Source: Albugo candida (Eukaryota). Taken from it: 64,000 bases of DNA. Shown here piece after piece: positions 1-64,000 of the stretch. How positions within the stretch are numbered: the first letter of the stretch is position 1; every line of letters starts with the position of its first letter. Below the pieces are notes generated by a model that was not told the DNA's origin, ran no database searches, and was given only the letters and a program-made list of their open reading frames with translations. A program made the position numbers and the translations under genes. The DNA lies in contig JBDOQK010000002.1 of NCBI GenBank assembly GCA_040437565.1, positions 558,001 to 622,000 on the forward strand, given 5' to 3'.

Positions 1-859
1 AGAAGTTCTGTTCCAAGAGATGCTGGAATGTCATGTTCCTTGTTACACGTGCAATCCGATGAGAACGGTCTAGATTCCGCGATTTGCTATATGCATGAAA
101 AAGTTATATAAAGTATGTGAGACTTGCATTTTCTTGAATTACCTTGTACATCTGAATCATTGATTGCTGGCTGTTAACTACCTTTTTTGCCTCTTTGAGT
201 TCATAACGCAGGGACTGATTCAAATCTTGTAATTCTGCGTTTTGGATCTCCAAATTATTTTTCATGCAATTATGAGCGGACAAAGTAACCGAATTCCGTC
301 GCAATGATTTAGCGTCTTCGAGTGCGTTTTTCAACTGCACCTGCAAAGCCTCAATCTCCTGCGCGCTTTTCTTCCATTTCTTGTTCAATTCAAGGTATTC
401 CAGCGCTATCTGTTCCTCTGCATCGGATGTACTGAGGATCATAGCATTAATATCTGAGCGATTCGACCTGGGCTTGTCCACACAAGAATGGTTATCAGCA
501 ACTGCCTCGTCGCAACGTTGCTCCAACTTGGCACATTTCTCTTGTACACTTGCCAAATCCTGTCGTAGCCGCTCTTCCTGCTCTACCAATTGCACCACAA
601 GGGCCGATTTATCTCTAAACGCAAGCTCAAGAGAATTGAGCTCCGTATAACTATGCTTGCGTTCTTCTACAGAATTCTGGATCACTATTTTCTGCTCCTC
701 CAACTTCTCACACAAAGACATTTTTTCACGTGTCAATACTTCAAGCTGGGCTTGCAACGCGCAATTTTCTGCTTGTAGCTCTTCATTCTTTTCCAAAAGC
801 AATATGCCTGCTCGAGCAGCACGTTTGAGTTCATCTTCTTCATCAGGTTGTTGATACAT
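1..859 (-). CDS. Coiled-coil protein with N-terminal AAxxG (CC1-box/HAP1_N-like) motif; 3' end runs off the window
   Basis: ORF 104..997 with likely ATG at 859 (MYQQPDEEDELKRAARAGILLLEKNEEL); heptad-rich E/K/Q/L sequence; GT..AG intron near 143..88, after which the frame continues (QIAESRPF...) to the window edge. Confidence 0.75.
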
Positions 860-1153
860 TCGACAATCTACTGAATAGAATAAGTGCTTGTGTAGATATA
901 TATAACCTGATTGAATTGAGTAATTGAGTGTACCTGCTTCAACGAAATTATCGCCAGGGTTACACATTGATACCATGTCTAGGTATCCCCAAGACAAAAT
1001 CTTAATGTTGTAGTAGTCGGAATGTCAAGTTCAATAAATCCCGGAGCTTTTCCGGTGTGCTTTTTCTACTTGCTTCCAATTCCAAAAAAACATCGAATAA
1101 GAACCGGTATTCCACCCGCATACCACCCTCATCTGAGAACTTATTCTATCATC

Positions 1154-1968
1154 ATGATGATGACAAAGCATTCTCTAAGGCGACAGATGGCATCAGCTTT
1201 ACGAGAAATCGGACCAGTTGAAATACAGAATCAGAGTCAATGCATTGCAAATAACATATGCAAAATGTCTATTTTCAGAAAAGCTACTGCAATCTGTGTC
1301 TACTTGAATATGCCGCAAAGCGAAGCTACCACCGATGCTATTTTGGAGTACGCGTTTGAAGCGAAAAAAACAGTTTACGTTCCCAAAATAATTGGAAAAA
1401 ATGCGAAAGATATGGTGATGGTGAAAGTAGTGTCGTTCCAGGATATTGCGACTTTCCCAAAGGTTGTTTGCGATAGTGGAATTACACTTCATCATACTCG
1501 ATACTGTCTGTCTATGATAATGATCGCGTGCATGCTATTGGACAGGACAAGTGGTCTATTCCAGATCCTCATCCATTACTATGTGGAAAAAGGCGCCTAG
1601 ACCCACTAGATTCGTTAGATTTGGACCTAATCATCGTACCAGGAGTAGCGTTTGATCGGACAGGAGCGCGACTCGGCCACGGCAAAGGATACTATGGTAT
1701 GAATTGAGACTTTTGGGTGACTAAAATCCAAATTTTATTTGTGTTATAGATTGCTACTTGCAGCGCTTGAAAGAAACGTATTGTTCAAGCGGTATTTCTG
1801 CACCAAAAACAATCGTACGTTTACGAATCAAGCAAAGATTGATATAATGCTCATACATATTCTCAGGGAATCGGATTTAGTTGTCAACTGCTATCTAATG
1901 TGCCAACAAGTTCACATGATCAACTGCTAGATTACATTGTGACACCCTCAGAAACCATAACTTTGTAG
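1154..1968 (+). CDS. MTHFS: 5-formyltetrahydrofolate cyclo-ligase (methenyltetrahydrofolate synthetase), 4 exons
   Basis: N-terminal KHSLRRQM; VYVPKI; spliced exons give [32 protein letters not shown] and HDQLLDYIVTP; stop TAG at 1966-1968. Confidence 0.93.
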
Positions 1969-2392
1969 TCTACTTGGATTAGACTCGCGATTTTCACGAT
2001 GATCCTTTCTGCCGTAGTTCTTGTATTATGAGAAATTCTTCGTTTCAAGTCATCTTGAGCTTTCTCAACATGAAGCAGAGCTGCCAATTGCATATCCTAC
2101 CACGAGTTATCCGAGCCCATAGTGGGCAAATACGTGCTGATCCTGAGTTCTCTGAAAGCGATAGAGTGTGGAAACAAACAAAAATTGCCAGCACGTGAGC
2201 CACCGACTCAATAACAAACCAATCATATGTTCCTTGGTAAAGAAGGAATTACGATCATCTCGTTTATTTACTGGCAATTCTCGTCCTGAATACAGTCTAT
2301 TCACTACTAAGTAAAATCTTTGAAGAACTCGCGTCGCCATTGTGCAAAGGTTGAATTTGTACCGACAAACAGGCTCTCTTTTAACGGTACAT

Positions 2393-4700
2393 TTACTCAT
2401 TATTAGCTATCTCGTCATTGGTAGCAATCTTCCTCGCTCGATCCAAAATGGAGAAGAAGACTTCGGGTCGCTTCATTTGCGACCCGTATAGTAGTTCGGT
2501 CGTGTGTGCAACTCTGAAAAGTACATCCTCATTCCAATGTCTTGCTTGGAATTGAACTGACAAAGGTAGCCCTTGCGAGTCGTATCCAATGGGTACAGCG
2601 ATTCCAGGCACACCCACAAGGTTGGCGTACATAGAAAAGCGGAAAATGTCACTCGATTGTTCCGTGTTCAGTACTCCAGCATCATGAGAGTCTGCCGAAA
2701 TTTTTGGTGCTGTAATTCCCGTTGTAGGGGACATAAAAATATCGACTTTATCAAATATTTCTTCTCGAATCTGACGCAATGCAAAAGCACGGACTTTTTG
2801 GGCGGATGTATAATCCAATGCTGAGTAATGCCGAGCTAGTGCCAACAAAATGCGGGCTTCAGGCCCCATCGCACTGATATGTTGAAGTTGTGAATCCAGC
2901 GCGGAAGACATTTCAGATAAAATTGTCAATGTATGTGCCAGCATTACTGTGTGATAGTGATGTAATTCAACTGGAACAATCTGAGCGCCCTTATTTTGCA
3001 GTTTCTGGCGGACACGGCGAATGGAATCGGCTACTTCTGGGGATGCATGGTTTGTGAGAGCTTCAAAGTACCCGATTTTCACACCGGCAAGGCTTTCTGT
3101 CTTCTCAAAAGAGCTCACATCAGCCCGTGGTTGACTGCGGCCACGAGGAAAGCTATCATGACTACCACTAATGATAGCATAAGCGATAGCAGTATCGCGG
3201 ACCGAGTTTGCTATCGGACCAAAATGACTGACAGAGTTGATCTCCCTCGGTAAGCTTGGAACACGCTGGAAAGTTGGTTTTAGACCAACAACTCCACAAA
3301 ATGAAGCCGGGATTCGTATCGAACCACCACCATCAACAGCCAGTGCTAGCGGCACTATTCCTGAAGCCACTGCAGCAGCGGAGCCACTGGATGAACCACC
3401 AGTATAGTGACTAACATTATAAGGATTTCTCGGGGTACCATAATGCAAATTGAATCCAGTGACCCCTGCACCCACCTCGTGCATATTGGTCTTTCCAACA
3501 ATGATAGCGCCCGCGCCTCTTAGTCTTGCTACAGATGGGCTGTCTATCTTTGCAGGCCAAGGGGATTTGGGAAGCCTAGTACCGTACGTAGTAGGATAGC
3601 CCATCACATCAATTTCATCTTTAACTGCCACAGGAACACCATCAAGTACCCCAAGCGTTGCGCCTTTCGCGTAACGTTTAGTGGAGTTTCTTGCTTGTTC
3701 GAGGAAGTTTTCTCTGTTAATGGCAATAAAAATCCGTAAGGGGTGACTACCCTCTTCAGATTCTTCGATCGCCGCCAGAACAGCCTCTGCAACGTCCAAA
3801 GGAGTGATCTCTCCGCTTTGATAACGGCTTGTGTAATCTGCAATTGACCAGTACTTAAACGCGCCGTCTTTTGNNNNNNNNNNNNNNNNNNNNNNNNNNN
3901 NNNNNNNNNNNNNNNNNNNNNNNNNNNNNNNNNNNNNNNNNNNNNNNNNNNNNNNNNNNNNNNNNNNNNNNNNCGTTGCGCCTTTCGCGTAACGTTTAGT
4001 GGAGTTTCTTGCTTGTTCGAGGAAGTTTTCTCTGTTAATGGCAATAAAAATCCGTAAGGGGTGACTACCCTCTTCAGATTCTTCGATCGCCGCCAGAACA
4101 GCCTCTGCAACGTCCAAAGGAGTGATCTCTCCGCTTTGATAACGGCTTGTGTAATCTGCAATTGACCAGTACTTAAACGCGCCGTCTTTTGCGTTTATGT
4201 TCTTTGCGGAAGTTAAAAGGGTGAGCGCATTCACCCCACTCGAAGCTCTTTCCAATTGAGAGGCTTCCGGCTCCACATATGGGTAGTACACTGGAGCATC
4301 AGGTAGGATGGACGCTAATCTGTGAGGACCAGGTAACATTAGCAAAATGACTGCTTTCGAATGGTTCAGTCTCCCTTACTTGCGAACGTCGGAGTATTGT
4401 AGGTCACGCATCAAATAAGTCGAAAATATACTTCCGATGACCGGGGTTCCCATCAATATGGCTAGAAACTGTAAATGATGGATCAAATCAAAGATATTAG
4501 TTAGGGTAAGAAAAAAGAGCGACCTTCAATGGTGGTCCTGTGAGCCTTGGGCTTATCATCGATAGTGCTTTATACGGTGATGATACACCAATTGTACCTC
4601 GCGAGGAACTGATATCATCGACTTCCAGATACAATAGTAAAGAGATAGTTGCAGCAAGCAGAGCCACAGAGATGATAGAAGGTCGTAACCAAGACGACAT
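2393..4700 (-). CDS. FAAH: Fatty acid amide hydrolase, amidase-signature family (plant-FAAH-like), with N-terminal hydrophobic anchor; 3 exons
   Basis: [32 protein letters not shown] and [11 protein letters not shown] show an intact Lys-Ser-Ser triad; exon 1 [25 protein letters not shown]...[10 protein letters not shown]. An internal overlap duplication flanks the gap at 3874-3973. Confidence 0.9.
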
Positions 4701-5534
4701 ATACATCCCGGAACGCGAAATGCTTCTGCGCCTCAGGTTAGTATTTGCAGCAATTGGCCAAAATGATCGATGATATGACAAGCATCTCTATAGGCAAGAA
4801 AGGCATTATAGAGGCGGCCAATGGTACAGGCCAAATAGGGAAGGTCAGCGTGACACCAGTATCGGCAACTCTATGAGCCATCCNNNNNNNNNNNNNNNNN
4901 NNNNNNNNNNNNNNNNNNNNNNNNNNNNNNNNNNNNNNNNNNNNNNNNNNNNNNNNNNNNNNNNNNNNNNNNNNNNNNNNNNNAGTGCTTTATACGGTGA
5001 TGATACACCAATTGTACCTCGCGAGGAACTGATATCATCGACTTCCAGATACAATAGTAAAGAGATAGTTGCAGCAAGCAGAGCCACAGAGATGATAGAA
5101 GGTCGTAACCAAGACGACATATACATCCCGGAACGCGAAATGCTTCTGCGCCTCAGGTTAGTATTTGCAGCAATTGGCCAAAATGATCGATGATATGACA
5201 AGCATCTCTATAGGCAAGAAAGGCATTATAGAGGCGGCCAATGGTACAGGCCAAATAGGGAAGGTCAGCGTGACACCAGTATCGGCAACTCTATGAGCCA
5301 TCCTACAGCGCTGGATAAAGTTAAGTACTTGAAATTGCACGTAGCTGCTGAAAATTCTCACAGAATGCTTGCATAGAGAAGAATAGAACTATTAGAGATC
5401 TAGATAATTTCGTTTTGGAGCAACGATCTTGTCCGTAAAGAATGCATTGAGATACTTTATATTCTAAATGAGCTGATGAAAAGCTAGTTCACTGTCTGTT
5501 TTCAACCATAGATAAGGGTGTATCTGTCACTGCC

Positions 5535-7106
5535 ATGCTGGCAAAACGTTCCCAAGAGAGTTATAAAATTGGTTTCCCTTCAAAACTGGGTCATACACAA
5601 TTCTACATAAAGGTGCAATTTGTGCATGTCATGAGTCATCATTTCCTTAAGACTTTCGTGGAAAATTATCCAATTAGCGAATGAGCGCATCATCGGAGAC
5701 ATCAAGCGCGGCAAGAATACCAATTCTGCTGCAAAATTTTGCCAGGTCGTGCTGTGACTGTGAACATCATTTCGCGCCGCTACAGATTCAGAATATTTCT
5801 GGTATTGAGGAGCACAAGGACACTGGTGAGATCGCTCTATGTAGAGACTCAACGTGAATCTACTTTCCTACTACAACCGCCTTCAGTTGTAGACGTCGCC
5901 ATCAAAAATGTAAGCGACAAAGTCTACTCAGGAGATGAACGCAAAAGACAGAGTGTGGAAATGAAATTTGGCGATTATATTACGTATTACACGGCGAAAT
6001 ACACGAATAATAATCACTGGCTGTGCTCCGTGTCGGATCTAGAATTTTATTTGTGTCAGTGCCCAATGTTCGTCGATGAAGAAACCATTGAGAAGGGTGT
6101 TTCGATGAAAACAAGCCTTCCCAAGCTCATGCAGCATTTCCAAATGTATACTGTTGCATTTAGTCATTTCAGAAGGTTTAATCGGGTTATTTATCGTGTA
6201 GACCAGATTTGTTAGAACGTGAAAAAGTCTCGCAGATCAATTTTTGGATGGCTGCTGCTCCGAGTCAAACTAATATCCATTACGACGCGTATCAAAACAT
6301 TTTGGTCGTTTTGAGTGGTAAAAAGGTCGTGACGCTCTATCCACCATCAGAATATGCAAAACTTCATCCATATCCGATTTATTCTGAGTCATCAAACCAT
6401 AGTCAAGTAAAATCTCATACAACGCAGAGCTCAATGCATAGTACTTTCGAAAAAGCAGATAAAATGGTGTTGAGCGTGGGAGCCGGAAGTATGTTGCAAA
6501 TGATCTTTATTTCTGAAGTTAACTGGACATAACACGATGTTAGGCGCCGTATTCATTCCGGAAGGGTGGTGGCACCAGGTGAGATCTGATAGTTTTACCA
6601 TAGCAATCAACTACTGGTACAATGGATTGAGACAACAGCTATTGGATAATCCTTTAGCCCAAGCTTACTACTCTCGCATTTTGGCTCAAGACCTACTCAA
6701 AAAAGAGTGTGACGAGTATATATCTCGAATAAGACAAAAACCGGATCGTTCTATAGGCGCTGGGGAGGTTGTTGCCCGAATAATCGAAGTCAGCTTGCAT
6801 ACTTCGCGAGAAGGTCATCTCATCCCACTTGAATCTGTGATGCTTTATGAAGTATTACTAAATCTAGCCAGAAACCACATCATACTTTGGAAAGATCTTC
6901 TCAGTTGTGCTTCCGCTGAATTAGTGGCGGTTCTTTTGCACGAATGGGAATCAAATGAGATGTTTGATTCTGAATTCTATGCGGTGATATTTTCTCCGTG
7001 GGGTTCCGAGGATGAGAAAGCGATGATTCAAGCTGATATGATGAGAAAACGAGACAACTTTCGTCAGAAAGTATGGTATCAGCTAGCTAAACCATTATTT
7101 GGCTAA
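5535..7106 (+). CDS. JmjC/Cupin_8 2-oxoglutarate-Fe(II) oxygenase (JMJD5/JMJD7-like class), multi-exon
   Basis: TNIHYDAYQNILVVLSGKKVVTLYPP and AVFIPEGWWHQVRS give an intact HxD...H facial triad across ORFs 5739, 6209 and 6537; start position approximate. Confidence 0.85.
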
Positions 7107-8243
7107 GACCAGTTGTAGCAATTTGTTTGGGAGTGGGATTTCGAACTTGTCCTGTCAAATCTTGTGAACTACAATATCTTTCGAGAGTGCGTGTGCGCAT
7201 GACACATACAGCGCACGAAGCTTAAGATTTTTTCTCAAATATTCACACCGCACACCAGTTCGTTGTAAGGCCACGACATCCACGATCAAAGTCACTATAT
7301 ATTTGGCTTAATAGAAAGCTCTGTCTTGGCTATTTTGAGAAAGTCATACTTTGCCACAACATGATCAATTCGTGGAATTTACCTTTCTGTGAAATTCCTA
7401 TCGATTACAGCTCATATATAGTTTCATGGTGTTGCTGAAGGTCCATCGTCAGATTATTGTAGTATCAGTATCAGGCAACACGCGAATCAATGTAGGGATG
7501 AGTTTCAACGGCATCTATGCATACAGCTTAAAAGCTTTTTTCTCTGCAGCATCATTGATTCTCTAACCTTGTTGAAAGCGAGACATCCGACGAAAATTTT
7601 GTGGAGCGAAGGCTCTTTTGTTACAATTGTAATAGAACATTCGTTATCAGAAAGTGGCACTATTGCGCCGAAGAGGTTCAAATTAAAATGATCTTTTGTT
7701 TACACGAGCATCTTCTTGGCGGTGAGCAACTAGTATATGAATCATTATTGCTGTATGATCCACCATCAGATATCCATGAGCGCCACAGCTTTTCTGTCGT
7801 CTAGAACGGGTATGCCAAGTGCAGTGCCACGATGGCCATTCGTCATAGACTGATAACGGATTCGGATAACCAGAACGTAGTTCAGTTACTGGGAAGCTGG
7901 TTGTTTTGTACTCGGGAATCGAAGAACGCAGTGGTAGACAAGCAAACTCGTGATTTCTTGGGGACATGAATAACAGCTCTCCGTAAGACAACTCAGGAAT
8001 GCTCAGAAAACGTATTTTAGCTGGTCAAACTGATGCAACATAGAGGCATTGACAATTGCAGCATGTTACAGATTCGATGAGTGAAAACTTGGATGGTTTG
8101 AGCTTGGTCACATGACATCCGCAGTGGCGAATAGTAATAGATCGATAAACAAGTGATGAATATCAAGAGAGCATACTTTATTATTCATATATATGCCAGC
8201 ATGCCCTATATTTTGCGTCATCTAGATGAACCATACAAGAACA

Positions 8244-8961
8244 TCACCAATCCCCTTGACGTGAAGAAGTAGGCACGTGCCATTGACAAGGACGTCCAGG
8301 GATCGGCGGTAGATTTTTTTCTTCGAAGTCTCGAATGATTTCTTCTTGGAAAGGTTCCCACTCATAATGGACATTATGAGGATTCGTTTCAACCTGTCTC
8401 TGCAGTAATTGATTCATTGCCGCTAAGTAAATACATGTCAGTACAAAATGAATTGAAGGTAGCTTTGTGATACCGTGCGTTGTGCTCATCGCTGATCTTG
8501 TGCCTGTGGGATCGTAGCCAAGAACCGCTGGATTCTTATTTCCAGGTGATCCTTTTGGTGCTCCTTCAGGAAGCTCCACGATTTTTTTTATCGGAATTGA
8601 TGGATGCATCTCCACAGCAAACTCTTTTGCCAAATTACGACGCGTATCTCGTGTATAGTACTGAATATTGTATACACTCTCTTTATTCGGGTACGATGGA
8701 ACGTGTACATCCTTTGGTTGGCTTGATGGGGAAGGTTCACGATACTTCTGCTCTGCGGATGGATTCGACTGTGGTTGATCACATCCGCTTGCGACTTTGA
8801 ATAACAGCACTTCCCGGAGCTAGCAAATAAGAAGGGAAGGTGAAGTGAAGTGTAAAGTAAAATTCATGGATCTTTTCGCTATTCCTTACGCGCTGGCGGA
8901 CGGTATCAGGCAGCAAGCTTGACCATCGGAACGGTTTGAACGGTTCCCATTTGCTGCTCAT
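8244..8961 (-). CDS. Probable mitochondrial complex I accessory subunit, NDUFA7/B14.5a-like
   Basis: Spliced MSSKWEPFKPFRWSSLLPDTVRQR|LREVLLFKV...YREPSPSSQP...SVYNIQYYTRDTRRN resembles the Y(Y/F)xRDxRR motif recalled from plant B14.5a and fungal NUZM subunits. Confidence 0.55.
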
Positions 8962-10192
8962 GCTGTACGTTAACTGCTGGATTATTTCCGGGTTGATACC
9001 GTTTGATCCCAACTAAATACGCTTATGGTGCGGCAAAGTCGATCGCATGCCATAATGTCTAATCTAGCTACTAGCTAGCGTATTTAGGTTCCATCTTCTA
9101 CTAGAAGCAGATAGAAACGTGACGCATAGCTGGCTGCTTAAAGATCGTGTGTACGGGATAGTGCAAAATCATGTTGAAAAACTCAAGTATTGTCCGTATC
9201 TAGACAATTAGATTGCGATGGCTTTGAGGCAACAAAATAAGCCTGTGAGCTATGGAAGAAATGCATCAATGATTGAGCGGTGGCTAGAACTCAAACTCGC
9301 AGTCAGCATTCGCTATCGATCTTTACGTTCCATAGCAACTAACGTGCGCGGGAGTGATTGATACATCTGTATTATTGAGTCATTCACGACAGGTTAATGT
9401 GCAATTGTGGCCCGACAACCTATTTTATCGTACGTCGTCTGCTCTTCTAATAAATTATCTTGACAATAACGACNNNNNNNNNNNNNNNNNNNNNNNNNNN
9501 NNNNNNNNNNNNNNNNNNNNNNNNNNNNNNNNNNNNNNNNNNNNNNNNNNNNNNNNNNNNNNNNNNNNNNNNNGTGATTGATACATCTGTATTATTGAGT
9601 CATTCACGACAGGTTAATGTGCAATTGTGGCCCGACAACCTATTTTATCGTACGTCGTCTGCTCTTCTAATAAATTATCTTGACAATAACGACGTACCTC
9701 GAGGATTGTCCGGTTGTACTCTGCTGACACCATCAATCTAAAGTGCGTTCAATGCACTCACATCGCACCACATAAACGATGCATTCTTGACTGCGCAGTA
9801 TATTAACATTGTTTTGAAGAAAATTGACATATAGTGAGTCACCTCATCAACGAAATATGTACGCAGGTCGGCCGCAATCTGTCTTATCATTGCGAGTTAG
9901 TGTCTTGGGCTTGATTCGTATACTATGCCTTCGATTCGAATCGCTCAAAGATATGAGTAAATGCAAAGGTGACTTTGATCAAGCGTTTTAGCCAACGATG
10001 GATTCAANNNNNNNNNNNNNNNNNNNNNNNNNNNNNNNNNNNNNNNNNNNNNNNNNNNNNNNNNNNNNNNNNNNNNNNNNNNNNNNNNNNNNNNNNNNNN
10101 NNNNNNNAGCCAACGATGGATTCAATCCATACACCACATTAGTATACTGACAGTTATATGTATACCCCGCCGATTGACAGTTTGTGCACAAA

Positions 10193-11643
10193 ATGCCCAC
10201 TTTGAAGGGATCAAATCGTTCCAATGGTCCACGATATCAATCGCCCAATCTTGGGCGTGCATTTCACTCCGACGGCGGAAAGTCTTCTCTGCTCAGTGCA
10301 GAATCACCCAAATCTGCAAGTTATGCTTCAGACTACACGCATTTATCTTCACCCACGTTGACTGCAATTTACGACCCCAATTCTCCACAAGCTCGGATAC
10401 GAAATGAATCATACTATGCCTCGAGACTCAGTCAAAGTATCTCATCGATCGCAAACTCCTCGACACGTTCGCGAGCTTCAACGGACACAAGTACTCGTCC
10501 GACTTCGAATTATTCTAACATCCGATCACCAACTCAAGTTATACGAGAACATGACTCAAATATTTGCACGTCCAGCAATGATTTCGAAGATGATTTCGAA
10601 GACGGCGTGAGATTTGTTGATGCCTATCATGGTTTGTGGTGCATCGTTCTTATCAAATATTCTTTAGCATTATCTTGTCTCGTTAATGCCTAGGACCTCA
10701 TCGCATTCTAACTCGAGAGAATTCTGACTTGAAACAAGAACTTTATGCCTGCTACAAACAGGCCACGTGTGGACCATGTCAGATCGAGTCTAGACCATCT
10801 GATGCAAACAGCATCGATGTCATGAAATGGTAAAGCATTTAAAAGTTGGAGTTTCTCTTATCCATTGCATATGTGAAGGGAGAAGTGGATGAGCCTTGGA
10901 CGAACGACACCCCAAGAAGCAATGAAACGGTACATAAAAATCTTGGATACTTTTGTGGAAGACTGGAGGCGACATTCCAAGAAGCCAAGTGTGAGCAAAT
11001 GATTACACAAACCAAATATTCTCACCCTTTAAAGTCAGTAAGTTTAGAAGCAATCAACCATCAAAAGCGAAAGCTCATGGCAACCGATGGATGCATGGCA
11101 AGATATTCGTTACTTTATGACAAAAGAGACTGAGAAATGGCAAGAAGCAGAGTCTCGTCTAGCTGCAGTTTGCCACGAGAACGTAAGAAATTGTATCAAG
11201 GGTACATCATTAGCCGGGTACAACTGCTGATATTGCTTTCGCGTTTAGACAATACGGGTCAATAAGATTTTAAACGAACTCGTTGAAGCACAAACAAAAC
11301 AGTTCGAGCTGACGCGCAAGCTTGAAGATGATGCAAAAAAGCAGAAAGTAAGCAGAGGAATCATGTTGTCTTCTTTTTGCGTTACGCAACTTTTTCCGGT
11401 TAGAATCAAATGGAAGTCAGTGTCATGCGCCAGGAAGATCTTTCCTCTAGAATTTCGAGTACAAAGGTTTTTGCCATCGAGGCACGCATCTCCCAAGTAT
11501 TTCGAGCACTAAAGGCGCTGTGTTCTCGAAATACGATATCCTGTTTATTTCTGGCGATACTCTTGCTACAAATCCGCAGAATTGGACGCAAGGGAAAGTT
11601 TGCTATACTTTACAAGTTCTTACGTGGTACATTGGCAGTATAA
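10193..11643 (+). CDS. Acyl-CoA-binding (ACB) domain protein with coiled coil and C-terminal hydrophobic tail (ACBD4/5-like layout)
   Basis: Spliced exons give DDFEDGVRFVDAY...KQELYACYKQATCGPC...MKWEKWMSLGRTTPQEAMKRYI; Ser-rich N-terminus; last exon ISCLFLAILLLQIRRIGRKGK. Confidence 0.8.
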
Positions 11644-12014
11644 CCACGGCGTACACATGCTACAGCATGATCAAATATGTACAAAAAATGTCGATGACGT
11701 GCATTCAAATTACAAGATTATTGGTCGTTTGGTCGCTTATCTAAACAGTAGTAGATGGCGCTATAAGCATAATCTTATCGTACAAAACACCGTGATTAGA
11801 CGAAAGACATCAATCATGTCATGCGAGAAGAATGTAGATACCGTCATACTCATGAAGAACCATCTCGCATGAACAGCCACGATGTAATGAGAACCCGATC
11901 AAAAGCAAAGATAACGATCTACGCCTGCAACTAGTGCTTTGCGACATAGTGCGCTGTCACTTGCACAAATCCACTCTCTAAAGACATACTCTTGAACGGT
12001 TAACTCTGTCATCC

Positions 12015-15000
12015 CTATGATGTGGAAATGCTTTTTTGATAAACCTCCCAGCACTCAAAATGCACCTTCCCCGAGCCATCGGATAGCTCGTAGAATCGAC
12101 CATCATACTTGCCTGGCTTCTTTACAATTGAATTAAAGCATTGTACACACTTCGAAGCAATTGTGTCTTGATATGTCTCCCAGCACTCAAAGTGTACCAG
12201 CTGATCGTCCAACGCTGGATTTGTTTTATAAAATCGACCATCGAAACGTCCAGGAATCTTCATCACAGGTTCGTAACATTGCAAACATCGTTTAGCGATA
12301 TTTCTCTGGTAGTCATCCATGCACTCGCCGTGACACTTGTCGCCATTTATTTCAAAATAGCGACCATCGAATCGACCAGAAATAGGCATGATCGCATAAT
12401 TGCAATGAACGCATTTATCAACAGTTCTCAACCGATATGCGTCGATACACTCTGCATGAACAGAAGCTCCATCAGGGAGCGTAAATAGGCGTCCCGAAAA
12501 GCGTCCATCGACGCGCTCGATGCGTTCATGACATTCTACGCAAACAGGTGTGGTCCTGTCTCGATACACTTGCATACACGTATCTTTACAAACACGGTCC
12601 ATGCGTGTCTGTCCATCCTTTGCGTATGTGAACGTCCGAAAGGTCCCTGACAATGGACGATGGCATACACAGCAAATTGGAAGTGAATCAGTGTCGGAAA
12701 TGGGCATGATGGCAGTTGGCTTGGACGAAAATATCACAAGAGTGAATGGTTGAGGTTGACCAACATTTCCTTCATATGTGACAGGACTCACTACAAATGG
12801 CTTCTGTTGGTCATGCCCTGCGCAATCCAGAGACGCAATTTCTGACAACGAGCTACGATTGGATATGAAAGTGCCCATGGAAACAACATCCGGAGACAGA
12901 TCGATTTTCCGTTGCGATTTTTCCCCATTTTTAAACAAAACCGGGGCGATATATAGTGGATATTCTTGCAGCATGTTCACACGACGGGATGGCTGTTCTA
13001 GATGCACAGTAAGAGAACAGTTGGTCGCGGAAGGCACAAAGAGTTGATACTGAGGATTGAGATGCATCCCATCTCTTCCACCAAAAGTAGTTCCATTCCA
13101 TTCTCCATTAATTATGTGAATACTCTGCGTAGCTGGTACCGGATTCCCAGTCCCATGTGACAATGATGCGAAATTGTACAGATTTCGAGACTCGACGATT
13201 TTGCTGAAATATGTGTAGAAAGCACTGAACTCCATCCAATACGTGCCATCTTCGCGAAACTGAAATCCGCAGTCAACTTTTTGCAATCTAGAAAATTTTT
13301 GCCACCGTGAGTCAACATTAGACCAAGACCCCTTCCATTTTTCCGGGTGCTCAAGACTACCAATGCCCCAGCTATTTCTCAATTGAATCAGACGGTATTG
13401 CTGGCCTTCGTATGTCAGTTCTACCACTTTGAGGATGCCATACGCACAAGACTTACGAAGTCCGACTGGTAGTTCGATTACAACTTTCTCGTTGATGCAA
13501 CCGATCAATGATCCTGCATCCAAACTGCATACGATTGCGTCCCAAGCCTTACTTTCCGTTCTACATTGTTCCTGCAATTCGTAGGTTACAGGAATTCCAC
13601 CGTACAGATCTTGTAAACAGTATGCTTCCTGACCTCCTGCAATCATTTCGTAACCACCGTAGAGTTTTGCATAAGCCTTTTCAATAAGCATTGACCAGAT
13701 CTCGAATTTCCCATTGTTACCAGTGAGCGAAGCAAAAACAGGTTTGCCATATTGGCTGCAAGGTATAAAGTCATCAATGATCACTACACGACTTTGATGA
13801 TTTTTCCAAACACGAACAGCATATACCCCCTCTTCATTATATTGTTGCTCTTTGCGATAAGGAGACCCCGGTTCCACATGTTCTTTCTTGATCAAATCAT
13901 CATCCAAATCAGGGAAGACCTGCGCCAATGCTGACGAGGATGTCGATAATATCGAAAGAGCACCAAATATATAAGCATCACCCAATCTTCCTTGACGTAT
14001 TGCACCAGGCTGAATTCCAACGCCGGATACCCGGCCAGTACTGCCATTTTCGAGCGAGCGATCAAATACACATGTGCCTTGTGCCTGGAAATAAATTGGA
14101 ACCAAAACCGAGACTTTGGAATAAGACATTGAATCCTCCGATTCGATACGATACCCTGATCCTTCTCCCACATGCGTGTATTCAAGTGGCTTGTAATGCT
14201 GTAGTAAGCTTTTGTCCCAAAATAGTTGAAATCGCTGCATTCCATCTTGAACGTACTCACTCATGTAAGAGATCATATTTGTGGTGAGAAACAATAAATG
14301 TTCTCGTTTCTTATTAGTGATTCCAGCTGTAACAGTTTTTTTGGCGATGTGCATAAACTCGGCATTAACAGGTCCCGAAGTTCCGTGTTGGCGAATGACA
14401 CTCAATATACTTTCTGCTTCTGCAGGGGTTTTAATCGCCATAGAGCAAACCATTTTTTTATCGTCATCCAACATTGTTATCTCTACGTAACTGCCACAGC
14501 CGAGTGTCAGCAAATGCATCAATTAGAAAATCACATCAAGCAAACGTACGCAATTTCGTGAAAAAACTCACTGACACGCTTCCACTTCCACACATATTCT
14601 TCAAGATGCGGGAGTTGTTTTTGATACGCGTCTCGAAACAAGGATGACTGATCTGGTGGGAATTGTGGATCGGTGAATTTAGTGCGGCCTTTTCTATGCT
14701 GCCGCAAAATCTGAGTCCATGAACCATCATCCGGTAAGCATCGGTCATTATAAAACCGTTCTTCCTCCGTAACTAGACCTTCTCGTTGAATGACAGTTAT
14801 GTTATTCTTGACTCGACTGAGATGATATCCTTCGACGCGTTCTTGAGGTCTACTTTTAGTTTGCACTATCGCCTCTGAAATTTGCTTTCGCACATCAAGT
14901 GAGCTCACATTGCGAGCTCGAACGGCTCGATTGATCATAATGCCCTGACCATTCCCGTTCGACTCAATCTGTTGTAGCGCATTCCCTTCAATGCTAGGTG

Positions 15001-15649
15001 GGGTGACTGAAAGAGTGCTGAGTTGTGAAGTCAAACCTCCTGCAGACATAGTTCGTGTAGTTTGAGGTGGATGATACATATTTGGAGCTGCGTACGCACT
15101 ACTGGGTGTGTTCTTTCCGGAAAAGCTCATTGAGGTGCCAGGCCGATTCTCCGGAAGGTGATTGGGAGCTGCAGTCTGTGAGGTGAATGACGCTGCTGGG
15201 CTATATGTATTGGATCCAAACAAACCCGCGTCTTCCTCCTTTTTTAGTTCCCTGGTATGACTATAGCATGGGTGACCACAATCTCCGCAAAAGACTGCCG
15301 AAGGATCAGACAGCGCTGATCTACATTTAACGCACTCTTTCCCAGCGCTTGAAGGATGTGATGTCGATTGATGAGGCTGCGCCGATAAAGAAGTCAAAGT
15401 ATTGAATGACGGTGTCACTGAAGGATTATTATGCAAACTGGAGTAAGAAGACGATGTGATAGGAAAAGACGTAGCCGACGAAAAAGATGCATACTGCGGT
15501 GTCGAACTTGTAGCTTTTGTGATTGGTTCGGATAAGGAAGTTGGATTCAGTGGGGGGGGATTCTCGCGTAACGCACCACATTCAGCACAAAATTTGGCGT
15601 TAGCTATCTCATCCGCAGCCCAACGATGGCCGCACTCGCCGCAAAACAT
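12015..15649 (-). CDS. Atypical calpain-like protein (about 1191 aa): zinc ribbons + CysPc with substituted catalytic residues + calpain domain III + five CxxC..HxxC repeats
   Basis: ORFs 14531..15649 and 12015..14522 join in frame via GT-AG intron 14491..14549; FTDPQFPP, IRQGRLGDAY, VIIDDFIP, LIEKAYAKLYGGY, LRNSWG, DGTYWMEF, GEW...NPQY. Confidence 0.9.
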
Positions 15650-15783
15650 TTTCAGTGTACAGCTTTTACAAAGTCTCTGGTAGGCTTTCTTTAGAGCACC
15701 GTCCTTTAAATCTCGGTAGTAAAGAGCATACTATTCTTAGTAGTACGGTTACAATTGCAACACAATGAATAGAATCAATTTCG

Positions 15784-17652
15784 ATGAATGTTGCCGACCA
15801 TTGTCGCCTTTATGAACGCGTGCACGCTTACTCAGGTGAAGAAATTGGCGACCAGGATAACGAAAATGAAGATACTGCCTACTCTGACGATTTACAAATT
15901 GCGGCACGAGCAGGTATCAGATTACTAGAAGATAATGCACATTTGACAGAAGAGATCGAAGATATCACAAAACAATATAAACTTTCCATCGAGGAAATAA
16001 AAACGTTGAAGCGATTAGTCGATGAGAAGGAGAACAAGCTACTACAGGTCGCACAACACATCAAAGAGTCGATCATAGAAAATCAGCAATTGCTCACTGA
16101 GAACCGATTATTAAAGGTTCAGATCAGACAACATGAAGATCGAAGACATGCTATTTGTATGATGAAACGAAACAAAAACATTTTACATAAGAAAAGAAAC
16201 GTCACTTACCACCCAACGAAAGCATTGAGAAGAAGGGCTTATTCACTATCAGATATAAAAAAAAACTTGAGTAATATCTCACAAGACTATCCTCAGGCAC
16301 CAGAAGATAGTGGTCATCAGACTGAAGATAGTAACAACGGCTTTGGTAAGAAGAAGAAACTCGCTTACGATAAAATAGAAGCCTTAATGCGCCCTCGCTT
16401 GGAACGTGCTACTTCGGCACGAAATTTCTATGCTAGTCATCAAAGTCTTCCCTCAAGTCCACTGTGGGGACATAGCTTGTCTGCAGAAAAGGTCTGTGAG
16501 GATAACCCGACTGAGTCCGTGGATCGGAGAATACAATTTGGACCTCGTCACAAAATGAAAATTAAACTCGAAGAAGCTAATAGAAAACTAATACAAAAGC
16601 TCCGTACACAACTAGAGGAGAGTGGTGAAAAAGAGCAGGCTTTAAAGGAAGAGCAAGCTGAAAACTACAATCTGATTGAGAGCTTGAGGAATACTTTACA
16701 GATGTATCAGCAACGCGGGACTGCACGAAAATCAATCACTATTCTACCCGAGGAAGCTGAAGAGAGGTTCCCTCATACCATGGATGATGTTGTAAATAAT
16801 TTGTCTCGTTTCACGGATAGCTCAGCGGGCTACCATGTGCCATCCAATCAAACTAATAATTGCAGTGCATCACGTTCGGACACAAACGACAGGATTCATC
16901 AAAAGAGCTGCATAGGGCCACACAGGACGACTATTCTTGAAGTGACATGCGACCAATTCAAGAAGAATACCACTCCGGAAGTGGTTGAGAGCGAGGATTC
17001 GATGGAAAGCATTAGTATGGAAGGTTGTCAGCAAGTACGCCTCTTGAATGAACAAATCGCAACACTTCAGCAAATTCTGGAGCGTTATCGCGTGGAAATT
17101 GATCAGATCAGAAATTCGAAAACATCAACTGAGAAGACAAATAAGGATCTATCGGCTCAATTGGAGGTATTGCAACGTACGATTGCCGCCATCGAGCCTT
17201 GTTTAGGAACAGGAGAATGGGAAGTCGAAGAAGCGAATGATTTTGCATCCACAGCCAGCGATCATACAAATTTCGACGAGTCGTGCGGTGATGAGACTAT
17301 CTTATCCGTTTTGAAATTCTTCATCGACAGTTGGACAACAGAGCAGACGAATCGTATGTATTTGCACGATTGGTTGGTCAGTGCATTGCGTGGCAGAGGA
17401 AAACGTAAACCGCTATTTTTGAATGAACTGACACCGGAAATCGCGAAAGGATTTCAGTATCTATTTGTCCCTATCTTACGTCAGTACTATGGACTTGACT
17501 TGGAGTTGAAAACACGAAAGCGGCATGCTATAGTAACTGATCTCAGACTGCAGACACACTTTTCGATAAGTAGCGTGAGAAATCAAGCTCACTTACAGCG
17601 ACTTCACCGATCGATGTTCCTTTTAGATGACATTGAAGCAAAGTTTATATAA
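15784..17652 (+). CDS. Coiled-coil protein (622 aa) with N-terminal AAxxG motif; probable paralog of the gene at 1..859
   Basis: Single ORF; DLQIAARAGIRLLEDN; several heptad segments; shared S-x4-QMY(K/Q)Q segment; globular-looking C-terminus (FFIDSWT...LHDWL). Confidence 0.8.
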   Translation: MNVADHCRLYERVHAYSGEEIGDQDNENEDTAYSDDLQIAARAGIRLLEDNAHLTEEIEDITKQYKLSIEEIKTLKRLVDEKENKLLQVAQHIKESIIENQQLLTENRLLKVQIRQHEDRRHAICMMKRNKNILHKKRNVTYHPTKALRRRAYSLSDIKKNLSNISQDYPQAPEDSGHQTEDSNNGFGKKKKLAYDKIEALMRPRLERATSARNFYASHQSLPSSPLWGHSLSAEKVCEDNPTESVDRRIQFGPRHKMKIKLEEANRKLIQKLRTQLEESGEKEQALKEEQAENYNLIESLRNTLQMYQQRGTARKSITILPEEAEERFPHTMDDVVNNLSRFTDSSAGYHVPSNQTNNCSASRSDTNDRIHQKSCIGPHRTTILEVTCDQFKKNTTPEVVESEDSMESISMEGCQQVRLLNEQIATLQQILERYRVEIDQIRNSKTSTEKTNKDLSAQLEVLQRTIAAIEPCLGTGEWEVEEANDFASTASDHTNFDESCGDETILSVLKFFIDSWTTEQTNRMYLHDWLVSALRGRGKRKPLFLNELTPEIAKGFQYLFVPILRQYYGLDLELKTRKRHAIVTDLRLQTHFSISSVRNQAHLQRLHRSMFLLDDIEAKFI

Positions 17653-17718
17653 CACATTTGAAAAAGCGGGTTGACTCAACTTCAAAATATCAGCAGGCTA
17701 ATCTCTCACAAAAATTAG

Positions 17719-20298
17719 CTAAAATGTAGTTTGGCTCTTGACCACGCGTGGTGGAGAACTCTGATCAACTACCGGCCGAATGCGTTCTTCAGCACTGTTC
17801 TGCATTTCATATTCAGCGCTTAACATGCCTTCTCGCATCGCAGGTTGATAATAAACATCATGTAAGAAATCAAGATTTGCGTCGGGATACTGTTTGCGTC
17901 GTAAATCGTCAATGTGAATACACTCCATCAATGAAAGGTTGGCTGCAACTTTGGGATACAAATTGCCCATGTAACTGGCGTACAAGAGGATGGCAAAAAT
18001 CAAGATGAACATGAGTATTGGTGGACCGATTGCTTTTTTTACTGATAATAGTCCAAGTAGTGTCAACTGCGAAAGCACCAATGCGACAATCATGAAGCGG
18101 AAAAGATACGGCCAATATGCCCCCATAGCAAAATTCATCGGTTCGTATACGAAGAGCACCTGACGACGATATATAGCATCAGCAGCAAAAAAGAAGAAGC
18201 CAGTGAAGAGGCAAACGAGCGGTGCAATCGTTGCAAAGGTCATACTCACAAGCATTACCAAGAAGCAATCTGCGAGGATGCTTGTGGGATCAAAGGTTTC
18301 AGCCTTTGTGATACGCTGACTTCCAAGCAGCCATTTCCCCTCCCGCTCTCTCTCCGTTAATTTTGGTGCACACAACGCAAAGATACCAGCTAGTATCAGC
18401 GGGCGAGCACGCACCAGTTCGATAATCAAATTCAATCCAGTCAGAATGATCACATACGACATGAAAAATGTCGACTGTTGTGGCATACTTTTTCCCAACA
18501 TTGTAACAAGTCTGGAAGGCTGATCAATCAATTCTTTAACGCTATCCAATATCGTTCCAACCACAATTGTGACGAAAAAGATTTGTATCAACTGAAAATA
18601 AGCCAATTTTGTAAAAAAAGATGCTCGGACTTGCGTTTCTGAAATGTAACCTTCCTTTTTTGACAAAAAGCGAAAAATGGCTGGGGCAAGTGCATTCATT
18701 GCTGCCAATGCTAATGGTCCAATCTGATTGAAAACATCAAGTAAGATGGGATTTTTATCTACCCATTTATTCAAGAATGGAAGTTGCGTACGTAATGCTT
18801 CTGTGGTTGTCAGTGAAGCTACAAACGCGACTGGAATCGTCCAAAACAACACGAGAAGTGCCGTGAAACATGTTGAAATCAGTCTCCACATTGCACGTTT
18901 TTTAAAACCAGCTCCGACATTTTCCCAATTCACATCATCTACGTGTGGAGCAGGCTCTACTAGAATGCGTGTCGGATGTCGAGATTGCAATGCTTGTTGA
19001 CAAATATGAGCAGTTGCTAGGTTGTTGAAAGAGACGAAAGCAGCAGGACGCATCACTTTGACCGGCTCTTTTACCTCCACACCTTCTGAGTGAGCAAGTT
19101 TTGAAAATTGCCACTTTCTCATGTGCTCTTCCTTATTACATTTTGAGACGTTTGTAGGACTTTCGCTCATCTGTACGTAATCAGGGCTGACATCGATCTC
19201 TGTTTCTCTGTCCTGCGTTTGTTTTCCGTCAATCCTTCCTCCATCGATTGTATCCTTGAATGTATTCCTTAAATGCTTTTCTATGCGGTCCGTTGGTGAA
19301 GTACGATAATCAAAAGCTGGTGACAAGCAGCCATGTTCATAATCCTCGACAGCTCGAGCCAGCTTCTGTTGTGCATTATCAATCATCTTGATTTCGCTCG
19401 CGACCAAATTGTTCAAAGTGTTCAGCCTTGACTGATAAAGCGTTATTGCATCTTCTTTTGAGGTATTGATGCATCCGGAAGAAAAACAACCACAGCATCC
19501 TGCTGGGCGGACTTTTGGGCGTTGACCGCTTCGATCGTATTCGGCCAATGCATGTTCTAATCGATTTCTCACAATGACTCGCTCATGCACCATTTTTTCC
19601 AAATTGCCACACTCTACTGCCACGTAGATATTCTTTACTTGATCTGGAAAAATCCGCTCAAGATATTCTCGTAGAGTTTCTTTGGTGCGTAATTCCATCG
19701 GTAGATCATGCATCACAACCGTATATTGAGCTGACATAGAGGCAGATAGAGTCTCATGTCGCCGATCGACATAGAACTTGTACTCCTTCCACAGCAGATA
19801 CATCATATATGAACAAAGTAGGAAAGTACACGCAACGGATGCCCATAGTTTCTTATTGTTGACAGATAAGTTCGTCATTGTGATTTTCACCAGCGGATCA
19901 GATGCGCTTGAGCCATTTTCCGTCGCGTAGAGCGGTAGAAGAATAATTGCGCAAGCCAGGGCAAGTAACGAAAATTTCTGTCCCAGCCGTAAAAATCTGA
20001 AGAATGTCAGAGTGTCTAGACCACAACGATCCATGATTTGATCATCTTTAATCGCTACAACCATCGGAACCCAACCGAGACAAGAATTCGCTTTTGTTTT
20101 TGGCCATTGCTCACTCCGTAGATCGTACGTGGACCGAAAGTACCGACGTGCTATCTCGAAGCACAATAAGCCAACAGCCAATATTCCGTAATATATGGAC
20201 ACACTGGTTATTATTGTGGTGCTCGGGTCAGCGTTGGCTGCATTGGCATCCGCTTGAGTGTCGCTCATTCTCTTTAAGCCCCGATGTCTTACCAGCAA
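17719..20298 (-). CDS. OSCA/TMEM63/CSC1 mechanosensitive calcium-permeable channel
   Basis: GLDTLTFFRFLR, AAFVSF, APHVDDVNWEN, FWTIPVAFV, FFMSY, IAPL, YRRQVLFVY, GAYWP; many TM helices; intronless. Start may be the Met at about 20268. Confidence 0.93.
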   Translation of the reverse strand: MLVRHRGLKRMSDTQADANAANADPSTTIITSVSIYYGILAVGLLCFEIARRYFRSTYDLRSEQWPKTKANSCLGWVPMVVAIKDDQIMDRCGLDTLTFFRFLRLGQKFSLLALACAIILLPLYATENGSSASDPLVKITMTNLSVNNKKLWASVACTFLLCSYMMYLLWKEYKFYVDRRHETLSASMSAQYTVVMHDLPMELRTKETLREYLERIFPDQVKNIYVAVECGNLEKMVHERVIVRNRLEHALAEYDRSGQRPKVRPAGCCGCFSSGCINTSKEDAITLYQSRLNTLNNLVASEIKMIDNAQQKLARAVEDYEHGCLSPAFDYRTSPTDRIEKHLRNTFKDTIDGGRIDGKQTQDRETEIDVSPDYVQMSESPTNVSKCNKEEHMRKWQFSKLAHSEGVEVKEPVKVMRPAAFVSFNNLATAHICQQALQSRHPTRILVEPAPHVDDVNWENVGAGFKKRAMWRLISTCFTALLVLFWTIPVAFVASLTTTEALRTQLPFLNKWVDKNPILLDVFNQIGPLALAAMNALAPAIFRFLSKKEGYISETQVRASFFTKLAYFQLIQIFFVTIVVGTILDSVKELIDQPSRLVTMLGKSMPQQSTFFMSYVIILTGLNLIIELVRARPLILAGIFALCAPKLTEREREGKWLLGSQRITKAETFDPTSILADCFLVMLVSMTFATIAPLVCLFTGFFFFAADAIYRRQVLFVYEPMNFAMGAYWPYLFRFMIVALVLSQLTLLGLLSVKKAIGPPILMFILIFAILLYASYMGNLYPKVAANLSLMECIHIDDLRRKQYPDANLDFLHDVYYQPAMREGMLSAEYEMQNSAEERIRPVVDQSSPPRVVKSQTTF

Positions 20299-21366
20299 TA
20301 CTCAAAAATCTAGAATGGTGGCCGTTTTACACAGTTGTGTGCGACATTTGCAGACAAGGGCCGCAAGTTTGTAACTTGTTGATCGCATGGCTTTGATTTC
20401 GAAGAAAAAAAGGTGGTACGAATATTTTTCGAATCAAAGCGGTTCGGGAAACCCATATTCGAACGAATAATGGCTGCTATCGCCCTTACACGACCATACA
20501 CAAGCCGAGTATTCGTTGAACACATAGTGCGCACACACGAAGCGAGATCATACCGAAGCACTTCTGTCTGAGGATAGTATCGCTCGTCAGTCATCGCTTC
20601 ACCTTGGACTACGGTAGGCGCAGCTACCAACTCGCATCAGACTGCAAACCGTGGCTATTTCAAACCAGCAGGATGCCCCGCATGCAATACCGCGTTCAGC
20701 GACCTATATGTCGATTAAAGAAACCGGAAGCCAAGCAGATCGGCTACGAAACTCCTATTGTCGGGGTGGACAAGAACATGCTTCTGGGGACTAAAAAGTA
20801 AGTTATCAATTAGTCTGCGTAGTCAGGGATGCGCGACACCAAGCCATGTTCCGCACTAACCGAGACACAAGTCGGTAGGAGACTATGGATAAGAAGTACC
20901 GCACCCATTTGCTAGAACATAGATGAGAAAATAGCCGGAAAACGATGAACTTTGAAAGCTCAAGGAGTGACAATCCAGGACGCCTCCAGCAAAGAACGCT
21001 ACGGTGTGCTGTAAATGAGCCACACTTTTAGCAGATATTCCTGCTGTCATAAGACTTTAGAAAGTGCAAGAAGCATGCGGTCAAGTGTAACACTTGTTCG
21101 GAGTTGCGGAGCAGCATGCGAGAGCTGCTCGAACATCTAGAAGGTGCTACCAGGTGGCGAACAGTGCTGCTCACGTTCAGACCAACTCGAACGAGCCAAA
21201 AAGGCTCAATCATTTGTGATACGCCGGTACTGCACAATCATTGTACGCGGGCGTGAAATGAGCCTCAGATTAGATGCACGGAACTTCTATAGCCGAATGG
21301 TGTCAAGTAGAATGTAAACATCAAATATCTGAAGATTAAGAATCAACTGCAAAAAAGCTTCAAAAT

Positions 21367-23763
21367 TCACCTCTCCTCTTCAATTGTTTCGGCCAAAGCA
21401 GGAGGACGATAAACACCATTTAAGAAGTCAAACTGTGATATGTCGCCATGCTTCTTTCTGTTTTCGTCACGTTCTAAACACTCTGCCAGCGGAAGGTACT
21501 TGGCCAGAGGTCCATATAAAATGGTCATGTAGTGATAGTATAGACATATAATCAGAATAAGCAGCAGGGCGCAGGCAAAATGTGCGGCCGCTTCTTTCAG
21601 TAGTAATAATCCCAGCATCGTGAGCTGTGAAATAACCATAGCAACAACCATGAATTTGAACAGACAGGGCCAATACGCCCCCATTGCAAACCATGACGAC
21701 TTGTACACATAGAGGGCATTGCGTCGATATACCAGATCAACTAAAGTGAAGAAGAGCGCAAACACTGTGCACGCATACGGAGCAATAGGGGCAAACGTGA
21801 GACTCACAAGCATCACCAAGAAACAATCTGCCAAAATTCGAGTTGGGTCAAAGGTCTCGAGATAATCGTAAGGAGCTAGACCGTATGAGGTCGCTTCTCT
21901 TCTGGCTTGTATGTGTTTGGAAACGCACATCTTGTAAAGCAAAGCTTTTGCCAACGGTACAACACGAAATAATTCCAAGGGTAGGCTTACTCCCATCAAT
22001 GTGAGTATATAGGAGCTGAAAAACTTGGACTGATGTGGTATGCTCCGTCCAAGCATCACGATTAATTCCGTCGGAGAGTTCAAAATATGTTCCATAGTGT
22101 CCAAAATAGTTCCCGCTACCACCGTGACGAAAAATATTTGAATTAGCTGGAAGTAAGCGAGTTTTGTGAACAGGGATGCTCGCACTTGTGTGTATGACGG
22201 ATGTCCCTCACGCTCTGATAGAAAAGCTAGGATATAGGTCGCCAATGCGTTTAGTATCAACAGCGCTAATGGCGATAAGGCTGAGCATAGAGAATTCAAT
22301 GCGGGGTACTCACGTAACCATTTATCCAAAAGTGGTACCGCGTGACGCAGGCTGTCAACGGAAGCCAGGCTTGCAACAAGTGTGGTAGGAATTGTCCAGA
22401 ACAAAACAATGACTGCTGTGGTGCATGCAGATATTAGTTGCCATAATGCACGTGTCCGAAAACGCAACCCAATGCTGTCCCAATCCACATCGTCGATGCA
22501 TGGAGCAGCTAAAATTGACATGCGAGCAGGATGTTTTGATTGTACCGTCTGTTGTAATACATGGCATGCCGTCAATGACGTGAATGAGACAAATGCTGAT
22601 CGTCTCACAAGACACGCCGCTTCTCCATCACTCGATTGTTCGTCCCGTTGAATTGATCCATAGTCCGAATTTGATGGATGCGCGAGTTTTGCTGACCCTG
22701 GTGAAAATAGTGGGCACTTACGTTGCCCTTGATTATTCCTGTTGGCCAAGATGCCTTGATTACGATTATCATCAATTGAATCATTCTCTTCAATGTCTTC
22801 GAAAAGCTCTCTTGACGATCTTCCTTTTGGTTCTTTGACCATCTCCCGATGTTGTGAAATACGCGTTGAGCCTCTCTCTATGACTTGATTTACTGTTGCC
22901 AGTGAATGCTCATAGTATTCTATCGAGTCGACACGACAGCCACGAAAATTCTTGTATCCCAGCAGGAGACGCCACCAAGATCGTCCTTCTACGTGATGAG
23001 GTCTTCGTCCCGTTTTCTCGTATACAGCCAGAGCGTAATTCAATTTTTTTTGCAGCTGCTTCTTTTTTTCTATCCAATTTTCAATTAATTCACATTCCAC
23101 ATCAACTTGAACATCTTTTACTTCTCCAGGGAAGAATTGTTCCATGTATTGACGTAACCTCGTGTTGTTTCGCAAAGCTGGTGGGACATCATTAATAAGT
23201 ATCGAGTATTGCGGCGAGGCCATCGAAGAAAGAACTTGGTGACGTCGTTTGACATATTCTGTATATTCAATCCACAGCAAATACATCATATACCCACAGA
23301 ACACATAGGAAGCGACGACAGGGGCCCATAGACGTACATCATTCTTTGCGACATCGGTAAGCGTGATCGCGTACAAGCCGAGTATTCGCATTGAAGAAGT
23401 ATCTTTGTTTTTCATCTTTTCGCTGTAATAGATCGGAATTAGTGCCAAAGATGTTATAACAACTAGAAACAAGAATTTTCGGCCGACTTGTAAAAAACGG
23501 AAAAACGTGAGCGTATCCAAGCCACAATAAGCTAAGATTTCATCCTCCGTGAGCTCATACTGTCTTTTTATCCATCCGAAGCATCGATCCCGTCTCGTTT
23601 TGGTCTCCTCGCTAGCCTCTTTGTCATCTGCACGCAGTTGGAAGAAGCGTTTGTACGTGCGTACTCGATCATACAGCAATATACTGGCGATCAGGAGAAG
23701 GTAAGATGCCAAAAGAATCTCTGAGAATCCATGAGATGATTGGTATTGATTGTTCTCACTCAT
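21367..23763 (-). CDS. OSCA/TMEM63/CSC1 channel, tandem paralog
   Basis: GLDTLTFFRFLQ, AFVSF, APCIDDVDW, QVRASLFTKLAYFQLIQIFFVT and ILADCFLVMLVS blocks shared with the neighbouring gene. Confidence 0.93.
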   Translation of the reverse strand: MSENNQYQSSHGFSEILLASYLLLIASILLYDRVRTYKRFFQLRADDKEASEETKTRRDRCFGWIKRQYELTEDEILAYCGLDTLTFFRFLQVGRKFLFLVVITSLALIPIYYSEKMKNKDTSSMRILGLYAITLTDVAKNDVRLWAPVVASYVFCGYMMYLLWIEYTEYVKRRHQVLSSMASPQYSILINDVPPALRNNTRLRQYMEQFFPGEVKDVQVDVECELIENWIEKKKQLQKKLNYALAVYEKTGRRPHHVEGRSWWRLLLGYKNFRGCRVDSIEYYEHSLATVNQVIERGSTRISQHREMVKEPKGRSSRELFEDIEENDSIDDNRNQGILANRNNQGQRKCPLFSPGSAKLAHPSNSDYGSIQRDEQSSDGEAACLVRRSAFVSFTSLTACHVLQQTVQSKHPARMSILAAPCIDDVDWDSIGLRFRTRALWQLISACTTAVIVLFWTIPTTLVASLASVDSLRHAVPLLDKWLREYPALNSLCSALSPLALLILNALATYILAFLSEREGHPSYTQVRASLFTKLAYFQLIQIFFVTVVAGTILDTMEHILNSPTELIVMLGRSIPHQSKFFSSYILTLMGVSLPLELFRVVPLAKALLYKMCVSKHIQARREATSYGLAPYDYLETFDPTRILADCFLVMLVSLTFAPIAPYACTVFALFFTLVDLVYRRNALYVYKSSWFAMGAYWPCLFKFMVVAMVISQLTMLGLLLLKEAAAHFACALLLILIICLYYHYMTILYGPLAKYLPLAECLERDENRKKHGDISQFDFLNGVYRPPALAETIEEER

Positions 23764-23861
23764 TTTGAATAAATAAATATCGAGGAGCTACATGTGCGAC
23801 GAGCCATTTGCTCTGATTGTGACAGAATTCAGACCAATAGTACCGTTTCTCGCTTAAACTT

Positions 23862-25491
23862 ATGGAGCATTTTTTCGTGGAATTACGACAACTAGACGAG
23901 ACACAAGAGCGTGTAGAGGCTGTCAGTGATGTGATGCTTAAAATAAGTGGATACAGTCTCGATGAAAGTGAAGATGATCCATCCGACGATTTTGAAGCAA
24001 CAAAGGCCAACATTGAGACAATGGTCGAGGCATGGATGCATGAACTTCGCACCAGCGATATCAATCGAGAACGCATTGCGTTTCTGTACGTGGCGAATCA
24101 CGTCCTACACAAGGTCAAGGGAGAAGAAAAGGATGGTCAACACGAGATGGTGACTCAATTGGTCGAAGCGCTCCGTCAACATTTGAATGAAGCAGTTTCT
24201 TTGGTAAGTAATTCTCCAATGGATCGTCAGGTGGTTATACGTTTGCTGGAATTATGGCATCAGAAAGTATTTTTCAGTGAAAACGATATTTTTGAATTGT
24301 GGAAATGTACAGGGGAAGAAATTCCTGATTTTTTGCAAGCCATTGCTAAACGCTCCTCACAGGATTTACAGAACGATCCATCTGAACACCATCAACACGC
24401 AAAAACGTTTTCTACTGGTGTGGACCCGAATGAGAAGGAGAAAATACCCGAGCCAGAGCTACCGATGAAACTAAATGCGCATTCAGCCAACCCTGTACTG
24501 GACGCGATGAAGCAGATCGATTATCGGATATCGGCGATCAAATATTTGAATGAGAAGTTGAATAAAGAACACCAGTATTTATTACATCATGGGACCGCAC
24601 GATACAAGACACCAGAAGATTTTTTGAGTGATCGAACAACAACGTGTCGTCAAATGAAGGATAATATCGAAGATTGCCTTCGCTTGGTCCGAATTCGCAA
24701 TGTATAGAAAGTCTTATCATTATCTCAAATATGCCGATTCAGTCTTTTGGTACACTGTAGAAATTCATGAGTGAGCTTCCAAATTTGCAGAAACAGCTTC
24801 AAATAGCTGTGGAGAAGATCAAGAGCGAAGAGGTACGTGCTTGGTATGCTGGACAAAATCATCTGATTTGTTCATAGGTTAGTGCAAGTGCAAAGGTCGA
24901 AACCAAGCTAGAGGTGACACGCTGCTATATTTTCTCGTATGTGAACATTCCTTCAATTTGTATGCCAGCAATGTGATATGATTGATATCGGCCTCGCGGA
25001 TCTATCCGAGCTTCGCGAAAAGTATCCAGAAGATGTAAGGCGCAATCGTATGAACTTTTGTGAATTTGCTCAATATTTTACGTTGAATCACCATACAGTG
25101 GGCAAAACAGGCATACCAATCCTCCCAACGCCGAAAAAAAAGGGAAGAGGAACAACGACAAAAAGAAGAAGAAATTGCTCGATTGCAGCAGGAAGCAATA
25201 GCTGAATCTGTGGTGCACGCCCAGAACCTCGAATCAGATATGAATCAAACTCGTAATGATTTGACGGCTTTGTCAAAAGGAATTGGTGAAGCTCAAGCAG
25301 AGTCAGAAGCAAAGACTGAAGAGGCACATGAGATGGTTTGGCATCCGTAAGTACCACCAGTATCATCATTGAGACTACGCTTTCAGGTGTCGCTGATGAA
25401 TTTCTTCTTCTATGTGTTAAACAGAGTGCTCAAGGAGTTGGTTCCTTTGCAGAGCTTGAATTTAGAATGGGAAGACTGGCGTGATCACTAA
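23862..25491 (+). CDS. CID/RPR (RNA Pol II CTD-interacting)-like domain protein, multi-exon
   Basis: MVEAWMHEL...RIAFLYVANHVL...VIRLLELWHQKVFF; further short exons and a coiled-coil exon lead to ...EWEDWRDH* (TAA 25489-25491). Confidence 0.75.
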
Positions 25492-25864
25492 GCTTACAGA
25501 ATTCAGATCAAAAAGGAGCTGTTATGTAGCAAAGAGAAACATTCCTCTCGTCCGCGTTATGAAGAATTTTAGTTTCGCAACGCTTGGGTTAGTTGCCTTA
25601 CTGCCTTAAATCAGACCAGCGATTAGTGTGCAACTAATGAGCTTCTTGAATAAAAATGAATCAATCGAGTAGTCCAGTAATCAAACCTGATCTCAGCTGA
25701 CGCGCGCGATACCACGAGGCACTTACGCTGAAATATCCGGGCTTCAACACCGATAGAGCTCTTTTTCAGTATTTGCAGCTTCGTATATCAGATAAGCTTG
25801 TAAACTACGAATTCTATAGCCAGCTTGATACTGACCACAAGGTACTTTAATCGGATTCGACCCT

Positions 25865-28005
25865 ATGCATGAAGGTATCTGCGTCTCGGCGCCGGGAAAA
25901 GTATTGCTTACAGGTGGGTACGTCATACTATGGGAGAAGTATGGTGGACTTGTGCTCTCTTTAAGTGCTCGCTTCTATGCCACTATTGGTCGCTGCGTAA
26001 GTAAATGAATCCAATTTGGAAAGTGCATGCAACCCTCATAGATTACTCAAGCCTTTTAACAGCATTAGGACGAAAGAAACCATCGGAGACAGTGAGCGAC
26101 TTGTGGACTTACTCATAGAATGTCCGCAACTACATCAAACTATCCGTGCTTCAATGACCCTTGATAAACAAGAGAAGCTTCTGCTTGCGATTGCGTAGGC
26201 TGATACCCTTGCGTCTATACACGAAATGGTGATCATCGATTCTTTCGCTTAGTGCAGGATCAGACTCGAATGCATACGTGACAGAAACAATCCAACTTGC
26301 GTGCAACTGTGTCGCTGGGCTACTCTCCTTACCTGTATTTGTAAAGCGTTTGAGGGCGATCAACTCATCGAGTCAGGAAGTTCTTATCCGTTTGGAGGCA
26401 GATAACGATTTTTATTCACAAGTCTCAGGAGTACGTGTATCTCCCTTACTTCACTCAATGCTTTTTTTCGTCACGAAAGTGGCTACTTTAGCTTCGTGAA
26501 GCTCAATTACCATTTCTTCGCGAATCGTTGGTTTTGCTACCCCAAAAATGCTCACCGTCAGATATTCGTTATGTGCACCAGTTTTATTCACAATGATCCG
26601 TACTCAAACTCAATTTGATCTAGAGAAGTCCAGTGGTGGTGGTATCTCAAAAACAGGATTGGGCAGTTCAGCGGCTTTAGTCACCTCGCTTGTTGGCGCT
26701 CTCGTCACTTTTTTTATCCCAGAGTGGGAGAGCCTTGAAAGTAATCGCGAGGCTCTCGATATTGTTCACAACCTTGCGCAGCTATGTCACTCGGCAGTAC
26801 AACGAAAAGTAGGCGTTCAGCTATGAACGAATCCGTATAAAATACCTTTGTCGGCAGGTTGGAAGTGGATTTGATATCTCTGCTGCTTGTTATGGCTCGC
26901 AACGATACAAGCGCTTTCCTCCACATATATTGGAGAATATTTATTCACAAGATGATGCGAAGCCCCAATATCTAGCTTCCTGCGTCAAGAATCAATCTTT
27001 GTGGAAAACGGCACTTAGAGTGGTCTGCTTTCAGCACATTTGTACTTTTAATTATTCAGGTCTCTTATCTCTATCTTTACCATGCAGGAATCCTTTGCAT
27101 TGCCGCCTGGTTTTTGCTGCTTGATGGGCGATGTCGTCGGAGGGACGTCTACCGTGTCCATGGTACAACAGGTGCAGGCGTACATTAGTTTGTTTTGCTT
27201 GCTCTGAATCTTTTTATCATCACATGTGTATTACAGGTACTTGCATGGTCAAAAGAGAATGCCGAACTATCTGTACAGACTTTCACAATGATACACTCGC
27301 GAAACAAGAAGCTAGAAGACATGTTGATTCAACTTACCGAGCTTTTGAAGATGCATCCCGAGTTGGACTCCGAAAGGCAGAAGTTGGCGACTGTAGCATC
27401 AGAAATGGTACGAGTCATAAATCAAAATGCTGTACACTCAATGTTCACGACAACGATAGTGGCCCACAATCGACTCAGCACTTGGAAATTTTTTCTCCGA
27501 AACTCGCGAGTCATTCTTGCATATCCGCCAAGCACTCCGGTACGCATTACGAAAGACTCAGTACAATTTCACTGGATACGTTTATTGATCAGGCACTTGG
27601 GACAATTAACTGGAGCTCTAATTGAACCCCCGGAACAAACAGCCTTGATTGATGAGACGATGAAAGTACCCGGCGTTTTATTCGCAGGAGTTCCTGGGGG
27701 TCATTCTCATTTGTAGAATGATTTACATTACCGTACACTCACGTGTTTGTGATGACTAGCTGGCGGCTACGATGCCATTTTTGTCGTAGCGACGGACGAG
27801 TCTGTCCTGACGCATGTCGAGCAATTTTGGGAAGTCTGGTCTTCGAATCACTCATCAATGTGCGCTACCTATTTTGAATCAATTTTGAAGTGGTAATGAT
27901 AATTGCGATTGTAGTGTGTGCCCGCTGTTGTGTAAAGCGATGGACAAATTATCCATGGATCGTATTGGAGGTTTAACGTCGACGCGAATTTCCTCACTTA
28001 ATTGA
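25865..28005 (+). CDS. ERG8: Phosphomevalonate kinase, ERG8/GHMP type, many short introns
   Basis: VSAPGKVLLTGGYVIL, ADNDFYSQ, KTGLGSSAALVTS, VGSGFDISAACYGS, IEPPEQTALID, GVPG|AGGYDAIF. Confidence 0.93.
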
Positions 28006-28060
28006 TCAAAAAGTCTAATAAATTAGGTTAATATAGATCAATTACCGTTAGTGATCTGTA

Positions 28061-29500
28061 ATGAATGGAAAGCGTCCATGGATCGAAGAAGCATCAGTTG
28101 GAGAGAATCTTGAGGGAGAAGAACTACAAAATCATCAACCAAGAGATGTTGAATCGCAAAGAGATTTGAATGCTGAAGGGCCAACAAAAAAAGGAAAGTC
28201 CGGTTCAATAAGTAATGATACTGTATCAAGTCATCCACAAGAACGAGAAGAAGTGGTGGATGAAGTAACAATTCAAGATTTATCCTACGCTACAGAATCT
28301 TGGCAAGGCTTTAAAAAAGTCAATGAAGACCGCTTCATAAATCAATCGAAGCACCTTCTCGGACCTGTATTTGGGATATTTGATGGACATGGTGGAACTT
28401 TCACGGCGGAGTATCTTGTTCGAAACTTGATGAGAACCGTACGTTCATGTTGGAAACAAAAAAACCGTTCAGTCCAGGCGTCGTTCGAAAATATCTATAG
28501 GACATCTTGTCTAGAACGTGATCGCAGCGAGCGACTCAAGGCACAAATGCTGAGTCTTGCAGAACAAATCCGAGAGATTGGGACTCTTGTAAGTCAATCT
28601 CATGGCGAAGAGCAAGGTATTGAACTCGATGTACTTCGAAAAGAGTTGCTTTCTACCACTGAAGCTGTACAACGTGAAATCGATCAAATCGATAGGGAAG
28701 AACATGAACGTATGGATCATTATCACAAATTGGCTGTGGAAAACGAGACAAGAATTTGTGACGCAATTCGTGAAGGATTCATCCGAACTGACAGTAATTT
28801 AATTCAGAGACAGGATCTGAGAGATGGATCAACCGCCCTGATCGTGTGGTTCGTTGGGTATGGTACCAAACGCCTCCGCTTCTTTGTAGCTAATGTGGGG
28901 GACTGTCGTGCCGTGTTATGTCGGTATGGAAAAGCAGTACCGCTCTCAATAGATCATAAGCCTGATCGACCAAGTGAGAAACAGCGTATAACACAATCTG
29001 GAGGGTTTGTGGGTCAAATAGCCGGTGTCGCTCGCGTCTATGCGGCTGCAGGGGCTGGATTGGCACTTGGAGCATCCAAAACAGCGATATATCTTTCTGT
29101 ATCGCGCTCATTTGGAGATGTTAAACTGAAATTCCCGTCACCGATCGTGTCTGCAGAACCAGAAATCGCTGTATTTGATGTCGAGGAGGAGGACTTATTT
29201 ATAGTTATTGCATGTGATGGCATTTGGGATGTAATGAGCAATGAAGAGGTTATCGAAATCGGCTTGAAGCTCTTCGGTGATCCCAAGGCCGCTGCCGATG
29301 CAATTGTCAAGCAGGCTTACCGAAAGAAAAGTCAGGACAATCTTACGGTCAGCATAATCGAATTCAAATCACGAGAGCCGCAAGCCGCCGCAGCTTTAGA
29401 AAAGCAATCGAGAAGTACAAACCCTCTGCACGCGACAACGGCTGCTGAAGGAAGCTCACCAATAAACAATAGCGACGAGATTGATATGTTCACAATTTGA
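28061..29500 (+). CDS. Protein phosphatase 2C (PPM family)
   Basis: NEDR, FGIFDGHGG, DGSTA, ANVGDCRAVL, DHKP, SRSFGD, ACDGIWDV, SQDN. Confidence 0.95.
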   Translation: MNGKRPWIEEASVGENLEGEELQNHQPRDVESQRDLNAEGPTKKGKSGSISNDTVSSHPQEREEVVDEVTIQDLSYATESWQGFKKVNEDRFINQSKHLLGPVFGIFDGHGGTFTAEYLVRNLMRTVRSCWKQKNRSVQASFENIYRTSCLERDRSERLKAQMLSLAEQIREIGTLVSQSHGEEQGIELDVLRKELLSTTEAVQREIDQIDREEHERMDHYHKLAVENETRICDAIREGFIRTDSNLIQRQDLRDGSTALIVWFVGYGTKRLRFFVANVGDCRAVLCRYGKAVPLSIDHKPDRPSEKQRITQSGGFVGQIAGVARVYAAAGAGLALGASKTAIYLSVSRSFGDVKLKFPSPIVSAEPEIAVFDVEEEDLFIVIACDGIWDVMSNEEVIEIGLKLFGDPKAAADAIVKQAYRKKSQDNLTVSIIEFKSREPQAAAALEKQSRSTNPLHATTAAEGSSPINNSDEIDMFTI

Positions 29501-29537
29501 CAGTGTTAATCGGCCGTAATTATAGCCTGCTTCTGAA

Positions 29538-30398
29538 TTACACCTTGCTCAAGTATCTGCCGTCTTCTGTTGCCACTTTGACCTCGCTACCATTCTCAAT
29601 GAAGAGGGGAACTTTTACTTTAGCACCATTCTCCAGGACGGCGCGTTTCACGCTAAGTGCACAATCCGGTACATTTTTTGGTGTTGTTTCCTTCAATTGA
29701 TCTTAAGAACTCGGAGCTACTTTCATTCACCATTTCAGCACGTACTTTCACTCTTAGTACGACATAATCTGGCATCTTTGCCCAAAGTACATCCCCATCA
29801 ATAATCTGAACTGACAGTATCATTCCTTCTAGAAGAAATGCTAATTGACATTCTGTCAAAATAGCGGCGGAAATCTCAAGCTACGCCGGATGACTAATGT
29901 TTCAGGATATGATATTGCGTCGTGACTACTGGTTACCTGTTCAAACGACGTGGTATGCATCAAGACAAGTGTGTCACCAGAACGATATAGAAACTGGAAG
30001 TCTTGATCTCGTTCCAAAGGTGCTTTTGAAACAGTCTCTGCTGCTCGAAATCGTCGACTGATCTTGTTGCCGGACTTTATCTCCTTCAATTCACACTGCA
30101 GCAATTTAACTTAGAGGCCTTATCGATGAACTTGCATGCAGGTCAGTAGAGGGTTCTCATACTTGCACATATGCGACTCCTTTTCCCGGTTTAACGTGCT
30201 GACTCTTTCCAACGCGGTAATACTTACCTTCAACATCCAACGTCATACCCACTCGTATCTGGTTTCCTGCATGAAAATAATGTTACAGCAAAATTAAAAG
30301 TAGCGATATGTGTAATGCAAGCTACCATTGATATGAGCAAAACGCAAAAAAGACCTCTCTATCAGGGTATTTTTGAGTCGCCAAATGCTGCGAAGCAT
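29538..30398 (-). CDS. efp: Bacterial-type elongation factor P with N-terminal presequence (probably mitochondrial), 4 exons
   Basis: MLRSIWRLKNTLIERSFLRFAHIN|GNQIRVGMTLDVEG...HVKPGKGVAYVQ|..ELKEIKSG..RFR..FQFLY..FEQ..KRAVLENGAKVKVPLFIENG..V.TEDGRYLSKV*. Confidence 0.9.
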
Positions 30399-30458
30399 AC
30401 CAAATCGAATGGAATGTTTGATTGGTAGACAAAATTCTATTGAATTAATTATCAACTC

Positions 30459-32655
30459 TCATCGACGTTCGTATATAAGCATGTACGTTTCGGAGACTCC
30501 GATAAGCTGCGGCAATGTTTCTTGAACGTGTAAATCCTGGATTTCGTACCATTGTTCAGTAGCCTGGTGCATGAATTACCACTAAGTTAGTAATAGAACA
30601 ATTGCGCAGCATAACGAAAGTCTGACTCTGTTTTGGACATGAACACGGTAACTTCCTTCTGTTAGCGGATTGGTATTCAGATTTGTTGTTTTCCCTTTAT
30701 TTAATGGACTATCATGACAGATATTGGCCACCAAATTGTACCTACATAGGATACCGTCAAGTTAGAGCGAAGAAGAGCTGGGACATCTGCTTAATACTTG
30801 GTCGATGTGACTGTTGCTTCCTGAAGCTTTATCGAAAGCTCAGATCTCGTCTCCAAAGCCTGCAATTCGAATCCGTATGAGCAATATTTGACGCCTGAAA
30901 AGCTGACTTACATCGTGAGAGATTCTTTTCTGATCAAGTAGTTCTTTGATCTCGGCAACAGATCTAATCGCATCGCCGCATTGTTACAAAGTACGCAGAT
31001 ACGAAACAAGGTCAGCAATACTACTTATGGTTGAGCTGTTCCAATTTCGGATTTTCTGGATTCGTGATCAGATAATCACGAATTTCCAAATTCTTGACTG
31101 GGAAGTTGACGATTGTCGAATTTTTTTCCACAAAAAAATTGTTGCGTGTGAATCGCTTTACATGTAAGATTAGATATCGAGGATGAAGCCGGATATGGTA
31201 TGTCTTCTTGAGCCTTTGGAAGTTTTGCAACACGAACTAGAAGAGGTGCGTTGTCAGGTAAATACTCAGCAGAATTAGATCCTCACCGTTGTCTTTGATC
31301 CATTATATTTTTCGAGAACGGTGTACAGCGGGACCTAAAGGTCTATGCCTAAGAGTTGCAAAAAAGCAAAATAGTTTGAGAGCAAATCGTACTTGAGGAA
31401 TTACGTTTCCGCCTTGCGAATCCTTGAACAGGGGGGAAGTCGGAAGATCCAGCGATAAAAATCTGCATCGGAACAGCTATGAATACTGATACTCTTAACA
31501 ACACTGTACAAGAATACGCCTACAGAAATGGCGTTTCAGTTGTTTGTTTCCGAGGAGCACTTGGGTCCTTGCTGTGATCTTTCTCTTCCGCTTCAGCTGA
31601 CTGAGAAGTACTCTCGTTGATGGTTGTAACATCAACAAATCCTTGAAAACATTCCTGAATAATGCTTCTCTTGGTAGTTGTTCTCTTGCACAGTTCCTAT
31701 TAGTTGAGATAATTTGATTAAAAATCAAAAGATCTTAGCTGATACAATAACATGCCCGATGTAACTCATTCAGTAACCATGACATGAATTCAATGCACTC
31801 ATGTTGTTGTCCAATATGAAATCGTCTTTTGCTTCTGACGGAAACCTCTTGCACAAACTCATGTGGACTGATCTAGATCGAAAACACTCGAAATCGGCTA
31901 GTAAGTATTTTCCTCCCAAATACCGTGTTTTTAATATTGTATGGACTCCAAATTTTGCGTAGCAATTCTCCAAACCGCAATAAAAGTGGGGATTTGTGCG
32001 TAAAATCCGTGTTTGAGGAGAGTAGAAAGAAATCTCGAAGAGGTGGAATATGAGCAAGTGCATGTACCACAACACTGATGTAATCCGTTCTCTTGAGATT
32101 GTTAAGACCAATAAAACCTAATGTTGCGCAGTCAATAGTTAAATGATGATGAGGCAATTCCAATAATAAGACCTGGTAGATATGAGACGCCAAACGCATC
32201 TTGCGCCAGCACTCGATTTTGATCTAGAGTTTTGATCACGTCAGGCGTGAAAGTTGGACGCAAAGCGTCTTTGATTGATTTGAGAGACTGATCGACAACT
32301 TCATAATTATCTATTGCCAGAATCCAGCATTATTAGATAAAAAGGATACATTTGAGTGTAATAAAGAACCTGGGAGACAAAAAATTCGATCATTCTGTAA
32401 ATTTATGAAAACATGATGGCTTGCTTGAACGGAGTGAGTAAATGCATGTGTGCTTTTCCCTCTTCCTTTGAAATATTTTCCGCAAACTAAACACGCGTAT
32501 ACATTTTGATCCGATAACGTAATCGAGCAGATCTTCTCAAAATCAAAGTCGAGTAATTGTGTGTTGATTGTGTCCAGATATGGACATTTACGTCTTGTCT
32601 TTGCGCTCTCATTATCATTTTTTGGGTCTTCCAAGACCGTAGCATCACGCTTCAT
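30459..32655 (-). CDS. USP39: U4/U6.U5 tri-snRNP-associated protein 2 (USP39/Sad1), multi-exon
   Basis: CPYLDTIN.QLLDFDFEKICSITLS.QNVYACLVCGKYF.GRG (ZnF-UBP); GFIGLNNLKRTDY; KRFTRNNFFVEKN; WYEIQDLHVQETLPQLI.VSE.Y. Confidence 0.95.
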
Positions 32656-32721
32656 CGCTCGCGATAATCGTATGAAACATAAACGAGTTACTTATCCCCA
32701 CTAAGTAATTACCGAAGTTAA

Positions 32722-33548
32722 ATGTTTTCGCAAACTCCCATGTACGCACGTATCGCACTTGTTCTCGTCAATCTTCACATTGCACAAAGTTTGATGATCG
32801 AAATCGACAAACACGCACAAAAGTGCTTTTTTGAATATGTGCGACAGAAAAGAACCGCTTATCTCACTGTTGGCGTGGTTAAATCTGATGACAAGGCCGA
32901 TATTCGTCTCAAGGCTTATGGCCCGTTCACCGAAGAGCCATCGTCTGATGAAGAAAGGAATCTTTTTTTCGATCACATGGTGGTTACCCCTGAAAATCAA
33001 AATGACAATAATCTACAACAAAGTGGCTTTAATTATGATTCAGAGCATCGAGGAGGATGGTACAAATACTGCCTCGACAATAGTCACAGTGGATACAATG
33101 GTAAAGTAGTAGACTTCAGGACCGAATACTCATTAACAAATGTGGATGATTTTGGAGAAGAAGATGAGTGGGAAAAAGTCGTCAGAAAAAGTAAGAATAC
33201 TTTTTGCATAGACGCTTGAAGTGATATATTTTTTGCTTCTTAGAACATTTGGATAACGCGGTGAATAGCATGGTTAACATTGAAACTTTTCTGACGAAAA
33301 TTATGAATGAGCAAGGGACATATAAGTTGAGAGATATTCGACATCAACAAAGTACTGTATTGTTTCTTAGAAATAATTTGGCACCAATTTTACTGATTCT
33401 CTTTCTAGCCTGTGAGAGCAATAATTCTCGTTTGGTCTGGTACACGGTCGTGGAAATCATACTACTCGCGGTAATCTATGGCTGTCAAGCCTTCCTGATC
33501 AACAAATGGTTCGAGAATCGTGGTTTGGTGCTGCGTCAATGGGCTTAG
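32722..33548 (+). CDS. emp24/gp25L/p24 (GOLD-domain) cargo receptor
   Basis: Signal peptide, CFFE, GWYKYCLDN, coiled coil, ESNNSRLVWY plus C-terminal TM and short tail; two short introns. Confidence 0.88.
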
Positions 33549-33692
33549 GAAAAAGGCTCATGTTGGAACAGCCAAAGAAGTAAATTGGAAGCATAGAAAA
33601 GGTCGCTGAAAATTGAGTGGTATACAATACATACATGCATTCAGTTTATACACTCTTTCTGTACTTGCATCCTCTGATGAAGGACTTCTGCT

Positions 33693-34538
33693 TCAAGTCG
33701 CCACATTCTCGAATTCTCGTACAATCTGCGCTGCGGGTGTGTCGGAATTTCCCACTGCATCTTTTGCCTGATTGTTATACACTGCAACTATGGCTTCACT
33801 GCAAGAATCACCATGATCAGTCGATTGACGTATCACCAGCAGATTTAAGCAAAAGGCATCAGGTGGAGAATTTTCCTGTTGATTTTCTTCCCATTCAATG
33901 TTGTAGAATCCTTGGGTGCTAGTGACCAATGCATCGTAAGGACTGAGATTTAATAGCTTACGTAGACTCGATACTCTTAGAAGTCGCGAATAAAGCATTT
34001 TTTTGTTCATGGTAGCCCCTGCAGCGCCATGGTCCACGACGACAATAAATTTTAGACGCTCGAGGAAAGAGATGCGAAACTTTTCTTTCTTAGTAAGCAT
34101 CAATTGCGTCCCCGGGCTTACGAGATCAATCACGATGTTGCCATTGATGGAATCGAAGCATTGGGTACTCATCGGTGAAGATAGTAATTGGATTTTGAAT
34201 TGAAACGACTCGTTTGCTTTCCAAATTTCGACATGTCTTTGGAAAATAGTGATTGCATGATTATCCTCATTATTCGGTCTTATCTGAGTATTGATTTTTG
34301 TTCCAGATAGTTGAATTGGTGACTGATTCGTAATGCTTACTTCGAGCGCGTTATGTCGTTGGGAAAATGAAACGTGGGCAGTCATATTTTGCAGTATCGC
34401 AGATTCCATGACTGAATTCATGACCTTCATGGTTTCCGTGCTCCTACTGATACTTTCTTCAATTCGTGTTGTGACTGAATCGAACGATTCTGTCAATCCA
34501 TTCGCATATTGCTGCAAGACCTGCGCAACTTGCTCCAT
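33693..34538 (-). CDS. Hypothetical protein (281 aa): N-terminal helical segment, then a beta-rich domain
   Basis: Intact ORF with natural composition; LEVSITNQSPIQL suggests a beta-sandwich; no family recognised. Confidence 0.6.
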   Translation of the reverse strand: MEQVAQVLQQYANGLTESFDSVTTRIEESISRSTETMKVMNSVMESAILQNMTAHVSFSQRHNALEVSITNQSPIQLSGTKINTQIRPNNEDNHAITIFQRHVEIWKANESFQFKIQLLSSPMSTQCFDSINGNIVIDLVSPGTQLMLTKKEKFRISFLERLKFIVVVDHGAAGATMNKKMLYSRLLRVSSLRKLLNLSPYDALVTSTQGFYNIEWEENQQENSPPDAFCLNLLVIRQSTDHGDSCSEAIVAVYNNQAKDAVGNSDTPAAQIVREFENVAT

Positions 34539-34968
34539 TATGTAAATAAGTATCTGACCGGATAACGTTGACCAATTGGACAGAGTTTATAATGAGTTGA
34601 ATAATCAATCTTTAGCCTACTTATCACATATACAAAATGAAGCATATATCTATTCGAATTGGAGCCAGGTCAAGCTACAGCCTGTTTATCACAAATAAAC
34701 CCTGCAGGTAAACAGCGGCATATCGATCACAACAATGAATAACACCATATGCGTAGAGCTTTGATTCGCATGATTCGTCGATCCAATCCTGTGGATCAGA
34801 ATTCAACTAGNNNNNNNNNNNNNNNNNNNNNNNNNNNNNNNNNNNNNNNNNNNNNNNNNNNNNNNNNNNNNNNNNNNNNNNNNNNNNNNNNNNNNNNNNN
34901 NNNNNNNNNNCCATATGCGTAGAGCTTTGATTCGCATGATTCGTCGATCCAATCCTGTGGATCAGAAT

Positions 34969-36774
34969 TCAACTAGTGGATTGAGTCTCTAGAACTTGTC
35001 GAAGCGATTTTGCAATTGTGTCAATATCGACCTTATGAAGCGCACTAAGTGTCACGAGGTAAAATGATTGCGATCAGTCGAATGCTAATTGTGAGCTAAC
35101 CTTATCGGTAAGACTGCCAAGTTGGCTTTCTCGCGAAGCCGAGTCAGATTCTCGTCGGCACCTGTGGCAGCAAACGAACTTAAAGGATGTTCCAATGTGG
35201 CATAGGAGTACATGCGATGCTCACCTGCTTGATCCATTTTATTTGCTACGACAAGCGACGGGCGTACGGTCATACCCGGTCGGTACAGCTCAAGCTCACG
35301 CTGTAAATGGAACAAATCTTGAAGCGGATCTCGGTTTTCAGCAATTGAAGCATCGAGCACGTACAACAAAACCTGCAAATAGCTCAGTTAGATAGGAACT
35401 AATCATCACTCACAAATACAAAGATGCCTTTGTTCGTTCAATGTGACGCAAAAAGTCATGACCTAAACCCACATTCCGATGCGCACCGTCGATAAGTCCT
35501 GGGATGTCTGCTACACTAATCTTGTAACAATCAGGAAATTCGACAATCCCGACGAAAGGATGTAATGTTGTGAACGGATACGGCGCAATCTTGGGCGATG
35601 CTCGACTCAATCGACTGAGTAGTGTTGATTTTCCAGCGTTTGGGTATCCAACTAGCCCAACGTCGGCTATTGTCTTGAGCTCCAACTCATAATGATGAGA
35701 TGTGCCAGGTTGACCGAGATTCTTCCCCTCATCCATTTTGTTTCTCAATGTCCCAAAGGTTGTCGTTCTGGATAATAGGACTCGATTTCCGAGACCGGGC
35801 TTACCACCTTCTGCAGCAACGAACTGATTGCCGTGGCGATCCAGATCACAAATATTTTCTAGGCGTTCCGTGATGTCAAAATCTTCACATCCCGTTCCTA
35901 TTGTCTCCTATGGTGAATGTCATTTCTTCGTCTCGACTTTCAGCATGCAAAATCACGTACCCGGATGACTTTATTTACAATTGTGCCGCATGGGACGCGA
36001 AATATGCATGCGCTACCACATCGACCGGCACCCGCATTGGCTGCATTGAATTCAAGGTGAGATGACTGTTTGCATTTCAATATTTTTCCGTCGGACACTT
36101 ACGTTTGCCGTTCTGCCCACGCTCTCCTTTGAAATGATGCGTCGAGCTAGCAAGATCCTGTACTGCAGAGTCGGCCTGAACGATGACTGCTCCTCCTGCT
36201 CCACCATGACCTCCACTTGGTCGCTTCCTGAATGATTTTTTGGCTTACGACACTCATTTAGATTCAAGGTGCAGATGGAGCGCTCATGGAATTTCTCACC
36301 CTCAAAGCTACAGCATCCGTTTCCACCGTAGCCTCCTACTGCCTTGATACGAATACGATCAACGAAGCGATGTTTTCCTCGTTTCTTCGTTTTATTCTGG
36401 GTACTTTTATGCAAGCTCTTTGAAAATTGAGCGTCAGCATCAATATCATTTGGTGGCTTTGTTTCATCATCCAAACACTCTTCATTGAAAATCTCTTCTT
36501 CATCACTCTCAGAGTCTGACTCTTTCTCAAGTTGCTGTACCCAATCGTTTTCACTACTCGGTACCCACTCTATGGAAGATGTCGAAGATGTGATAGGTGA
36601 TGCACCGCTTCTGTTGCTCGTGTATGAAGGAGACGATGCATGGTACAATTGGAAGTGGATGCGACAAAGTCGCAACGTTGGAAAATAGGTTTTATAAATG
36701 ACACTTTGTTTAGCTACAGTGGCAAGCGGATGCAATAAACGCATGGACTGAAATACTCGAGCCCGCTTAATCAT
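34969..36774 (-). CDS. Obg/CgtA family GTPase, probably mitochondrial (MTG2/GTPBP5-like), multi-exon
   Basis: [82 protein letters not shown]; basic presequence. Confidence 0.93.
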
Positions 36775-37247
36775 GCTGCAATTCTACTCGAACTATGCAT
36801 TACATAAAAGTAGGATGGACCTAGTCAAGATGTTCACGAGCTTAATATACACTCGATACGGCTCATCGCCGAACGCTTTTTCTTTGCCTTGTTGATTCTC
36901 TACCAGCAAAATATCCAAGATAACTCGCCTTGATTGAGTATATTCATATTATCACATAGCAAACGCAACTGTAGACAATTCGATAAATAGTTTATTGTTT
37001 TAGCATCAGTATCGCAGAAGCGCTGTCATATAAAGCACGTGTATAGAAAAAACATTGGCGAGTATGATAACTAGGCCTATACGGCTNNNNNNNNNNNNNN
37101 NNNNNNNNNNNNNNNNNNNNNNNNNNNNNNNNNNNNNNNNNNNNNNNNNNNNNNNNNNNNNNNNNNNNNNNNNNNNNNNNNNNNNNTTTAGTGGAAGTAT
37201 ACATACTTTCAATTTACTTGACAGCAGTATACGTCTTGTAGACCGAC

Positions 37248-38851
37248 ATGGCAAGCATTGATAAGAAGGCATTGATCAACTATTTTAACACGCTAGAAGA
37301 TGACATCATATTGCAGCTACTGCAATATCTACCAGCAAATGACTTGATATCCATCTCATTGGCATGGAAATACGTCGCCTTCAATTTCATGCCAAATCAT
37401 CCAATAGTTTGGAAAAAGTTATTCTTGCATCATTGGCAGCTTAGAAATTTCGCACTGGTTCCGAATGCAGCTGATTGCACTGAACTACATCCAACACTAC
37501 TAAAGTCTTTTTCTGGGTATGTCTACTCGCATTTTTTGCATTCAAAGATTCACAGCTTCATCACAATATTGTTGCAATTTTCTCCGCTGTCAGATATAGC
37601 CAGAGTCGTATATTCCAGCTTTTGACGCATGCAATCACATATGTGCCTTCCAGCATAGATCTACCAGCATGTGATCCGAATATACGTTCTATAAGGCAAG
37701 TGAGCTTACCGCTATCTATCGTATCTTTGATATATGTATACGGTGGGTTATGTGAGTAGATCTGAGGGTAGTCACAATGGAAATGCCAAAAGAAAGCAAA
37801 ACTATCCGCACCGAGTAGTGGATATAGCATATAGTGGCCACTGGCTGGGTGGAGACCGTGCAGTGCGATCGAATGTCCCATATCCTTTCAAACCAAGGGT
37901 GGCCATCTATACAAGAAGTGCCGATAATTCTAGTAAAGTTATTTATCAGATCGGAGTAGCGTTGCACTCTTACTTTGAGATCACTCTATCTGGAGTAGAC
38001 CGTCCAGATGTTCATAGAGTGTTTGGTTCATCCATGGTTTCGATCGGATTCGCCAATGCATATTTTCATCTAGTAGATAAACAACCAGGTGAGGAGAATT
38101 TTCTGAGCATTCATGTTATAAAGATTGAGCTTTCGCGTCAGGGTGGGATATTCACTCTTATGGCTATCATGGTGATGATGGACGATATTATCACAATTCA
38201 GGGCGGGTAGGTTTTAGCAGTCGATAGTTCATCGTCGTTCGGGATGACAGCTAATATCTAAAACGGAAATAATTTTCTGTGAAGGGTGTAACGTTCGGCC
38301 CTCGTTTCAATGTTGGTGATACCGTTGGATGCGGATATAAAATCAATCGTCGAACCCAGGTTATTGATCTTTTTTTCACTAAAAATGGGCAACCCATTCC
38401 AGGTACGCTTGCAATCGAAAGCGGAGCATTCGGATATATTTAGTACCACTGACCGCTTTTAGCTGGTGAAAGTATCAATGGTTGTGATCTTCACGACGAA
38501 ATGTATCCGGTTGTCGGTATTGACTCGACGGATGCCGTTCATTTCAATTTGGGCCAGGAACCATTTCAGTACGATTTTGTTGGTACGAGTGATGCTATGA
38601 TTCATAATATGCTCTTCCGTTTATCGATGTCCCACTGATCTCTTGTGATTTAAGATGAATTGTTCGAAAACATGACGCATGCCGATGTTAAACCTGAGAC
38701 ATATTTACCGTGGCTGATTTTATCGGACAATGAAAGAGAATCCGATAGTAGTGAGACTGATGATGAGCCCATGATATATAGCAACCTGGAAGTTTACATG
38801 AGAGATATGGTCGAAATGATGGATGACGGTGAACTCTTTCACATGATCTGA
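37248..38851 (+). CDS. F-box-like + SPRY (RanBPM-type) domain protein, multi-exon
   Basis: LEDDIILQLLQYLP.NDL.SIS..WK...WKKLF; YFEITL, PGWDIHSYGYHGDDG, FGPRFNVGDTVGCG, FFTKNG, YPVVG, NLGQEPFQYD. Confidence 0.82.
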
Positions 38852-39078
38852 ATGTGGCAAAGTCTTAATGAGGAAAAGTGTCAGCAATGCAGCACAATTG
38901 TAATTAAAACCATGTAATTCTTGCATATACTGAACGAATATTACAAGTAAGCAACATAGAGCGAGCCTTCTTTTGCAAGTACAATAAGGAGGCAAGCGCC
39001 ATTTCTGATTCATACCGAGATTGATCCTGTAGAAGTTTCCTGCGAACTTGCCATGAGGTAATATGTGAGATTTCAACA

Positions 39079-40730
39079 ATGTAAGCAAATAATATTCTTC
39101 TCCAGTCAAAATATGGCTACCAGGTCCTTGTACTGACCTTATGGAGAATCGAGACATGAAGGCTACAGCTACTACAGTCGCTGATCAGTGTCAGCATGTA
39201 AGCAAATAATATTCTTCTCCAGTCAAAATATGGCTACCAGGTCCTTGTACTGACCTTATGGAGAATCGAGACATGAAGGCTACAGCTACTACAGTCGCTG
39301 ATCAGTGTCAGCATGTAAGCAAATAATATTCTTCTCCAGTCAAAATATGGCTACCAGGTCCTTGTACTGACCTTATGGAGAATCGAGACATGAAGGCTAC
39401 AGCTACTACAGTCGCTGATCAGTGTCAGCATGTAAGCAAATAATATTCTTCTCCAGTCAAAATATGGCTACCAGGTCCTTGTACTGACCTTATGGAGAAT
39501 CGAGACATGAAGGCTACAGCTACTACAGTCGCTGATCAGTGTCAGCATGTAAGCAAATAATATTCTTCTCCAGTCAAAATATGGCTACCAGGTCCTTGTA
39601 CTGACCTTATGGAGAATCGAGACATGAAGGCTACAGCTACTACAGTCGCTGATCAGTGTCAGCATGTAAGCAAATAATATTCTTCTCCAGTCAAAATATG
39701 GCTACCAGGTCCTTGTACTGACCTTATGGAGAATCGAGACATGAAGGCTACAGCTACTACAGTCGCTGATCAGTGTCAGCATGTAAGCAAATAATATTCT
39801 TCTCCAGTCAAAATATGGCTACCAGGTCCTTGTACTGACCTTATGGNNNNNNNNNNNNNNNNNNNNNNNNNNNNNNNNNNNNNNNNNNNNNNNNNNNNNN
39901 NNNNNNNNNNNNNNNNNNNNNNNNNNNNNNNNNNNNNNNNNNNNNNTGGCTACCAGGTCCTTGTACTGACCTTATGGAGAATCGAGACATGAAGGCTACA
40001 GCTACTACAGTCGCTGATCAGTGTCAGCATGTAAGCAAATAATATTCTTCTCCAGTCAAAATATGGCTACCAGGTCCTTGTACTGACCTTATGGAGAATC
40101 GAGACATGAAGGCTACAGCTACTACAGTCGCTGATCAGTGTCAGCATGTAAGCAAATAATATTCTTCTCCAGTCAAAATATGGCTACCAGGTCCTTGTAC
40201 TGACCTTATGGAGAATCGAGACATGAAGGCTACAGCTACTACAGTCGCTGATCAGTGTCAGCATGTAAGCAAATAATATTCTTCTCCAGTCAAAATATGG
40301 CTACCAGGTCCTTGTACTGACCTTATGGAGAATCGAGACATGAAGGCTACAGCTACTACAGTCGCTGATCAGTGTCAGCATGTAAGCAAATAATATTCTT
40401 CTCCAGTCAAAATATGGCTACCAGGTCCTTGTACTGACCTTATGGAGAATCGAGACATGAAGGCTACAGCTACTACAGTCGCTGATCAGTGTCAGCATGT
40501 AAGCAAATAATATTCTTCTCCAGTCAAAATATGGCTACCAGGTCCTTGTACTGACCTTATGGAGAATCGAGACATGAAGGCTACAGCTACTACAGTCGCT
40601 GATCAGTGTCAGCATGTAAGCAAATAATATTCTTCTCCAGTCAAAATATGGCTACCAGGTCCTTGTACTGACCTTATGGAGAATCGAGACATGAAGGCTA
40701 CAGCTACTACAGTCACTGATCAGTGTCAGC
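39079..40730. repeat. Non-coding tandem array with a 117-bp unit; 12 full and 2 partial units shown around a 100-N gap
   Basis: Unit ATGTAAGCAAATAATATTC...GCTGATCAGTGTCAGC starts at 39079, 39196, 39313, 39430, 39547, 39664, 39781 (partial), gap 39847-39946, then 40029, 40146, 40263, 40380, 40497, 40614; units look identical except a G>A in the last one. Confidence 0.98.
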
Positions 40731-41092
40731 TGTCGAAAATGCACATGAAAGAAATAAACAGTGAGCCTTTTCATCTAACGTGCTGAGTCATTGAGGTAGA
40801 AGCACTGCTGTCAACATAATTGAAAGGCTATTATATCAAACAATTGGCTAATGGCCTGATAACCCGAATGCAGTCGATTTTGAGTTCTATCATATAAGAT
40901 TACCCTACATTACCACTATTTATGACAGCAAAGCAAAGACCAGCATGATGACACGCACAAGAGATAGTATTGTATTTAACATCTCGTGACCGGAACTCAG
41001 CGGTGCGAATCTTGATCCGAACAAAAGGATCCATTAGCTACGAACATTAAATCCGACGAGTCTTGTCACTTTGTGAGTCCATACCTTGAAGA

Positions 41093-43396
41093 ATGAGTTT
41101 TGTTTCGCCTTCTGAATCGTCATTTCTACCACTGAATACCGATGGCAGTCGTCTTGGCCCCATATCCGAGATTGGAAAATTATCATTAATGCAACCAACA
41201 TCGTTTATATATGCCACACCAATGAGCAAGAATCATAAAAGCTGGCCTTTCGTCGTTGTATTTATTAGCTCTTTGATCGCTTCGTTTGGGTACATTTTTT
41301 CCCAACTACCAGAATATAGATTCCATATTCGATATCAGCTCTTTGCAATCATGGGCACAAAATTTGAAAGTGGTGAATGGGTAGGAGGCCACCGCGAAAT
41401 TGCAGAATTCATGTTTTTATTTCTTTCAATCGGGTTACCAACTCTGGTAGCTGGCGTTGCCCTTTCTTACGCAGATGCATTGCCACCAGTGCCAAAAGGT
41501 GTCTACCGGACCTTTGTGCGCTTTCTCAAGAAAAAAATTTGGGCCGAATATCTCACAGCTACATATTCGGAAATATTTTGGTTTACTTTCTTTTTTGCAA
41601 TGAATGCAATTTGGTTTGCAGCCAATTATGCAGATAGAGTAAAAAAAGTTGAAGAAACAGGAGATAAGATCGATAGCAAAGCAAGGTGGCAAATGCTCGG
41701 TTATGTATTAGGATTCAATGCCGTATTGTGCTTTTCGGTCTTGATTATCCCAGCAACAAGAAACTGTTTTTGGATGATCTCAATGGGTGTGGATTACTCG
41801 CATGGTATCAAGTATCACCGCTGGATCGGTATTTTCACAATTTTCATGGTTTTATGTCACGCTTTGCCATATTACAAGCAATGGCTAGCTGCAGGGACAT
41901 TCATGAAATCTAGTTTTCCGTGCTTTGATTGTGAAGTGGAAGAGAGCAAACGCAGGCTGCAAAATTTTTCAGGGCAACTTGCACTATTGTGCTGTCTCAT
42001 CATCGGATTGACCTCTTTGCCAGTTGTACGTCGTAATTACTACTCATTCTTCTACTGTGCTCATCATTTGGCTATCGTGGTGGTGATTTGTGGCGTCTTG
42101 CATTTCTCTTCATTTGTGATGTGGATGTACCCGGCGGTCTGTTTATATGCGATCCATCGAATTCTAGCGTTCTCGCAAAGCCGTGTCGCAGCCGAAGTAG
42201 TCGAAATGGAAGCCGTCCCGGGTGAAGTCACTCGGCTTGTTTTTCGAAGAAGCCCAGGAAAAGCAGGGCATTACCATGCGGGCCAATTTGTCTATCTCCG
42301 GATTCCAGTTCTTTCCAAGGCGCAGTGGCACCCATTCACCATTAGTTCTTCTCCGATTGAGTACGAAGACACATTCACCGTGCATGTGAAAGCCGTCGGA
42401 AAGTGGACCAAATCGCTATATGGCTTGGCGATTCAAGTCCGTGAAGAGCGAAAAGTCCCGCTGGTATATGTTGATGGATTCTACGGAAAAATGTCGGATG
42501 ATTTCCAGCATTACCCAGTACTGCTTCTGGTCGCTGGTGGTATTGGGGCGACACCCGTGATTAGTATTTTGGGGAAAATTTTGGATTGCTTTCGCAATAA
42601 CGATCCAGCATTCGAAAAAACACAAGTATATTTTCAATGGACGTCCCGCGAGATTGGAATTTTTCACGAGTTTGAACCTCTGCTTGACGCAATTGAAGAA
42701 TTTGATCCGAATCACACACGAATTAGAGTGCGACTATGTTTCACCGGTGACCAGCACTTGGGTGGAGTCAACATTCCAACTGGCATCACATTGAAGCCTC
42801 TCGATGATACGAGTGGTATTCCCACGCGCCCATTTTACCAATCTTCTCGATCCGTTTCGAGACAAGTCTGCTTATTCATTGTCACATTTCTTGCAAGTTT
42901 TATTTCACTGATTATGACTCGGTATAATTACCCTTTGCTCGGGACCAACCGTGAGAAACAAGGAAGATGGCCACTACAGCGGCTAATGGAATTGGTGATG
43001 ATGTTAGTAGGCGCGTCCGCAGCCTGGATAGTAGCAGTAACTGAGCCAAAGCCCCGTTCAGTGAGTCGTGTTGATAAGAACAAGTTTGCGACGCAGTACA
43101 CAGAATCCTGCAAGCGTAGCGACTTTGGTGATCGGCATCCTACTTCCTGCTATTCGCAGACACTGTCATTCGAAGGCGAAGACATTCAATTTAAACATCC
43201 AGTTTGCCGGTCTCGACTGAACATCAGGGAATCGTTAGCCGATGTTGTGAAGGAACAATCGCATAATCACCAGCTACAGGAGACTGGAATTGGATTGTGG
43301 GTTTCGGGACCAATGGGGTTGATTCACAATGTTGAAACGGAGGCAGCCCGCTATGCCGGTATTTATGATGTACATTATGAAGAGTTCCAAATGTAG
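41093..43396 (+). CDS. Ferric reductase / NADPH-oxidase superfamily (FRO/FRE-like) flavocytochrome
   Basis: Heme His pairs YHRWIG..CH and AHH..LH; FAD-binding WHPFTISS; VDGFYG; NADPH-binding VAGGIGATP; SGP; terminal HYEEF. Confidence 0.93.
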   Translation: MSFVSPSESSFLPLNTDGSRLGPISEIGKLSLMQPTSFIYATPMSKNHKSWPFVVVFISSLIASFGYIFSQLPEYRFHIRYQLFAIMGTKFESGEWVGGHREIAEFMFLFLSIGLPTLVAGVALSYADALPPVPKGVYRTFVRFLKKKIWAEYLTATYSEIFWFTFFFAMNAIWFAANYADRVKKVEETGDKIDSKARWQMLGYVLGFNAVLCFSVLIIPATRNCFWMISMGVDYSHGIKYHRWIGIFTIFMVLCHALPYYKQWLAAGTFMKSSFPCFDCEVEESKRRLQNFSGQLALLCCLIIGLTSLPVVRRNYYSFFYCAHHLAIVVVICGVLHFSSFVMWMYPAVCLYAIHRILAFSQSRVAAEVVEMEAVPGEVTRLVFRRSPGKAGHYHAGQFVYLRIPVLSKAQWHPFTISSSPIEYEDTFTVHVKAVGKWTKSLYGLAIQVREERKVPLVYVDGFYGKMSDDFQHYPVLLLVAGGIGATPVISILGKILDCFRNNDPAFEKTQVYFQWTSREIGIFHEFEPLLDAIEEFDPNHTRIRVRLCFTGDQHLGGVNIPTGITLKPLDDTSGIPTRPFYQSSRSVSRQVCLFIVTFLASFISLIMTRYNYPLLGTNREKQGRWPLQRLMELVMMLVGASAAWIVAVTEPKPRSVSRVDKNKFATQYTESCKRSDFGDRHPTSCYSQTLSFEGEDIQFKHPVCRSRLNIRESLADVVKEQSHNHQLQETGIGLWVSGPMGLIHNVETEAARYAGIYDVHYEEFQM

Positions 43397-43596
43397 GAGT
43401 TTTCGAGTCAATGAAATAGATGTGCATTTTGCATGTAATGTGGTTCGATGGTATAAAATCGTTTTGATAGAACGCCATAGAATGAATCTTTTAATGGTCA
43501 TTTTTTCAATGTTACTCATCCCTTCCTCTAGTTCAAGCTCCAAACTAAGAAATTGAAGTCATTTCTACAAAGCTCTCATCTTTCTAGTGCTGATGA

Positions 43597-44039
43597 TTAT
43601 ACACGCGAAGGGTACAACATGACGCGAACGCTGGCGCTCATTGCTTCTGCGGGAAGATTTTTAGCGAATTTGGCCCGGACCACCCCATTATTGCCATGAG
43701 CACGACATACTTTACCCCAAATGGTGCGGAACTTTGTATTGTTTTTCATGCTTTTTCCCTAGCATCAACATCGCGTCAGGTTACGTTTTGTGCGTGCCAT
43801 CATGATTACCTTGTAAATATAAACAATTTTCTTTCCCAAGTAGAAGTCGACGTCTTTCTTATCTTGCAAGCTTTGAATTTTGATCAAAGCAGTGTGAGAG
43901 TACTGATTTCGAAGACCTCTGCGGGAAGTTGAAGTCAGACTTGATGAGTGAAAGCTACGGCTAGTTGGCACTACCTTTTATAGCCGAGAAAGACACCTTT
44001 CACATAAAGTCGAGTAGGTTGGGAAGAAGAAGCGACCAT
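43597..44039 (-). CDS. RPL35A: 60S ribosomal protein L35a (eL33), 3 exons
   Basis: [27 protein letters not shown]...[12 protein letters not shown]|...[24 protein letters not shown]...[10 protein letters not shown]. Confidence 0.96.
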
Positions 44040-44233
44040 TTTTGAGCTCTACGTTATCACGAGTTGGCCATTAATCTCCAAGTATCTCCGTCCGGAAAGT
44101 ATAGACCCCAACGACGCGTTGAGTGCAGCAGACGTACCTTGGAAGATTACTTTAACGGAATTGATTGGCTCTGAGGAAACAAACCTCTAAATGTTTATAT
44201 GATTAAATGCACAGAGTCTATTAGTGTGTCACA

Positions 44234-46697
44234 CTAGTTCCGTACGACATTTTTTTTGAAAAATTTGGGAGCTATTTCAACCAACCATTCCTTTTCAAAT
44301 GCCATTACAGAGCGAATATAATGTTTACTTGTAAACACTAGTTCAGAATACACAACCCACTGAGGTGGTGATTTCCGCTGAAATAATGTTGAAGATGGGT
44401 GAATCTGGACCAGTTCCGACCCACCGATGATCGGTTTATAAACATTTTGACGATTATCTTCTCCGTTATATCGCATAGCAGTATTCAAAAAGAATCCCGC
44501 CAAAATGCTCTTTTGTAGTGACTGCGTATTTGGAAAGTCGGAACTGATTGGAAGATGCAAATTTTCAAGATAGTTTCGCAGTTGTTCGCGCACACTCTCG
44601 ACTTTTCGCAGAGCTCGAAAGTTGATGAAATGATCACGACACCATTTTTCGCTCTGTTTTTGACCGCATTGTTTATATCCATTGTAAATATTTAATAACG
44701 TGATTTGATCCCCATCGCTTGAGACAAATTTTGCTCGAGATTGAGCCGCTTGCTCTTTTTTGTCGCGTGGAAAATAGAAAATGGATTCAATGCATTGCAT
44801 AGCTACCACGCTAAGAGCCTCTTCCGCACAACCTAACTCAGCTGCCTTTAGTAGCATGACTGCAAACATCGGACTCACTGGAAGTCCGGCCATCTGACGC
44901 CCGCGTTTTGTCAACTTTCCATCTATATCAAACGCTTCGAATGCATACAACTTCTCCATTGCTTTGATTAGCGACGAGACTTCGGGTTTCTCAAGAAAAT
45001 CAAAACTCAGTATATCATCTATACCCATTGACTTAAGCTGCAGAACAACAGCTTCGAGACTCACACGCTGAATGTCCGGAATCGTCCGATCGGAAAGTTT
45101 ATCGAAGGTGTTTTCTGGAAATAATCGATAACAAACGCCTGGTGCTTCCCGTCCGGCCCGACCCGTACGTTGCCATGCCTGGGCTTTTGATACTGGCTCA
45201 ATTTGGAGCATTTCCACACCGCTGTTGGGTACATACGAACGTTGTTTGACTAGACCTGTGTCAACAACGTATCGAACATCCTTGATGGTGATCGAAGTCT
45301 CGGCAATATTCGTTGCTAATATCACCTTACGTACGCCATGAATTACTGGCTCAAATACTTTCATTTGTTGCTCCCGAGGCATAGCTGCATATATTGGACA
45401 TACCATCAACTTTAATGCTGTGGGAGGCAGTGTCTTAGCATATTGTTCCAATAGAGACTGGAGGTTATCTATGTCTTCTTGACCAGTCAAAAAGACCAGT
45501 ATACTTCCATTTCTTCGTTCTTCAAGATGAATTTGCAAAATTGTTATCAACGCTGCGTCTTGATAGTCTGGAAGCGTTTTCAACGAGTAAAATAGATCGA
45601 CTGGGTATTGCCGACCAGGAATACGAATAACACGAGGAGTAATACTCTGATCAGTAAAGTAACGTTTGAATAAACCGACATCCAAAGTCGCCGACATGAC
45701 TATAACTTTTAAATCGGTTCGACAGCGTAGTGCACGTTTCAAAACGCCAAAAAGAATGTCCGTTTGTAAAGTCCTCTCATGTGCTTCGTCTAGAATTATG
45801 ACCGNNNNNNNNNNNNNNNNNNNNNNNNNNNNNNNNNNNNNNNNNNNNNNNNNNNNNNNNNNNNNNNNNNNNNNNNNNNNNNNNNNNNNNNNNNNNNNNN
45901 NNNNTTAATGCTGTGGGAGGCAGTGTCTTAGCATATTGTTCCAATAGAGACTGGAGGTTATCTATGTCTTCTTGACCAGTCAAAAAGACCAGTATACTTC
46001 CATTTCTTCGTTCTTCAAGATGAATTTGCAAAATTGTTATCAACGCTGCGTCTTGATAGTCTGGAAGCGTTTTCAACGAGTAAAATAGATCGACTGGGTA
46101 TTGCCGACCAGGAATACGAATAACACGAGGAGTAATACTCTGATCAGTAAAGTAACGTTTGAATAAACCGACATCCAAAGTCGCCGACATGACTATAACT
46201 TTTAAATCGGTTCGACAGCGTAGTGCACGTTTCAAAACGCCAAAAAGAATGTCCGTTTGTAAAGTCCTCTCATGTGCTTCGTCTAGAATTATGACCGAGT
46301 AGCGGTCAAGACATGGATGTAATAGTGCTTCTCGGACCAGCATACCGTCGGTAAGGAATCTCACTTGGGTTCTATTGCACGACATATCTTCGAAACGCAC
46401 ACTATATCCAACAATTCCACCAATTTTATCTCTATTTATTTCATCAGATACTCTTTGAGCTACTGTAATAGCAGCCACTCGACGAGGTTGCGTGACTGCC
46501 ATTCGTACAGAGGGCATTTTATCGAGAATGTATTGCGGTACTTGAGTTGTTTTACCACTTCCTGTTTCACCAAGTAAAATAACAACTCGACTATTTTCGA
46601 TTGCTTGAATTATCCGAGACCGATGGCAATGAATGGGTAGTTTTTCTCGATCGAGTCGTAATTGCACCGCATCCTGTGACTTGTGTACTCGGTCCAT
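44234..46697 (-). CDS. DEAH-box RNA helicase, DHX33-like (about 656 aa after removing the overlap duplication)
   Basis: GETGSGKTTQ, TQPRRVAA, DEAHER, MSATLD, FLTGQEDI, ATNIAETSIT, QRTGRAGR, HA2 and OB regions; 45905..46297 repeats 45412..45804. Confidence 0.9.
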
Positions 46698-46751
46698 GCA
46701 AATCAATGTTATATACCTCTAACTTTCCGGTTACAAACACGAGGAAGGACA

Positions 46752-48184
46752 ATGAGCGATCTCGTTTGGGAACAATATGACGACGAAAGCAGCGGTAGAG
46801 CGTATTATTACAACAAGAAAACAGGCCTGACAACATGGGAACGACCAGATGATTACCAAGATAGCTCAAGGAGTGTTCCTACAACCCCAGAACATGCCGA
46901 TGGAGGATCGAGAACAATGGATGCGGCCTTGTCATGGAAACAATATATAGATGAGGCAACAGGAAAACCATATTATTTCAACGAAATTAGCAAAAGAACA
47001 CAATGGAATAGACCTGATAGCGATAAAATCCAAATTGTCGAATACTTTACCGATACAGACCAAGGTATTGTACGACTGGAAGGATCGATATCGAAAGTAT
47101 TTGAACTCTTGTTGTAGAACCAAGCCGCACACCTTCACAAGAGCCACAAGAACACGAAACACGAGCCGCACAAAAGAATCATAACAACAAATTCGTCGAA
47201 GCTAATGATGATTTAGCAAGTACGAAATCGTCTCAAGGCGTGAAAGCAGGACGCTCTCCATGGATCCGCTACATTGACAAAAGTACTGAAAAACCGTATT
47301 TTTTCAATACAATTACCCATATCACACAATGGACAACCCCTCCTTCATTTGTGGAAGCAGGCACGTGTTTATATACCTAATTTGCCCCTTTTCAGTCATC
47401 AGTCATTCACTTGTAGCCTTATCGTTCCACCCATCACACCTGTAGATCAAATTGAAAAGAAAGAGGATACTGCGACTACTTTACAAGATGCCAACTCTGA
47501 ATACATGGCATACCTTAGTCGAAAACATCAGGAGCAACTTAGAGTCGCAACTCAGCGAGCTTTGGACCCAAACGGTCACTTACAGAAATTAGATTCGTTG
47601 CTCGATCATATTGATAAGCGACAAAATGACACTCAAAGCGAGAAAGAGTCGAAAAACGAAGTCAAAGCCACCTCGATCAAGTGGGTACAATATATAGACC
47701 CAACATCGCAGTCTGTCTACTACTATAATATGGACACGGGTAAAAAGCAATACGATATGCCCAATGACCATGTTGTATCCGGTGTAAGCATTGAGCTTGT
47801 TTATGTTGAAGAACTGATTCTCAATTTGGTAAACTGTAGTTGGCAGACTGGATTCCTGCAGAAGCATTCGATGACAATTGCGCTAAAAAGGATGAGCTCG
47901 TGGATGGAGTTCATTACACCACCGTTGGTAAGCTTAATCGTGTGACGGGCAAGTATGAAAAATTTGGCGGCCAAGATTACTGGGATGCGGTTGGAATCGC
48001 ACCTGATCGTGCAGGTCGACAAATGAGTCAATTTTTCGACATCACTCAGCTGGAAGAAAATCGCAAGAAAGCAGTTTTAATAAAGGAGCAGTTGAAGCGG
48101 AAAAACATCAACTGGAAAAAAGTCAACGCTGAGAAAAAAGCGAAGAAACAAAAACGAAATAACAAGTGGCTATTTGAAGATTGA
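46752..48184 (+). CDS. Protein with four WW domains and a Lys-rich C-terminus, multi-exon
   Basis: WEQY..GRAYYYN..T.WERP; WKQY..GKPYYFN..TQWNRP; WIRY..KPYFFN..TQWTTP; WVQY..VYYYN..G..QYDMP; terminal RQMSQFFD...KKAKKQKRNNKWLFED. Confidence 0.88.
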
Positions 48185-48254
48185 CTTCCACTCCGGCTTC
48201 AATGCATCCGTTGTTGTCCATATTGGAAGTTCATAGAACCACAAACGACTGAAG

Positions 48255-49141
48255 CTATAAACCTTGCGAATTTCTCCTACAAAAAGCCATCATAGTGTCT
48301 TTGTGATAAGCGCGCGCATGTAGCGTACATTCGTGAAATCATCACTTCCATTTCTACATCGCGCTCAAGTTTTTGATCCACAATAACTGCCTGGCATCCA
48401 GCAACCGGGCACTTCTTGCTTCGTTTCAAGTGTGCAAGAATACCTTGCTCCGAGTAAGAGTGGCCGCAGGCGGCACTACAAGCAGGGATTGCTGATGCTA
48501 CCTGTGTAATGATAAACAAATAACTTACTTGCGCAGAGGATTTACAATCTCCATCTGTGTCACCGGACACGTGACGCTTCTCACGCTTTCGGTATTTTGG
48601 AATGTCACGTCGTCATCTTCGTTTCCAGATCCGATCTGATAAAGATAATGCCCATCCCCATTATGAGTAGATGATACGATGAAGAAGGTAAAGCACGTAC
48701 TCCTGCTGCACTACAAAATTTTCGATATATTTCATGCTCCTCCACTGAGCATTGCGGGATCAAAAGTGATTCTCGCAATATGTCATCGATTTCTTGAGGG
48801 GCCTATACTTTGTGTTTACAGATAATGGAGTTTTTGAGCATCCAGCAATCGTGTACCAATGCTTCTTGCTCTAGCGACGACTCGATTTTCTCTACTTGAG
48901 CTTTATATACAGCGACCTGACGACTTAACATAGCGTACTCTTTACTAACTCGTTCGTACACGTTCGACACGGTGGGCTCGGCAGGTATAGACTTTAGATA
49001 CGTAGCACTGGTACACAATACATCTACTCCTTCTATTATACTCTTCAAAATCTCGTAGTGCTGTTTTTTTGCAGCGTAAACCGGTAGTTTTAATGCGTCG
49101 GCTAATCCGCTTTTGACTTCTTGCTCGATTTCTTCGTCCAT
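48255..49141 (-). CDS. NSE2: SMC5/6 SUMO E3 ligase NSE2/MMS21-like (SP-RING), multi-exon
   Basis: Helical N-terminus; DDDVTF..CPVTQMEIVNPLR|..CGHSYSEQGILAHL..SKKCPVAGC. Confidence 0.8.
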
Positions 49142-49200
49142 ATTTGATAATTCTCATCTTCATTATTGATTTTAATACCCAATCACATTGCCTAATTGGC

Positions 49201-50358
49201 ATGACATTCCTGAGTGCTACAACCGATTCTAACCTCGAACAATTCAAGCTGCTTGCAAAAAATGCTCGAGGGAGAGCATGCGAAGCACTAATCCATCAAG
49301 TTCTATCAAGTCCAAACGTTTTCTTGTTCGGGCAACTATTAGAAATGCCCAATATCGCTGCGTTGGAAAATACAGAATTCCAACCATCGTGCAGACTTCT
49401 TCAAATTTTTGCATTCGGGACTTATCACGATTATGAACGTACGAGGCCATATAAATGCTCTTATTAATCGAATTCTATATGTTCTATACAAGGTCAACGA
49501 CAAGAACTCCCGCAGCTGACTCCTGCTCAGGAACTTAAGCTGCGTAAATTGTCCGTTGTGTCCTTAGCACAACATAATAAGGTTCGTCGAAGCATTCAAA
49601 ACACTGGAGCCTAATAGTAGCGTCAAATATGTATATTCTGTAACCCGATGTGTCAACTTGTGGTGACTTATCATTTACCGACCAGGATCTCCCTTATGAA
49701 GTACTGATGGGTGCCCTGAATGTCAACACAATAAGAGCACTGGAAGATGTTCTGATAGATACAATATACTCGGTAATTGTGAAAAGGATCGAGAATGATA
49801 ATGGATCACTTACCGAGACTGCACTGGAAGGGGCTAGTGCAAGGCAAATTAGATCAGAAGACAAAGAGTATGCGAGTCACTTATGCAATTGCACGTGATG
49901 TACAAAGCCATGATATAGCCCTTATGAGAAAAAAACTAAAAGAATGGTACGATATCGTTTGTCGCTACTTGTTATTAGCGCAGTACGCCTGAAAGAATTC
50001 TCCGTAGGCAATCTAAGGCCTCTGCAGTCTGTGAACAAATTGAGTTGATATTGAGGTGTGGCTACAAATTTCGTTTGTCATCACGATTCTAAACTTTGCA
50101 ATAGTCGTGCAACGAAAACCGTTGAAGAAAACATTGCACGAGAAGAGAACATTCATTCCAAGATCAAGGCTGCGACCGAGCGAAATAGGGGCAACGATAG
50201 CCGAATGAACGTGGACGATGGGACTGGAGAATCCAGCCCAGGGACACGAAAGACAAGGTATCTTATTTAATTATCCATCGAGATTATGTTGACGTGATAA
50301 CATTTCCAGCGCAATGAAGCAACGATCGCAAGGGTTGATGACTCGCAAACGCGTCTAA
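49201..50358 (+). CDS. CSN7: COP9 signalosome subunit 7 (PCI domain), multi-exon
   Basis: LEQFKLLAKNARGRAC..LI...PNVFLFGQLL.MPN, LLQIFAFGTY.DY, KLRKLSVVSLA, RALEDVLIDTIY, GKLDQ, ARDV. Confidence 0.92.
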
Positions 50359-50619
50359 GGCAAGCTTTTTGGGTGCTAATTCTGGCTTATCTCAACGACT
50401 TCCTAGTAGAACGAAAGTGAAGCTCACAGCAAAAAGGACGAGAGTCATCGCAAAGATACGGCGCAATCGAGATAATTCAACAAAATCACGTTCCTTGTAT
50501 TGTTACAGTCGACCTCACTGTGAGGCTTACGCACAAGTCAGTGTACATTTGTCAGCAGGTTGAGTGGGTGGGTGTACTTGCTAGCTCACTCTAATGCTGT
50601 CTCCTGAAAGCTCCTGAAT

Positions 50620-51905
50620 TCAGTCATCGTATTCGATAGCTGGTATTCGAAATTTGCTAAACAATATCACTGGACGATCCCATTGTGTCACACCAAAGGT
50701 CTTCCGATACCTGAATTGGCCTTTTGGAGCAAGCAAGTGGTGCTCAATAGCCTCTGCAATGTTGTGTTTGAGTTGAATTTTGTAAAAGCTTCCAGGAACA
50801 ACTTGCCGAAGACGCTTCAATCTCTTCTCGGCATGCCTGTGTGTTATCAAACTTATGAGTCATGTAATGATTACTGCTACTACTATACCTGTAGCATTTC
50901 CATTTCTGCAGTTCGACAAGCAAATGATCAGTCGAGTCGGATAAATATTGCAGAAATTGTTCTAGACCATCATCACCATGGTTTATATGAATCCACATGA
51001 GTACACTAAAACACGTCACAAGTGTGAATCGAGCTTGACCATCCGTCTGACCGTTGCAATTCTCCCGACAAAAAGTTTGCAATAGTCTATTTGACGCAAC
51101 TGTATCAACCAAGTCTCCAGTCTTGAAACAAATAACGTCACCACCAATAGCATCGACAGTTTTCATGGTGGCCTTCTTGATCAACTTGGAATCAATATCG
51201 ACCCCAAGCACGAATAAATGTCGTCGGCTTTTCTCTTCTTCCGCTAGGCTTTTTTTAATAGGTGGAGGAGGTGTGTTCTGCGCAACGCACGTCAGCACCG
51301 ACAAAGCGCTCTCAGCCGCTAGCGCTTTTGCTACTCGCTTTGAGATACCTGATCCGCCCGCAAGAAGCTGATCGTTTCTGTAGACGCTGCATTGATACCA
51401 TTTTTGACCGCTTTCAACCTCCTCAGTTTTAAACCGAAAATTAATGTTGATTTTTTGGCGCTGACTAAGATCATTTAGTCTGCTAACACATGATATATCA
51501 AAGCTTTTCGCTTCACGTTCATGACCCGAATCAGAAAACTCGTCTATTCCTACTAGCCTTCGATACAATGCGATGGTCAAATTGCCTACTTGTAACCTTG
51601 CATCAGGTGACAGGTCTATTGAAAGCAGTGGATATTGTCAAACCTTCATTACAGCCAACATCAAGGAGAAAAGCAGGCCTTCCAGCATCTTGTTCGGGAA
51701 TACGAAACAGATAATTTCGGAGTGCTTGAATAGTATCTTGGTTTAAAAAGCGCAAACGTTCGCTGACGAGATTGAAGCGGTAATAGGAAGGAAAATTACC
51801 AAAGACATGACCACTTTCGTCAATAGAATAAGTTTCAGTACTATCGTTTTCGTGAGCAGTTTCACTATCATCTTTTTTCGAATTCGAATGAGCGGCTTTC
51901 GTCAT
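50620..51905 (-). CDS. Bin3/BCDIN3D-like RNA 5'-phosphate methyltransferase with inserted dsRNA-binding domain, 3 exons
   Basis: FGNFPSYYRFN, LDVGCNEG, LGVDID..LI, CFSVLMWIHINHGDDGL..FL, LLVELQKWKCYR; dsRBD-like block at about 51293..51493. Confidence 0.88.
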
Positions 51906-53137
51906 AAGATATGCGAGGGATCGATATTGATATCAAGAAATATTAGCACTAACATATTCATATGTAATTCGAATGGAGCTGCTCGCTCAGTTATACGTAT
52001 ACGTCACGTCGGGCTAATCGTTCATTCGCACTGATCGAATTGGTGCACATCTACAAGGACTACATTAAACTACTTCTGAGACAAATTTAATTCGACATTG
52101 TTGAATACTACATGTGATTTTATTTTCCGTCATCGCAAAGCATATAAAAACGTAGATCGATTGCTAATGTTTAGAACCTGCCGCAATATTTTTGAAAACA
52201 ACAACGGTGACCATTAGTCTTTTACTGACGTAAAAAGCCTGAGATGCAGGTGCTGACGACCACTAAAGTCTGAACATGGTGGCAGCTATTTTCGGGAAAG
52301 GACAGCTGGCTACTTGGTATCGTAAAGTACTGGCCCATGTTCTGAATCGACACTCATTTTGGGAAGATCCAGTGAAAAATGACGTGTNNNNNNNNNNNNN
52401 NNNNNNNNNNNNNNNNNNNNNNNNNNNNNNNNNNNNNNNNNNNNNNNNNNNNNNNNNNNNNNNNNNNNNNNNNNNNNNNNNNNNNNNTTTATTTTCCGTC
52501 ATCGCAAAGCATATAAAAACGTAGATCGATTGCTAATGTTTAGAACCTGCCGCAATATTTTTGAAAACAACAACGGTGACCATTAGTCTTTTACTGACGT
52601 AAAAAGCCTGAGATGCAGGTGCTGACGACCACTAAAGTCTGAACATGGTGGCAGCTATTTTCGGGAAAGGACAGCTGGCTAATTGGTATCGTAAAGAACT
52701 GACCCATGTTCTGAATCGACACTCATTTTGGGAAGATCCAGTGAAAAATGACGTGTACGTAGTCATCGCTTGCGACAGCTACTTCGAGTTTTGATTACTT
52801 CTGCAAATAACGAGCTTTTTCGGACCACATATTGTTCAAGTTTTAATATAGATGAGCTACGAAGAGTCAGCACACACCGTATCCTTCCCAGTATACAAAT
52901 TTGCCAGTATATGTATTATTTATGTATCATCTGGTTGTGACATGAGCAAACGATCGTAAGACGGTCCAAAATTTCAATCTTTCGAATGCGTATCAATCAG
53001 AACAAATCAGACCAGAGATGATTACTACTTAGTCATCTCAAATTCTTATTTGAGCTCACGTCAACCAAGCTGTGAGCGGCACAGTGTTGTTACGTGATAC
53101 CAGAATCACAGCGACACAAGAGGACACACCTTGACTA

Positions 53138-54478
53138 ATGTCACCTAACCAAGCCTTTGGGGCGCCTGATACCATACCTGGCTGGAAGGATCATCTTTTC
53201 ACAAATGAGATTTACCTGTCTTCTTCAGTACGAGATGTATTACTGCAGGAAGGAGAGCAAATGGTAACGCAATTGCTGTCTATCGCAAGATCAACGCGTT
53301 CGGTACCATGGGAGCTAGTACAGAGAAAGAATCGCATCTCAATATTCAAGAACAGCGATCAAACCACTATTCATTCGCCTTGCAATACTCATGCGGAGAG
53401 TACCGCTCATGGGGAGCTGACTGATATTGCAAAATGGAATGTAACCTCAACCACAGACAGCTTTAATGAATTGATGCAGATGATTTCGGGAGATTTTGTC
53501 GAAGGAAAAATACTTGCAAACTTGCTGACTCCGACGGAGTCGGATCCGTATGAATTCATCGGCTTAAGATGGGCATCATTCAAGACCTCCATTCCAACTG
53601 AAGATGACTATAACATGATACTGTTAGAATCTTCAAAATTCACAGTTGATGCATCTGGCCAAAGGATCGCCTGCAGCACCCTCAAATCAGTCAAGTCGAG
53701 TATCGTAGACAAGCTGGTATGTATCCGACAAGACTCCCATTCACTGAGAACGCTTCCACTCACCGGCTTCACTTTTCAAGCGACCGAAATTCCACGAAGG
53801 ATCAAATTTACGTATTCATGTTATTTTGCGACTCCTAATAACTTTCCTAATTGGGCAGTTAATATCGGGATGCAAGTAGAGGTTGAACAACGGATTCAGG
53901 GAAGAATCAGATTCTTTGAATCTTGTCGAGCAAGAGAAGCTACAGCCGCAGTTACGATGGCAACTCAAAAACACATCGACGATGACCTTCTGATGCATCA
54001 TTCGTCGAGGAATGTAAAAGCGGTACCATTTGTGGAACATGTAGCATCAGAGACTGTAATCAAGTCATATAAGGATGGATTTGAATCGGAGCGTCGTAGT
54101 AAAGGCAGAGTATTAAGCCCTATCAAAGATAGCCAATCCGCAACACCTTCAATGTGTGTCTCAACTAGACCTGTCAACAGGAAAGCATTATTCGAAGCAA
54201 TCAGTCAATCACAAAAGCTTATCGCCCAAGCAGAAGCTGCTAACGCATTGGCACAACATGCCCGTGATATGTTCTTGGAGCAATTCAGTGGAAATAATGC
54301 TCTCGATCAAAATAGTCAACACTGCGCGGATAAGCAGCACGGGTTGATTACAGGCTGCGGTACAAAATCGAAGAAATTTTCCATTGAGCAGCAAGGAACT
54401 GATTGTCGGCGGATTCCCGCTCAACGAAGAAATAGTCGACCCTACAATTTAGTTTTAACTCGTCAAGAAGCCTTTTAA
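53138..54478 (+). CDS. START-like lipid-binding domain protein (oomycete-type)
   Basis: W.LV..K.RISIF, G.L.DI, IL..L..PT..DPY..IGLRWASF, D...LE; low-complexity C-terminus with no FYVE cysteines. Confidence 0.7.
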   Translation: MSPNQAFGAPDTIPGWKDHLFTNEIYLSSSVRDVLLQEGEQMVTQLLSIARSTRSVPWELVQRKNRISIFKNSDQTTIHSPCNTHAESTAHGELTDIAKWNVTSTTDSFNELMQMISGDFVEGKILANLLTPTESDPYEFIGLRWASFKTSIPTEDDYNMILLESSKFTVDASGQRIACSTLKSVKSSIVDKLVCIRQDSHSLRTLPLTGFTFQATEIPRRIKFTYSCYFATPNNFPNWAVNIGMQVEVEQRIQGRIRFFESCRAREATAAVTMATQKHIDDDLLMHHSSRNVKAVPFVEHVASETVIKSYKDGFESERRSKGRVLSPIKDSQSATPSMCVSTRPVNRKALFEAISQSQKLIAQAEAANALAQHARDMFLEQFSGNNALDQNSQHCADKQHGLITGCGTKSKKFSIEQQGTDCRRIPAQRRNSRPYNLVLTRQEAF

Positions 54479-54843
54479 AACTCCAATATTATGTTGTTCT
54501 TTGTATAAATTTGTACATGAAAGTCTCGCACTCTGTGTGGTAAATCTGATTTGGACAATCTTTGCAATCCGCAGACATCGACAAGGTTTCCTGTACTTGA
54601 ATGTATGCATTAAGCATGTTGATGTCAATCCCACATTCCCTAGTCTGTGTAGCTGAAGCATACACCTACTGCTCCAGGTCGGCCGTCACTTTTGTTATGC
54701 ACGCGTTCTATGCGCCCAAAGCGCATGAATAATCATTCATGTATTCATATCAGCAGGATGTAGGTAAAAATATATCGTCCTTGCCGAGTAGTGACTGTTG
54801 AAGATCTTGCCACACCTGCAGCGCGTGTGATTTACCCATCGGA

Positions 54844-57800
54844 ATGTGTGCTTTGTTCTATGACTATAGGGTACAGATACCCGAAGGTCAACATCAAGTG
54901 TGCTGCGAGTGGAATGAATCAGATGCGATCTTGGCAGTAGGGATGGAAAATCACGAGATACATTGCTACACAGATGAGGTGAATAGAAGACTTATATCGT
55001 TAAGTAGATCTTACCATCTTCGTTTTAGGGTGAAAAATGTGTGGGCACTACTTCCCATTCTAGAGCCGCTGATATTGTTGCAATGGCATGGCAACCGCGC
55101 AGTGGCGCCCTTGCGGTTGGATGGAGTGACGGTATCAAGATTATTTTGAGCTTCATCGGAATAATTTGTGATGTCTTGTCAATAATGAGTATGTAGGAAT
55201 GGTATCAGTTTGGCTATACAAAAGTGGACAAGCCCGTGAGGTCAATTCCCCTCATACTACCCGTGTCAACCTCGTAAAGTGGTCCCCGTCTGGTAATCGG
55301 CTTTTCACGTCTGATGAGAATGGACTTTTCGTGGTCTGGAAAGTGGATAGTCGATCACAAATTACGTTGGCGACCCGATACACGCGTCAAGGGAAGTTCA
55401 CACATTGTGTGTTTGCGATGAGCGTGGCACAACGAGCGAAAGAGAAAAAGAGGTGAGCAGAAAATGTTTTGGAATGGCTCCATAGTCGTACTACGTTTTG
55501 ATTATATATAGCGAGCTTTTTTCACAGCATGTCTGCCCTTCGTTCTTCTTTGGTGGCGAACTTGGATCGGTGCATCACGCTGATGACTTGGGCCATATCT
55601 CGGATTTACAGGTGCTCAATCATGCTATTGATGCAATGGTTTTCAACGAAGAGAACGACAGTCTCATTGTTATCACGAGAGGATCTCAATTGATAGTTTT
55701 CCAAGTTCAAGCGAACGATAGGAGCGTAAAAGTCACCCACAGAGTGAAATTGAGCCTTGCGGGTGACAATAGTTTACGTGAAGCGAAATGGGCTGGAACA
55801 GTACTTTTGGCGATTGCCTCTGGAGAATCTTTGATTCGATTTTGGAACGTGCAGACGGAGCAAAGTAGCTTCCTCAGCCTCCCCAAATCTGAGAGCATCT
55901 TATCACATCAAGTGAACACGATCGATTTTAATGCAAAAAGGCGCATTTTGGCCGCTGGAACAGCACAAGGTTTTATTTTGTTGTGGCGATGTACGACAGT
56001 GAAGGCTATAACAACAGAAAGTAGCAAACCATACGACAATCTCGACTATCGCTGGGATCTTCTCTTCACCTTTGATCAATCTGTGAGTGTGTTGAAGATA
56101 TGCTGGAGCCCCATTTTTCCAGCATTGTATGCCAGCACAGAGAAGGAAGTTCTTTTGCTGCATGAAGGTACTATGCAGCATGTCTTCAACCATGATATAT
56201 CCGTCATACAAAATCGACCGTCATCCTTTGTAATTGAAAAATTTCAGGATGGAACCCTCACACAAAGCATGGTGGAGACAGCCTTCAAAAGCATAAAAGG
56301 AATCTCGCACGATGGACTGTCCGTTGTTGTATGGAATGGGTCACATGCCGAGATTTATGACATACGGAGCAGTCTTGTAAAACGTCTCAACATTTTTGAA
56401 TGTTCTTCCAACTCGATAGTATTAAGCGGTGACTCTATTTATCGTACTTCAGGCAATCATGTTGAGATTTGCAACCTGCAGGGTATTGTAAAAAACACGA
56501 TCTCATTTACCGAAGCTGAAGGTCAACCACAACTTCTTTCTATCAACAACAAGTTTTTAGCAGTTGGTACTGATCGTTGTTCTATACGAGTATACGATTT
56601 GTCACGTCGTGAACCAAAAGCTACAGGGAGTATGGGAAATTTGTCGGTCGCGCTAGATGGAAACTTGGGATCGAGAGAAAAAGCTGGAAAGAAAACAAGC
56701 GATTTAAGCCACTGCTTTGAGATGTGTATGATATCTGTCAATGCCGACGGAACAAGAGTATGTATCATTGCCGAAAAACTCGAAGGCTCGATGCATTTTC
56801 GACTACCAGCAAGCAAATTGGTTGTGTTCCAAACCGAGCTAAATATTTTTCAGGAATACGATTTTGGGCGAAATCGTATGCTTATTTCGTCGTACTTTGA
56901 TCCGCAAGAACCACGACTTCTTGCTTGCGAAACGCGCAAAATCCGCCACGAGCGAGATTCAGCCATGGAGAATTCCACCAAGGGTATTTCAAACAGCGAC
57001 ATTGGTGCAAGACGGGACGAAGCTGCACAAAGCGGAACAGCTGTTATCGCAGAGAACGAGATAACAATCTTGTTTGCATCGAATGAGCATGGCCTTTTGA
57101 TTCATGATAGTTTCGAGTTGGATCAAAAATACAGCGCATTATTGGGACTTCATGTTCCACGTATCTTCCTTGTCGCTCAGGTAGACGCAGCCGAAACAGT
57201 TTTGACAAATTCAGAAAAGACCGAATCTGCAAGGTCTTCAACAGTATCGTACCTCCGTACAAAGACAATGCGAGACTTTGTCGGATCAGATAAAATGGAT
57301 GAAACCTCGAGACAGGCCATGATTGATTTCTGTTATTACATGACAATTGGAAACATGGACGAGGCGTATCGCTCTGTTAAATTGATCGAAAACGCATCTG
57401 TCTGGGAAAATATGGCCCATATGTGTGTCAAGACCAAGCAACTTGATGTTGCTCAAGTATGTTTGGGGAACATGGGTCACGCTCGGGGAGCCATTGCCGT
57501 ACAAGATGCCCGACAAGAACCTGAAAGTGAAGCTGCAATCGCTATGGTTGCTATCCAACTCGGCTTGCGAGACGATGCGGCGCGATTGTATCGTGAGTGT
57601 GGAAGGTACGATTTATTGAACAAGCTTTATCGGGCCAGTGGAATATGGTCCAAAGCAATATCTCTTGCTGAGAAAAAAGATCGCATTCATCTAAAGAATA
57701 CACACTATCATTTTGGACGTCATTTCGAGGATCTTGGAGACGTTGATGAAGCTATAAAAGCATACGAAGACGCAGGAACTCATCAAAAAGATGTACCAAG

Positions 57801-60800
57801 AATGCTCTACAAAATGGGTAAAATGGAGCTGTTGAAAAAGTATGTTGACAACAGCAACGATAATGATGCTCTCATTTGGTGGGCACATTTTGAAGAAAGT
57901 CAAGGTCATTTTGATCGTGCAATAGAGGCATACAAACGTGCCAAAGACTNNNNNNNNNNNNNNNNNNNNNNNNNNNNNNNNNNNNNNNNNNNNNNNNNNN
58001 NNNNNNNNNNNNNNNNNNNNNNNNNNNNNNNNNNNNNNNNNNNNNNNNNTTTGGACGTCATTTCGAGGATCTTGGAGACGTTGATGAAGCTATAAAAGCA
58101 TACGAAGACGCAGGAACTCATCAAAAAGATGTACCAAGAATGCTCTACAAAATGGGTAAAATGGAGCTGTTGAAAAAGTATGTTGACAACAGCAACGATA
58201 ATGATGCTCTCATTTGGTGGGCACATTTTGAAGAAAGTCAAGGTCATTTTGATCGTGCAATAGAGGCATACAAACGTGCCAAAGACTATCTAAGTCTAGT
58301 TCGTGTGCTCTGCATCGAAAATGATTTTCAGCAAGCTGTACAAATTGTGAAAAAAACCGAAAACCGCGCAGCTGCGTACCACTTGGCTCGACAATTTGAG
58401 GCAATAAATGACATTGGGAGTGCCATTCATTTCTTTGCATTTGGTGGGTGCTATAATCATGCGATTCGCCTTGCAAAGAGCCATCAAATGGATTCGGATC
58501 TTATGGCCTTTGCTGTCATGAGCAAACCGAGAGAGATACTTGAATGTGCTAGATACTTTGATCAAAAAGGAGAGTATGAGAAAGCAGTGCAATTGTATCA
58601 TAAAGGAGGAGATGGCTCACAAGCATTAGAATTGTGTTTCAAGGCACAACTCTTCGATGAGCTGCATTATCTGACAAAACAATTAGGTATCGAACAAATT
58701 CCACAAACATTGCTGAAAAAAAGTATCGACTTTTTTGAAAAGAATGATCAGTATGAAAAAGCTGTGCATTTGGGTCTGATGGCGGGCAGAATACTGGAAG
58801 CGCTCAATCTTTGCATAAATCATGACGTAAGGATTACGGAAGAAATGGCCGAAGAAATGACTCCAGTGAAAGGTGAAGAAAATGCTCTGGATAAAAAACA
58901 ACGCAACGAAATTCTACTCAAGCTTGCCAAATGTTGCAAACACCAAGGGTCTTATCATCTTGCGACTAAAAAGTACACACAAGCAGGAAATAAACTCAAG
59001 GCTATGAAATGTTTATTGAAATCGGGTGATGTTGAGAAGGTAATTTTCTTTGCTAATGTCTCGCGCAATCCCGAAATATACGTACTGGCTGGACATTATC
59101 TGCAAACCCTAAATTGGCACGAAGATGCAGATCTGTTCAAAACCATTGTCAATTTCTACATTAAAGCGAAAGCTCTGGAGCCGTTATCAAGCTTTTATGT
59201 GTCTTGTGCTCAGACGGATATTGAAGACCATCAGGACTATCATAAAGCAGTCAAATCTCTGCAGGAAGGGATCAAAGTCGTTTCGAAAATATCGGGTTCT
59301 AGTAGCAGTGCCCTGCGTGAACGAGTAACAAGAGGCCTGCAGCGTCGTGTAGAATTGATTGATCGTTTTGTATCGATACAAAATCAAACTTCTTCCAGAA
59401 ATGATGCAAGCGCCGAGACCATCCCATTGCTGGAAGCATTGCTCGAAGAACAAGACCTTGCCGTCACTATCCAAATTGGCGATGCATGTGGGCTACTAGT
59501 CAGGTTATGCTATGATGAAAAAAACTATGGAAAGTGTGCAGAAGTATTAAGCTTGATGAAGAATGATAAACAGCTAGACGTCAAGAAGTATGTCGATTCG
59601 AACGTTTTGCAAGTTCTGAAGGAAAAGAATTTCTTTCATATTAATGACAAAGCGGGTCGGCAAGTTGGAGTGAAGCGAAATGAACTAGCAGGAAGTAATA
59701 TGAGGCTCGNNNNNNNNNNNNNNNNNNNNNNNNNNNNNNNNNNNNNNNNNNNNNNNNNNNNNNNNNNNNNNNNNNNNNNNNNNNNNNNNNNNNNNNNNNN
59801 NNNNNNNNNATTTCTTTGCATTTGGTGGGTGCTATAATCATGCGATTCGCCTTGCAAAGAGCCATCAAATGGATTCGGATCTTATGGCCTTTGCTGTCAT
59901 GAGCAAACCGAGAGAGATACTTGAATGTGCTAGATACTTTGATCAAAAAGGAGAGTATGAGAAAGCAGTGCAATTGTATCATAAAGGAGGAGATGGCTCA
60001 CAAGCATTAGAATTGTGTTTCAAGGCACAACTCTTCGATGAGCTGCATTATCTGACAAAACAATTAGGTATCGAACAAATTCCACAAACATTGCTGAAAA
60101 AAAGTATCGACTTTTTTGAAAAGAATGATCAGTATGAAAAAGCTGTGCATTTGGGTCTGATGGCGGGCAGAATACTGGAAGCGCTCAATCTTTGCATAAA
60201 TCATGACGTAAGGATTACGGAAGAAATGGCCGAAGAAATGACTCCAGTGAAAGGTGAAGAAAATGCTCTGGATAAAAAACAACGCAACGAAATTCTACTC
60301 AAGCTTGCCAAATGTTGCAAACACCAAGGGTCTTATCATCTTGCGACTAAAAAGTACACACAAGCAGGAAATAAACTCAAGGCTATGAAATGTTTATTGA
60401 AATCGGGTGATGTTGAGAAGGTAATTTTCTTTGCTAATGTCTCGCGCAATCCCGAAATATACGTACTGGCTGGACATTATCTGCAAACCCTAAATTGGCA
60501 CGAAGATGCAGATCTGTTCAAAACCATTGTCAATTTCTACATTAAAGCGAAAGCTCTGGAGCCGTTATCAAGCTTTTATGTGTCTTGTGCTCAGACGGAT
60601 ATTGAAGACCATCAGGACTATCATAAAGCAGTCAAATCTCTGCAGGAAGGGATCAAAGTCGTTTCGAAAATATCGGGTTCTAGTAGCAGTGCCCTGCGTG
60701 AACGAGTAACAAGAGGCCTGCAGCGTCGTGTAGAATTGATTGATCGTTTTGTATCGATACAAAATCAAACTTCTTCCAGAAATGATGCAAGCGCCGAGAC

Positions 60801-61173
60801 CATCCCATTGCTGGAAGCATTGCTCGAAGAACAAGACCTTGCCGTCACTATCCAAATTGGCGATGCATGTGGGCTACTAGTCAGGTTATGCTATGATGAA
60901 AAAAACTATGGAAAGTGTGCAGAAGTATTAAGCTTGATGAAGAATGATAAACAGCTAGACGTCAAGAAGTATGTCGATTCGAACGTTTTGCAAGTTCTGA
61001 AGGAAAAGAATTTCTTTCATATTAATGACAAAGCGGGTCGGCAAGTTGGAGTGAAGCGAAATGAACTAGCAGGAAGTAATATGAGGCTCGATGAGGATCA
61101 TAAAATGGCCAATTGGGATATGAAGGATGAGGTAGGAGATGAAGTGAATGAAGAAATCGAAGAGGATACGTAG
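54844..61173 (+). CDS. IFT140: Intraflagellar transport protein 140 (IFT-A; WD40 + TPR), interrupted by two gaps with overlap duplications
   Basis: M.LFYDY; WD40 N-terminus; MRDFVG; IGNMDEAYRSVKLI...VWENMA.MCVKTK.LDVA.VCLGNMGHARGA; DRIHLKNT; HLATKKYTQAGNKLKAMK.LLKSGD.EK.IFFA.VSR. Confidence 0.96.
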
Positions 61174-61314
61174 GATAAAGTGAACCTAGAGTGCACCAGT
61201 CCTTATTTTTAAAAATAGGGTCCTCCCTTCTTGATTCGGTTAGTATGAACGGTTTCATGTCGCGAAGAAATGCTCGAGTTCTAGTGACTCGTTTTGTATC
61301 GCTAAAATAGAGCG

Positions 61315-62472
61315 ATGCCGGAGAATCTCGTGCATGAATCGAGCGACATTGATGTCTGCAACACATCATATTGGACTTGCCCTGCATGTAATTGCATCAT
61401 GGTTGTGGATTCCGAAGCATTGCAACAAGAATCTGATGCAAGTCCTAAAAATATTGGGACCGAGTTCCATTCGAAAGCCATAGAGGCGAAAAAATTTCCG
61501 CGCTGTGGTGAATGCAATAGGTGACGTGGTATAGTTTATATACATAATCAATACGTTTTGATGATGTTTGTGCACGTTGACAGCAAAATACCGGCTCGAA
61601 TTGGAATCCATGATTTTCAAGCAAAAATTGACGACGAAAAAGAACGCATGATTTCGTGGCAAAATCATACGAACGAAGCAGCGGTGATCTTGCAATCATT
61701 CACACGCGTTTTGTCAGCTCGTCAAGAGTACAATCGGCGCATATACAGGAAAAATCGTATCCTGATGAAAAAGAACGCGGCAGCTACACTTATTCAGAAA
61801 CGTATTCGGGGCTTAACATGCAGAAGGCGATGTTTTATCAAGCGATGCTTTTTACTAATCAAAACGATGCATCCATTGATCTTTGTTTATACTTTAACAC
61901 ATCATTCTGTCGAAGATCACTTTCCGTGGTATAGATGCCAAAGTAATGTGGATAAACTTCATAATAAGTACTGCGCAATTCAGCTTCGGAATGGAACTCT
62001 TTGCGCCATATTGGCTGCTGAGAATAGTGTGATCGAGTTTTTGAAATACATGCTACTTCGGGAGAGGTATTTGGTCTGCCGGATGCAAGCAGCCTGGAAA
62101 GGCTTTGTTCAACGACGAATGTACCTAAAGCTACACCGAGAGAGAGGTTGGCTGAGATCTTTGCAATTTTCCTATGCAATTAAAATACAGCGAGCATACA
62201 GGAGCTACGTTGCTAGAGCGCATATCAAAATCATGCGACAAAATAAGCTTCTCGAGAGACACAAGCAGACATATTTATGGGAGAGAAAACAGAGGTTATC
62301 AGCGGAAAAGCTGAGGCAAAGTCACGCACAAATACAGAGCATGTACCAGTTACAATACAGGTATGATCGAACAATGAGACAAGTAGGCGCTCCCGGTTTT
62401 AGCATGAAGGCCGACACCAGTAAAACATTACGAAAGCCACGATCAAGCGCCAAAATATTCTGTATCACATAG
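61315..62472 (+). CDS. IQ-motif protein with N-terminal CxxC...CxxC zinc finger
   Basis: Exon 1 WTCPACNC...RCGECNR; IQ-like motifs LQSFTRVLSAR, IQKRIRGLTCR, MQAAWKGFVQR, IQRAYRSYVAR. Confidence 0.75.
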
Positions 62473-62511
62473 TACCAAGTTTGAAACTACATACGAGAAC
62501 TTGTAGTATCA

Positions 62512-63560
62512 ATGTGGTAGGATCGATATCGACACATTGTCTTGTCAGCGATTATGCTTGTTAGTCTTGCTATGGCAAAGCCGTCTAGCACCGTAAATTT
62601 CTGCACATTGAGATTAAAGCTTTCCAAGCAAAAAATTTGAGACGAACTTCGACAGTTTGAGACCAATTGAACAATGATTTAATGAAGCATGTTGAAATTG
62701 AAGCTCAAATAAGAAGGAAAAAGAAAAGCAGTGTCCGCTTTCGTACAGAAATAGCAGGATTGGTGCAGAAAGAATTCGGCAAATAAATATTCAGCGATGG
62801 TTCAATATGCGCTACAGGCCATGATATTCTCGCCAGAGAGTGCCACAATTAAGTATCTGTCTTTTTGCCTTCACTAAGATTGGCCGTTCATGCAGCAAAA
62901 CAAGCCGTTGAAGCTTTGCATATACGCTATAGGTATTCCCACGACACAGAGTAGTAAATCACGTGAATAAGTAACTCGGCCTGCTAAGTAGCATGTTCTA
63001 AATGGCTGCTAGCAAAGGATATTGATTGCGTAGGAATATTGACCGGATAGTCTGAACATTGAAGTTCCTTGCTCGCAAATAAATCAAGATTTATCTGCTG
63101 CAGAAAGCAGCACGCAATTATCGAGGTCCGTACACAAAAAAGGTGGTTATTGGGTAGAAAAATGAACCTGCATAGCTGTATAGTCCAGTTCAGCAGAATG
63201 CGCTTACTAAGATCCCAAAGAAATCAAAAGAACTTTGTCGAATATTCAGTTGAGCAAAATAATGAGCGACAAGGATGCGACGCTCGTTGAGGAAATCATT
63301 CTTACGAGAACTGGGGCTCTATCCAAACAAGTTGACGAAGCATTCCAATATAAGAAATAAGCATACGCTAGAGGTCGGATGAAGCCACATCATTTGAAGA
63401 GCGAATTATAGACCTCGCGATGGTAAAAAAAATTAGGCGCGGGCACGAAAAGATGTGTTTTCACGGCAGTTCGATTAATCAGTCCTGTCATTGCATACAA
63501 CTCGCCACAAAATTTCGACAATGAATTGTATGAGCTTTCTACTTACATTCAAAAATGATC
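62512..63560 (+). pseudogene. Possible decayed secreted-protein gene
   Basis: ATG-TGG-TAG followed in frame by signal-peptide-like DRYRHIVLSAIMLVSLAMAKP; downstream protein-like fragments broken by stops and frameshifts. Confidence 0.25.
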
Positions 63561-64000
63561 AAAAGACGGAACTGGTCGCATATAAAGAAGTACTCGAATT
63601 ACTACCGTAGCACATAATAATTCATATGAATGGGATTAGTGCCAGATTATGCCAACGGATGCTAAGAAGTAACTACGAGATATTTTAATTCACTGGCATT
63701 TTCTGGTATCCTTTGTTTCAACGAGAGCACCAATTGATCGCTTCTTACTGCATGTGTAGCAAGAGAGTATTGATGGGATGATGATATTCGGATCCTGGCT
63801 CTTCTTTGCAACTGTACTTTCAACTTCAGCGTGCTTCTTCCACAGGAGCATAATCATCTCTCTCAGTGTCCAAGGTGAGGGTTTCTATCCAAACATAGCT
63901 AATCACATGTATGTGAAATACATTTACAAATCTGTCGCAGTGCTCGTACTTGTGACACAACTCAAAAGGCTTATCATTTCTTGCACAAGAAAAACAATCG

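Follow-up and report, generated by a model that had tools for sequence, protein, structure and literature searches.

MePCE, Bin3 and Bmc1 cap the gamma-phosphate of 7SK, U6 and telomerase RNA, and BCDIN3D is the only enzyme known to cap a 5'-monophosphate; whether its substrates are tRNA-His or pre-miRNAs has been disputed. Plant HEN1 is a 2'-O-methyltransferase that acts on the 3' ends of small RNAs and carries double-stranded RNA-binding domains (dsRBDs). Human BCDIN3D, which has no dsRBD, methylates a tRNA-His mini-helix efficiently, and its docking model contacts the acceptor helix only (PMC7026607). Human Dus2 binds tRNA mainly through a dsRBD (PMC6451096). For oomycetes, Matari & Blair 2014 (PMC4030286, Table 2) list Phytophthora infestans PITG_03262 as 'dsRNA-binding protein w/ Bin3', filed under RNA silencing, with the domain order [methyltransferase], dsRNA binding, Bin3, which is also that of the Albugo candida gene described here. 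The same table holds a separate oomycete Bin3 gene devoid of a dsRBD, PITG_14915, which may be a MePCE-type paralogue. In the open-access literature, PITG_03262 was found in PMC4030286 only, the one paper that lists the layout, and no functional study of a dsRBD-Bin3 layout was found. In NCBI and UniRef, orthologues are labelled 'Double stranded RNA binding' or 'Pre-miRNA 5'-monophosphate methyltransferase', among others. The layout is already listed in databases and one paper, so it is not undescribed, and the word 'undescribed' in a first, sequence-only reading of this DNA was an overstatement.

The Albugo gene lies on the minus strand of the window (the whole 64,000-nucleotide stretch analysed here) at 50620..51905 and consists of three exons, with the coding sequence join(51905..51644, 51585..50889, 50836..50620), a product of 391 aa and a stop codon at 50622..50620. 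The joined translation is identical to NCBI protein P0004 (hypothetical protein ABG067_000418, Albugo candida, 391 aa), and both exon junctions are gap-free in the orthologue alignment. Exon 1 (51644..51905, minus) encodes the N-terminal region, the aromatic GNFPSYYRF segment (Y41, F44 and R50) and S-adenosylmethionine (SAM) motif I, LDVGCNE(G), and is aligned to residues 32-99 of the 6l8u chain. Intron 1 (51586..51643, minus; 58 nt, GT..AG, phase 1) falls within the G88 codon and splits the last codon of motif I (LDVGCNE|G), the junction reading LDVGCNEGNLTIAL, as it does in P0004 and the orthologues. Exon 2 (50889..51585, minus) carries the post-motif I helix, the entire insert, motif II and the methyltransferase core, with matches to both Pfam dsrm and Bin3. 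Intron 2 (50837..50888, minus; 52 nt, GT..AG, phase 2) lies within the R320 codon, and its junction reads WKCYRHAEKRL, again the same in P0004 and the orthologues. The Pfam Bin3 domain (50653..51028, minus; residues 274-381) runs across intron 2 and includes FSVLMWIH (S281 and W285), Q314, the basic helix K317-R330 and R374. Exons 1 and 3, each scanned alone against Pfam, matched no family, and full-length P0004 was therefore used for the domain limits.

Sequence and predicted structure both place the host enzyme closer to BCDIN3D than to MePCE, in line with the sequence-only reading. The full protein covers the whole Pfam Bin3 profile (PF06859, positions 1-109 of 109; E 1.4e-18, 67.9 bits, cut-off 27), and its sequence match to human BCDIN3D (6l8u; E 2.3e-32) is much stronger than that to MePCE (5una; E 6.7e-9). 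Target-normalised Foldseek TM scores point the same way, BCDIN3D reaching 0.81-0.86 and MePCE about 0.55, and the best named insert-free matches are animal proteins called 'RNA 5'-monophosphate methyltransferase'. Membership of the HEN1 family was considered and rejected: Pfam and the PDB identify the catalytic domain as Bin3/BCDIN3D, and no HEN1 entry occurs in those listings.

The likeness to BCDIN3D extends to individual residues. All 21 human residues named in PMC7026607 as contacts or as mutated are kept or conservatively replaced in Albugo according to the 6l8u alignment. They comprise the SAM-binding residues (human > Albugo: R46>R50, D72>D82, G74>G84, N76>N86, D110>D217, I111>I218, D135>D245, F136>L246 and S165>S281), the 5'-phosphate pocket (Y37>Y41, W169>W285, Q198>Q314 and R257>R374), the stacking residue (F40>F44), the basic helix alpha-6', which reads the acceptor helix in the human enzyme (K201>K317, R204>R320, R208>K324, R209>R325, R211>K327 and K212>R328), and one further mapped residue (R118>K225). 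D217, the counterpart of the ribose-hydroxyl binder D110 (PMC7026607), belongs to SAM motif II, LGVDID (51191..51208, minus). Most of the human mutants retained little or no activity on tRNA-His; that of R118A fell only to about 70% (PMC7026607). In the text of that paper, N76 is printed as 'D76'. The region before R374 shows one single-residue gap relative to 6l8u, to which the MePCE alignment adds a gap of 3 residues and another of 2; in the predicted model, the beta6-beta7 region, where MePCE has its alpha-7 helix, has no helix between E363-369 and E375-380.

Between motifs I and II, the catalytic domain is interrupted. The minus-strand translation of 50891-51583 contains the peptide CVSRLNDLSQRQKININFRFKTEEVESGQKWYQCSVYRNDQLLAGGSGISKRVAKALAAESALSVL, on which the sequence-only reading had based its claim of an inserted dsRBD, with LDVGCNE|G upstream of it and LGVDID downstream. 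The span 51293-51493 (minus, 67 aa) covers positions 2-66 of the 66-position Pfam dsrm profile (PF00035; E 5.2e-12, 46.6 bits, cut-off 23), a score far above chance. The dsRBD proper was delimited at 51293..51487 (minus; residues 121-185) by Pfam dsrm (E 2.6e-12 and 1.1e-11, up to 47.6 bits), AlphaFold2 models and a fold search of the PDB. In the full-length AlphaFold2 model (pLDDT 82.2, pTM 0.71), residues 119-190 adopt an alpha-beta-beta-beta-alpha arrangement, assigned by DSSP as a helix at 119-130, strands at 135-143, 149-157 and 160-167, and a helix at 170-190; the model of the isolated domain (pLDDT 88.9) shows the same succession by DSSP. The fold search with the isolated domain returned 21 PDB matches at E<=0.001, and the 50 matches listed are, by their descriptions, all dsRBDs or dsRBD-bearing chains (PKR, Staufen, ADAR2, Xlrbpa 1di2, TRBP, Loqs, HYL1 and RNase III), the top neighbours having query-normalised TM scores of 0.65-0.80. 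By profile match and predicted fold, the insert is a genuine dsRBD, and the original claim holds.

Whether this domain still contacts RNA bears on its role. The K-K-x-A-K at the start of helix 2, RNA-contact region 3 of dsRBDs, is represented in Albugo by S169-K170-R171-V172-A173-K174, which aligns to GSG..KK.AK..AA.SAL segments of ADAR2 and PKR. The His of the beta1-beta2 loop, RNA-contact region 2, is absent from the Albugo copy, in which G147-Q148 takes the place of the H-R pair found in 25 of 31 relatives, and position 176 is Leu in Albugo and Lys in 25 of the 31. Given these two departures, the Albugo domain may bind RNA less canonically than those of its relatives. The same substitutions, loop-2 His-Arg to Gly-Gln and one helix-2 lysine to Leu, could indicate that the inserted domain no longer binds RNA and serves instead, like certain non-canonical dsRBDs, in protein-protein contacts, dimerisation or localisation, with the methyltransferase working as it does in animals; dsRBDs that bind proteins are among the structural neighbours (TRBP dsRBD3 at its interface with Dicer in 4wyq, the PACT D3 homodimer and Staufen dsRBD5), and the relative P0033 has an insert of similar length that gives no dsrm match at E<=1. 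We regard such a loss as quite unlikely, however, since conservation of the contact motif would be unexpected had RNA binding been lost. Across the 31 insert-bearing proteins, the helix-2 contact motif (S169, K170, K/R171, A173 and K174) is kept in 25-31 and the loop-2 His in 25, with S169 and A177 present in all, L124, N125, Q129, K170 and A173 in 30 and K174 in 27, and Albugo itself keeps K170, R171 and K174.

Relative to human BCDIN3D, the insert spans about 107 residues (51224..51544, minus; residues 102-208) and consists of a linker, the dsRBD and a second linker. A phmmer alignment to 6l8u breaks into two stretches, query 28-101 and 209-380, that flank the insert, and the solved human structure has nothing at this place, in agreement with the earlier statement that the human enzyme lacks a dsRBD. 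The insertion falls between human residues 91 and 102, at the disordered loop 92-99. This segment of the human protein is described as 'flexible, less conserved'; the crystallographers removed 92-99 together with both termini, and the truncated enzyme had about 25% activity (PMC7026607). The Albugo linkers are modelled with low confidence (in the full-length model, residues 103-113 have a pLDDT below 50 and residues 191-200 one of about 62), so that the modelled position of one domain relative to the other cannot be relied on, and they are poorly conserved, with only 0-4 identities with non-Albugo proteins.

An inserted domain of this kind could in principle be an artefact (an unrecognised intron, a mis-assembly or a fusion of gene models) missing from the real protein, and two observations lend this some colour: artefact-like exact duplications and an N-run occur in the assembly near the gene, and the Phytophthora cactorum models disagree with one another, P0195 lacking 22 dsRBD residues that are present in P0197 and P0197 lacking 25 others. 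Against this, the insert is in frame within a single exon and scores as a full-length dsrm domain, and its position inside the methyltransferase fold rules out a fusion of neighbouring genes. Splicing, raised in the sequence-only reading as a possible objection, does not remove it either: the insert sits inside exon 2 and is present in the NCBI model P0004, and 31 related proteins, which come from independent assemblies and several oomycete orders, preserve both the frame and the dsRBD. Another Albugo-like sequence, P0006, is 70% identical overall and keeps 48 of the 67 dsRBD residues. We consider an artefact hardly credible.

Orthologues of oomycetes share 39-41% identity with the Albugo protein over 92% of its length. 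Both dsrm and Bin3 were detected in 38 of the 92 matches to the full protein; 23 of these 38 carry species names, and all 23 are oomycetes. With a profile built from the four most divergent insert-bearers, both domains occurred in 28 of the 120 matches listed (the best 120 of 432); species names accompany 18 of the 28, all oomycetes, including Saprolegnia, Thraustotheca, Achlya and Aphanomyces, and named non-oomycete carriers, sought with this profile, were not found among the 120 matches listed of 432. The layout is common to every named oomycete match, from Saprolegnia to Phytophthora, and occurs in no named non-oomycete among the matches listed. The spacing between motifs I and II, scored by regular expression over 157 proteins, 76 of which matched both motifs, was 19-33 residues in 54 of the 76, 42-80 in 11 and 115-176 in 11; this count gives only a rough picture because the expression mis-scored P0004, where 'SFDIS' in the linker was taken for motif II. 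P0027 (spacing 115), P0037 and P0059 (spacing 129) showed Bin3 only on a Pfam scan. By eye, the other proteins with a spacing of 42-80 appear to be of low complexity.

A tree of 44 of 255 proteins (14 named oomycetes, 9 other insert-bearers and 21 insert-free), computed by a quick method with the insert columns dropped and SH-aLRT support only, placed 20 insert-bearers in one group (support 94), whereas P0022, P0033 and P0035 share an unresolved fork with three insert-free sequences. The presence of the insert needs two changes on this 44-protein tree, and the insert may have had a single origin.

Taken together, we think it reasonably probable, on sequence and by analogy, that the protein is a SAM-dependent methyltransferase of the 5'-monophosphate of helical RNA, probably tRNA-His, with the dsRBD acting as a tethered helix anchor. 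The gene would then be the Albugo candida orthologue of BCDIN3D, transferring one methyl group onto the 5'-monophosphate of a structured RNA, and an oomycete ancestor would have received a canonical dsRBD, with two flexible linkers of about 20 residues, in the loop that leads from the post-motif I helix to strand beta-2. As in the model of the human enzyme, the catalytic pocket would receive a helical 5' end whose terminal nucleotide is unpaired or mispaired, and the tethered dsRBD would grip the A-form helix of that RNA farther from the end, raising affinity and possibly selecting for helix length. The main substrate would most likely be cytoplasmic tRNA-His, with its G-1 5'-phosphate, and the dsRBD would serve as an anchor on a tRNA arm, as in human Dus2. 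tRNA-His is the more economical guess because the catalytic domain keeps, some conservatively replaced, the residues that the human enzyme uses on tRNA-His. tRNA genes, including tRNA-His, were sought in the 64-kb window, and none was found.

The human enzyme needs no dsRBD for tRNA-His, so this substrate alone leaves the retention of the oomycete domain unexplained, and a broader or different helical substrate would account for it. One candidate, which we rate as possible if rather doubtful, is the 5'-monophosphate of siRNA duplexes made by Dicer or of pre-miRNA-like hairpin precursors. The dsRBD would measure or hold the duplex, the enzyme would be a 5'-end counterpart of plant HEN1, and the methyl mark would control how small RNAs are loaded into Argonaute or how stable they are. 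A dsRBD whose helix begins with an intact SK(K/R)xAK is typical of small-RNA pathway proteins, the structural neighbours include the dsRBDs of TRBP, Loqs, HYL1, R2D2 and Dicer, and a 1074-aa Dicer-dsRBD-type protein, P0062, is among the sequence matches of the insert. The dispensability of a dsRBD for tRNA-His in humans, set beside its retention across oomycetes, likewise hints at another helical substrate. The Phytophthora orthologue has been filed under RNA silencing, on domain content only (PMC4030286), and an action of BCDIN3D on pre-miR-145 is cited in PMC5435960 and PMC6542536. Weighing on the other side, nothing in the present results links the protein to small RNAs, the word methyltransferase is absent from the searched passages of the Phytophthora small-RNA gene survey PMC4791657, and likeness among dsRBD structures is no guide to pathway. 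In its most HEN1-like form, in which the dsRBD would dock Dicer-made duplexes, hairpin precursors or tRNA-derived helices while the BCDIN3D core methylates their 5'-monophosphate and thereby gates Argonaute loading or stability, the proposal seems to us unlikely. The dedicated small-RNA 5'-end pathway put forward in the sequence-only reading is possible and found no support here.

A BCDIN3D core with a built-in reader of duplex RNA, kept through the whole oomycete radiation, amounts to a natural experiment on RNA choice. Should the dsRBD broaden substrate choice or move it towards small-RNA duplexes, the small-RNA biology of oomycetes and the sequencing methods applied to it would need revisiting, and under 5'-end methylation of the HEN1-like kind a class of small RNAs would be hidden from sequencing based on 5' ligation, conceivably including RNAs exchanged with the host plant. 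If the dsRBD only strengthens the binding of tRNA-His, the protein would join Dus2 as a second case of a dsRBD put to work on tRNA. Either way, it is an ordinary conserved gene of housekeeping type, already in databases, and no new kind of system.

Among known systems, human BCDIN3D (6l8u) is the best match to the Albugo protein in both sequence and fold, with the same Rossmann fold; the Albugo protein differs in the roughly 107 extra residues that replace the short disordered loop 92-99 and in an N-terminal tail of about 30 residues, which is unconserved and modelled with low confidence. MePCE, Bin3 and Bmc1 share the Pfam Bin3 family and the fold, but the match is much weaker (E 6.7e-9, TM about 0.55). 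PITG_03262 and the oomycete entries of NCBI and UniRef have the same layout as catalogue records only, the relevant passages holding nothing on the interruption of the fold, orthology to BCDIN3D or function. Plant HEN1 resembles the Albugo protein in its working principle only, joining dsRBDs to a SAM methyltransferase that acts on the end of a short duplex, and differs in belonging to another methyltransferase family, in targeting the 3'-terminal ribose and in the N-terminal position of its dsRBDs. Human Dus2 also modifies RNA and uses a dsRBD as its major binding module for a structured RNA, tRNA (PMC6451096), the same working principle as that proposed for Albugo, although its catalytic family is unrelated and its dsRBD, which bears an N-terminal extension, is C-terminal rather than inserted in a loop.

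Albugo candida encodes a BCDIN3D-type RNA methyltransferase in which an intact catalytic core carries a tethered, largely canonical dsRNA-binding domain (dsRBD), an arrangement kept across oomycetes. Reading and translation yield three exons on the minus strand, join(51905..51644, 51585..50889, 50836..50620), separated by GT..AG introns of 58 nt (51643..51586) and 52 nt (50888..50837), in a window whose G+C content is about 0.38-0.46. The product is represented by the hypothetical protein ABG067_000418 (391 aa; here P0004): in a protein database search, exon 2 was 100% identical to it over all 231 residues, P0004 crosses both exon junctions exactly as in our model, and the junction peptides LDVGCNEG/NLTIAL and WKCYR/HAEKRL align with orthologues without gaps. 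About 200 bp upstream of the start codon, a run of 100 N (52388-52487) separates two copies of a 269-nt sequence (52119-52387 and 52488-52756; 99% identity). The arrangement has the look of an assembly gap whose edges were duplicated, not of biology, and leaves the promoter region uncertain.

The span 51293-51493 (minus strand, 67 residues) matches positions 2-66 of the 66-position Pfam dsrm profile (PF00035; E 5.2e-12, 46.6 bits, cut-off 23 bits). A scan of full-length P0004 places the dsRBD at residues 121-185, preceded by motif I (LDVGCNEG, residues 81-88) and followed by motif II (LGVDID, 214-219), where the sequence-only reading had put it. In the AlphaFold2 model of P0004 (20-row alignment; mean pLDDT 82.2, pTM 0.71), the insert forms a helix (119-130), three strands (135-143, 149-157 and 160-167) and a second helix (170-190), with block pLDDT of 80-97 over the domain and low confidence at residues 1-32 and 103-113. 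The domain modelled in isolation (79 residues, 19-row alignment, pLDDT 88.9) gave 21 PDB fold matches at E<=0.001, and the best 50 neighbours listed are, judging from their descriptions, dsRBDs or dsRBD-bearing chains, among them PKR, Staufen, ADAR2, Xlrbpa-dsRNA (1di2), TRBP, Loquacious, HYL1, Rnt1p and bacterial RNase III. Mitoribosome chains also appear, which we take to represent a dsRBD-bearing large-subunit protein. The profile score, the alpha-beta-beta-beta-alpha order of the modelled elements and the fold neighbours uphold the earlier identification, and the inserted stretch is predicted to be a genuine dsRBD in structure as well.

The host enzyme is likewise BCDIN3D-type, as had been proposed. 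Exons 1 and 3 scanned separately matched no Pfam family; full-length P0004 matches the entire Bin3 profile (PF06859; E 1.4e-18). Against PDB sequences, phmmer favours human BCDIN3D (6l8u, E 2.3e-32) over the related capping enzyme MePCE (6.7e-9), as does Foldseek with the P0004 model (6l8u, E 6.9e-15, target-normalised TM 0.81-0.86; MePCE, TM about 0.55). The phmmer alignment to 6l8u breaks into two stretches (query 28-101 with chain 32-99, and query 209-380 with chain 102-263), so that about 107 residues of P0004 (102-208) have no human counterpart. According to the construct description in the accessible part of PMC7026607, the chain index equals native numbering plus 8 before an internal deletion and native numbering after it, and the insert therefore breaks human BCDIN3D between native residues 91 and 102. 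There, residues 92-99 are called 'flexible, less conserved', and their deletion together with both termini by Liu et al. 2020 left about 25% activity (PMC7026607). The insertion point in P0004 is exactly this 92-99 region, and the dsRBD occupies a change-tolerant loop. From the general Rossmann methyltransferase fold, this loop presumably lies on the sheet face away from the SAM pocket.

Every human residue named as a contact or mutated in the available text of PMC7026607 is identical or conservatively replaced in P0004 in the 6l8u alignment. Specifically, these are the SAM-binding residues (human R46, D72, G74, N76, D110, I111, D135, F136 and S165; Albugo R50, D82, G84, N86, D217, I218, D245, L246 and S281), the 5'-phosphate pocket and stacking residues (Y37, F40, W169, Q198 and R257; Y41, F44, W285, Q314 and R374), the basic alpha-6' helix (K201, R204, R208, R209, R211 and K212; K317, R320, K324, R325, K327 and R328) and R118 (K225). 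The basic helix and R118 are the proposed readers of the acceptor helix, and in the majority of the human mutants activity was largely or wholly lost; R118A kept about 70% (PMC7026607). On this alignment, the catalytic machinery of P0004 is intact.

Conservation among 31 insert-bearing proteins centres on the domain itself: S169 and A177 are kept in 31/31, L124, N125, Q129, K170 and A173 each in 30/31, A181 and L182 in 28/31, K174 in 27/31 and K171 in 25/31. Between Albugo and non-Albugo sequences, the two linkers have just 0-4 identities in common, giving the picture of a folded domain on flexible tethers. Counting against a fully canonical Albugo dsRBD are loop 2, which reads G-Q where 25/31 have H-R, and position 176, a lysine replaced by leucine in Albugo.

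With exon 2 as the query, an exhaustive HMMER search gave 399 proteins at E<=0.001; among 21 picked for a Pfam scan, 14 had dsrm and Bin3, six Bin3 only, and one was a multi-dsRBD Dicer-type protein. A word-indexed search with P0004 gave 92 matches, 38 with both PF00035 and PF06859, and all 23 named insert-bearers are oomycetes (Albugo, nine Phytophthora species, Bremia, Plasmopara, Peronospora, Peronosclerospora, Pythium insidiosum, [Pythium] brassicae, Globisporangium, Nothophytophthora and Aphanomyces). Beyond these 23, the search gave one more oomycete protein with a name, P0195 of P. cactorum, that has no precomputed dsrm. It lacks 22 dsRBD residues present in another P. cactorum model and matches the dsrm profile over the latter half of the profile, so this exception is a gene-model difference. 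Searching with a profile of the four insert-bearers that diverge most brought in Saprolegnia, Thraustotheca, Achlya and further Aphanomyces; among the best 120 of its 432 matches, 28 have both domains, 18 of them named, all oomycetes, and 10 without names. In both searches the best named insert-free matches listed are animal BCDIN3D entries. A quick tree of 44 selected sequences, built without the insert columns, puts 20 insert-bearers in a single group (SH-aLRT 94). Next to it, three unnamed insert-bearers share an unresolved fork with as many insert-free sequences, so that a single origin of the insert is neither shown nor excluded. In a related protein, P0033, motifs I and II are separated by 129 residues; the insert is thus comparable in length, yet dsrm is not matched even with the threshold relaxed to E<=1. 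This may be a dsRBD that has decayed, in a lineage close to the named oomycetes and possibly outside them. Gene models conflict within P. cactorum (P0194, P0195, P0197; 352 aa and, in two models, 549 aa), P. kernoviae (P0181/P0179; 376 and 492 aa) and Pythium insidiosum (P0187/P0183; 403 and 538 aa). From one orthologue model 22 residues within the dsRBD are missing, and from another 25 residues ahead of it. Domain surveys relying on a single annotation will undercount the dsRBD.

Elsewhere in the window, an IFT140 (intraflagellar transport) gene (55486-61170, plus) is split into three overlapping ORFs covering TPR_IF140-IFT172 profile positions 1-199, 121-486 and 246-486, with the C-terminal TPR domain in two copies. 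Direct repeats there are 100% identical (57712-57949 with 58050-58287; 58429-58728 with 59810-60109), probably a partial tandem duplication made by assembly, or else a very recent real one. Two tandem RSN1/OSCA-type calcium-permeable channel genes (17722-20301 and 21370-23787, both minus) each encode RSN1_TM, PHM7_cyt and RSN1_7TM. A DEAH-box RNA helicase (44237-46718, minus; two ORFs with DEAD, Helicase_C, HA2 and OB_NTP_bind) is encoded some 4 kb away from the methyltransferase gene, and no finding of this analysis connects the two. Ordinary eukaryotic genes encode an amidase (2396-4375, minus), a calpain-type protease (12018-14522, minus), a CID-domain protein (23841-24704, plus), a PP2C phosphatase (28055-29497, plus), a ferric reductase/NADPH-oxidase-like protein (41090-43393, plus) and an IQ-motif protein (61525-62469, plus). 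For five long ORFs (107-1024, 14534-15730 and 33696-34586, minus; 15769-17649 and 53135-54475, plus), no Pfam family reached E<=1e-5.

The feature is thus real and was correctly read: a known enzyme in a variant form shared by the whole lineage and already visible in databases. To call it undescribed would be an overstatement: the accessible part of Matari & Blair 2014 (PMC4030286) already lists the Phytophthora infestans orthologue PITG_03262 as 'dsRNA-binding protein w/ Bin3', along with a second Bin3 gene, PITG_14915. The literature searched held no other paper on PITG_03262 and no functional study of BCDIN3D, Bin3 or MePCE with a dsRBD, or in oomycetes or stramenopiles, making the layout catalogued but uncharacterised. 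Such a protein is also absent from the available passages of a Phytophthora small-RNA gene survey (PMC4791657), a P. capsici RNAi paper (PMC12857978) and a paper on Bin3 distribution (PMC8917221). What our analysis adds is the exact insertion site in the fold, the orthology to BCDIN3D with the active site intact, and conservation throughout the oomycetes.

We propose that the core would act on a helical RNA with an end nucleotide able to enter the pocket, methylating its 5'-monophosphate, and that the dsRBD would grip the A-form helix of that RNA. The most economical putative substrate is tRNA-His, and all residues that human BCDIN3D uses on it are kept in P0004. The main argument against it is the human enzyme itself, which works without a dsRBD and accepts a mini-helix in the reports available; since it needs none, the conserved oomycete domain hints at more than tRNA-His. 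The same conserved extra domain keeps alive, as a rival, the earlier idea that the protein may act in a small-RNA 5'-end pathway, which we regard as speculation and rather improbable. The system is of moderate interest because it could help to settle what BCDIN3D-type enzymes recognise. For tRNA-His as the candidate substrate, a precedent for the proposed tRNA-binding role of the Albugo dsRBD is offered by human Dus2, in which, according to PMC6451096, a dsRBD serves as a tRNA-binding module (see also PMC4627097).
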